From Callorhinchus milii (Eukaryota): a DNA stretch of 64,000 nt. The stretch covers positions 49,974,001 through 50,038,000 of the forward strand of contig NW_024704742.1 of assembly GCF_018977255.1 (NCBI RefSeq), in the 5' to 3' direction. Under the pieces are notes generated by a model. The model was not told the DNA's origin. It did not search any database and saw only the letters and a program-made list of their open reading frames with translations. The translations under genes were made by a program, and so were the position numbers. Positions 1 through 64,000 of the stretch are shown in pieces; positions within the stretch are counted from its first letter, which is position 1, and every line of letters begins with the position of its first letter.

Positions 1-1063
1 CCTCTGGAACTCTCTTGTGAAATTCCTCCGTCTCACCCCTTCCACCTGACATGAAAGTATATCAAGTGCAAGAATTATTTATGGAATCCCCTCCCAAATT
101 ACATCCCAATTGAAATACACCCCGTTATTTCACAAAGTATCCATTTACACCATCAGTATTAAGTAACATACCATACATCAACATTTTCATCCTATATTTC
201 TATGGCGAATGAGTCCTTATTTATTTATTTATTTATTTGCAGTATCACTCCTTAAGCCGCCGTTACTTTTAAGAGTAGTTGTTTGTCCTGCCAGCGACTC
301 CTCCATTATATTTTCCTGTAACGTTTGTAGACCGGGTCAGTAATTAGCCCCAAGGAAAACTTATTTTGGTGAACATTTTTATTAGTACTTTTTAAAGGTT
401 AAACATTAATCTGTCATTTGTAGCAGTGGATTTAAAGTTCAAATGAAACATATGATGCATTTCTTTATGAGTGCATCAAACTAGCAACGCAACAGGACAA
501 AGATTTCCTCTTGATAATTATTCATCTGAATGTCACCTGACTCTCTATTAATGCTTTCAACAAAATGAATGGCATCGCAGCTGATAATTGATCAGCATTT
601 GTTTTTGGCAGTAACATGCAGTTTTTCAATATTAATAAGATCAAAGCAATTCTTTTAACACCGTTAATCTAATTTTCTCTCAGCAGCAAAATTTAGCAAT
701 TCACAGAACATATGGCACCTGATGTGACATCTTCCTCACTATTTCTTTTTTGTTAAAGGCCCAGCATGGCACTGTCCGTGTGTTTCAGGTTTAAGTCCAG
801 AGAATCGTTGTTCTTCACACATCACTTCAGAGCGACAGTGAACATCAGGAAGATCTGCGGGCAAAACGGGTAAAAGTTATCACCAATTCCAAATTTTAAT
901 GCAATAATAATTATTAGTGAAAATAACCCTTGTGTTCTTCTGGTTACAAACTTAGTCAAACTAAATGTAAAGTCATTTCACCAGGTTGAGGATGACCCTT
1001 TAATAATTTCTGTACCAAAAGTGTTTGGTTGGAAATATCAATTGCAAACATACAGATTAATGG

Positions 1064-1215
1064 CTTAATGGTTCTGACGAAGGGTCGTGAACCCAAAACT
1101 GGAGGGTTGACTCACTTTCCTTTCTCCATAGATGCTGCCTGACCTGCTGAGTGTTCCCAGCGACTTGTGTTTTTGTTTCAGATTTTCAGCATCTGTAGTA
1201 CTTTACATTTCGTTT
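1064..1215 (+). mobile_element. Short Penelope-like repeat with 14-bp TSD
   Basis: CTGACGAAGGGTC...ACCCAAAAC...GATGCTGCCTGACCTGCTGAG motif; ATACAGATTAATGG at 1050-1063 and 1216-1229. Confidence 0.65.
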
Positions 1216-1329
1216 ATACAGATTAATGGATGGCTACTTCCTTGTGTCACTGTATTTCCCCCAAATAGTTTGGTTTTGATGCTTTTAATCAAGGTAATAA
1301 TAATATTGATAATCCTTGCATTTGATATA

Positions 1330-1645
1330 ATAATAATAATAATCCTTGCATTTGATATAGCGCTTTTCACGTCTTCTAGACGTCTTCAAAGCGCTTCACA
1401 GAATATGCTGTAAAATAAATTGACCGTATATTTATGAGCAAAACGCAGCAGCCAATTGCACACGGCAGTGTCCCACAAACAGTCGTGGATTGAAAATGAC
1501 CAATTTATTATTGTTTTTGCTTTGGAGGGATTATTATTAGGCGTGTGGAGTAAGGAAACTTGCCCAAGGTTTCGCCCTGCCTGGAATTGAATCCAGGTGT
1601 CTCGCTTGCAAGGCGAGTGCTCTAACCACTGAGCTACAGGACTCC
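1330..1645 (-). mobile_element. Young tRNA-Ala-derived SINE, short subfamily
   Basis: Head GGAGTCCTGTAGCTCAGTGGTTAGAGC with A/B boxes; tail ...ATCAAATGCAAGG(ATT)n. Confidence 0.92.
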
Positions 1646-2522
1646 AAGGTGATGGGTTTCTTCATGTCTCACACACTTATAACCAAAATAAAATCCTTCC
1701 TGCAACCAAACTTTCTTTGTCTGTCTGAATGAATCAGTGTTCCAGAGAGAAAGTGTTGTTCTTGAAATAAATTTTACAGCAAAGTAGAAATAAAACATTA
1801 TTTTTAATGTTTTAATATTTCTAATATGAATCACTATAAGATTGGATCAATGCTAAAATTTGTAATGTGATCATATTCCTGACTGAAACTTCAGGGAACT
1901 GAATACATTATTTAGAATGATAATTAGATAACCCCTGGTGTTGGTTAAAATGAGATTCACATAGTGTAAGATGAATGACAAATGATGATTGAAAATCTGC
2001 TATATCTCTGAATTAATAAGTTAAAAGCTTTGCATATGGTTCAAACACTAAAGGAAAAACAATTAACAAATGCTTGTAGAAACAGTGCTATGTGTTACAA
2101 ACAGAAGCTCAACAAAAAATGATTTTAAAGAATCTTGAGTACAATAAATTTAGTCTGGGTCTATGAGCAGCAAACAATGAATGCTGTTGGAAAAACACAA
2201 CTATAATTGGAGTCTTGCACAGTAAAAAAAAACACACCTTGGGATGTATTTCAGCACCTTGAGACGTCCTCCCGATATGAAAGGCACTGTACAAATGTAA
2301 TTTTGTTGTTGCTGTTTTGTTGTTGTATTGGACATCTCCAGTAAGGACTTCATGTCCATCAGCTGACCCATGAGATTCTGACCTAAGATCTTACAACCAA
2401 AGCATCATTTAGGCTGACATTTTTGCAATGGATATTTCTTGAGGGCAATAAGCATAGGAAAAATGCAAAAAAGGTATATAATGGGGACTAAAAAGTCACC
2501 ACCAACAACTTGCATTTAAATT

Positions 2523-2870
2523 ATAATAATACTTGCATCATTTAATATAGTGCCTTATCACATCTTCGAAACGTCTCAAAGCGCTTTACAGAATATACTG
2601 TACATCTTGTGGGTGAAACGCAGCAGCCAATTGCACACAGTAGTGTTCCACAAACAATCGTGGATTGAGTGATTTTTATTTATTTTTAAGGAATTATTAA
2701 CCCCCGAAAAGCAATCCGCCAATCGACTAACAACTGGATTCCTATTTTACTGCTAGGTAAACAGAGGTGTATGGAGTAAGGAAACTTGCCCAATATTTCT
2801 CCCTGCTGGGAATCGAACCAAGGTCCTCACTTGTGAGGTGAGTGCTCTAACGACTAAGCTACAGGACTCC
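2523..2870 (-). mobile_element. tRNA-Ala-derived SINE, long subfamily
   Basis: Same head and tail plus the internal CTCTGTTTACCTAGCAGT...TGTTAGTCG block. Confidence 0.9.
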
Positions 2871-5800
2871 ACGAGCGCCATTTACATGCGTGATGTCTTG
2901 GAACACTTAACAGTTGTAGAGATTGGAAGCATTCTGAAGATAGGCAAGGATGGAGGGACTGAGGCAGAGAGTTCTAGTCTTTCTGGACATAGTGGCTGAA
3001 AGCATGGCTACAAATGTTGGAGCGAAGGGAACAGAGAACATGTAAAAGACTGGAGTCAGCTGTGCAAAAGGGATGGATAGTGGAGTGGGGTATAAAACCA
3101 GGTCAGAGAGGTAAGGAGGAGCTAGAGCGTGAATAGATGTGCAAGTAAGTGTGACGATCTTGAAATCGATCTGTTCTGCAATAGCGAACCAGTGGGTCCT
3201 GGCAAGGATTGGGGTAATGGGGGTGCTGAAACTGGTATGGATGAAAATATGGACAGCAGGGATTTGGATCAGTTGGATTTTGTTAGATATCCCTTACAGA
3301 GAGCTTATTACACAGGCACAGGCACAATGGGGCAAATGACCTTCCTCTGCGCTGAAAAATTCTATAATTCTATTTTAGCCCTTGATGTAAGTCTTGGCTC
3401 TGCTGCCACAAATTTCTACAAATTTCCATCTGGTTCAGAGAGGAATAAAGGAGGTAATGAATGGATATGAGTGCATTAGTGTGTGTTCTGCAGAGAGTGA
3501 GATTGGAATCCATTAGGAATGAAAAGAGAATTCTGAAATGTATCCAATGTATAACATTTCTTATCTAACCCTGAAGTAACTGGAAGTTTTCAATGTTTTT
3601 ACAAATGAAAATAGTTTGGATTTCTCACCATTGCCTCATCAAGCACCTAGCTAGAAATATAAACAGAAGGTAGATCCTTTTAAAAGAAAGGCCTGAATTA
3701 AGAGCAAAATTATCAATAGTTTTATGTGATGGACCTGTGCCCGTTAGGAACTGGATTGATAGTTTCCGAATAATTTTTACTTTGAATACTCATTTTCAGT
3801 GGAGAGAGGAAATCTTCATTCCATTAGTTTGGAATGGAATCAAAGTCCTGCTCCACAGATGAAGGGAAAATCTCCCCGCCAAGGTTACAGCAAAGTCTGT
3901 CACAGAGATGAGCAAAACTCTAACTGAAGACTATTATAGCGTGTGATTTACATTGCAGTGTGATTTTACCATGTGACTCAAGATGCATTCTATTTGATTG
4001 AATGTTCCTGGGTAAATGAATAACCTTATTTGTTACAGCTGTACAGCTTGTCTGAAAATCTGAGGACAAAATAAACTGAAAACGAAGGTAATAGGATCAC
4101 AAATGAGTCCAGGATGTGAAAAAACAAGAGAACTTGCATTTTTAATGGAGTTACCTAGAATGACACTACACACAAACAGGCCGTTCACCCCAACTCGTTT
4201 TTTTATAGCATCTTATCATTGCCAAAGTGTTTCAAAGGTCTTTAGATGCTTTCTGTCAAGTGCAGTGATTGTATCTGTAGACCTGCGCAGCAGCCAATTT
4301 GTACAAGTAAGACCCCACAAACAGCCATGAGGTGAATGATCACAATGTATAAAATCTTTAACATCCAACAAACAGGCGAATGTTAACCCTGGTTTAGTAT
4401 CTCATCCAAAAGATAGCATCTCCAACAATGTAAAGATTACAACCTTTTTCGCTGTACCAACCTACGGTTTTCCCAAGCAATTTCCCTTCTACACACAGAA
4501 AAGAACAGACAGGAAACAGTGTATATCAATACGCAACATTATATTTAGCAATGAAGACCTGACATGCCATTCCTAATCAAGCCACCATAAATGTATTCTG
4601 GATAAAACAACCAAGACTGTTGATACTTAAGGAAACAAAAAGCCTCTTATTGAATACATAGAAAATCTACCTTTTCTAGTTATACACAGCACACTTGTAA
4701 TTAGTAACAAATTTAGAACAAACCTATAATTTAACTAGTAATAAAAACGTGAGTGAAAAGCATTGTGGAATTTAACATGTGCGACTAGAATGAATAATGA
4801 GGTCCTTAGGTAGAGCTATTAAATCAAAGCTATTCTATATTCCATTATACTGTACACTAGAAAGTGTATTATTACAAATGCAAAAATAACTAGGTAGTTG
4901 CCTGTTTCCATTATGAAATGAGTTCAAAGGTTAATAGTTCCAAATAGTGTGGTTGGTATCATCCCATCAAATCATCTAGAAGAAACAGCACAATCCAGAT
5001 TCCTGATACTGACATGACTGAATCAAATTGCACATTCTGGTTTGAATGTAATTCGCATGGATGTTAAATACTTCAGGACATGATTCGAAAAGAAAAAGGA
5101 GTTTCTCCCAATCTCAAACCGACAGTTCTCCATATACATTGATCATTTACCTTATGCCTGTTTGTTGTATAAAAATTGTATCTTGGCTGCCATGTTTGCC
5201 TGAAAAAAGGGTCACTGAACTTGACAGAAAGTGGCTGAAGTGCTTTGAGACATCTAAAAATGCAAACATTTCTGCCCAACAATAAAAGTTTTAAAATTTA
5301 TAAAAAATAAATTGTAATTGTGGATACAATTATCAATTGAGAAATACATTTTAAAATAAAGACCACAAAAGGTTTTCCAATTTGATCTATTGTGTACAGT
5401 TAGCAGCAAATTTCCCCAATTGTTCATATTTCTTTCAGAATCATGTTTTAGAGATTTTGAAATCAAATGTTCTTGCACTTCATCTGAACGGATTGGAACA
5501 TAGAGCAGTCTGGCCTTACACGGATCATCTATTTTCTAGCTTTTTTTAAGATACATGATTTTAATTTAAAAAAAAGAAATACGCTGCTCACATGAATAAA
5601 TGATGTTGGCATAGCTTTTTGTTGACTGGTGTTTTCCTCAGAAGCAAAGAATTCTTTATTCACTGTCTGGTACAATACCTCTGAACAATTTATATCTGTC
5701 ATTTACTGTGGTATTTCTTTGTCACTTATGTCATATCAGCTCTAAGAATAGAAAGTCTCAATAAATCTTTCAGTATAGGGCTGCTGACTTTGTTGAAATG

Positions 5801-5965
5801 ATTTTGGTAATCAGCCATTTTGATTTCACTGCACTGCAGGGAGCTGAGGCAATACCTTTTCAGCACACTGTATGTGGTGGAACTTTACAGAGAGAGAGAC
5901 ACACACCCCATCACATGACTGAGATCGCCTCTAAGTCAGTCCAATTCAATGACTGAATAAAAAAA

Positions 5966-6271
5966 ATAATAATCCCTGCATTTGAAATAGTGCTTTTCAC
6001 ATCTTCTAGACGTCTCAAAGCGCTTCACAGAAGAGACTGTAAAGTGAATTGACTGTATTTTTGAAAGTGAAACGCGGCAGCCAATTGTGCACAGCAGTGT
6101 CCCACAAACAGTCGTGGACTGAAAAGACCAATTTATTATTGTTTTTTTTTGAGGGATTATTATCAGGCGTGTGGAGTAAGGAGACTTGCCCAAGGTTTCA
6201 ACCTGCCGGGAATCAAACCCAGGTCTCTCGCTTGCAAAGCGAGCGCTCTAACCACTGAGCTACAGGTCTCC
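5966..6271 (-). mobile_element. tRNA-Ala-derived SINE, short subfamily
   Basis: Full-length match to other copies. Confidence 0.92.
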
Positions 6272-6854
6272 ACATCTCTCATTGTTTAAACAAATCTACA
6301 AAATAATCTTTAAATTATTGAAATAAATCTTTGATAGACCTCTGTTGAACAGAAAACCCAACAGCTTCACCAATGCAGGATCTATCAGCTGTTCATTTCC
6401 AGAGTTCAGCATTAATCCAAGGAATTCCACTATTCCTGCCACATTATCTGGGATATATGTTGAGTGTTGCGCAAACTTCGGTGTCAGTTTCAACTTTCAA
6501 ATCTGCTCACAAGATACGATTGGGTGAAGTATGCCAGTCGGCCCACTGGATCTCATCTTTCAAAAATAGCCACTTTATAATCTTTCCATCTAAATTAAGA
6601 TATTCTTGAAAGCACCTCCATCAGTCAACCAAAAAATGAATTTCTGAACTGAGATTCTGTACACTGTACTGTCTAACACGTCAATAAGTTATCCCACATG
6701 AAGGGCACTATATAAATGCAAGTTGTTGTTGTTCTTGGTGTACTGAGTTGTTGGGAGAGAATGTAGATGTATTCTCCCTCACTTGAAACAAAAATACAGA
6801 TGAGCTGTATGTTCACCAATGAGCATACCAGGGAACCAATGCAACCTTTTTCAT

Positions 6855-7173
6855 GGAGTCCTGTAGCTCAGTGGTTAGAGCACTCGCTTTGCAAGCGAGA
6901 GACCTGAGTTCAATTCCAGGCAGGGCGAAACCTTGGGCAAGTTTCCTTACTCCACACGCCTAATAATAATCCCTCCAAAACTAAAAACAATAATAAATTG
7001 GTCATTTTCAATCTATGACTGTTTGTGGGACATTGCTGTGCGCAATTGGCTGCCGCGTTCGCCCACAAATATACAGTCAATTCACTTTACAGTGTGTTCT
7101 GTGAAGCGCTTTGGGACGTCCTCCCGACGTGAAAAGTGCTATATCAAATGCAAGGATTATTATTATTATTATT
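6855..7173 (+). mobile_element. tRNA-Ala-derived SINE, short subfamily
   Basis: Full-length; (ATT)n tail. Confidence 0.93.
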
Positions 7174-9135
7174 AATCTGTCAAGGTTCACACATCAATAA
7201 TGGCGACTTGGGCAATGTACTAGAAGATGCCCATACAACAGGTTAAAATCTCATCACCTCAGGAAGGGGAAGGATAAAATCAGAGAAGAAAAAAATCAAC
7301 TCTAGATTATTGTAAATATATTAGAAAATCAGACTATATATGCAATATATAGATGTGTTGTTTCGTTAGATTTGATTTTATGTTTTTAAAAAAATTCTCA
7401 GACCTGTATGAAGCGGTAGGTAAATGTTATTTTCTCTTGCGTGTTGTTTTTCAAGAATTATCAAAAGACATGTTGTTACAGCAAAGTGAAGGTGAAAGAT
7501 TACAGGAGTTCATGTATCAGTGCTCACTCTTCTTTAGCAAAGACTGTCTTCTGAAGTCAGCTAATGTGGAGGAGATTGTTGTTTGAGTTATGTAGGAAAG
7601 CTATGATTTTGCTGACCTTCGAATCCTTTATCCCATCTAACATGCCGTTCTGCGGTTAGCCTTAATATACGTGTCAGCTATTTAAAAAGATTTTTGCTTA
7701 CTAAATGCAATCAACAACAGCAGATGCTGAATACACTTTCTCCAAGCTCAGTAGTCATAAACAGCTTACTCCATGGCAATATATCATTTTAGTTCACCAA
7801 CAAAATCACCGTGGATTCTTGTATTTTCAATCTATTTATCATCCTGTTTTACATGGTTATAATAATAATAATAAATAATGCTTGAATGTGGCTCTGGAAC
7901 ATCAAAATGGTTTGCATATCACAAGATGTTGTGTAAAGGTTCAACCCTCACACAGAGGCAGATGTCCATCAAATAGCTGGTGAGAAAACTTTGAGGCTTG
8001 GGATGACAGCTGCTGGAAGGCGTTACTTGGAGTCCGAGATTGTGAATGCACAGTTATAACTCCAGGGCTTAGAATCCATCTTGATTGATATTGCAGAGAG
8101 GTAAACAATTGCTGTTTAAGCTCCACACTTCTTCTGGTGGAATTGACGCTCAATGTGTAGGGACGTGTTTCTGAGCTGTGGGCAGGAGGATAGTAGCAAT
8201 GCTCTTACACATTTCATGCTGAGTTGTGTTGCTCACCAAGAGGCTTGCAAGGAGTTCTTGATATTTGCTTTCCACCTAGCGAGGGCTCAAGTCTACACTT
8301 GTTCAATAACAAACAGTTGAAATCCTCCTGGATATCACGCTCCGGGATGCTACTATGGGTGAAGAGCCCTATATAAATACAAGCTGGTGTTGTTGTTGTT
8401 CAGTAAGGGGGAGGTAAGTGGGTTACCTTTGGAGCTGAGCTGACTCCAAAGTGACATGCAATGGAATATGGGAATTGAGTTGATCCTCTTTGGCAGTCTT
8501 GCTAGTTGATTCCCTGACTCAAGGCACTGTTGATGACAATCCAATCAGCAAAACTTGGAAGAGTGGACAAGTCACTGGAAGCTGCATTCTTTCCATTCAG
8601 CTCCTGTTAATCCTGCAAGCTGGACAAGCAGCCAGAAGATTGTCAGAATGTTCTTCATGGTAAAATCTGCAGTTTTTGCTGGTTAAACTCCAGCAAAGAC
8701 ACTGGGTCCCTTAGGTTTTGGCATTTGCAGCCTACATTTAATGCTTTACTGGATTAGGTAAACGAGGTGTGCCCCTTTGGGGAGAGAGTGCACATTCCAT
8801 TGCAAACAAAAGGAAATTTCCATACGAACAGTGTTTGACACTCCCAGTCAACATGATTTGGATAAAATAAGCTTTTCACTTGATATAGTGATCTTTACCT
8901 CAGAAAGACATCTCAAGGTACTTCACAATACTTTTTTTTAAACCATGAGGTGTAGTAACTGTATATTTTGTAGGTGATACACTCAAACAAGGTGATAGAT
9001 TTTCCATGTGTGTCAGACAGGCGGCTGACCCAAACAAAATTAATACATGACTTATAAGGTCAACATTTCAAAGCACTTTACAAGCAATTGCTGATAAGTG
9101 TAGTAACTTTGCTATTTGCACACAGCAGATCAACT

Positions 9136-10330
9136 ACAACAACATCAATAACTTACATTTATATAGCCACCCTCATGCAGAGTAGCATCCCAGAGCGCTT
9201 GATAGTGGTGGAGCATGACACCAAGCCAAGGGGAGAGGTGAAGTGACCGTAGGCATGGTCGAAGAGGAAGGTCTTCAGACATGACTTGAGGATGGGAAAG
9301 GAAGGGGCAACAACAACAACAACTTGCACTCATATAGCAACTTCCACGCAGAGTAGCATCTCAGAGCACTTAACAGTGGCGGAGCCTGACTCCAAACCAG
9401 GGGGAGGGGGGAGTGGGGAGGTGGCCATAAGTACAGTCAAAGAGAAAAGTTTTCATGCGGGAGTTGAAAGAGGGGAGAGAGGGGGCAAGGTGGAGGGATT
9501 TAGGGAGAGTGTTCCAGAGTTTGGGGGTGTAGTGGCTGAAAGCGCGATCTCTGATGGTGGGGCGGAGGGTGTGAGCAACAAGCAAGAGGACAGTGCCAGT
9601 CGAGTGGAGGCGCCGTGTGGTGGATTGGGGAGTGAGGAGGTCAGAGAGGTAGGGAGGTGCCAGGAAGTGAATGGATTTAACACAAGTGTGAGTATCTTGA
9701 AGTTGAGGCAAAGCAAAGGGATAATGGAAGAGTGTTCCAGGGTTTCAGGCATCATGGCGCCGATGGTAGAATGGAGGGCATGATGGACAAGCAGAATGCT
9801 GCAGCCAGTTGAGCAGAGGCAGCGGATAGTGGGTTGGGGAGTAAGCAGGTCGGAGAGGTAGGGAGGTGTTAGGGCATGAAGGGATTTGAACACTAGTGTG
9901 AGAATCTTGAAATTGATTTGTTCGGTGATAGTGAGCCAGTGGAGCCTGGCAAGAACTGGTGTGATGGGTCTCGCAAAATGCAATGAAGTAAATAACTTAT
10001 CTGGAGGATTGTTGACGAGGAGAATCTCTCTTCATTTTTTGTATTGTTTCATAGAATCTATAGTGTTCCTAGATTGATACAAAAATACAACTTGTATTTA
10101 TATAGTTCCTTTCTTGTAGGATAATGTCTCAGAGCTCTGTACAGTGGCGGGGTTGGTGGGGTTGAATGCCAAGCAAAGGCAGGAGGGATGGCCATTGGCC
10201 CTGATTAAAGAGGTAGGTTTTTAGAGGTAGGTTTTTAGAGGTAGGTTAAAGAGGTAGGATTTAAAGATAAAGAAGGGGCGAAATGAAGCAATAGAAGCTC
10301 CAGAGATTAGGGGCAAGGTGACCAAAAGGT
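9136..10330 (-). mobile_element. Cluster of L2 3'-end fragments
   Basis: Remnant peptides ITPVLARLHWL...FKILTLVFKSLHALTPPYLSDLL and RAFSHYTPKLWNTLP; tails at ~9136, ~9309 and ~10085. Confidence 0.8.
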
Positions 10331-12014
10331 GAACAAAAGTCAAAGCACTTCACAGGTAATTGGAATTGTAGGTAAACAAAAAGAAATCACACATAGGCCA
10401 GGGGTGTGTATTGTGTTCCTGACATGAAAATGGAATGCGTTAGGCATTGATTCGTGCACAGTCACCTCAGTGGGTTTGCGTGCTGTTTTGTCTGCAGTCT
10501 GCAAAACCTCCTAAGGTATCGCTGCCATATGCTTATCGCCAGTCAGGTAGCGATAGAGAAATGAAGCAATTATAGCTTGGGGTCTGCACTTTAAGCATTA
10601 ATCCATCTGTGCGAGGAACGAAAGCTGCAGCAAAAGCTGACGACGGTCTTACAATTGTTTCCGGGATGACTGGTTATTGCAGGCTTCTCTGGAGATCTGG
10701 GAAGGTTGAGCAGTATTGTCCAAAAGAAAGAGATCTTCATGGCAAGAGGTAGCCTCATGCTGACTGCAGCTATGGTCACCTCAAAGTCCAAGCTTGAACG
10801 TAGGCACAGGACAGCCAGAAAGATTGAATGACATTTGACCAAAGACCTTTAGGTGTGAATGAAGAGATTTTCCGAAACCTCTCATTATTGTGGTTTGAAG
10901 AAGAGATGGAAATAGTTTAGAAAAAAGAATAGGGAAGTTGCAGTTATTCTAAATTTACCAGTTGTGAACTTGTTTTGTATCACAGCAGAGAGAGGAAGAG
11001 AGAAAATACTTTTTTGAGTATTGGAAAGGACATTTGAATTGACACTTTGAATCAATGAATCAATGTTCATTGCCAACTGAAGGGACTAGAATCCTTACTG
11101 AATCGCTTTACAAGTTGCTTAATTAAATAGGTAATTTGTTTTGTTGTAATCTAATTTAACTTTGGAGCTAAAATTGATCATTTTCACTGAGGTACTACTA
11201 TTTCATAATATATTAATGCCGGTCACAATTAAAACTGTATTGCAAAGTTTTGCCTAGCGTCTAAATAAAATATTTTGTTTAATCTTAGAATGTGTCATAT
11301 CAAGCCCTTTGTCTTTAAGTCAACTATGGTTATCCAGCAACTTTTAAAAATACTCTGCCTTTGATTTCAAATGTGATGAAATGGCCAAATTAAGTGGTTA
11401 AGGCATTGCTAAAGGTCTAACGATCTTTAATGAGGAACTTTTGCAGATCTTTTTTATTTGGATTTTATGTAAGAGTGACTCAATTCCCAAATCATGACTT
11501 TCACTATAATTTAATTGACACCAAAACAGATCCAACATCAGTCTTCCACACAATACTCACGCAGAAACAAAGCTGTATTTTATTATTTTGGAGAATTCAT
11601 TGTTTTTGTTCCTATAACAGGTTACACAATGTACCTAAATGAAGCTCTACATGAGTCTCAAAAGCGGCCTAATTTGCCAAACAAATGACTTAATTGTAAA
11701 ATTCTAAGGCAAATTGTTTTCCATTATTTGCTCTGGTTTTTCATCAGATCAGAATATTGGGGAATAGGAGAGGGGAATAGGAGGCTGGGGCTAGTGTGCA
11801 ATATAAAAACTGGTACAAACTATTTGGGCCGATCAGTCTATTTCTGTGCTGTATCACTCTATGTAATTAGACTTTATTAGCTTTCAAGATTTGCAATAAA
11901 CCTTTTGGCAGATATCTCAGATTAAATGGCTTTCAGCACTTGGGACTAGAGATTGGTATATCAAATCCACTTTGTGAAGATCACCAATTAGATTCTATTA
12001 TTAACAACAACAAC

Positions 12015-12262
12015 AATAACAATCCTGGCATTTGATATAGCGCTTTTTCATGTCTTCGAGATGTCTCAAAGGGCTTCACAAGATATACTGTCAAGTGGAG
12101 TGACTGTGTATTTTGTGGGCGAAACGCGGGAGCCAGTTGTGCACAGCAGTGTCCCACAAACAGTCATGGATTGAGTGACCAATTTTTGTGAAGGGTTTAT
12201 TGCCCCCGGAAAGTGATTCGCCAGTTGACTAACAACCGAGTTCTTACTTACTGCTAGGTAAA
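12015..12262 (-). mobile_element. 5'-truncated SINE, long subfamily
   Basis: Tail, body and internal block present; head absent. Confidence 0.85.
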
Positions 12263-12509
12263 CAACAACCTGAGGCAAATTATACTTGTCCTCAGTAAAC
12301 ATTATCCAATGTAACCAACAAAATAAAACCTTATAACTATATTACAGCAGCACATCAAGTAACTACACATCAACTATCTACATGTCCATTTATCCCTGTG
12401 GTGAGTAAATGGAGTTGCAAAGTTGACAAAAAAAGTTTTCTGCATGTGTGTGTGATTACTTGGAGGGTGATTACTTGGAGCACCACAAGGTGGGTAAGTA
12501 CAAATTCAA

Positions 12510-12712
12510 AGCGAGAGACACACATGTGCACAAACACAGAGACAGTTAGAGTGGCAGAGAGAAAGATAACCACACACACACAGACAATTAGAAAGTTAGA
12601 GAGAAACGCACATGCACATTTATGCAGGCAGTTAGAGAGAAAGACACACAATGCAAATGCACAAAGACAGTTAGAGAATCAGAAGAGAGAGATACACACA
12701 CAAACACACAGA
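12510..12712. repeat. Degenerate (CA)n/(GA)n low-complexity repeat
   Basis: Recurring GACAGTTAGAGAGAAAGACACAC-like units. Confidence 0.75.
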
Positions 12713-13359
12713 TCTGATTTCTTAAATGTTTGTATATCTACTATGGGGCCTGTCCACATTAGTGCTAATATTGGGCATGGTGCACTATTACTAATGTTCC
12801 CTAGCAACTTTAACCTCTTGGGCAAAATCCTGTCAAATCGACAACATTCGTAAATTAACGATTTGCCTCAGGATGTATCAGGACTGTCAAAACACAATGA
12901 AGCAATTTTATGCAGAGAGGCTAAATTCACATTAACTGTGGAAATGTTAAAGACATTAAACAGCTCCGCACATCAGTTAAATAACTGTCAGAGAAAAAGC
13001 AATATATTAGCGTTTTTCCCCTCAGAACACAATTTCTACAACTTTGGAAATAGAAGTTGGAGAGGAACGGAAAATGTACTTAAAGTGCATATAAGAGCAG
13101 CTAATCATGATTCCTTTGACAATTTGGACAATATCCACACATTATTGACTGCATTAAATACAGTGTTATAGCAAATAACTTTACATCCATTATTAGTTCT
13201 GCTCCTTATAGACATAGCTTCAAGCAGAGCTCAACTTTTAACACCATTTTCACACATCTCGCAGGGGATTTCTTCCATTATTAGTAAAATTAAAACCAAG
13301 AAATATGATATTCATACATCATGCTAATGAGATGGGAAGAAACAGATCTATATTTCACA

Positions 13360-13915
13360 ATAACAACAAATTGCATTTATAGAGCGCCTTTCGTGTTGAG
13401 AGGACGTCCCATGGCTCTGCACAGTCGAGGGTTTGAACCCGAGCTAGAAGTTCGAATCAGCAGGAGTGGGGGTTAAGGGGAGGTGGGAGTGAGGTGAAAG
13501 ATGGCCAAAGGTACAGTCAAAGAGGAATGTCTTGAGACAGGCCTTGAAGGAGGCAGAGGGAAGAGGCAAGGCGAAGGGCCTCCAGGATGGACTTCTAGAA
13601 AGTGAGGGTAGAAAGCTGAAAGCACGACCACCGATGGTGGGGTAGACAGGGCGGTGGACATGAAGCAAACCTGTGCTGAGGGTGGGGGATGTGGAGCTAG
13701 TGGCGCTGGGTGTGTGAGAGGACACAAGCTGTAGAGTTCTGAATGGTCTGCAGCTTGAGGAGCAAAGATTTGGAGTAGTCAAGCTGAGACATGATGAAAG
13801 CGTGGAAAAGGGATTCAGGGGCCAAGGGGAGAGGTAGTGGCAGACGTGGCAATGTTGCAGAGGTAGCGGAAAGCTGAATGGGTCAAGGCATGGATTTGGG
13901 GTTTAAAGGACAGTT
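13360..13915 (-). mobile_element. L2 3' fragment
   Basis: PTIGGRAFS...SFKACLKTFLFD remnant and L2 tail. Confidence 0.8.
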
Positions 13916-13945
13916 GAAAGTTATATTTATGTGTAGTTGCAAAAG

Positions 13946-14310
13946 TGTCAACTTGGCTTAGTTGGCAGCACTCTCACCTCTGGGTCAAAAGGTTGTGGAT
14001 TCAAGCTCCATATCAGGATTTTGAGCTCACAATTAGGATGACCTTCAGCCTAGTGGAATGCTGCATTGCCCAAGTGCTTTCTTTTGGATGAGATGTTAAG
14101 ATGGAGTCATATGTGCCTGTTCAGGTGAAAGAACCCAAGACATACTGAATAAAATGTTTTTCTGGTCATCAATCCTCCACATAAATTGGTCATTAGCTTC
14201 GTGGCTGTTTGTGTGGATTGTTGTGTGCAAATTGGCTAACCATTTTCCTACTCAGGTACTGAATTTCACAATAAATACTGTGAAGCACTTTGAAACATTT
14301 TATGTATATT
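13946..14310 (+). mobile_element. Old DeuSINE-like element (SacSINE1/AmnSINE1-type core)
   Basis: Head GCAGCACTCTCACCTCTGGGTCA...GGTTGTGGATTCAAG; core TGCTGCATTG...TTTTGGATGAGATGTTAA...CCTGTTCAGGTG; 3' body shared with the young SINE. Confidence 0.7.
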
Positions 14311-16289
14311 GCCAGGGCACGTGTAATGCTGAGAGGAAGTTTGTTAATTCACATTATTAGGCCCACATCAGCAGCCTCCAATATCCGTAAAATAAAAGTC
14401 CTTTTGTTTTATACCTTATTAACAGACAAACTGCTTGTCACCGAAGCTACGCATCACTGAATCTGGAATCAATATAAATCTCCAAGCCTGAAACTACATC
14501 ACAGCCTCAAGCAGTCATATACTTTAAATACCTGGTAACAGCTGGAGAGCAGCTCAGCTCCGGGCCTGAGAGGAATAAATGTGCAAAAGCTTCACAAATT
14601 CCAATACAGTTCTATCAATCAGGATGTGCAGCATCTTATCCTCGAATCACAGCAGCATGGAGCCCAGACAAAGTTGGTTTCCTTTCCCATACTACTCCTT
14701 CCCGAGACCATTACCGTGGCAATGAAGGTGGTGAGGGTTAGAAATGAAAGATCTCCCCACTCTCAGGCATCACAGAATAAAGCAATAGATGTCTAATTCC
14801 CACGTTTTGTTATTTATGTTTGTCCTCTCTCTCAATACCATAATAATACTCTTTGTAATATAATATTACAATATAATATTGTAATTAATATTAATATTAT
14901 CATAATATCAGTTCTGAAACTTTAAAATGTCTCAAAACGTTTAACAAAGAGTTTCTATCAAGTGGAATGTCAGGAGCACTCTGAAGCCCCATCCCACCTG
15001 AAGGGTGCTATATAAATACAAGTTGTTATTATGTATGGATGGAGAGGTGGAAGGCCAAGCCAGTAGATCAGGTACCATGTTAATGCTGACTATGTAGTTG
15101 TAACTCGTGAAAGGCATGCTAGTGCTTGTCCCTGCATAATCATTTTCAATAGGATATCTCTACTTTGGTACTCAACCTTTCAAAAGTCATTCTCTTCTTT
15201 TTTTGCCATCTCACCACTGTCCCCTCACCATCTCCTCTTCAGTGGCAGTGATAGCACAAATAGCTTTAAGTTGCACGTCCCTGTCATCTTTGGCCTAACG
15301 GGGCAGGAAGAGAAGAAGGAAGAGCTCTGAGACACTAATCTGCGTGGAAGGTGCGAAATAAGTGCAAGTTGTTGTTGTTGAAGAGGCGATGACATCCTCC
15401 TCCCAGTGCAATCCGGGTTTATACAATCTCAGCCTTTATAGAATCCAGAAATCCCAAGATTCTCTTCAATATATCCTGGGATTTCGGAGCACCATTACCA
15501 ACCGGCAACCACTACATCCTTCTGAATGTTAAAGGTGCTGTACCAAATGGAAGGTTTATTATTATTATTATTATTGACAATCATGGTGCACAGTGTGTGA
15601 GTACTAATCTGGGATTAAAATTAAGGAGGGATCAAACCATGCTTGTATCCAGTCAATAATTTATGACTGTTTTTACTATAAGGCTAAAATCAATGTGATA
15701 AGTATGTGCCTTTTTTACCCTTAGATTTCAAGAAACGCATCCAAAAATAGAATCTGTTCAGAAATAGGTTGAACTTTATTATTAAAATATCACCCATTTT
15801 TATAGCTTTTGTTCTATTCTGTTATCGCCTTCACACTTTCATACTATTTGCGTCTGCTTCAGAAGCTTTGCAGGATCAGGCATGAGAAACAACATCTTCT
15901 GTAACTAGTGTTCAGCACAGCCTCATAAATCAACTAGCAGGAGGTGTACAACCATTTGATATGGGTAACCTATCCTCCTCTGTCAGCTTATCCCCAGGCA
16001 GTGATGTACCAGCACTAGCTGGGAAGGAACAGAAATCTTGCTTTCCTGACGCATAAATTCTGTAATTAAGAGGATATTACTATAGCCACATAAAAAAAGA
16101 AGTCTGGCAAGCTGCCAAGCAGCAGGAGGTTTATAGTATTTCTCTTTTTGTAGCTGTTGGAATCTAAGTAAACAGTTCAGATTTCATTTGACCCTTAAAG
16201 TGATAAATCTTTGAATATAGCCACTTCATTCTTTTTGTTTGATTTCTTTTTCATTTTATTTAGCCTTGCTTCATTAATTGAGATCATTG

Positions 16290-16630
16290 TGCAGCCTGAC
16301 AGCTCAGTACAGCTTCGGAGGCATTGCATTGTCGGAGGTGCCATCTTTCAGATGAGATGTTGAAGCAAAGTCCGGCATATCTTTTCTTCAGGCGGACAGT
16401 TAAAAACCCTTCAAAACTATTTCAAAAGGAAAAGGGTGGGCGGGCGAGGGATCTCCTGATTTCCTGGTCAATGATACTCAGTTAAATTGGTCATTCACTT
16501 CATGTCTGTTTTTGGGACCTTGCTGTATGTAAAATAATTGCCAAGTTTGTCCACAAGTACAACCATTGCACTTTACAAAATGCTTTGAAGCATTTCAATG
16601 TGATAAGATGCTATGCAGTGCAACCTCTTT
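16290..16630 (+). mobile_element. Old DeuSINE-like element
   Basis: Core TGCATTGTCGGAGGTGCCATCTTTCAGATGAGATGTT. Confidence 0.7.
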
Positions 16631-16709
16631 CTTTTGTAATACTAATATTGTCTCGTGTAGCCACCGATTCTCAATTATAATATCCTGTTCTTGCAAACCC
16701 TATTATACT

Positions 16710-17150
16710 AGTAGTGGAGTTAGTGACAAGGGCATAGGTATAAATTGGTTACAGTAAGAGCAAGAGTAAAGCTTAGGAAGCTTAGGTAAAAAAAAATTCA
16801 CATTTTTTTCTCGCAGTTGGGATGTGGAATGCCGTTAGTTGGTAGAGGTAGAGTCCATTATATGTTTCAAAAGAGAAGTAGACAGGCATATGAAAGCTAG
16901 AGGCTTGAAGCACATGAGGATAAAGCAAGACAGTAGGATTGATAGAAACATAGAAACATAGAACAAGAGTAGGCCATTCAGTCCCTGAGCCTGTTCTGCC
17001 ATTCTACAAGTTCATGGCTGATCTGTATGCCAAGTCTAATTACCCGCTCTTGCCCTGAATTCCTTAATAACCTGACCTAACAAATAGCTATCCACTTCAG
17101 TCTTGAAGATGTGTATGGATCCAGTATCCACAGCCTTTTGGGGAAGAGAG
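16710..17150. mobile_element. Two old CR1 3' fragments, tail to tail
   Basis: A plus-strand ORF2-end remnant is followed by a minus-strand tail starting at (ATAGAAAC)2 ...AGTAGGCCATTCAG. Confidence 0.55.
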
Positions 17151-17334
17151 TTCCAGCTTGCTCTGAGCACAGATCTGGCGTATGATTCTATAACTCCCCA
17201 GCTTCTTTCAACACAAGCTGCAAACCAGACAGAACACTGCAGCTTGTGTCCCCTCCCACACCAACTCCTATACCGTTGCCCCCCCCCCCCCCCCCACCCC
17301 CAAGCTTATCTTAGCTCCACTGACTGTCCATCCC

Positions 17335-17735
17335 CCAGTGAATTGAATTCAAGATCCTTGTCCCTTGACACTTTTGCTCTACTCTGCCTCTGTAACCTCC
17401 TACAACCCTACCGCCCTAGCCACTGCTCCACTTAGCAAACGTGGGCTGCTTCATGTCCCCACCAGATCTGCGTTATCATCAGTAGGTGAACTATCAGCCA
17501 TTCTGTCTCACTCTATAGAACTCCATCCTGGAGTCCCTCCGCCTTGCCCTCTCTTCCCAACTTCAAAGCCCAGTTTAAGACCCATTCTTTTGACTGTGCT
17601 TTCGATCACTTTCCCCACCATCCTCCTCAGCATCCTCCAACCCACCTCAGACTCCCAGACAGCTGTGTGGAACACTTTGTGACATCCTTGTGATGTGCTA
17701 GGTGTTTTATAAATGTAAAGTGTTATTGTTGTTGA
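17335..17735 (+). mobile_element. L2 3' fragment
   Basis: Degenerate similarity to other L2 3' ends; tail ...TATAAATGTAAAGTGTTATTGTTGTTG. Confidence 0.7.
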
Positions 17736-20700
17736 AAAGGTATTAAACATGAATGATTATTGCAAAGATAATAGTACAGTTCTGGCTAACTAAAAGTAAA
17801 GAGTAAATAATACCAGTAATGCCATTGAACCCCATATCTACATCATTATAAAGCATAGCCAAATGTGTGCATGTTAAACAGACAAATAAACCTGTCCCCA
17901 AAAATGACTACAACCATTTCAAGAATAATGGCAGCTTTACGGCAATGGCCTCACCAGCGGCTGCAAATATTGTTCACAACAGACTGAATCTGCAGCAATT
18001 CCTTGAAATTGGTTTGCATTTGTATATGGAACAACTGAGCGATGGTATTTTAGGTGTTGTACCTTTCCAACAAAGTCAAAACATTCCCTCTATGTGTCTC
18101 AGAAGTGTTGTGTCTGTGAAATCTGAAGGTGTTTGTTAATCAAATCTAGGCAATCGGAGCCATGAACAGCTGATCATTTGAAATAGTTTATTGTTATGGT
18201 CAGCTTTAGCTTGTAGCTTATATTTTGAGATGGTGGAGATTTTTTTTTCCCCAGACCTTTGTCAAAAATGTAGCGATGTACACCATAGCTTCTCTCCGTG
18301 CTGCCTGCAGTCCTTGTTTCACTTGGTGTCTCTTGATCTTTGTGTTCAACAGAAGGTTGCCCCTGGTTGTTTGAAGTGCCATTGTTTGGAGCACTGGTCA
18401 TCCCAAAGGAGTATTTGGGGGAAAAGAAACAGTTCCAATCACCAGACATCAGCAAATGTGAAATGGGCCACATGAAGAAAGTGAAATCAACATGTTGATC
18501 ATCTAAGATAATCTGGGAGACTTTCAAAGTGGTTGCACAGGTATTCACTGCAGGTTAGGGTGCATGCACGAGAACCATGATAAACTGTCTGAGCCCAAGT
18601 GACACCAAACAATTTGGAGGAAAATCTTGACCTGTTTGTGAGTGCCACTTAGTCTCCTTATTACCTCCAACAAAAAGGCTTGCGCAGTGTGGCGAAAGAA
18701 AATTTTCATTCTGTTTTTTTCTGGTGCAGTTGTGCAGATGTTTTAAGATGCTTTAAAGCTCTAGCTGACCTTCAAAATGCTTTCTTTTGGAAGTTGGGAG
18801 TTTAAGCATAATTCCTCCTCCCCACAATATCTAGCGAATTGTGAAGTGGTATCCTATAAATGTCATTGAGTGTGGCTTTGCATTTGAATGTGGGTAGGGA
18901 GAGACAAATTGGATAATAATAATAATAATAATAATCCTTGCATTTGATATAGCGCTTTTCATGTCTCCAAGACGTCTCAAAACGCTTCACAGAATATGCT
19001 GTATGGACTCCAGGATAGAGTTCCACAGGGATAGGTGACAGAATGGCTAAAACAAATGGTGGACAGGATAGGGTGGGGGACATGAGCAGGCCAAAGGGAG
19101 CAGGATTGCAGGAGGTCACAGAGCAAAAAAAAATATTTAGTTGATGGAAAATTGCATGGAATTTAGTCACCTAACTGTTTAATCCAGGCCCTTGTATAAG
19201 GGGCTTTAGCAAAAGAGATAAGCTTCCAATAAGATGACAGTGCAGTTAGAGTTTAGTATAGGTCGGATTTAGTATAACCCCTCTCCCTGCCCATATCCTT
19301 GGTACAATGGTTGTACCCAAGGATTTCTACACGATATAGCCAATCATGGAGATAATAATAATCTTTGTATTTGATATAGCGCCTTATCACATATTCGAGA
19401 TGTCTCAAAGCGCTTCACAGAATATACTGTAAAGTTAATTGACTTTATATTTTGTGGGCAAAACAAGGCAGTCATTTGTGCACAGCAATGTCCCACAAAT
19501 AGTCGGTCGATAGGCATCGTCTTTGAATGTCATTGAATGTGGCTTAAGTGCAGCTAAAACAGGATAATTCAAGTTGTGATCCTGTAAAGCAGCATCCAAA
19601 TGCAAATGAAATTCAAATCAAATGGGGTATACAGGTACAAAGTTGACACTCATTTATTTTTAAAATGGTACATTCCAGCAGATAAAAGTCAATACTTTTA
19701 GAATGGCTTAAATTTTGAAGTGTTTTATAATGTGCTTGTTGTGACAATAATCACATTGAATGAATGCACTGTGCAACGCCATAAATGTCACCCCTACATG
19801 ATACAATTTCCACTCTCTCATGTTAGCAGTTGACCATGCAGAAATCTTTAAGTTTAGTCTGTCAACGTTTTCATGTTGAGAAAGAGCTACAGGTTAACAT
19901 TTGCAATTAGGGTGGAAAGTGTTGACTAATTTTAATGAAATAGCTGTCAGGAAAAACAGTCACGCCTGATGACTAATCCCCCAAAAACTTGTAGGTTTTA
20001 ATTGAATCGGATATTTCATTTATTTTTACAGTAAACTTATAAAGGAAGGGCAAAGAGCAACAGTTCTGTACAGTTGCATCAAGACGGGTAGTTTAACCAT
20101 CAGAGAACTGAAGAGGCTTTCTGTATTGAAATTAATAAAATTAGAATTCTTAATTGAATCAAAGCATCCTGTAAATTAAGGAATCACTTATGGTTTAATA
20201 ATTCCTACAATTTTATATTGCATTTAATATAATTCAGATACCATACATAATAAATGGCATCAATATGAATTTTGTGACACAATGTATACTACTCAAAGTG
20301 TGAAAAAATCCAGCAAACTATTTGCCGACAGGTAAATAGTAACACATTATGAAACATTGACAAATGTATGGTGAATGATGCCATTAATCGTGACAGTACG
20401 GTTGAATAGAATTTTCTGAATCCTTCATGTTTCATGTTTCATATATCTTCAGGCCATACAATATTTATAAATACTTGGTAGAAGATGTTTCAGTGAAGAG
20501 GGGTGCCCAAAATTGCATGCAGTATTTGAAATGTGGCCTTACTAATGATCTGTGAATATGTCCGTATTTACTTTTTCTTGCCACTTAATTAATTTGTAAA
20601 GTTTACAAAAACATTTGTAAATTACAAATCCTGCAAGTATCCAAATGCGTCTCAGGACAACCCTCTGAAATTCTGCTGAGACACCAGTTTTCCACAGAGA

Positions 20701-20834
20701 ACTAGGAGCCTTCTTTAACCCAGTTTCACAGAACTGAAAACTGAACTGGGAAGAGATGCTTTCTTCATGGAAATCACCGTCAAGCAAATCTCCCAGTGCA
20801 GTGAACTGCAGCACATAACGTTAGTAACCAACAA

Positions 20835-21200
20835 TAATAGCATTTTTATAACATCTATAATGCTAAGGCGCTTCACAGGCAATTGCTGTCACGTGCATTA
20901 GTGAGCCAACACAGACAGCCAATTTACACACAAATGGACCCAAAATAACTATGAAGAAAATCATCAATTATTCAAGAGAATTGTTGATGAGGGCACTGGG
21001 AGAAATTCCCTTCTCTTTTCAACTGAACAGGCAGACCAGACCTTGGTTTAAAATCTCATCCGAAGAACAATTAACAATGTAGTGCTCCTCTGTAGTTCGA
21101 TGGAATGTCAATCTCGACTGTGAACTCAAAGTTCTGATGTAAGGTTTGAACTCACCCACAGCCTTTGAACGTAGAGATGAGATTGCTTGCAACTGAGTCA
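20835..21200 (-). mobile_element. Old DeuSINE-like element
   Basis: Reverse-complement core (CTGAACAGGCAGAC...GGTTTAAAATCTCATCCGAA) with head and tail remnants. Confidence 0.7.
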
Positions 21201-21739
21201 ATTTGATTCCAACAAACATAGGAATTAACTATTTTAAGAATGTGTAAAGAGAATGGAGTGTTGCATTCCATTAAACAAGTGTCTACTATATCTTAGTAAA
21301 ACAGCCTCTATTGCCATCTCATGCGGAAAGACTGAAAGGTCTTTCAGGGCAATGGGAAACATGCCTGCTGGTTTCATGTCAATATGTTGAGTAAATTGAC
21401 GGGAGAGGAAATCTGGTCTGTCAAGACTATCTGGTCAAATTGCCTAATAGTGTGTAATGTGGCCGTGTCAGAAGTCATCAGTTCTTCTGGATGCTACAAT
21501 GACAATTTTTCAGTGCCTCACAAAACAATCATGCCCTTGGTGTGTGGCATATTCAGTATTTCTTATAGTGGGTGATATGATTCCCTCAATTTTCTGTGGT
21601 AGACTCTCAGAACTGGCATGTCACAATCTAGAGGTCCACCAAAGGATTCTGGCTCAGCTGTGAGGTGCTCCTGTTGCTCAACAGCAGTCACCAGTATAAA
21701 TCTTGGATCCTGGATTTTGGGAAGCTGTACTTCAGTGCC

Positions 21740-22951
21740 CACATGAAACTGACCACCTGCTCCCTCAACCCCATCCCTAAACCCTCTCCTTATCTCCCAG
21801 CTCCATCTTTTTGCCCCTTTACTCACAGACATCATAAACTTCTCCCTGTCCACTGATACCATTCCCACTCCTTTAAAAATGGCTGTCATCACTCCTATCC
21901 TTAAGAAACTTTCCCTGGATCCATTCCTGCTCTCAAACTACCACCCCATCTCCAGCCTCTCTTTCCTCTCCAAGGTCCTGGAACAAGCTGTTGTTTCCCA
22001 GCTTCGCTCCTTCCTGTCTCGTCTCTCCCTTCACGAACCCCTCCAATTGGGTTTCCGGGCCGCCCACAGCATAGAAACAGCCCTGGTCAAAGTGACAAAT
22101 GATATTCTGTCCATCTGCGACCAGGGCTCCCTCTGCCTCCTCATCCTCCTTGACCTTTCTGCTGCCTTCGACACTGTTGACCACTCTATCCTCATCCACC
22201 ACCTCTCCTCTCACCTCAACCTTCACGGTTCTGTCCTTGAATGGTTCAGATCATCCTTTCACATCCACTCCACTTCATCTCCACAAACGTTTCTCCTCTA
22301 GCCCCTGCACCATCTTGTGTGGCGTTCCTCAGGGCTCTGTCCTTGGTCCCCTCCTCTTCAACATCTATATGCTCCCTCTTGGTGACATCATCCACATACA
22401 TGGGGCCAACTTCCACATGTATGCGGATGACACCCAACTGTATCTCTCTGCCTCCACCCTTGACTCCAGGACCACTGTAGACCAGACAGAATGTCTGTCA
22501 GACATCAAGTCTTGAATGAGAGCTAAGTTTCTTCAGTTGAACGTCAACAAGACTGAGGCTCTCCTGATTGGCTCCCGTCAGCGCCTCCACACTTCAGGCG
22601 CTGACAGCATCACCATCCATGGTTTCATACTCCACCTCACTGAGCCAGTCTGGAACCTTGGCATCTTGTTTGACCCTCAACTATCCTTTCTACCCCACAT
22701 CCATGCCATGACCTGCTCTGCCTTCCCCTACGTCCGCAACATCCCCCAGCTCCACCACTGTCTCACACCACAGGCCACCGAAACCCTCATACACACATTC
22801 ATAACATCGAGGCTTGACTATGCAAACTCTTTGCTTGTCGGCCTCCCCAAATCCTCCCTCCATAGGCTGCAGATAATCCAGAACTCTGCAGCCCGTGTCC
22901 TCTCGTGCACCAGGCGTTATACAAATATAATTTTGTTGTTGTTGTTGTTGT
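21740..22951 (+). mobile_element. L2-clade LINE RT fragment
   Basis: ORFs with [43 protein letters not shown] and SRLDYANSLL. Frameshifts and a stop are present. Ends in (TTG)n. Confidence 0.92.
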
Positions 22952-22979
22952 GCTGGAATCTTTTACTCCGATGTGTTTA

Positions 22980-23330
22980 ATAATAACAATCCTTGCATTT
23001 CATATTGTGCCTTGCACATTGGGAAGAAGTTTCAAAGTGCTTCACAGGCTTTTACTGTAAAGTGTAATTACTGTGTATTTCATAGGTGAACACAGCAGCC
23101 AATTTGGAGATTGTTGGCTGGGTCAGGTCATCAATATCCACCTGAACAGACAAACAGGAGCTCGATTTAAAGTCTCATATGAAGGACAGCAGAACAGCAC
23201 AGCCAATAATGCCGCACTTCTACACCTGAGAATCAATCAGTTTACACAGTGAGTTCAAAGTCCTGATGTGGACTTTGAATCGACAATCTTCTGAGGGGAG
23301 AATGCTACCATCTGAACTAGGCTGACACCA
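22980..23330 (-). mobile_element. Old DeuSINE-like element
   Basis: CCACCTGAACAGACAAAC...TTTAAAGTCTCAT core with head and tail remnants. Confidence 0.7.
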
Positions 23331-26300
23331 AGTTTCCATTATGACTATTTGATGGGTTCTTTGAGTGATTGTTTGAGTTCTTTGAGTTACTCTAATCGAT
23401 TCTTGGAATTCTTTATGGTAAACATAGGAGGTGAAGTTCAGTACTGAATGTGAGGTAATACACGAAAATCTGTTGTATGTGCACTCTAAAGGTATCAAAG
23501 GTAAGTGATAAGCTAATTTATTTACCTCAAATTCAGAAACCAATTATGGAGACAGACCATTATTACCTCGGGGCTTACAAGATGTTTGTAACATTATTGG
23601 CATCGAAGTTAGAAAGAAGCATGTGGTGGCCATTGCTTTGTTATTATTCAAGCATATTTTCTCAGTGTCCTGTGCAGTGAAGCAGGTGTTTCTATTGTTC
23701 CACAGTGCCGCTTCTATAACCCTTTTGAGAGAATAAGTTAATTGTCTACAACCTTCTATCTGTTTCAGTCACTTGTGCATCTATTAGCTTTTTTTAACAA
23801 CTGCCCTATTTTTGGTCTCTGTTATTGATATCATTTGAGTTCCAAATAACGCATCCAATCTTTTTCTGGTCTTTTCACATAATAATCAAATTTGCATCTC
23901 AATAAATACAAGATATAAAAAATGGTCTTAAATATCTTGTTTCTACCATTATAATTCCCAACCTTTATTGCTGCGTAAATCAAAAGATTATTGATTAATT
24001 TTACCTAACCTTTAATTTCATGGTACAACTCAATCCTCTTCTATTGCACTCAAATTGTGCATTCAGGATAAGAGTGGGCTCAGCACCTGAAACACCGAGA
24101 TGGCTCCGTGATGCTGCAGAAACAATGAAAATGGAGGAATTAAAGAAGACAAATTCGGAAGGGATTACTCAGTATGGCGTAAATAGAATACAATATAATT
24201 TATACTATATAGCACCTTTCATGTAAGGAAGACACCTCAAAGCGCTTGACAATCCTGGCTGGGCACCAGAGTTTAGGGTGGCAGCCGAGGGAAGAGAGGA
24301 GAGCAAATAGAACGGACAAAGAGGTACATCCTGACACAGGCCTTGAATGAGATGAGTTAGGGAGTGAGCAGGGACAGAATGGCTAAAAGCCCACCCGACA
24401 ATGCTAGGGTGGATAGGGTGGGCAACATGAAGCAGTCTAATGTTCGCTGAGCAAAGGGATAGTGTGATTGAAAGAGATTGCAGAGGTAAAGTGGGGCAAG
24501 ACCGTGGAGGGATTTAAACGTGAATCATCGAACAGTAAGACAACAGTGGGTTTCATAAAGGATTTCAAAGTTAAAACTTCTCATATGGAGTTATTCCTGC
24601 ATTCCAAGCCTATACATCTATACAAAATTTGTTTGGAGGAGAGGCTGGTAGGAGGTCTCATGAATTAAAAATAAAGACTTTTGCGGATATTCCTGAACCC
24701 ATTCCTTGCACTAGTTAACACAGAGAATGGGTTAAGAAACTATTGCAAACTCCTTATTCTATTATATTTGGGAAAGTCTTCAAGGGAGTAACATGCCTTC
24801 ATTATTCTCTACATTAGATTAGCCTCCCTGTAAGTCAAGGCATTCTAACTGATAACCATGGGAGAAAGTCCCAAGGCAATGAAGTAATACATTCTGCGGA
24901 AGATTTATATTGTTAATTGTAATCTGGAATTCAACGCAGCAGCAGTCACACTGCAGCCAATCATTTTCTGAGTCATCAATTCAAGCGGAAAACTCTGCTC
25001 CCACACAAAATGAAAACCCAATAAAGTGTCAGAGCGCTCACTCTGGAATGAATTGAACATGCTGAGGATAACATGCCTTTTAGTCGGTGAGAATGATTTT
25101 ACAGGATGAGTTCATATCTAAGAAATATTGTAAGGAAAGTTTCAATTGTTGCTTTTATAATCAAGTTTGTGTTTTAAATGAATCCAATCTCGAGTGCAGA
25201 GGATGAGGCTGATGATTTTTCTTGAATCAAACACATCTGATAATTTAGAAGCTCCTTCCCAAGGCAATCATAGAGTACGGCTGATCTGTCATTAACAATG
25301 GTTGTGGTTTTATGCCACAGGCAGGCCATTGGATATGGCAAGATTTTGAAACTGCTATTTATTACCATTCACATGTGTGGAGAAAAGTGGAAGAGCCTAT
25401 CGAACCTAAGAAGATAATGCAGTTCCAAAATGAATCACCTGCAGCTAATGTAACAGAGGTATTCCAATTTTAACATATCTCATCCTCTCACAGGACCTGG
25501 CTTCTCCTTGTTCTCTCTCAGACTGAACCTACCTCTCCCTACACACTCCCCTCTCAGACTGGACCCACCTCCCCCTGATTCTTGTTTAAACTCAACTCCC
25601 TTGTTTCCTTCTCTGCTCCTTCCAGCTCAGTATAATATCTACAGTATAATAACAGGAGTGCATAACAAATCCTGAGTCCATCTCTGGTAGAAGGACGTGA
25701 GAAGGGGATTCACATTTTGTGGTGCTTTCCCAGCAACAGACCCATTCTACGTATCACTCAGATAACTTGGCAGATGGCTCACCAGCAGATGTTTTGTCCA
25801 CATCTTTGCTGAGGGGTGTCTGTCTGGTTAAGCAGCATCTGGGACATGTATGTCAACATTTCTTATCGGGGACAAGTAAATAGTCAATAGAGAAGCTAGC
25901 TGCCTAACACTGAGCCCCCAAAAACAGTTCTGCTTTGTAATTATTTTTCCAAATTTGCATTTTTTATTAGGTGCTGGTTATTATCTTGTTGGCTGTGAGC
26001 TCCTCTGTGATTTATTGGATCCTGGCATCTGCATTCTGATTCAAGCAGCAGTAACACTCCTTGGAGACCTGCCACTTTGAGCAAAGCATCCTTTGTTGCC
26101 TGGCAACAATATCCAGCACTGCTAAAGGGCAACTACATGCTTGCACTAACAATTTGATCATAGCTCAGTTCTGATATATGATTAGTATTGTTTTCTGCTT
26201 GACTTTACAAGGGTACGCTTTAGGAGCCTGTGACCTCATTTCCTGGGTTAGTGCTGTATTTTTAATAGGTTCACGACCTTAGGATTGGTTGCCTGTTGGA

Positions 26301-27154
26301 GGCAATTGCTGGCATCAAAATGAGTGTGACTAATCGGCAAACTATCATCAAAGGTAGACGGTTGCCATTGACATCATTGCTTTTAAGACAGAAATAAGAC
26401 CTTATACAATGTAGCAACAACAACTTGCATTTATATAATGCCATTCACATAGAATAATGTCTCGGAGTGCTTCACAGTGGTGGGGTTGGAAGCTGAGCTA
26501 GAAAGAAGGGGTGGAATGGCATGTGTCCATAGTGTGGTAAATGAGATAGGTTTTAAGGGGATCTAAAGATATGAAAGAGGCAGAGTTCCAGCAGGCTTAA
26601 GTAAACTGAGTTTAGGGGTGGGCAGAGGAGCTGGGATATGAGGAGAAACTCAGAAATTAAACACATTTCCTGCAGATTTGGTGCAAATTCATACAGCTAA
26701 TACATTTAATAGTTGCCTTCAAATCCTGGTGACAACTAGTTCAGTGTAAAAATCAATGATCTTTGACTATTGAAACAATATCCATCCACAGAACAAAAAT
26801 CAAAATAAGCTTGAATATGCCTGTGATCATCCATTCCATGGAGGACTCAAACTCCCCATTCTCATATCCTCTCAGATTGATAGCAGAAGGCAGTAAAATT
26901 GAATAGATTTTGTTTTTTAAGAAACAAACTGAACACTGACAAAATAAGCAGGGCATCAATTTTCATTGTGTGATTTTGTTTTCACGAAGTTAAACTAACT
27001 TCATGAATACAAACTCACACAATGAAAATTTAAGAGTTCAAAAAACACATTGACATATTAGGTCCTAGCATATTGGTAGATTATCTAAGTGTGTGTGATA
27101 TCTACACAATAGGAAATAACACTCTGGAATTTTCACCTCTGCTAACAAGAAAAG

Positions 27155-27750
27155 TGTCAGTCTGGTTATACTGGTACCTCTGGGTTAGAAGGATGTGGGT
27201 TCAAGCCCATAGCTCACATTGGACTGACACTCCAATGGAGTGTTCAGGGGAGTGTTGTATGATCTGAGATGTCTTCCTTTAGATGAGACATTAAACCAAG
27301 CCTGCATCTTCAGGGGATGTTAAAGACCAGGGCACTATTTGAAAAGCTAAGGGAGTTTCGCCCAGTGTCCTAACTAACAATCCTCCAGACAAATTGGTCA
27401 TTCACTTGATGCTGCTTGTGTAAACTTGCTGTGCACAAATTGGCTTCCATGTTTGCCTACAGCCATCACATTTGGCAGCAATTCCCTGTAAAACATTTGG
27501 ACACATTTCAACAAGAGAAGGAAGTTTCTCCCATTGTTCCGGCCAACAATCGCCCAAGTAAAGCAGTTCACTTACTTCATGGCTTTTTGTGGGATGATGC
27601 TGCACACAAATTGACTGCCAAAACCTGGTGGAGCACTTTGAGATGCCTTGACAATGTGATAAGGCAAATTTTTGCCTTAAAAACAATGATGACTTTATCA
27701 AATATGAGGGCTATTTTATTTAATAGGCACTATATCAAATGCAAAGTTGC
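27155..27750 (+). mobile_element. Old DeuSINE-like element(s)
   Basis: Head and core (GATGAGACATTAAACCAAG) plus two successive 3' bodies. Confidence 0.65.
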
Positions 27751-28238
27751 ATAGGTTCCATTGTAAGGCTATCAAGCATAGTTTCATGATGATGGTGTCC
27801 CTTTAAGATGACTGCCAGAGAGCTTGGTACTATGGTCCTCAAGCAAAACTCCTAATGAGTTTTGGCAGTGGTCAGTAAGGGGAAATATGCATAATTCATC
27901 TTTCATTGCAGTAAGTATACCTCCCACTAGCTGTTCCTAAAGCAGCATAGCACGGAGAACATGCAAAGGCATAACACAAAGCAGGCTCATTTTGCCCACT
28001 GGAAATACCACTGGGCAAAATCAAAATAAAATCAGAGGGGATTATTGAAATTTAAAAACTCAGGGACATTTTGAAGAGGTAAATTGTTCAGCTATTAGGG
28101 GTAAACATCAAATCCTTTATATCAAGCTGGTAGCAATTAATTTAATCTGACACTTATCAAAAATATTTTGTGTGATATTCAGTTTTGATATTACAAAACA
28201 GTGAATTTACTTCACATTTTGTCATGATTTGCTATCGT

Positions 28239-28607
28239 GGAGACTTGTAGCTCAGTGGTTACAGCTCTCGCCTCGCAAGCGAGAGACCTGGGTTCTATTC
28301 CCGGCAGGACGAAATATTGGGCAAGTTTCCTTACTCCACACGCCTCTGTTACCTAGCAGTAAATAGGAACCCGGTTTTTAGTCGATCGACAGATCACTTT
28401 TCTGGGGATAATAATCCCTCAAAAAATAATAATAATAATTTGGTCACTCTATTTGGTCACGACTGTTTGTGGGACACTGCTGTGCGTAATTGACTGCCGA
28501 GTTTCACCCACAAATACAGTCAATTCACTTTACAATATATTTTTTGAAGCACTTTGAAGTGATGAAGTGAAAAGCGCTATGTCAAATGCAAGGATTATTA
28601 TTATTAT
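28239..28607 (+). mobile_element. tRNA-Ala-derived SINE, long subfamily
   Basis: Full-length; anticodon arm CTCGC-CTCGCAA-GCGAG. Confidence 0.92.
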
Positions 28608-29608
28608 TTTTTATTTTATCCAACTCTTTGGTGATTTAGATGCCGGTATTGATCTCTGGTTCTCTGTGGTGTGAAGGGTTCAGGCTTCCTGGTAGATGAT
28701 TCAATGGTTAAGGTGAGGTATAGTGACGTTCCCTGCCATTCGTGACAATCAGTCTAAGAGGCAGACAGATTTGTCAATGTTTCGTAAAGGTATAGTGATT
28801 GAATTCAATTCTGCCATAATCATTTAGAAGAAGGCATGGGAAGTTTCAGATATCTGAATCCAAATTCTGTCAAACATAAATTGATTTTACACTTATTCAA
28901 TACATGAATTGGTGGTGAAACTTGTGAATATATTTACGGTTGCTATATTGAGATAACATATATACTGTATATTACAGTGAAGGTCAATGATATAAATGTA
29001 GAGCTACTAAATATATTTACTATCAGTTCTCTTAATGGTTATTGATTGCTGAGTCTATGCTTTTTCGACCTAAAAAAAGAATTACCAGAACACAGCCTCA
29101 TACTCAATCTTGGCATTTGAGAGCCTTTTTAACAAAAAAGCTATGCATAGAGTCATATTGTTCACCAGATTTCACTGAAATGGTCAGTTCAAGCATTATG
29201 AATTGAGGGTAATTGTAAATGATTGTGACACAGCACAGCCACATCTATTTGATTAGTAAATAAGGTGGAAATTCATTTCAAACCCTGTTTTCCACAACAG
29301 CTTTCTCAACATTGTTTAATTGTTCTGTGTGTTTCATTATGTCAGTATTACCTAGAGGTGTATATATTGGTGTCATGAGTCAGAATTTTGATGTAAAACC
29401 TGTGGGCGTCCAGGAACCAGACTAGAAACAAAACTGTCATATCTCTCAAAGAACACAGAGTGAGAGATGATAGACTCAAAATAAAGGAATTCTGTGTTGA
29501 TCCTGAAAAGTTGGCAACTGAACAGGCAAGATTAGATTTATGTATCATACTGAACCTGCATATTCACAGGACCATAATTTCCAAGTCATATTATTGCAGT
29601 TTGACCGA

Positions 29609-29891
29609 TCTCTTTGACCGAGCCTTCAGCTCCCCTCTCGACTCTCTACCCCCTCCTCGCTCCCTTCCTTCCCTCCCCTCACCCTGACCATTTCCTCCCT
29701 CCTCGCTCCCTCCCTTCCCTCCCCTCACCCTGACCATTTCCCCCCTCCTCGCTCCCTCCCTCCCTTCCCTCCCCTCACCCTGACCATTTCCCCCCTGCTC
29801 GGGTCATGACCCAACTGTGCAGCGCCTTGGGACGTCCTCCTGACGTGAAAGGCGCTTTATAAATGGAATCTTGTTGTTGTTGTTGTTGTTG
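29609..29891 (+). mobile_element. Young L2 3' end
   Basis: Nearly identical to 54285-54508; (TTG)n tail. Confidence 0.9.
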
Positions 29892-30749
29892 CAGTGTATG
29901 ATGGTCAGTTATCTTTATATCTTTGTCGTCCATTATGGCTACATTCTATGAAGGGTGTTAAGAATAATGACTGTATCAAGGAACCTTCATTCACAATGCA
30001 GATGTGAGCTGTTAGATACGTTGGACATCATTGAATGAAAGATACACTCAGGAAACTTCAAGCATCCCCGTCTGCCTCTGATAATACAGTGACTATCAGA
30101 AATGAAGATTCCAAGTCAGCATGTAATTGATGGCATATGTCACTGAGCACATCTTGCTAAGGTGAATATAACAGAATCTGTCAGTGCCAAATAGTTAGCT
30201 TTTGACTTGTTAATTCTCTGACAAGAATAATTCCTTGTATGCCAGGGTCTCATTCACCTATTTCTGTTGTTACAAACAATGTGGCATTATTGCTGCACAA
30301 GTAACACAGTTAAAGGAACCAATGTCAGTATTTAAACCTATATGAATGGTAATCTATAGTGCTGTGAAGAATGAAGCAGCCCTGGAAGAGTAGACCATTC
30401 ACAGCTTGACTGCAGCAAATGAACATTATAGTTTTGACTAAACCTAAATCACGACTCGGTATTTGCAATGAGCCAATGGAAGCAGGATTCAAAGCAGCTG
30501 TGACCTTCACAGCTACAGGTCAAACAGTTCCAGTGAGAGGGCAGACCTTTGAATCATCTCTTAACCTTTGACAAAGTTCAGTAATTGCTTCACTTGACCT
30601 CCCTTAGGAATATCTTCATTACTTCCATGTATGGGTTTTGGGTTTAAAACATTCTCCTTAGGAAATTGATGGCATCCCTGGTGCCTTGCCACTGGTAAAA
30701 ATACTTCACAGCATATACTGCAATCCCAGAAGTGTACTCCAAGTACATT

Positions 30750-31063
30750 GGAGTCCTGTAGCTCAGTGGTTAGAGCACTCGCCTTGCAAGCGAGACACCT
30801 GGGTTCAATTCCAGGAAGGGTGAAACCTTGGGCAAGTTTCCTTATTCCACACGCCTAATAATAATCCCTCCAAAAAAAAATAATAAAATAAATTGGTCAT
30901 TTTCAATCCACGACTGTTTGTGGGACACTGGTGTGCGCAATTGGCTGCTGCGTTTCGCCCACAGATATGCGGTCAATTCACTTTACAGTCTATTCTGTGA
31001 AGCGCTTTGAGACGTCTAGAAGACGTGAAAAGAGCTACATCAAATGCAAGGATTATTATTATT
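30750..31063 (+). mobile_element. tRNA-Ala-derived SINE, short subfamily
   Basis: Full-length; AAGTACA occurs on both flanks (possible TSD, offset by 2 nt). Confidence 0.93.
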
Positions 31064-32414
31064 AAGTACAACACACCGTTTTACAAGATCTTGAGATAGA
31101 GTTGAGATTTCTCAGTTCAGCAGGATGTTTCCCTTCTGGAGAAGCAATTTATATTGTGAGACTCATTTCCAGGGTTGATATACCGTGAGACACAAGTAAC
31201 ATTATTGCTTTCCTAAAGAGCAAGTGTTTGCCCAGAAAATATACAGTCAATCCATTTTACATTATATTCTGTGAAGCGCTTTGAGACATCTAGACAACAT
31301 GATAAGGTGCTATATCAAATGCAAGGATTATTATTATTATTATAATTCAACCCCATTCTGAGCTTGAAGAACCTCTCCGTCAGATACAGTTCTCTCCTTC
31401 ATATCTTGTGTACCCGCAGATCCTATTCATACTGTTCCTCATCTAAATGGATGATAGCAGCTACAACTTAAGCAGTGTTGCTTGCAATCCATTTATCCAG
31501 CGAACAGTAACTCTGAAGTGATCTATATATGGGTGCAGGTCATTTAAGTGATGAGAAACTGCAGTGAGGTCTGCTTTACTTAAGTGTCTCTTCCCTCAAG
31601 TTTAGTTAACTTAATTCACTTCACAACAGGTTTGCAAATCTGTTAAGTATCGATGCCATAATTCTGTGTTGGAAACTGGGAACCTCCATCACACACAATA
31701 TGAACACATACTGCTATTTCTGGGTGGCATAAGGTATTATATTATAAGATATTAGATACATAAGAATCACTCAAACACCCCACCACCAACATCTCATCAG
31801 ATAACAATTACTAGGATACACCAGGAAAAGACACTAGGACGTAGGACAGGCATAATGCTACTTAGTGACTGGAAAATGGGGTAGGAGTTCAACTCAACAT
31901 TAAAGATGATCAGGTGAAAATTGCAACATGTTTTCCACAGTTCTAAAAAAGAGCCAGCTTCCAAATTAAGACTAAATTTAGGAATTTTACCCAATGCTGC
32001 ATGATCTTAAAAATTGAAGACAAAATGGTCTTACGGTGTAAGGCTAGGTGGAATTTTTGGTCCCCGATGTGTTAATTAACGCACTGTTGACAAAAATGAC
32101 TATTCAATGTGTTAGTTATTGACTGCTCATACATATACTGGAGAGAGAATTCTTCGGCAGACACAATGTTTAAAATGATTGCACTAAGTTGTAAGCATTG
32201 AACTTCTAGCTGACCGAGCTTGGTCTGTTAGAGGTTATTGGCTTAATATACATAAATTCAGTTCAGCTGGTATCCTAAATGGTAGTGCAATGTGGTGATC
32301 CATAATGTGGAAGTCAAAATAACAGCACAGCTAGCTTCTGGGTGGCAATCATTGCCAACAATGTCAGGAGTGGGGAAGAGTCCAGCTCATGTTTGGACCA
32401 GTTAATGTCCAACA

Positions 32415-32789
32415 TAATAATAATTCCTACATTTGACATAGCGCCTTATCACATCTTCGAGACGTCTCAAAGCTTTACAGGATATACTGTAAAGTGAATT
32501 GACTGTATATTTTGTGGGTGAAACATGGCAGACAATTGTGCACAGCAGTGTCCCACAAATAGTTGTGGATTGAGTGACAAATTTATTGTTATTATTTTTT
32601 ATGAAGGAATTATTAACCCCCAGAAAAGCGATCCACCATTCGTCTAACAACCGGGTTCCTACTTACTGCTACGTAAACAGAGGTGTGTGTGGAGTAAGGA
32701 AACTTACGCAATGTATCACCCTGCTGGGAATCAAACCCAGGTCTCTCGCTTGTGAGGCGAGTGCTCTAACCATTGAGCTACAGGACTCC
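32415..32789 (-). mobile_element. tRNA-Ala-derived SINE, long subfamily
   Basis: Full-length match. Confidence 0.92.
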
Positions 32790-34194
32790 ACATGATGTTA
32801 ACCAGCACCAGCGGAATTTATTAACATCAAACTTGACAATTTTAACTGCATTATAGAATCTTTATAGAATAAATTGTAATCACAAGCCACTGATGACCTG
32901 ATGATTTAGTTTAAAAAAGGCAGAAATGTTTCCCACAGTGCATATTTTGTTTATTTACAGCTCCTGCATAGATTGCATTAGAAGCTCGCTAATAATAACA
33001 CACTAACAAAGCAAAAAAATGAACCTGAGAATCAAGTTGTTATATCCGTGGAAATAGAGACAACCTAATTGAGCTTTCATCAGTCACGTGTTTTTTTTGA
33101 GGATAGCGTTGCTCATTTATTAGAGGTGTGAATCATTATTTAGAATTCTCTACCAAAGCTTAAAGCTACAGTACCCACAATTATAGTTGTTCAGTTCCAA
33201 ACAATATTGAGTTTAATAGATACAATATTGGACCAAATCTCATGTCATAGTTGCTACATAAGCTTGCCTTGAAGAACATGCTCAGGAACCTGTCCTTGGA
33301 CAGTATCCAGTCTGCCAAACAATGTGCTCCAACGCAAATACATTTTTGGAGTTTCCAGTCCAAGAATTTCCCTTCTTCCCTCTCCCCTTCACTCTCCTCT
33401 ACCCACCCCCCAACCCCCCACCTCCCTCACTCCCTCCCTCCCTCACCCCTCCTTGATCATTGCCAATTCTTTGGTTGGTCTTTGATAAATGTGCAAACTG
33501 CTCACTCCTTCAATCTTCTTGACACTGTTCTCACCCTGGTCTTTGAGTTACATCCTGCCAATATCCCAAATTGTACTGAGATCTGTTTCCTTAATTATCA
33601 CTTTCCCCATGTTTCTTTTTTATTTAAGGAATTCCTGTTCCATTTGTACCTTTTCACACTTCTATGTAAACCAGAATTTAATTGTTAAACTATTACATGG
33701 GATCTACAAATCTTCAGTAATGAGCTTGGCAATGGACCAAGTTATGAAACTTTTGAGTGGCAGTTCTGGGGATACGAGTTTAATTCCGATACCTCAGGAG
33801 TTGTTATTGTTACATAATGATCACATCTTACAATTGTCACCCAAATATGATTTTTCGTTAAAAAAATCTGTAATGTCGTCAAGTAAAAAAGTAAAGTAAA
33901 GTAACAAAATCAGAGTTTAAAATATTGATACAAACCTTCAATGAAGTAATATAAAATGTTTTAATAGAAGGACAGCCCTTCTGAGTACTGCAATTAAATA
34001 TTTTTTCAGGTTTCATGTTCACATCCCAGGAGAGGTGGAAGCAGTCACACTGTGAAGACTTCATACAATTAGTTTTATCTGATTTAATCAGATCTAATCG
34101 GACCGCAGCTGACGTAGCCTTCAAGAATCTCTAATGAAAAGCATCCCCACATGTGTAAAAGTTTCTGAAATTCTATTAATATTACTAATAGAAA

Positions 34195-34602
34195 TAATAT
34201 TAATCTTTGCATTTTAATATAGTGTCTTATCATGTCGGGAAGACCTCTCGAAGCACTTCACAGGATTTTCACTGTGAAGTGTAGTGACCGTTCATTTGTA
34301 GGTGAACATTGCACACAGCAATGTCCCACAAACAGTTATAAAGTGTGTCACCACTTTAGCTTGAGCACTGTTTGCCAGGACACTCGCAGAAATTAGCGAA
34401 TGTTTAGCATCCACCTGAACAAGCAGATAGGACTTTGTTTTAATGTTTCATCCGACTGACGGCACCTCCAACAATGCAGCACATACCTAGCCCTGGATTG
34501 CAGTGTCAACCTAGACTCTTAACTCAAAGTCCAATTTGAGGCACAAATCTGCAACCTTCTGACTCAGAGGTGAGAGTTTTACCTGTTGATCCAGACTGAC
34601 AC
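34195..34602 (-). mobile_element. Old DeuSINE-like element, near full length
   Basis: TCATCCGACTGACGGCACCTCCAACAATGCAGCAC core; ACCTTCTGACTCAGAGGTGAGAG head. Confidence 0.75.
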
Positions 34603-34916
34603 GAGGCTGATACCTGGTAAAAAGAATGTGATCATTCAAGATGTCACAACGACATTAATATTAATCCTGTCCCCTAGCACGAGTAATGCACAGAGACATT
34701 TTTAAAGCCCATCATACTGGAGGTGAAGGAGGTAGCAGGTGTGATATTTAATCCATCGTGTCCTTGAAGGAAGCTTCTCCAGACATTGGTTTTATACTGC
34801 CGTCCTCTCAATGTGATTGATGTTTAGGTTTCACTGATAGCTCCCTGGGCTTCTATTACTCCCATTTCTACCCTCACACAATGTATAAGTATGACAGAGC
34901 CTGATTCTCCACTAAA

Positions 34917-35098
34917 CTCTTTGACCGTGCCTTCAGCTCCCCTCTCGACTCTCTTCCCCCTCCTCGCTCCCTCCCTTCCCTCCCCTCACCCTGACCATTT
35001 CCCCCTGCTCGGGTCATGACCCAACTGTGCAGCGCCTTGGGACGTCCTCCTGACGTGAAAGGCGCTTTATAAATGGAATCTTGTTGTTGTTGTTGTTG
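34917..35098 (+). mobile_element. Young L2 3' end
   Basis: Nearly identical to 29609-29891 and 54285-54508; (TTG)n tail. Confidence 0.9.
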
Positions 35099-36638
35099 TA
35101 AACCAACTTCCCTGTGAACCTTCGAGCAGGGAAGGATAATGATTAAGAATGAAATCCCTGGTTAGTATCCCACACCCCTGATCAAGGAGTGATGAGGACA
35201 AATGTAGAGCTCCAAAGGATGAGATCAAATAACTCAACACAGATCATTTATGTATTGTCCATGACTACACCAGCTCTTAGAATAATTTAAAATGTTACCT
35301 TTATAACTCAATTGTAGCTGCACTGTTTTTAAAATCCTTTCTTTAATGGGTTCTGCAATTTGTTGCAAAATGTCAAGCTGCAAATGTCAAAATGGAAATC
35401 AATGGCAACATTCCATCTGCCTAACCTGTCAAGTAATGTAAGAAAACAAACTTATGCATCATGTTATTTTATCAAATAAAATTTTGCATCATTGTTAGAT
35501 GGTCTTGGATTCTTAATGGATTTTGGGCTTTTGGGTCAAGTATCCATAAAACAGAAGAACTTCCCTGTATACATCTGCCAGGACTGTTATCAAACAGGGA
35601 ACATTATCCATTGCACATACACAGGTAAATCAGTACTTGACGTTAGAGTGCTATGGTAAGAAGATGGAGACTGTTGATGACTAGATGCCCTTCACTGGGC
35701 TTCCAACAGCCAGAGATTCTTTTAAAATGTAAGGATAAACATAAACCCTATGACTTTATGCTGTGGCTTCTGCCATAAATACCTGCTCTCCCACTACAAC
35801 CTATACACAACCTTTTTTTTCACAAGGGGCATGATAATGTGAATCTAATATTTTTATAATTAGGAAAAATTATATATTTGTAGAATTAACATCTGTCTTT
35901 AACCCTGTTCACATCATATTCCGAGTTATTGACCATTGCAAATGTCGACAATTGATTACAACAACAACTTGTACTTATATAGTATCTTTCACATTGGAAA
36001 AGGTCTCACCTTCCTTCACAAAAAGGGAGTGGGAGCCCAAGGAGGATGGGAAATGAAGGTGGGAGGGAGGTGACCAAAGGTTCAGTGAGAGTAGTAGGTT
36101 GTATAGATAGAGTTTAAAAGCAGAGAGTGGCGGGGAGTTCCAATGATTTGTTTTTTGATGTTGAATTCTCAAATTCTTTGAAAACATGAACTTCTACTAA
36201 AGTACATCAGTAAAAAATTGCAAGCATGTGCTTCTGCATTTCTGTTGGAGGAGTTCTGCTCCGATAGTCACACTTGAAGGGAGACTGAACCTTGCTCTCA
36301 TGATTTTGAGAAAAAAATTAAAGTACAAGTTGTCAAATACTTATTGTAGTCACAAATAAATTAAAACAAATAAGCAATTTAAATGTAATACCCAGTGAAG
36401 AACTACAGTAAATGTGCCCATTGTTTATTCCATTTACACAAAGCAATATCAATATTTTTATTCACACTGAGACTTCAGTCAAAGCAATAAGCACAAAATG
36501 AGAAACAATTATATAATATCAATTCCTTTAGAATTTAGTTTTCTGATTGCTAATGGAACATTGGGATTTATAATACTAATAAGTAGTTAGCAGGGTTGTG
36601 GAACACATTCCTGTGGGTAATCTTTTGATCTTGTTGTT

Positions 36639-37263
36639 TGTTAGAAAATAAAATCAGCTAAATCTGCAAGGAAATAATGCTAATTCCTCTAACCAGATAT
36701 CAGACTGTTTTATTATAATTTGTTCGTTAATCCCCAATATCCCGATGGGTCAGACCAAAGGCTGGTACAATCAACAGATCTTATAACAGAATAACACCAC
36801 TATAGATATCTCGAGTTCAAGAGTTCAACACTGTGTCTTTCCAGCACACAAGCTTGACTCTTCATGCTTTCAGACTTCTTGCTTACAGCTTTCAATCTTC
36901 CATCTGATATCCTCAGTCTTCGTGTTTCCAGCTCTCAGTCTTCCATCTCTGTATCCTTGTCTCCGCGACCCGGGACGGCTCCATCTCCCGTACACAAAGT
37001 TATCGGAACTTTTATACCAATATTCATCCAATCATGGTGCGGACATTAGATCACCTGTCGAAATCATGCTGGGTTCACGTGAACACCTCATGGGGTGTAC
37101 GTGCCTCACACACACAAACACACTGTCCTTGAGACAGTCCGTTATCTCGTGTACGTGCAGGGAGTTTCAGTCCAGCTGCCCACAACACACTTAACTTAAA
37201 AGTTAACCCGTTCGCAACATCTATTTTGATTCCAACATTATACAAAAAGTGTAAATTCTAACA
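36639..37263 (-). repeat. 3' LTR (625 bp)
   Basis: Direct repeat of 38146-38836. Preceded on the minus strand by purine-rich AAGATGGGGAC. Minus-strand TATAAAA near 37010-37016 and AATAAA near 36710. Confidence 0.93.
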
Positions 37264-38122
37264 GTCCCCATCTTGATACCGAATGAACATGAGGTATCAC
37301 AAAATTACAAAAAGAATATAATACAAAATCAGAAAAATAATACAAGGTTACACAACCTGATAGTACAAGAAGACAGATAATACAAAGTCAGAAAAATAGT
37401 ACAAGGTCACACAACCTGGGAGGGAGGATGGTACTTCCAGGAGGCAAACTCTCTTAATGAGCTTTCTCTCGGGTTTCACAGCTCAGTCAAAACCAACAGG
37501 TTATTTCCAGCGACCACAGTCACAATTGAAATCAACATTCAATTACTATCAGTCCTGGTCCCTCTCCTTACCCGGAGGTAATAGGGGATTTGCTTCCCTC
37601 AGTTTGGACTGACTTATTTCACAGCTCAGTTGTAACCAACAGGTTATTTCCAGCGACCACAGTCACAATTGAAATACAACACATTCAATTACTGTCGGCC
37701 TCGGTCCCTCTCCTTACCCGGAGGTAATAGGGGATTTCCCACTGATTGTTTGAACGCCCGAAAGTTACTCCATCACTTACGCAATTTCCACATCGACACA
37801 CAATATATCAACATATTCGAATGTCGTTCACACGCACATCAGCGCACTTAAATGCCTGGTGCGATCGCCAGCGTACTCAAACGCCTGACCGTTATCGAAG
37901 CTTGGTCCCGACTATACCTTAGTGTGGCATCCACAGCTTACTCAAAACTACTGTCCTCTACTTGATGTATTCAAACATTCAAGGAGACAATCACAAACTT
38001 CCTAGGTAATATAGTCAAATATTCAGCTTTAAAAACAATCAGACATTGATGTATTCAAACATGCAACATCATTAAACGTTCGTCAAGGTTTGATTGTACC
38101 TCCCTTGTCTGTTTACTGGGGA

Positions 38123-38141
38123 AATCCTGCCGACTACGCCA
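38123..38141 (-). promoter_or_regulatory. Primer-binding site for tRNA-Ser
   Basis: Minus strand TGGCGTAGTCGGCAGGATT, 4 nt after the 5' LTR. It is complementary to the 3' end ...AATCCTGCCGACTACG-CCA of vertebrate tRNA-Ser(AGA/TGA). Confidence 0.9.
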
Positions 38142-38145
38142 AAAC

Positions 38146-38836
38146 TGTTAGAAAATAAAATCAGCCAAATCTGCAAGGAAATAACGCTAATTCCTCTAAC
38201 CAGATATCAGACTGTTTTATTATAATTCATTTGTTATTCCCCAATATCCCGATGGGTCAGACCAAAGGCTGGTACAATCAACAGATCTTATAACAGAATA
38301 ACACCACTATAGATATCTCGAGTTCAAGAGTTCAACACTGTGTCTTTCCAGCACACAAGCTTGATTCTTCATGCTTTCAGTCTTCTTGCTTACAGCTTTC
38401 AATCTTCCATCTGATATCCTCAGTCTTAGTGTTTCCAGCTCTCAGTCTTCCATCTCCGTACGCTTGTCTCCGCAGCCCGGGATGGCCCAATCTCCCGTAT
38501 CCTTGTCTCCGCGACCCGGGACGGCTCCATCTCCCGTATCCTTGTCTCCGCGACCCGGGACGGCTCCATCTCCCGTACACAAAGTTATTGGAACTCTTAT
38601 ACCAATATTCATCCAATCATGGTGCGGACATTAGATCACCTGTCGAAATCATGCTGGGTTCACGTGAACACCTCATGGGGTGTACGTGCCTCACACACAC
38701 AAACACACTGTCCGTTATCTCGTGTACATGCAGGGAGTTTCAGTCCAGCTGCCCACAACACACTTAACTTAAAAGTTAACCCGTTCGCAACATCTATTTT
38801 GATTCCAACATTATACAAAAAGTGTAAATTCTAACA
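38146..38836 (-). repeat. 5' LTR (691 bp)
   Basis: Direct repeat of 36639-37263; adjacent to the PBS; carries three copies of a 39-bp unit. Confidence 0.93.
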
Positions 38837-39877
38837 TGTTACATCTTTGTAATAAAATATCTTATTGTGAACTTATAATGGAAAATTTGTTATTTTTATT
38901 TTAAATAAAAGGATCTAAATATTGAGCTATGAAAACTAAAAAATTGTGACTAATTCAACATAGACTTAATGGGCTGAATGGCTGCTTTTTGTGTGTAACA
39001 TATTATAATAGAAAATTTGTTGTTCTCAAGGCATTCATACCTACTCTTCCAAAATTAGTGTAAAATTTTTGAAATGTCAAAGGAGCAAACAGGCCAAGTT
39101 AACTCGTTAAAACCTAGTTAAAATAATAATCTCTGTATTTGATATAGTGCGGTATCGTTGAAACACCTCAAAGCACTTCACAGGATTTATTGTAAAGTGT
39201 AGTGGCTTTGTACTTGAAAGCAAAGCCACAAATATGCACATAGCAATGTCACACACCAGCTATAAACGGAATAACCAATAAAACTCTTTAACAAGGAAAT
39301 TTCTTAATATTACACAATTGAGGAGGCTTGTTGACAAAGGAATCATTTGCACCATGATAATTCTTGCATTAAATCCGGCACTAAAATTAGCCGCTAGTTA
39401 CCATGCAAATCCTGTCATTCCTGAATCATACAAAGCGGCTTTTTCCAACCTGTGTGTTTTGTGTGTGACGTTTGTTGGGGGGATATGTGTAAGTATTCCT
39501 ACCAGGGTTATTTTAATCCAATGGACCATATTCAAATAACAAACCATTTTTTAAGAAAGCTGCAGTGTTCTTGGATATAATTAAACAATTTAAATCAAAC
39601 ACAGCATATCTTTTGATCTTAGCCTTAAGACCCATGTCTTAAAATTTACAGTCAAATAGGATTTTGGAAAATTCATAAATTCAATACAGCACAATACAAG
39701 TTACATTCATATAGTGCATTTTACAGCAAGAGGACATCACAAATTTAGTTTTGATATGGAAGCTGCTTCCTGCATTTCACAGAAATCAGATACTTATTGA
39801 TTGAATATCTCAGATCATTGGAGATCATCTTGCACCTTACCATTTTCAGCAGTAATTACGATGCACCATAATGAATA

Positions 39878-40062
39878 TAATAATAATAATCCTTGCATTT
39901 GATATAGCGCCTTATCACAACTTTGAGACGTCTCAAAGTGCTTCATAGAATATACTGTAAAGTGAATTAACTGTATATTTTGGGATTGAAATGCGGCAGC
40001 CAATTGCACACAGCAGTGTCCCACAAACTATCGTGGATTGAAGTGACCAATTTATTATTATT
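39878..40062 (-). mobile_element. SINE 3' half
   Basis: Body and tail match the young SINE. Confidence 0.85.
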
Positions 40063-40620
40063 ATATTTTATATTAAAAAGAATGTATTATGTATATAATG
40101 TCTCAATGTAATCTTGTGATTTTGAGATTTGTTGCACAACTGTAATTAACAATAAGGATTCTATAAACTATGTATCATTATTTACATGTTATAAAAAGAA
40201 AGAATAAAACATTTGGTACATTGAATTCACTTGGCATTTTAAGATGCATTATAAACAGGCTTGTTGTCAGTTTCTGATTTTAATCAGAAATAGTTAGCAT
40301 TCATCAGTTTTTAAAAAAATTTTTTCTTATGTTTTTTATGTTGTGAATAACAAAAATGGCTGACTTTTGGGTCATAGAGTCATTGTAAGTATCACTTCCT
40401 GCATCATTTGCAGATTCACAAGAAATTAAATAACAGGTGCTATCTGTGTATAGCTCACATTCTTTGTCTGCAGGAAGGGTTGTCAGTGGTCACTTTGTGT
40501 TCAGGAAATCAATCATTTTTGTAGCCAAAATAAGTCCAGGAACAAAATGGTAAATTGAATCTCAATATTATTCATCAAAAGTTAAAACATAAAAGCCCAA
40601 AATAGTAACTTTAATTATAA

Positions 40621-40846
40621 GTAGCTCATAGAGCACTCGCCTCGCAAATGGGTGATTGGGTTTGATTCCCAGCATGGCGAAATGTTGGGCAAGTTTCCTT
40701 ATTTCACACACCTCTGTTTACCTAGCAGTAAGTAGGAACCTGGTTGTTAGTTAATTGGTGGATTGCTTTTCTGGGATAATAATTCCTTATAATAAAAATA
40801 ATAAATTGGTCACTCAATCCACGACTGTTTGTGGGATACTGCTATG
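40621..40846 (+). mobile_element. SINE 5' part, long subfamily
   Basis: Head plus internal block; tail missing. Confidence 0.85.
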
Positions 40847-41989
40847 TCAACACAAGTTATTAATTAATGTTTTTTTTAAATACACAAGGCAGAAGAAAGC
40901 TCAGAAACCATTGCAAGCTTCCTGTATAGGGACTTTATTTCTGTCACTTCATATTAACATCAATATATTTTAGTAAGTCATTTTTTGAGTTGGTATTGAG
41001 TTTTCTTCCTGAAAAGCATAACAAATTGTCAGAATGTTCGAAATGGAGCATGGATCTTAAATTATATTTGACAATAGTTGAGAAAAATGTATTCTTCATT
41101 CACCTTCATTGCCTGCACTGATAAAATTAACATTTCATTTATTGCACAAGATCACAAGGTCATGAGTTTGATTCAGATGAAAAAAAATCTTCAGCCCATT
41201 TGATCTGATTTGACCTCTCGACTTTTGATAACAAATAAGTAGATTCAGAATTAATTTTTTTAGGTTAGCCAGGTGTCTGACACACGCAGAAACCCAGCAC
41301 CATGCTTAAGAGTATCCAAACGAAACTGAGAATTTCATGCATCCCACCTATACATTGGAAATTCCAGAGATGTTTATAGGAATGGAATGTGCACTCTCTC
41401 CCTGGAGGGAATGTATCCTGCTTACCTAATTCTGGAGAGTATTATGTGCACGTTAGCAAAAGAGACAAGGCTTGGGAAGTGTGTGTTGGGGTACTACTGG
41501 AATCTAACCAGCTAAAAATATTTGCATTGAGAACAGAGGCTGGCAAGTTTCCCCCCTGCTTGCCCAAATAGGACCTCCTTACCTGTTAGGGCTTTGACTT
41601 GTAGGGTTAGCATGAGCTGAGTGGGAAGGTTGTCTGTCCCCAATAACTAGTCTGCCCTTCCAAGTCCCATTGATGAGCCAGCCAGGCTGTGCTGTCATCA
41701 GTGCCCTGGAGTACTGGGGACCTGCCTGGCTCAGGAACAAGACAACTAAGACCACCACAGAGAATTGGCTGGATTCCGACATTCTGTTGCTAAACATGTC
41801 ACCTTGGAGACAGTTCAGCATCAAGGAGTCCCTGCTTACCTCCCCGCCCCACCGAGGAGGATAGTCACTTTTTGGTAATTTGACAACTGGCCAGTGCGGG
41901 TTTGAGCCCTCACTAGGTGGATGGTAGGTACACATCCGGTGGGCAACACAACTCAGCATGAAATTCCTTATTGCCATGAACAATGCAAG

Positions 41990-43350
41990 TGAGGGCTTGC
42001 TTGACCAATGTTATCAAATCTTTGAAGATGTAACTGATACACTAGGCAACGGAAATGCAGTGGATGTGGTGTATCTGGACTTTCAGAATGCTTTTGATAA
42101 AGTGCCAAGTGAGAGACATGTGAGGACATGAGGAATTGTGGGAGAGGTAGCAGAATGGATTAAAGAATGGTTAGGAAAATTAAAGCAAAGTGTGGGAGTT
42201 AAATATATCTTCTCAAGATGACAAGAGATAGGAAGGGGTGTTCCAACAGGGATCCTTGTTAGAACTGCTACTGTTCACCATATACATAAATAATTTGAAT
42301 TCAGGTATAGGAGGTACGGTGTCAAAATTTGTAGATGACACTAGACTGTGGGGCTTGGTAAATTTATTATGAAGGAGATTTCAGAAGAGTGCAGGAAGGC
42401 ATAAAGAGGCTAGTAGAATGGGCAGAGAGGTGGCAAATGAAGTTTAATGTAGGAAAATATGAAGTAATTCACTTTGGTAGGAATAATAAAGAAACCGTCT
42501 ATAACAATGGTGGCCAACGGGCCAAAAATATGCTGTGTTGGAGTCAAGAAGTGGCTTGTCGAACATTACACTGGTCTCGGTAAGTCTGTGTTAAATCAAT
42601 ATTTTATTTCCATTACTTACTGAGTAAAAATATTTATAGCGTGGCCAGAGATCAAGAAATATTCATCAAGAAAAATATATTTGGTTGGCTGACCAAAAAG
42701 ATTGGCCATCACTGCTCCATAGTCTAGACAGTAGGACCCTAAAATGAGTAGAGGAGTTGGGGATTCAGATTCACCAATCTCTGAAAGTAGCTGCATAGAT
42801 AGATAAGGCTATAAAAAAAAAGTTTGATGGGGTCTTGAGAGGTAGAATATAAAAGTGAGGATTTGATGTTGAGTTTATGCATAACCCTGGTTAGACCACA
42901 TTTGGAATATTATGTCAATTTCTGGCGTCCACACTATAAGAAGGATATGGCAATGATGGAAAGAGTGCAGCATAGGTTTATGAGGATTATATCAGGTTTG
43001 TCAGGTTACTGCTATCAGGATGACTGGATAGGTTAGGACTTTTTTCAGAGGAGAAGAGATGTTTAAGAGGGGCCTAGTAGAAGTGTTTAAAATTATAAAA
43101 GGTTTGTTAAGGTTAACATAAATAAACTGTTCCTGCTGGTTAGGGAGTCCATAACCAGGGAACCCAAAAAAAAATTGCAATTTGGGGATCAAAAAGAGAA
43201 TTTAGGAGGAACTACTTTACGCAGAGGGTAGTGAGGTTGTGGAACTCACTGCCTGAAATGGTGGTTGAATCAGTTAGTGTAGATGCATTCAAGAGGAAGT
43301 TGGACCTTCATATAAGGAAATAGAAAGATATGGGATGGAATAAGGAATAG
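41990..43350 (+). mobile_element. Degraded CR1 LINE (RT to 3' end), interrupted by a MITE
   Basis: Remnants VDVVYLDFQNAFDKVP, EWAERWQMKFNVGKYEVIHFGRNN and TLVRPHLEY; many stops. Confidence 0.85.
42505..42714. mobile_element. Putative hAT-like MITE (210 bp)
   Basis: TIRs CAATGGTGGCCAA / TTGGCCATCACTG (11/13 match); interrupts otherwise colinear CR1 sequence. Confidence 0.65.
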
Positions 43351-43365
43351 GTGAAGTACTCGTGT

Positions 43366-43689
43366 GGAGTCCTGTAGCTCAGTGGTTAGAGCACTCGCTT
43401 TGCAAGTGAGAGACCTGAGTTCAATTCCAGGCACAGGGCGAAACCTTGGGCAAGTTTCCTTACTCCACACAGAGCCTAATAATAATCCCTCCAAAACCAA
43501 AAACAATAATAAATTGGTCATTTTCAATCTACGACTGTTTGTGGGACATTGCTGTGCGCAATTGGCTGCCGCGTTAGCCCACAAATATACAGTCAATTCA
43601 CTTTACAGTGTGTTCTGTGAAGCGCTTTGGGACGTCCTCTCGACGTGAAAAGCGCTATATCAAATGCAAGGATTATTATTATTATTATT
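43366..43689 (+). mobile_element. tRNA-Ala-derived SINE, short subfamily
   Basis: Full-length; closest to the 6855 copy. Confidence 0.93.
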
Positions 43690-44279
43690 AAGGTCCTGGC
43701 TGCCTGTTTAGGCGGGAGTTAAAAATCCTATGGCACTACACAAAAGAGAAGGACATTTCTCCCAGTGTCCTAGGGAACAAATTCCCAGATACAATTGTTT
43801 TTTCACTTCATGGCTGTTTGTCCGACATTGCTGTGTGTAAAGTGGCTGCTGCGTTTGCCTATAAATTTGACACAGTCACTACACTACACAGTAAATCTGT
43901 GAAGCACTTTGAAACATCCTCCTGACGTGAAAGGCACTATACCAACTGTAAGGATAATTCCTGTTTTTCTTTGTTGAGTGACAAAAATACAATAACAATA
44001 ATCCTTGTTTTTGATGTAGTGCCTCATCATATCGTCAAGACGTCTCAAAGCGCTTCACAGAATATATTGCAAAATGGATTGACTGTGTATTTGTGGGCGA
44101 CATAACAACAAGATGTTGCATGATGTACATCATCTAATAAAAGCTACTTTACTACTGTATTTCCCAATTGCCAATAGCTCAAGGCTAACATGACTGACAT
44201 TTGGAAGAAGAACCTATAAACCTAAGATAGATTGGATACTCCAGATTTATTTTCCTTCACTAGGTTGTGAACACTGTAA

Positions 44280-47200
44280 TATCAATTCATATGTTTATTC
44301 AAGAAAATGGCGCTTTCACTTTCCATTCACTGGCATGGGTTTTTGTTTGCTGAAATCTCAGAAAATAAATCTTTCATTAAACATGTATCATTTTTCGTTA
44401 CGCAAAAGAGAGAGAGATCAATATTAATTATTAAATTGGATTTTTTAATACAGGATTTAGCAAAAATGTACATGCATTTAACTTCAAGCACTTAGTGCAA
44501 GGAATTGTAATTAGCAGTTTACAAGGTCTCTTATAATATTGATAAACCCTGATCAAACAAAGCTTCAGTTATAATAGTGCCCATCCATGCAATATTGTTT
44601 ACCTGTTGGGTATTTGACTAAACAATATTGGGTTCAGCAGCTTTAATTCTACACAGAAGCAAGGTTTGCAGGCATCAGTTTGTCAATTACTCACAGTGTA
44701 ACCAGTTAGATTGCAGCAAAAATCACAGTCGCAGAATAAACACACAAAAGTAGACGACATTCAACATTAAGATTGCACATGCATTTGGCACAAAAAATTT
44801 CACAGTTTTGCCTATAATCCAATCCAGATTTTTGTGAAATCACATAGGAAACACTGAGGTTAATGTGTTTCACACCACACAATTACAACAAGAAAACATT
44901 TAGTTATGACTGGGATACAGGGGGGTGCCAAACCATTGTTTTTTGAAGGTACAATAATTATTTAAAAGAGTACAATGATACATTGATTTTTCACATTGCT
45001 GAGAAATGTAATAAAAATAACTGCAGCAAAATGTGCCACTTGAATTAAACTTTATCATGCCCAACTTTGTTTCTCCATCTCAATGAACAGGCTCACCGAT
45101 TTCAGATATATTTTTGTTTGAATGCATTTGGAACCACAATTATAACAGAAACAACTTGCAACCCTAATTCATCTGCTTTTTCATGTCAGCAGAATGTTTT
45201 CTCTCACGTTTACAACGTTTAACAAAGTTTGTTTCCGAAACTCTAATATGAAGATTGTGACATTGTGATGTTGTGCCACAGTCACAGGTTCAGTTGTGTC
45301 CTTTAGTGCACTTGTCAGTATTTGGCACCACAAAGCAGGACATATACAGCTTGACGGTTAAGATCCAACACCTGGGCACATTGTGGAAACACTGCACCTT
45401 GCACCTGTGGATGTAAAAAAAATCCTGCAAAATAGAGAGAAATATAACCCATACAAGCCAAATTTGGCTTGTAGATAACCCATACAAGCCAAATATGTAG
45501 CAGAGGCAAATTCTAGGAAGCCTTATATTTTGTTTGTAGAGATTGAACTTTATTCCACTCCATTCCCTCAATGTAACACACAGCCGTGACAACCATGATA
45601 ACAATGATGATGTTATATTGAATGAACAGAGCAGAACAACCCCCGGTGAGTTTGACGATAGTGAAGACCTAATTATAGAGTTCAATGAGACAGTTATTTA
45701 CTTTTCTGTTAATGCTAATGGATTTCAGGAGAGTATCTGGCTTCATTAAATTCTGGTCATGAGACTAGATTTCATTTATGTTGGTACATATTTTGTATAT
45801 GAAGATGTTGCATGATAATAGAGATTTCTTCTATGTAGAGGGGCAGTTAAAAGTTATTAAATTGAATAATCACACTTCAGTGAATGCAAGCATAAGTTGG
45901 TAGCTATACAGATATCTATCTCCGATTATATAGCTCGTCTGGGAGGTTATTCCACAATCCTTAGAATTCACTGCATTTATGAAGCCTGAAGACCACAAAT
46001 AATAACTTTGAAGTCTGAAATAAGCAAATGTTGATCATTAGCATTAAGAAGATTAAGTATTATGATTGTCAACAGAATCATATACCAATAACAACTCTAA
46101 CAAGACAGACACTCCATATCATAAGCCATAGAAATGTATGCAGGGGATATCACTGTTAATAACAGTGAAATACTAAATAAGTAGATACAAATTCACTTTA
46201 TTTACCACATATATCCTATCTAAATGTCTGTCTTTCAAAGGTTTTGAATGGTTATGATTCTGCAGCCTCTCTCAGTAATGTAGCATTTGAGATCTATAAA
46301 AAAGCAAAAAATATGTTAAAGTGACATTATTTTATGCGATCTCTCTATTAATAAGAGACACCAGCAACATGTGTTACATTAGAAACTATTGGGAGTAAAA
46401 TTGTGTTATGCCAAAAGGCAGTAATATGTTCCTTAATTACCACAAGAAATAATAACATTAAAATGTCATGATCTGCACTTTTGCCAAAACAGAAATGTAA
46501 ATTCAATTGTGTTGTGCGATCAGATTGAATCAATGAAAAATGGGAAGATAAGATAGATATACTGCTGTGCCAGGCACTGTAAACAGCATTAGCTTTCTAT
46601 ATAGCTTAGTTAATAACAAGGCTCATATACTGAAAATAAGCAGTTTAGAAAATTGGATTTGGGCATATTGCACTCTACAGTTTCCATTGACCAGTATGAA
46701 CAGATGTGCAGCTCTACATGTCGGTTGCCTTTAATAAGTCAAAGATCTATTTGAGGAAATCAGAATGGAAAAAGCACTTATCGGCATAAAAACATGATTT
46801 GTGGCTCCCTTTCACAGAAAGGACATGCAGAAGGATACAGTTCAAGGCAAAGGTCAAAGGGAGAGAGAAGGAATAAATCACACAGAATGAAGCTTTGCTA
46901 CAATTTTTTACAATCTACAACAAACTTGATAACTATGGTCACAGTAACATTATGGACATCAGAAATACTAGCCTATGTACAATAAATACTTAACAATATT
47001 TCACATTTGTTTGAGTTATTTTGTTTTCAATGGAATAAAAATAAAGCTCACATTCTGAGTTTGCCCTGTCTTTCTACACATCAATCCAGGCAGCATTTTC
47101 TGAACCTATTAATGAAATGGGGCGTTAGTTGGCTCGTCGCTCACCATGTCCAAACAGTGTGAGATAAAGAGTTCAATTGAGATGTCCAGAAATCATACTG

Positions 47201-50200
47201 CATGAACCACGCAGCTGCCCTGCTGCATACAGTTTTGATCATCACAATATTAAGAGACAGCCCAGACCCTAGAGATGGTGCAGAGGAGAGCAGAGGCTGA
47301 TATCCACAGTTGGAGGGATGAGTCATGAGGAAAGATTAGATAAGTCTTAAAATGCGACAACTCAAAGAGGACCTTACAGATATAAGGTATAAAAGTGGTA
47401 TAAAACTCAGATGGAGAAAGCAAATCCAGAACAAATCTTTCAGATATGCCAAAGCAGCAGAGGAAGAAGTCACATGTTCAGAATCACAAAGGGTAGTTTT
47501 AAATGAGTATTGCCAATGGTACAACAAGCCTTTAATTCATCATTGATGACACAGCAATCAGAGAGTCACAACCAAATGTCGCAAATACCCAACAAATCTG
47601 TTTTGCAAATATTTGGGGTGGTACGCATTGCTATGGTGTTAGTTTCAAATAGGATCTATGAAGAAAAGGTCTTAGCTGTACAATCAACACCCCAAGAACT
47701 TTTAATGGACCATTCCTTAATGTTGTTAAAGTGTCTGACCAAGCTTCCAGCTCCTAATCATTTTACTGCTCAAAACAATATCTTTTCCCTTCAAACAGAT
47801 TGATGGGCATTACTGACTTGTAGCTTTTTGGAATCAATAACTGACTCTGTCTGGAGGACCCAGGATTTGACTTATGTCTCAAGATGTCATTAACATCCTG
47901 AAATTTTCTTAGTAACTCATCACATTGATCTGTTCTTTCAGTTCAACATGATTGTCTATGCATATCTTAAATTAAATATAACAGAGGTCTGACATCTGAT
48001 ATGGTCTTTAACCTTATATTAACCATTGTCTTAAAAAGATTGTGAAAACATTTAGAAAATTCTTACATTTGGTATTATTTTGTTTTTCATCAGTTCTTAA
48101 AAGGATCTGTGGAAAACTGGCTTCCAAATTAAGACTCCATTTAAGAGTTTTCCAAATTTCAATTTGGAAAATTTCAAATTCCAAATTTCTAGCAATCCAA
48201 AATATGAAGACAATTGTTTTAAGGCTATGAAGGTTTTGTTATGAGTTAACATACAGTGTATATCTCTTAAAAGCACTCTGGGACTCTACCCTGCATGAGA
48301 GGTACTATATAAATACAAGTTGTTGTTTTTGTTGTAAATTATAAACTAATTGAACCTGTAGTGTACGTCACCCAATGAAAACAATGGGACACAGCAAATG
48401 ACCGTTCACTTTGTCTCTTGAAACCTACATTTGTTTCCAATGTTCAACAAAGTTGGATCTGATTTGAAGTTTAATATAAATGATTATTAGCAACTGATCT
48501 TCATTTAGTCTCAGACTGAGCAGTATAAAATGTTACAACGAGAAGGCTGATAAATATACCCAAGCATCCTTAATCCTGACAGACATAAAGGTTGTTTGCA
48601 TCTTTTGAAAACCTTGATATTGTATCAGATAAACTCTACAAAGTTATTTCAATTAACACCCAGGTGTTTTTTTTCCTCTCTGTCAGGAATTATATTTATG
48701 GTATTTCACTTTGGCAAAATAAACTTCAGTCCCCACTCTAAAAAATGTGCTTCCACTGTTTTAAAATCAGCTCATTCAAAGGCAGCTCATCTCAGAAAAG
48801 GACTGCAGACCGATGGATACTCTAGGTTTCTCAGTGGTGTGAGTAGACCCAGTTAATTATCCTATTCTATTGTGAGCACCGGTGATAATTATCACAGCAA
48901 TACCCCCCACCTCCCCCATTCCGTCCGTCCCACAATAAGATGAATATACGACTACTATACGGAATCTCGGGTGTGATAAAAACACTGGTGAATAAACATG
49001 AACTGACACCATTTTATAACGATTTTTCTCGTCTTAGTCTTGAGTCTTTTTCATCAAGCATTCCCTCGAAAGCTTTCATTGTCCTCTGACAGCAACATGG
49101 TCAGACAAAGGAAGATGAAAGTTGGGAGGGAAGGAACTGAAGATTCTGGTGATAGACATTCAAATAGTAAAATATAATATTTATTGTATAAAATTCTGAA
49201 GCTTCTTTACTGAATTAGGCTGACATGTCAAAAATCAGTTGCTAATCTTCACTGTTGAAATGTCTCTAATGCTGAATGATTATGAAATAGCAATGATTAT
49301 TTATATTACAGTGTGTTTAGATAATAATGGGATTGTACAAAAGTAACTGAAGGGCGGTATTTTGGTTCAAAGTACAATGTTCGCTCCATTAAAACATATA
49401 TTCTTATGTCCAGACTAATTCTGGTGTGCCCTGTACACTGATAAACACATTATTATTGCTCATTTCCCTTTATTTTAGGCAGATCAGGGATGAACAAAAA
49501 CACTTGCCTCCTTATTAAATGTAAAAGGCAATATCCATTTTGTATGGTATTTTTAGACTTTATTATTTCCTTGAGATTATGCTGGTATTTGCATTTGGCA
49601 TATATATTTTAGTTGTTTTAAAAATCAAATTTTCAGTTTGGATTGCAGTTAAAGCTTTATATGTTACATAGTAGACGGCATACTCCTGGGTTTAGAAGTA
49701 CGAAGAATATAAAGTAGTATCTCATGTTCAAATTTTGCTTTTGTTCCATCTAATTAATGTGTTAGACTGAAGCCATCAACGTCACATTATAAGACCCTGA
49801 TTTAAGATGGATAATGCCTTTATTTTGTACTATGATTTGCTGACCAAAGTCACATTGATGTTAAGTGCACTTAGTCTTTATGGAATACAAGCAAAATCAG
49901 CAAATCACAATAAAAATCAGAAACAAATTTTGATTTTTTTTCAATTAGCTTTTTCGATGAATCATGTCCGTTTCCTTCAACTAGTACTTATATTTTATTA
50001 TAAAAAACACATTATGTCTGCAATTTGCATTATGATATGGTCCTATGAAATTCTTCAGGTTCAAAATGTGCCAAAGGTTAATGGAACTGTATTTTGGGTC
50101 AAATATCCATGTAGGAAGCTACTGAAAACAAATTTAGCACAAGACAAGTATCCTTGCAACTTGAATTACATATGAGAAGGAGAATCAGACACCTGACACC

Positions 50201-50727
50201 AAAATTGGGAAATTAGTGGACAATCAGAGAACCCTCCCTTAGTGTTGTAAATGAGATTAAACATTTATTTCCACAAGGATTGATAAAACGTGATCCTAAT
50301 TTATTCTAGATAACTTGTCTTTATCTCGAAACTGGCTAAAGAACCACGTAGATCTAATGTGTATCAGCTGCATTGGCATATGCCAAAATTTGAGTGTTAA
50401 AATGAATATGCATTTTGTGAAATGTACCAAAGTCTTGAAAAATAGCAATATCTTAAAATGTGCATGATTCATGCATATGGCACAATATTTCAAGTAAAGC
50501 TGAACATTTGGCATTCAGTCACTAAGTTCAAAGATGGACATGATATAAAGCGATCTCTCTTCCGCCCCTCATGTTATTCTCTTTCTGTTGAAACAGAAAA
50601 TGACATGAAATGATTTTGAAATCTTGTAAGTTTTTTTATGCTTTCAGCACAATCAAACCTTGCATAACATGAGTGTTTACCACTGCAGATTTGTGTATCC
50701 TCTTTTTAACCATGCCACTCAGTGCTT
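44280..50727 (-). other. Probable 3' UTR region of the gamma-subunit gene (true end unknown)
   Basis: AT-rich and nearly repeat-free stretch directly after the stop codon. Several minus-strand AATAAA hexamers (+ strand TTTATT, e.g. 49469, 49180, 44294). Confidence 0.4.
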
Positions 50728-51006
50728 TTATAGGTAAAGGTATCCAATCCAATACACAAGATTGAACAGGCCAAAAGCTGTAGGAAAAAATATTCTGGAA
50801 TAGGAATCGATTTTGGCAACACGAATATGTATTCGACCTTGTCTCCAACCCCCTGAGCGGCATTCATCGAAACAGCAGAAGAAGCTGCTGCAGTCCTTTC
50901 CGTCCAAGCACTCGTAGCCATAGTCATCTCTCTGCTCCTGCAAGTGTGCAATGTTGTTCACCTGAATCAATGTTGATCCTGGACCCACATCAATAACAGG
51001 GGATTT
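50728..51006 (-). CDS. GABRG1: GABA-A receptor gamma subunit, last coding exon (279 nt incl. TAA; intracellular loop and M4)
   Basis: Encodes [92 protein letters not shown]. Acceptor TTTGCAG, phase 0. The gamma class is certain; gamma-1 orthology is inferred from PGSTLI, KIDSYSR, AALMEY and GYLYL. Confidence 0.95.
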
Positions 51007-51149
51007 CTGCAAAGACATCACAATAATTCCCATAAACAATCTTGACTTTACAATCACAATTCAATTTCCAGACGGTCAGGAAAATTAGTTATGGGAGATA
51101 TGGGACCACAATCATGTCAGAACATTTCATGATGCAGTGATCACTCATA

Positions 51150-51830
51150 ATCCCCCTCCCATCTTTCCTCAAGGCAATGGATCAAACTGGTGTTCCACAT
51201 GCACCAGGCATCCTCTCGTAATTTGTCCAAGTAGCCATTCTTCATGTCTGAGTTTAAAGATTAAATCCTGGCAGACTGCTTTATTACAAGAGCATCATAT
51301 TCAAGCCATGATCCTATCCTTATCCTACATACCCACAGACTTACTTAATGGCAGGAATCACTGTATATGATCCAGAGCACAAGCCCTATTTGATCTGTTC
51401 TCCCACTTCCCTCGAACACCCGAGCTGATAGCAACATACTCAGGACAGACTTTTTTTGGTCAACCAGATGTTTGACATAGGTGCAAGCCCTATGTCAATG
51501 CTCAAGAATATCCAAACCAGTCCCAGAGTTTCACATTGCCGTACCAAATATGCATGGGAGTTTTCCAATGGAATGCACACTCTCCCTCTTAGAGGGATAC
51601 ACCATCTTAACTAATTCCAGAAAGCATACATACAATGAGAACCAAGGATTCGGGATCCCAGAGTGTGCATTGGGTACTGAGTTATTGAGGCACTGCTGGT
51701 GTTTAACCAGCTAAAACTGCACCACTTGGCATTCAGAGCATTGTCTGTACAGGTTAGCAATTGAATATGAAGCCCTCCAGGTTTGCATGGCTCAGTTCTA
51801 CATAATGTTTTAGCAAATTAGCTATTTGAG
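51150..51830 (-). mobile_element. Degenerate LF-SINE-like element, interrupted by another repeat
   Basis: Minus strand CTCAGACATGAAGAATGGCTACTTGG and ACTGAGCCATGCAAACCTGGA resemble LF-SINE blocks as I recall them; no alignment was run. Confidence 0.4.
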
Positions 51831-51884
51831 GAGCTAGTGGTCTTCATATAAATTTGGAATTGTTTCAGTTGAAAAAAACAGTAC

Positions 51885-52220
51885 TCTCTCCACTCAGCAG
51901 ACTATGGCCTGCTCCATGTTCCCCTCCCAGCTCGCCCCACCATCGGCAGTCAGACCTTCAGGCTCTCTGCCTTCACCCTCTGGAACTCCATCCCACATTA
52001 CCTTTGCCTCGCTCCCTCCTTTGCCTCCTTCAAGGCACACCTCAAGACCCTCCTCTTCAACCATGCCTTCGGCCACCCGCCTACCCTCTCTGCCTTCCAC
52101 CCTCCCTGATCCCAACCCCTCCCACCCCCGCTCGTGTCCTAATCCCTGATTGTTCAGCACTGTGGGACGTCCTTCCGATGTAACAGGCGCTTTGCAAATT
52201 TAATTTTTTATTGTATTGTA
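51885..52220 (+). mobile_element. L2 3' fragment in last intron
   Basis: CTCTGGAACTCCATCCC...CTCAAGACCCTCCTCTTC...GGGACGTCCTTCCGATGT tail. Confidence 0.8.
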
Positions 52221-54036
52221 TTTGGATTTTTTACACAATACAGTACGCCAAACGTTTCATTACTTTTATTTCATTTCAATGATGATCCAAAGTGTTATTG
52301 ACAGCTTTTATTTACACCGAAATTCCCTCACCCAAAACCTCTTTGCAATTTCAGTTTGTCTCATAATCTTATACAAAGGGGTCAAGCAAACCTAATGCCA
52401 TTTTCACAGTAATTGTTAGTTTGTACCCAAAATATCTCTTTTAGCAATATTTTATCATAACAGGAAGATCACAAACCATGTTTACATCATAACATGGTAA
52501 CAGTTTATTCGAGCGCTTTTCTACAAGTAATTCCAAATATGCAAGCATTTAAGGCAATTTAATTAACTGTGTGATCGATGATTTAAAAAAATTCAGGTGA
52601 CCCTGAAGCTCCCCTCATATATTACAAATTAAAATTACTCAAATACCAGGAGGAGTATCTAAACTCAAGTGTAACATGTGTGAACTATATAATAAAAATC
52701 CTTGCATTTTCTATAGCGGTCAACTGTATAATTAAAAATATCTGTATATCTGTTTGTACATGATTAGTCAGTGTGCTATTAGCCCAACTATTAGACCCCA
52801 AAATGCTACCATACATTCTTCAAAAGACGAGGGATTTCTAATGGAGCTTTACAATTGTTTAATAGAGAGTATTGGCTGAAGTGTACTTCACCAGACAATG
52901 TCCACTTTTCTTTCTTTCCTCCCCCAAGTAGCACCTTCTCATTGTTTAATCGCACCTTGGGCAAGAACTAACCAAGGTTTCCTATCCTCAGGCTGGTGAA
53001 TTTGTTGGTCAAAAATGAGATGCTTCAAGTTCCATTTTAAAGATATTTGATGCCGATCCTGTCTGAAAAGAACTGCAAAACCTCAAAGTGAAATAAAGGC
53101 TATAAGATGCTAAATAGCAGGCGGAAATAATATGTCGTTGATTCAGAAATGGAAGGCTATTACATTGCTCACTATTAGTCTCAATGCTTCCAGTTCTGTG
53201 AATTCTGAGCTAAAGCAGAAGGTCTTGTCTATGTGTATTTGGGGTGAAAATATAAACATGATATAGTATACAGTTCCAATCTTGTATTCTGTACAGTCAG
53301 ATTGCATTGCTTTTGTTACTGCTCTAAGATATGATAAACAGTACATTAGAATATACAGCACAGAAACAGGCTATTCAGCCCAACTGGTCTATGCCGGTGT
53401 TTATGCTCCACATGAGCCTCCTCCTGTCCTTCCACAACTAAGCCTTCAAGCACAACCTTCTATTCCTTTCTCCCTCATGTACCTATCTAGCTTTCCCTTA
53501 AATACATCTATGCTATTTGCCTCAACAACTCCTTGTGGTAGCATGTTCCACATTCCCACTACTCTTCGTGTGAAGAAATTTCTTCTAACTTCCCTATTGG
53601 ATCTATTTGTGACTATTTTATATTGATGGCTCCTGGTTTTGGTCTCCCCCACAAGTGGAAACACCTTCCCTATGTCTACCCTATCAAAACCTTTCATAAT
53701 TGTAAAGACTTCTATCAAGTCACCCCTTATCCTCCTCTTTTCAAGAGAAAAGAGTCCAAGCATGTTCAGCCTTTCCTGATAGGTATAACCTCTCAGTTCT
53801 GGGATCATCCTTGTGAATCTCCTTTGCACCCTCCCCAGTGCCTCTACATCTCTTCTATAATGTGGGGACCAGAACTGCACACAGTATTTTAAGTGTGGTC
53901 TAACTAAAGTTCTATAGCAGTTGACCATAACTTCCCTGCTTTTCATTTCTACCCCTCTAGAAATGAGCCCCGATGTCTGGTTTGCCTTTTTTATGGCCTT
54001 ATTAATCTGCGTTGCTACTTTTAGTGAAATGTGTAT

Positions 54037-54508
54037 CCTCATCCTCACCTACAAGGCCATTCACGGCCTTGCTCCCTCCTACCTCTCCAACCTACTATCC
54101 CCCTACCTACCTGCCCGTACCCTCCGTTCCTCTGGCTCCGGTCTGCTCCACGTCCCCGCCCCAACCGCCCTACTATCGGTGGTCGGGCCTTCAGCCTCTC
54201 AGCCCCGAGGCTCTGGAACTCCATCCCCCAGTGCCTTCGCCTTGCTTCCTCCCTTTCCTCCTTCAAGGCCGGTCTCAAAACCTTTCTCTTTGACCGTGCC
54301 TTCAGCTCCCCTCTCGACTCTCTTCCTCCTCGCCCTCCCTTCCCTCCCCTCACCCTGACCATTTCCCCCTCCTCTCTCCCTCCCTTCCCTCCCCTCAACC
54401 TGACCATTTCCCCCCTGCTCGGGTCATGACCCAACTGTGCAGCGCCTTGGGACGTCCTCCTGACGTGAAAGGCGCTCTATAAATGGAATCTTGTTGTTGT
54501 TGTTGTTG
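54037..54508 (+). mobile_element. Young L2 3' end inserted in the CR1
   Basis: ILTYKAIHGLAPSYLSNLL and GGRAFSLSAPRLWNS remnants, (TTG)n tail, flanked by 8-bp TSD ATGTGTAT. Confidence 0.92.
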
Positions 54509-55399
54509 ATGTGTATGTGTAGGTCCCTTTGCTCTTCTACCCCATTTAGTTTTTTATTTTCCAGGATGTATGTGACTTCCTTATTCCTTCTAGCAAAATG
54601 TATCACCTCACATTTTTCTACATTGAAATGCATTTGCCATTTAAAGGCCCACTCAGCAAGTTTATTAATGTCTTGCTGAAATTTGTTGCAGTACTCCTCT
54701 GTATTAACTACTCCCCCCAATTTGGTGTCGCCTGCAAATTTTGAAATTGTACTGCTGATTTCCAGGTCCAAATCATTAATGTATATTGTGAACAACAGTG
54801 GTCCCAATACCGATCCTTGTGGAACACACTGCTCACCCCTTGCCAGTCTGAGTAGCTATCCTTTACTCCTACTCTCTGTTTTCTGTTTTGCAGCCAGCTT
54901 GCTATCCATTCTGCTATTTTCCCCCTGACTCCACATGCTCTGACCTTATTCATTAGTTTATTATGTGGTACCTTATCGAACGCCTTTTGGAAATCTAAAT
55001 ATATTACATCTACGACAACAACAAGATTACATTTGTATAACACCTTTCACTACTGCATTACCCTTGTCTACTCTTTCCGTTATCCCTTCAAAGAATTCAA
55101 TGCGGTTGGTCAAGCATGACCTTTCTTTTTGAAATCTATGCTGACTATTGTTTATTATGTTTTCTGTTTCTAGATGATTTTCTATTACCTCCTTCAGTAA
55201 GGATTCCATTATCTTTCCTACCACCGATGTTAAGCTGACAGGTCTATAGTTCCCTGGGTTTGTTCTATCTCCCTTTTTAAATATAGGTATAGCATTAGCT
55301 ATCCTCCAGTCCTCTGGTACTACTTCCTTTTCTAATGAATTATTATATATGTGTAATAGTGCCTCTGCTATCTCTTCCCTCGATTCTTTTAATATACCC

Positions 55400-55710
55400 G
55401 GAGTCCTGTAGCTCAGTGGTTAGAGCACTCGCTTTGCAAGCGAGAGACCTGGGTTCAATTCCCAGCAGGGCGAAACCTGGGGCAAGTTTCCTAACTCCAC
55501 ACGCCTGATAATAATCCCTCAAAAGAAAACAATAATAAATTGGTCATTTCAATCCACGACTATTTGTGGGACACTGCTGTGCGCAATTGGCAGCCGCATT
55601 TCGCCCACAAATACACAGCCAATTCACTTTACAGTCTATTCTGTGAAGTGCTTTGAGACATCTAGAAGACGTGAAAAGCGCTATGTCAAATGCAAGACTT
55701 ATTATTATTA
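55400..55710 (+). mobile_element. tRNA-Ala-derived SINE, short subfamily, nested in the CR1
   Basis: Full-length; interrupts CR1 ORF2 at the PGPDG-like motif. Confidence 0.93.
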
Positions 55711-56920
55711 TCTGGACCAGGGGTTTTATCCTCTCTGAGTTTCGTTAGTTTTTCGATTATATCTCCCTTTGTATCTTAAATGTATTTATATTATTTTCGA
55801 TCTCTTCTACTGTCATGTCCACCTAATCCATCTCCTTGGTGAATACTGAGGCAAAGTAATTATTTAATATTTCTGCCGTTTCACTGTCGTGGCCTGTGAG
55901 CTTATCTTGTCCATCCCTTAGTGGCCCTATTCCTATTTTGATTTTTCTTTTGTCACTTATATGTCTGTAGAATATTTTACTATTTCTTTTTATATTCTGT
56001 GATAATTTAATTTCATAATTCCTCTTTGCCTTCCTAATTGTTTTTTTTGATTATTTTCCTGACCTCTTCATATTTTTTTTTGTCATGCTCTCCCTTGTTA
56101 TTTATGTACTTGGTGAACGCCTCTTTCCTGAGTTTCAACTTTCCCCTTATGTCTTCATGTCTTCCTTATTCCATGATGTCTCATTACTATTTAGCTTTGT
56201 CTTGCTTTTTAGCAGAATATATTTTTCCTGGGCTCTATTGATCACTGTTTTAAATGTTTCCATTGCTGTTCTATCTCTTTGTTTGCCAATATTGTTTTCC
56301 AGTTTATTTTCCCAAGTTCCATTCTCATCCCCTCAAAATCAGCTTTTCTCCAATCTATTACCCTGATCTTTGTCAAACTCATTTCCTTCTCAATCTTTAT
56401 CTTAAACCTTATTAAGTTATGATCGCTATCTCAGCAACATGGAAATAAACTAATTAAGTGATATATCAGTCAATGTCAGACTACAGTGGCACACACAACT
56501 GAGCATTGTTTTCAGGTCTGAAGAAGGCACTCATAATGGAGCGGATTATTTTATGCCTGAATATTGCATACTGTTCAGGCAGTATGGACCAGAGGAATCT
56601 AAGCCTAGAGGATCCTATGGCAAATTACCTCTTCTCAATAATAACGTAACTGCCCTTAGGATCAACAATGTGGGAGCCTGCTAAGTCATAAAGTTACTCC
56701 GAAAAAGCCTTGATGGATGAGGTGGGTGGGGAGGTAGAGCCCTCTTCCCTCAGGACTGGAACATTTCCTGTAGGCCAGGGAGTAGGGCTGGTAAGACCAC
56801 AGCCCAGGAACAGAGCTTTAGATTCATTGTAATGTAGGCAGTATTTATCCTATAATCTTTGCATTTGGTATAGTGCCCTCAAAAATGATCAGCAATGAAA
56901 AACAAATTTAAGGAACTAAC

Positions 56921-57126
56921 CGCTGGTTTAAGCTTTTTTTTCTTGTTTTTGCTGCTTTTTCTGTTGCTGACAAAGTAATGCAGGGTTCCATACTCCATCA
57001 GAGCAGCAAAAACAAAAATGAAACAAACAGATACGAAGAGATCCATCGCCGTCACATAGGATACCTTCGGCAAGGACTTCCTGGAAATTGTACTCAATGT
57101 CGTCATAGTCAGAACTGTGGTGATAC
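56921..57126 (-). CDS. GABRG1: GABA-A receptor gamma subunit, internal exon (206 nt, M2-M3 and start of intracellular loop)
   Basis: Encodes [69 protein letters not shown]. Acceptor TGAACAG, donor GTTAGT, phase 1-0. Confidence 0.95.
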
Positions 57127-57339
57127 CTGTTCAATGTGGAAAGTATCATTAACTGTCAAGGAAGCTTCACTGTGGAAAACAAACTTGTACTCGCACTGAA
57201 TTACAATATAAAACAGTTTACAATTATATAGCCATCTCAAAGCATATTCACAGGTTAGCACAAAACCATTTAAGCCCATTTTTAAGTTGGTTCCTCATAT
57301 GATTCCTATTAGGAATAAATAAGAAAATACTGGATATAC

Positions 57340-57745
57340 AACAACAATTTAAATTTATGGAGGATATATCAAAATACTTCACAGAATTTACTGCAAAGTG
57401 TAGTGACTGTATTTTATATGTGAATGCAGCTGGCAATTTTTTCACACAGCAATATCCCACAATCAGCTATGAAGTGATTTTTTACCTGGGGAAATGTTGG
57501 TCAGGATTATCAGAAGAAACTTCCTTCCCTTTTTGAATAGTGTCCTGGGATATTTAACATCACTCTGAGCAGCCACAGGTGGGACCTGTTTAATATCTCA
57601 CCCAAAAGATCGCACCTCTGACAATGTAGAGCTCCCCCAGCCCTGCATTGGAGGGTCACCTTAGACTGTGAGCTCAGAGTCCCGAGGTGGGGTTTGAATC
57701 CCCAATCTTCTAACTAAGAGGCGAAACTGCTATCAACTAACAGGC
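57340..57745 (-). mobile_element. Old DeuSINE-like element in intron
   Basis: TTTAATATCTCACCCAAAAGATCGCACCTCTGACAATG core with head and tail. Confidence 0.72.
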
Positions 57746-58274
57746 TGCCAACAAATACTGTAGAGTTTGTCTTGGATGCTGAGTATCTGTGCAGAGCTTG
57801 CCTGGTGATGATTGACTGGATGGGTGGACTTCATGGTAGGATACGGCTGTGGAACGCAGAGGATAGATGGGCTGAATGATATCTTGATCCATGTTTTGTA
57901 TACTACACTGTGATATGTATAGAGAGTTTTGCAATGTTGTTTATGCCATTTCAACATAAAATTACAAATCAAGATTAGTTGCAAAACAAAGAAATTCTAT
58001 CTGGTATTTTGTGGGTTGGACTTGTTTCTAATTTCTAACTTGTATCAGCATAGGCAATGAGCTCAAGTCCCAATTGCAGAAGTTGAGCTCACAACCTTCT
58101 GACCCAGAGACAAAAGTGATATAAACTGAGCTCGGCTGACATTTACACAGTGGACTTATGAAACCCGAATATCTAATTTAATAAATTATTTTACGTACGT
58201 CACCTTTTCTATTAATACTTACCAACCTTGTGACATTAAAGAGTAGACTAAATATGCTCAAAATTAGGCCATAC

Positions 58275-58427
58275 CTAATGACGTCCTTGCTGGCACTGCA
58301 TCTTTGTTAATCCAAAATGACACCCAAGACAAGACAACTGTAAGTGAGCAGGGAATGTAGGTCTGAATGGTGAAGTAGCCCATCCTTCTACTTAGATCAA
58401 AGAATACTGTCAGCAAGACATAATCTC
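58275..58427 (-). CDS. GABRG1: GABA-A receptor gamma subunit, internal exon (153 nt, pre-M1/M1/start of M2)
   Basis: Not in the ORF track; translated by hand as [51 protein letters not shown](G). Acceptor TTCACAG, donor GTATGG, phase 1-1. Confidence 0.95.
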
Positions 58428-58469
58428 CTGTGAAGAGACAAATTCAACTCATTATAATTCATTGGGCAC

Positions 58470-59070
58470 AGAACTGATCGAAAAATTATATACATGACTA
58501 GTTACACCACAGTTAGAATACCGTATCCAGTATTTGTCAACCCACTTTAGAAAGACAACAAAATAATGCAGAACGGTGAAAAGGGGAGAGGATAATTCCC
58601 AGGATAATACCGGGTATGAAAGCTTTGACCTATGAACAGACACTGTAGGAACTAGGACTTTTTCTGTTGGAACAAAAAAGATTGATGGGTGACCCGATAG
58701 AGTACTTCAAAATTTGGATGGGTTTTGATGGAGTCAATAGGGAATATTATTTCCAGTCGGTGAGTCAGTAACGAGATAGTATCAATTTAAGATGGTTAGT
58801 AAATAAGCAAATGGGAGGTTAAGATTGTTTTTCACAAACAGAGTGGTTAGGATATGGAATGCCCTTCTGGGTGCAGTGGTTAAGGCAAAATCTATATTGG
58901 CCTTCAAGAAGGAACTAGATAAATAGCTTTAAAAGAGTCAGCTTCAGGGGTTTAGAGAAAAGGCAAATAAATGGAATTGAATGGATTGCTCTTAAAAGAG
59001 CCAGCACAGTCACAATGAGGGAAATGGCCTTCTTCTGTGCTGTAACCTTCTATGATTGTGTGGTTCTATT
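58470..59070 (+). mobile_element. Old CR1 3' fragment in intron
   Basis: LVTPQLEY-like remnant and a CR1-type tail (AAATGGCCTTCTTCTGTGCTGTAACCTTCTATG). Confidence 0.7.
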
Positions 59071-59634
59071 AGGATAACAGCATGTTAAAATAATTAAGCT
59101 AATAAATAGGAATTACTTTTAGATGAAAGCACATCTGCTAATTCCCAATATTCACCTTTGCCATCTTTGCAATGATAATTATCCTTGCCTTTGATACAGT
59201 GCCCTTAATGTCGAAATATCTCGAAGTGCTTCACAGTTTTCTGTAAAGTACATTGACTGTCAATTTGCAGACGAATACAGCAGCTAATAATGCACCAAAC
59301 AAACAACCTTATAGTGAATGACAAATTTTATATGGAGGATTGTTGACCAGGACACTGTGAGAGACTACCTTCTCTTTTCGAATAGTGCTGTGGGATCTTT
59401 CAGATCCTCCTGCGTGTCACTGAGACAATGGTAGTAATCCCACTGTGTCGACTGAAATCAGTTAATTTAGTCCAGATCAGAAACCTGACCAGTTTGTATG
59501 CCTCTATACAACAGCACAATGTTGATGTGTTTAAGCAAACCTCAGTCTATTGGTAGAAACTGTCTATCCATGTTGCCTATCTATCTGAATAATTAAAACA
59601 TGAATAATTAAAACATGGGAGGGTATTGTATTGT

Positions 59635-59944
59635 ATTGTCCTTCAAATTAGACATTAAACTGAAATCCCGTCTGCCTGTTCAGGTGGACGTTAAAGATCC
59701 CATAACACTAAAAGAGAAGAGAAGGGAGTTTCTCACAGTATCCAAGCCAACAATCCCTCAAATAAAATTGATCCCTTACTCCATGGCTGTTTGTGGGACA
59801 CTGCTGTGTGCAAATTGGCTGCGCGTTTGTCCACAAAATATACAGTCAATCCACTTTACAGTATATCCTGTGAAGCACTTTGAACCATTTTGATGACCCA
59901 ATAAGGTACTATATCAAATCAAGTATTAATATTATTATTATTAT
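59635..59944 (+). mobile_element. DeuSINE-like 3' part
   Basis: GTCTGCCTGTTCAGGTGGACGTTAAAGATCCC core followed by SINE body and (ATT)n tail. Confidence 0.75.
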
Positions 59945-60736
59945 GGATTCTGGACAGGGTTATCAATAGGCTGCACTTACAATCAGCATTACCTAAGGAT
60001 ACTGTTGATTAAAAGGCTTGTTGGGCTATTAACAGTGGCTGAAGGTTGTGCACATGCAAAACCCTGTCCAGCTGTTCAGCATTCAAGGGCCAAAGTTACC
60101 TTGACAAGAGAAAATGGGAATTGTAATTGAGTGAACTTTGTACAGCAATGTCACTGAACATATGTGAGGAAAAGCTAGGGTCGGCACTGATCTCTTTCAC
60201 AACACAGGCAGTCTATTAACCACATCCTTTCAAGCATGCATTAGTATGGTCCCTTTGGTAATGGATAAAAGCTCCATGTGTTTCACAGGTTACACAACTA
60301 TTAATACCCAGAAATAGGTCAAGTATTTACATAACCACACAGTCTCAATCTTACTTACACAGAGTGGTTTGAATGGCACTCTGTGGGGTATTATTATTTG
60401 CTTCTAAATTCACTTTAGAGCATAACCTTAAGATCCTGTGGAGTCCTGTAGCTCAGCAGTTAGAGCAATCGCCTCGCGAGTGAGAGATCTGCGTTCGATT
60501 CAGAGTAAAGCCACAGAGAGATGTTTCTATAGAATCAGTGAGGGTCTTAATATTGCATTCTGGTCTAACATTACATTGTCAAAACATTCTCAAAATATTC
60601 CTACCTTGTAGGGCTGGAAACAAACTATTCACGGAGCAGATCTACACATTAGTCAAGAGCCAAATTCAGGGAAATTAGTTATAGTTTCATGATATTACAA
60701 TGTAAAAATTACAAACTTGTCTGCTGGACGTTTCTT

Positions 60737-61063
60737 ATAATAATAATCCTTACATTTGATATAGTATTTGATATAGTCAATTTGCACACAGCAATGTCAC
60801 TCAGACAGCCATGAAGTTAACCTCAGGCATGGCCAGGAAACCGGGAGAAACTCCCTTCTCTTTTCGAATAGTGATATGAGATCTTTAATGCCCTGCTGAA
60901 CAGGCTGATAGTGTTTCGGTTTAACTTATGCACCTCCAACAGTGCAGCACATCACAGCACTGTACTGGAGTGTCAGCCTCGACTATAGGAGTTTAAAATC
61001 CCGACATGTGGCATGAAGCTACAACTTGCTGACCCAGAGATGGGACTGCTACCAACTGAGCTA
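60737..61063 (-). mobile_element. Old DeuSINE-like element in intron
   Basis: GCACCTCCAACAGTGCAGCAC...GTACTGGAGTGTCAGCCT core. Confidence 0.72.
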
Positions 61064-61117
61064 GGCAGGTAGACAAATCCCAGCCAAATAATGTTATCCA
61101 GCATTCCAATTGTATTA

Positions 61118-62870
61118 CAAAAACAAGATTACATTTGTAAGGCGCCTTTCACGTTGGGAGAACGTCCCAAGGCAATGGACAGTGTACAGCATTTCAGACC
61201 CGAGCTGGGGTCAGGGAGGGAGAAGGGAGGGGAGGGGGAGGTGGGTGACTGATGGCATGGTCGAAGAGAAGGGTCTTGTGGTGAGACTTGAAGGAGGCTA
61301 AGGAGGGGGCGAGGTGGAGTGATTGTGGGGATGGAATTCCAGAGGTTGGGGGCAGAGTGGCTGAAGGCTCTCCCGCCAATGGTGGGGCGGGTGGGTTGGG
61401 GCACGTGGAGAGGCCAGAGCTGGCCCAGCGGAGGAAGAGGGCGGGTTGGTAGGGGGTTAGGAGGTCGCAGAAGTAGGGTGGGGCGAAGCCATGGAGGGCT
61501 TTGTAGGTGAGGACAAGGATCTTGAAATGGATCCTCTGAAGGATAGAGAGCCAATGGAGTCGGGTGAGAATGTGGGAGATGGGGTCACGGAGTTTGGTGC
61601 AGGAGAGGACACGGGCTGCAGAGTTCTGGATTATCTGCAGCCTGTGGAGGGAGGAGTTGGGAAGGCCGACAAGTAGGGGGTTTGCATAGTCGAGCCTGGA
61701 GGTGATGAAGGCATGAACAAGAGTTTCAGTGGCCTGAGGGGTGAGGTAGTGGCTGAGTCAGGCGATGTTACGGAGGTGAGGGAAGGCAGAGCAGGTCATG
61801 GCTTGGATATGGGGAAGAAAAGACAGTTGAAGGTCGAACAAAACACCTGGGTTCCTGACTGGCTTGGTGAGTTGAAGAGTTCAACCAGAGCCTGAGGTGC
61901 TGAGGCGCTGGCGTGAGCTAATCAGGAGGGCCTCAGTCTTGTTCACATTCAACTGTAGGAACTTTGCTCTCATCCAGGACTTGATGTCTGACAGATAGTC
62001 TGTCAGGACAGCAGTGGTTCTGGAGTTGAGGGTGGAGGCAGAAAGATAGAGTTGGGTGTCATCCGCATACATGTGGAAGTTGACCCCATGTCCTCGGATG
62101 ATGTCGCCAAGGGGAAGCATCTAGATATTAAAGAGGAGAGGGCCAAGGCAGAGCCCTGGGGGATGCCAGACGTGACAGTGTGGGGACTGGAGGAGAAACA
62201 GTTAGAGGCCACAAAGTGGAGACGGTGAGAGAGATAGGAATCAAACCAGGTCCGCGGAGATTAAGTAACGAGGAGAGGAGGTGTATGAGGATGGAGTGGT
62301 CGACAGTGTCGAAGGTGGCAGAGAGGTCGAGAAGAACAAGGAGGCAGAGGGAGCCCTGATCACAGATGTTCAGAATGTCATTAGTGACTTTGACCAGAGC
62401 TGTTTCCATGCTGTGGGCAGTGTGGAAGCCGGAATTGGACAGGTTCAAAGAGGGAATGGTGAGAGAGAAAGGAGAGGAGCTGGGACGTGACGATTCATTC
62501 CAGGACCTTGGAGAGGAATGGGAGGTTAGAGATGGGGTGGTAGCTGGAGAGTAGGGATGGGTCCAGGGAAGGTTTTTTCATGATGCGGGTGATGACGGCT
62601 GTTTTCAGGGGGGTGGGAACTGAGCCGGTGGAGAAGGAGAGGCTGATGATGTCGGCCAGGAGAGGGGCCAGAAGGTGGAGCTGGGTGGTGAGGAGAGAGG
62701 TGGGGATGGGATCGAGGGAGCAGGTGGTGGGTTTGAGTTTGCGAACAATCGTGGTGAGGGAGGAGGGAGAGATAGAGTCGAAGGAATATAGGGGGGGATG
62801 GGTGGCGGGTGGGTCATGAGGGAGAGGTGATGTGGGAGTGGCGGTGGACAGGGCAGAGTGGCTGAACGTA
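61118..62870 (-). mobile_element. L2-clade LINE, 5'-truncated, RT to 3' tail
   Basis: Motifs [15 protein letters not shown] and [10 protein letters not shown]. Tail GGGACGTTCTCCCAACGTGAAAGGCGCCTTACAAATGTAATCTTG. Same family as 21740-22951. Confidence 0.92.
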
Positions 62871-63170
62871 TCCCCTCGATTTTGATATTAATACTTTAAA
62901 TGCCACCAGAGAAATGTAACATATTTTAATGGCTCCCTTACTGCCCATATGGTAAGACAGCAGCATGTTTACTTTTACGCCCGAATTTAGTGCTCCTGTA
63001 TGTCAATAGAACAAACTCTTCCTTTATTGCAGGATTATATTAGCTTTGTAAGATTATACAGCATCATTCAGGCTTTCAAATCATTGCTCACTGTATACTC
63101 TAGAAGGAAAAGTGTCAGTTGTTTATGTAATGTTTGAGAAAAGCCGATTGCAAGTAGATATTTTACTTAC

Positions 63171-63308
63171 CAGATTGTGTATGCATTATGTCAGTGGCAT
63201 TTCTTAGGCCAATAAATGCAAACTGGTAAAGTCTCCAATATCTCTGGTCGGCAACTTCAACAGATTTACGCTTCCAGCGATACACAATTTCATTGTTGGG
63301 GTAACCAT
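63171..63308 (-). CDS. GABRG1: GABA-A receptor gamma subunit, internal exon (138 nt, extracellular domain)
   Basis: Encodes (Y)[45 protein letters not shown](G). Acceptor TTTGCAG, donor GTAAGT, phase 1-1. Upstream exons lie beyond the window end. Confidence 0.93.
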
Positions 63309-64000
63309 CTGCAAAAAGACATTGATAGAAAGGGTTAAAGGAATCCTCCATAAAATCTGGACTGATAGCTACTGCCAACCTAAACAAAACACAATTACTG
63401 TGTCATCAGAATATCTTGAAACGTAGGTGGCAGTCAAGTTTGGAGAGTGTTGTAGGGGCCTCAACGATGTGGTGTGTTCTGTTCTCAACGTTACCAACAA
63501 ACAGATGACTTCCCTCAGTGCTGCACACAAGGGACATGGATGCTGAAGCCAACAGTGCATTTCTCATGATATAGTTCTGTCATGCCACAGACAATGCTGC
63601 TCCACTCATGCATATTGAGCCCTCCATTCTGGCGTCAACCCTAACTCGAAAAGACTTAACTCCATACCTTAATTACAAATCCACGAGCAGCTCAGGAAAG
63701 AAGCAGTTTAAAATCCTGTTGAAATTCTTTCTCACAGAAAAAAATCAGAAGGACAAGGAATGGTTTGTTATTAATTCCAGTGATCAAAATAAGGTCTGGG
63801 TTTGAAAAAGGTTCAGCTGGGACTTCATGCCTCGGTGAGCTTAAAGTGAGATCATCCAGGAAGAGAAACCTGACAGCTGCTAAGAGTCCTACGTGAGAGG
63901 AGTTTGGGCATTCTCGATGCAAATTCCAGTGATCACGTGTACTCAGAGTGAAACAAGAGTGTCCTCAAATGTGGAATAAATTCAGCATTCTCTGTGAGAG

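Follow-up and report, generated by a model that had tools for sequence, protein, structure and literature searches.

A gene-less LTR element of Callorhinchus milii related to the endogenous retroviruses of CmiERV lineage I

Which virus gave rise to an element that carries two complete LTRs and every priming signal but no retroviral gene, and by what route could such an element have spread? The question is raised by a locus in a stretch of 64,000 nucleotides from Callorhinchus milii (contig NW_024704742.1), and this whole stretch is called the window below.

Structure and divergence of the element

Sequence analysis confirmed an intact gene-less LTR element of 2,198 bp on the minus strand (36639-38836), and no further copy was found in the 64-kb window. 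All the structural marks of a non-autonomous LTR element are intact: paired LTRs, primer site (PBS), PPT, terminal dinucleotides and target duplication (TSD). The 5′ LTR (38146-38836, 691 bp) and the 3′ LTR (36639-37263, 625 bp) carry the same 8-bp terminal inverted repeat and enclose an interior of 882 bp (37264-38145), all on the minus strand. Exact 4-bp copies of the target, to which no strand is assigned, lie on both sides (36635-36638 and 38837-38840); flank composition gives a chance of p ~0.006 for such a 4-mer match, and a duplication of 5 or 6 bp was ruled out because the match does not extend past 4 bp. The PPT (37264-37274) adjoins the 3′ LTR, and the 19-nt PBS (38123-38141) lies 4 nt from the 5′ LTR. 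This PBS was the sole match in the window when up to two mismatches were allowed, and searches of shuffled sequence gave a match in 0 of 100 shuffles. When read as the reverse complement, 18 of its letters coincide with the 3′ terminus of a tRNA-Ser(AGA) gene, which was taken from metagenome locus L111 rather than from the host itself, and the 19th letter also matches, as expected of a primer of the tRNA-Ser (AGA/TGA) type. A first-pass annotation of this DNA, made from its letters alone, had named the paired LTRs with their 8-bp repeats, the 4-bp TSD, the tRNA-Ser primer site and the PPT, and all four were borne out, the primer site by complementarity, uniqueness in the window and the shuffles.

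The same primer site was sought in other collections. Viral contigs gave no match, and metagenome contigs gave at least 115 matching stretches; among the matches listed, 0 of 114 loci resembled the element beyond the primer site. At five metagenome loci (L004, L008, L013, L075 and L077) the PBS is followed by reading frames of 1,325-1,442 aa, and these are probably LTR retrotransposons of other eukaryotes. Since the PBS precedes long frames in unrelated contigs, the primer site alone cannot classify the element.

The element holds 32 stop-to-stop frames of at least 40 aa, none of which is a retroviral ORF, and the longest (157 aa) lies inside an LTR. A Pfam scan of six of the 32 frames gave no match at the curated cut-off; two weak matches below it were taken as chance. 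The annotation's description of an 882-bp interior with no retroviral ORF therefore stood as regards ORFs, but the interior does keep one coding remnant, namely the last ten codons of env and their stop (37407-37439). It also contains a duplicated unit of 143-146 bp and a 59-bp tandem pair. The leader folded better than all 20 of its shuffles (z -2.9), a result too weak to name a structure, and the nine Rfam matches in the window all lay outside the element.

Comparison of the two LTRs gave 13 substitutions, ten of them transitions, over 613 aligned sites (2.1%), in agreement with the dozen or so (about 2%) estimated by eye in the annotation, which however did not list two indels. One of these is 78 bp, reflecting three copies of a 39-mer in the 5′ LTR versus one in the 3′ LTR; the other is 12 bp, near 37122-37133, where the 3′ LTR is the longer. 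In the 5′ LTR we located inverted CCAAT motifs at 38617 and 38606, a TATA-like box at 38601, the 39-mer array at 38449-38577 and a polyadenylation hexamer at 38221, an arrangement that would correspond to a U3 of about 260 bp, an R starting near the 39-mer array and a short U5. CpG dinucleotides are retained, as the annotation had said, with an observed/expected ratio of 0.76 versus 0.18-0.46 in 27 other 2.2-kb tiles (a 28th tile, lying mostly within the element, gave 0.70); yet, judged from their sequence contexts, seven of the 13 differences between the LTRs have the form expected from CpG deamination. The four differences within 36721-36730 raised the possibility of gene conversion, which was set aside, three of them being of this type.

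The element had been called young, which appears doubtful. The Kimura distance between its LTRs is 0.0216, close to the LTR distances of 0.024 and 0.033 in published CmiERV proviruses, for which Han 2015 assumed a rate and obtained ages of 54.5 and 75 My (PMC4422223). At that rate, 2.2e-10 per site per year, the LTR pair would be 49 My old (26-82), and at the rate measured in the epaulette shark, given as 7e-10 per generation in the available portion of its report (PMC10587355), its age by our own arithmetic would be about 15 million generations; neither of these rates is the host's. CpG-type changes make up seven of the 13, so that both ages are probably inflated, by as much as half. Furthermore, LTR divergence is 3-4 times the allelic difference in the flank (0.5-0.6%), or about twice that difference when CpG-type sites are left out. 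The term young thus holds only relative to the LINEs of the host.

Relation to CmiERV lineage I

CmiERV lineage I is an endogenous retrovirus of C. milii that was grouped with snakehead retrovirus in the Pol tree of Han 2015 (PMC4422223). A motif search of the supplement to that paper matched the element to the provirus on scaffold 2 of lineage I, with exact matches on both sides of what proved to be a deletion junction, and three of the six window motifs searched (the 39-mer and two from the middle of the leader) were absent from the supplement. Comparison by eye with the scaffold 2 provirus showed 74 of 78 letters identical at the start of the LTR, complete identity over the last 15 LTR letters and the PBS, and a common U3 block of about 75 nt. 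The correspondence extends through the 3′ end of the interior: over 37264-37440, comprising env tail, 3′ untranslated region and PPT, 166 of 175 letters agree with one 2-nt gap. Here the PPT holds the same position with two letters different, the T-rich 3′ untranslated region (37275-37406), which includes the 59-bp tandem duplication, is colinear with the stretch following env, and the env remnant (37407-37440) was recognized from its translation, from the frame traced by eye from the published env immunosuppressive domain and from an exact 15-nt motif match. On the leader side, the 3′ part (37447-37737) consists of the two copies of the 143-146 bp unit, a candidate packaging signal, and its end (37447-37608) is identical at 155 of 162 letters; about 27 nt of the 5′ part of the leader (38073-38122) are also common to the two. 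About 7.3 kb of the published provirus, holding gag, pol and nearly all of env, lies between these sides, and in its place the element has six letters that belong to neither side (37441-37446). Overall, the two share LTR termini, colinear LTR blocks, tRNA-Ser PBS, duplicated leader unit, env tail, 3′ untranslated region and PPT at about 95% identity, and their LTR-LTR divergence is similar (0.033 for scaffold 2, PMC4422223, and 0.022 here), whereas the provirus measures 9,560 bp with gag, pol and env and the element 2,198 bp without genes.

The two nevertheless differ within the shared frame. The scaffold 2 LTR is about 830 bp long; it includes a U3 block of some 350 nt that the element lacks, and it has no 39-mer; conversely, the 39-mer array and a leader segment of about 330 bp (the leader middle, 37738-38072, both of whose searched motifs were missing from the supplement) occur in the element only. 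A 28-bp imperfect palindrome was also observed in U3 (37065-37092 and 38650-38677), and the block that holds it is conserved with the published provirus despite the differing U3 around it. Judged by its sequence, the element belongs to the CmiERV lineage I group, but to a different LTR subfamily from scaffold 2; its placement within the retroviruses is that of the parent in Han's Pol tree, the element itself being without pol. Because the middles of both LTR and leader differ, the scaffold 2 provirus is best regarded as a relative of the helper rather than as the helper or the direct source, and no coding copy with the LTR subtype of the element was seen.

The annotation had left the helper unidentified and had considered class I or Gypsy affinities; both points change with this comparison. 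The lineage was published in 2015 as a relative of snakehead retrovirus, and the parent is a gag-pol-env retrovirus. The parent belongs to lineage I (SnRV-like) and not to the epsilon-like lineages II and III of Han 2015; its Pol is thus not of the gamma- or epsilon-type that marks ERV1, nor is its RT of Gypsy type. The TSD has the 4 bp of ERV1 and not the 5 bp of ERV-S and XtERV-S. In the accessible text of Chong 2014, TSDs are given as 4 bp for ERV1 and 5 bp for ERV3 and ERV4, with the qualification that they are not consistent within classes, and relatives of SnRV are unclassified (PMC4299795). For lineage I our data give a TSD length of 4 bp, from one site.

Han 2015 described three long CmiERV proviruses, found by requiring pol and env, together with "many short fragments", and no deleted two-LTR family (PMC4422223). 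A screen of this kind is blind to gene-less families, and the clade of snakehead retroviruses is poorly classified, according to the part of Chong 2014 available (PMC4299795). We found no description of a gene-less CmiERV family in a literature search beyond whose bounds lay most subscription journals and Repbase Reports. The parent is already published, and the gene-less form adds to a familiar kind of genomic parasite within a little-studied virus lineage.

Copies of the deletion junction and origin of the gene-less form

All 24 runs listed bear a single species label, the four best with 886-963 million letters of contigs. Contigs of four runs were aligned in 30 bins on 35640-38145, which covers the left flank, the 3′ LTR and the interior. 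Two runs, X1 and X4, have contigs in every one of the 30 bins and behave like DNA; the other two, X5 and X8, we guessed to be RNA. Summed contig depth is no copy number, and its ratios are to be read as orders of magnitude. The unique left flank had a depth of 7.2 in X1 and 11.3 in X4, compared to 6,894-11,348 and 9,230-14,369 in the seven bins wholly within the LTR and 225-613 and 254-653 in the ten interior bins. Expressed as multiples of the flank, the median point depth was 638 (X1) and 720 (X4) for the LTR (8/15 LTR rows among the matches listed) and 28 (X1) and 23 (X4) for the interior (13/19 interior places among the matches listed, leaving out six listed places with depths of 260-593). 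The LTR is thus some 25-30 fold commoner than the interior, which suggests that most LTRs are solo or flank other interiors.

The deletion junction itself is present in more than one copy. The bin that holds it showed no drop in depth (325 in X1 and 300 in X4), and a contig of 137 letters from X4 (record 14) runs from 37370 to 37506 without a gap, crossing the junction with 71 and 60 letters on either side. This contig differs from the window at five letters and has a depth of 81.5, or 7.2 times the flank, and so represents other copies, several of which share the junction. Among the matches listed, it is the one piece of 32 that crosses by a 31-letter rule; two pieces from the presumed RNA runs (X5 record 20 and X8 record 26) reach across it by 22 and 26 letters on the shorter side, no X1 piece does so although the X1 bin shows no drop, and no piece spans the whole element. 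We estimate that about 7 or more copies, perhaps 20-30, carry the junction. The first-pass annotation had proposed a non-coding LTR element with all its cis signals and had named a single occurrence of the interior as one observation that would speak against it; by the rough measure of contig depth, interior and junction alike are multi-copy, and the deleted form has probably been amplified as a non-autonomous subfamily.

The leader middle is likewise multi-copy, and at least six different joints between 37616 and 38124 indicate a family with several leader length variants. One of these, joining 37616 to 38073 at a depth of 22.4 (twice the flank), occurs in X4 and is the only sign of a leader of the published type. 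Separately, an 857-letter contig of X8 (record 27) matches one leader unit only (37501-37593) and continues for 660 unlike letters downstream, making it a candidate coding relative.

The flank, by contrast with the interior, is at single-copy depth, so that the copy in the window is a separate integration. At five positions (36717, 36763, 37022, 37226 and 37233) its two LTRs share a letter where most of the family depth reads otherwise, which fits their descent from a single reverse transcription better than the joining of two solo LTRs. Moreover, X4 record 8 covers the flank and 20 letters of the LTR and shows, relative to the window, six other letters among 1,017 and an insertion of 56 letters; since this haplotype enters the LTR, the integration is shared with another haplotype. 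The 56-letter insertion, at 35799, is present in X1 and X4 and absent from the window, and the left flank also holds a short high-copy repeat (about 35958-35994, within 35892-36059).

We consider it likely that the element is a deletion derivative of lineage I that spread in trans, by means of the Gag and Pol of coding relatives, as a non-autonomous subfamily. A provirus of the group would have lost nearly its whole coding region by one deletion that joined the end of the leader to the last env codons, leaving the LTR promoter, polyadenylation signal, tRNA-Ser PBS, duplicated leader unit, PPT and integrase-recognized ends. Following general retrovirology, RNA would be transcribed from the 5′ LTR (TATA-like box at 38601, hexamer at 38221) and packaged through the leader, in which the duplicated unit is the likely packaging signal; tRNA-Ser and the PPT would then prime the first and the plus strand, and Gag and Pol of coding lineage members would carry out reverse transcription and integration, giving rise to a small non-autonomous subfamily. 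The window copy would stem from one such integration with a 4-bp staggered cut, and is now probably fixed, methylated and slowly decaying.

Alternatively, a deleted provirus might have multiplied at the DNA level, through segmental or tandem duplication or through gene conversion of copies already present. Proviruses of XtERV-S are reported to have been duplicated locally (PMC8278194), and among the copies that bear the junction the flank has been seen for the window copy alone. Duplication of this kind is nevertheless unlikely here, given the single-copy depth of the flank in both X1 and X4, the intact TSD and a junction contig whose five differences in 137 letters exceed the divergence of the LTR pair. 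Distinctly unlikely as well is a deletion, one-off or recurrent, of full-length proviruses after integration, with the depth of the interior contributed by full-length relatives. Such relatives would raise the depth on both sides of the junction, and X8 record 27 continues in unlike sequence as a coding relative would; in addition, by eye the published provirus has the same four letters at the point where the leader breaks off and some 20 nt upstream of the break in env, which could favor recurrence. However, a gapless contig at seven times the depth of the flank spans this very junction, the junction bin does not drop, and recurrent deletions are not expected to yield the same six letters. 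An origin as a non-autonomous Gypsy-type retrotransposon or class I ERV is highly improbable: although the 4-bp TSD is typical of ERV1 in the accessible part of Chong 2014 (PMC4299795) and long ORFs follow the same PBS in unrelated metagenome contigs, the leader and the 3′ end share about 95% identity with a gag-pol-env provirus grouped with snakehead retrovirus (PMC4422223), and the likeness of the listed metagenome loci stops at the primer site. A spliced RNA was also considered as the source of the junction; a donor-like motif lies near the leader breakpoint of the published provirus, but by eye no AG acceptor precedes the env breakpoint, and this reading gained no support.

Parallels, transcription and genomic setting

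Mobilization of an element that keeps its cis signals and loses its coding capacity by a related autonomous element is known from VL30 and ETn of the mouse, from MaLR and from zebrafish BHIKHARI. The parents of these families are of gamma-, beta- or ERV-L-type, BHIKHARI and MaLR keep or have gained an ORF, and copy numbers are often higher. In its mode of spread the C. milii element resembles passengers of the VL30, ETn and MaLR type. TRIMs, too, are non-coding and have paired terminal repeats, PBS, PPT and TSD, with short repeats, a length usually below 1 kb and no known parent, whereas the LTRs of the present element exceed 600 bp and its retroviral parent can be traced.

Among published elements, the nearest counterpart is the set of deleted XtERV-S copies, Xt-S4 to Xt-S22, in Xenopus tropicalis (Yedavalli 2021, PMC8278194), described here from the available part of that paper. 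These are 19 two-LTR copies, 11 of which are structurally alike, in which the 5′ part of the LTR is replaced relative to that of the coding virus; more than 140 solo LTRs are reported, many of them of the altered type, and ages reach about 25 My. As in our element, two LTRs, a tRNA-Ser PBS, the leader and the PPT are kept. In contrast, the XtERV-S copies have a parent with class III (ERV-L-like) gag-pol, a 5-bp TSD and usually a retained gag 5′ end, and belong to another host class and virus lineage.

The two presumed RNA runs, X5 and X8, extend over the LTR and the greater part of the interior and leave the unique flank uncovered. In X5 the depth rises to 180,774 in bin 36900-36983, immediately downstream of the TATA-like box in the 3′ LTR and equivalent to the 39-mer region of the 5′ LTR, compared to 8,958 and 16,946 in the adjoining bins, a 10-20 fold excess. 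This peak possibly reflects the start of transcription or strong expression of an LTR-derived RNA and is to be taken as a lead, contigs showing neither starts, strand nor level and X5 reads being able to stem from any LTR copy.

Nothing here overturns known biology. Lineage I would have spread also in the form of a deleted subfamily and through numerous LTR-only copies. A review of which part was available gives 100-700 ERV insertions for the genomes of elephant shark, coelacanth and lamprey (PMC4977317); depth suggests several hundred LTR copies for one family as against this total, and ERV content may thus be undercounted. More tentatively, and with considerable doubt on our part, the gene-less form might have outbred its coding parent, its LTR subtype having seeded most of several hundred to a thousand LTR copies and being still strongly transcribed from just behind the TATA box. 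If so, the snakehead-retrovirus clade would gain its first described non-autonomous family, a natural deletion would mark the minimal cis signals of the clade (the duplicated leader unit and the 4-bp target cut), and cartilaginous fishes would have their own equivalent of promoter-donating LTR families such as MaLR or MT2.

The surrounding window is repeat-rich DNA of vertebrate type, with nine tRNA-like SINE heads recognized by Rfam and fragments of LINEs. The SINE family is about 320 bp long, with a tRNA-Ala-like head and an ATT-repeat tail, and its best pairs are 86-97% alike; copies lie at 1327-1650, 2519-2874, 5953-6274, 6851-7176, 28235-28615, 30745-31064, 32408-32795, 43360-43692 and 55400-55711, together with shorter pieces. 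Their heads, which Rfam and ARAGORN report as tRNAs, are probably not genuine tRNA genes. A LINE fragment at 53446-55419, which we take to be CR1-like, gave no Pfam match over 53449-54048. A further LINE fragment, at 21563-22980, matches reverse transcriptase (E 1.4e-12) and is 77.5% like 61129-62887, in inverted orientation.
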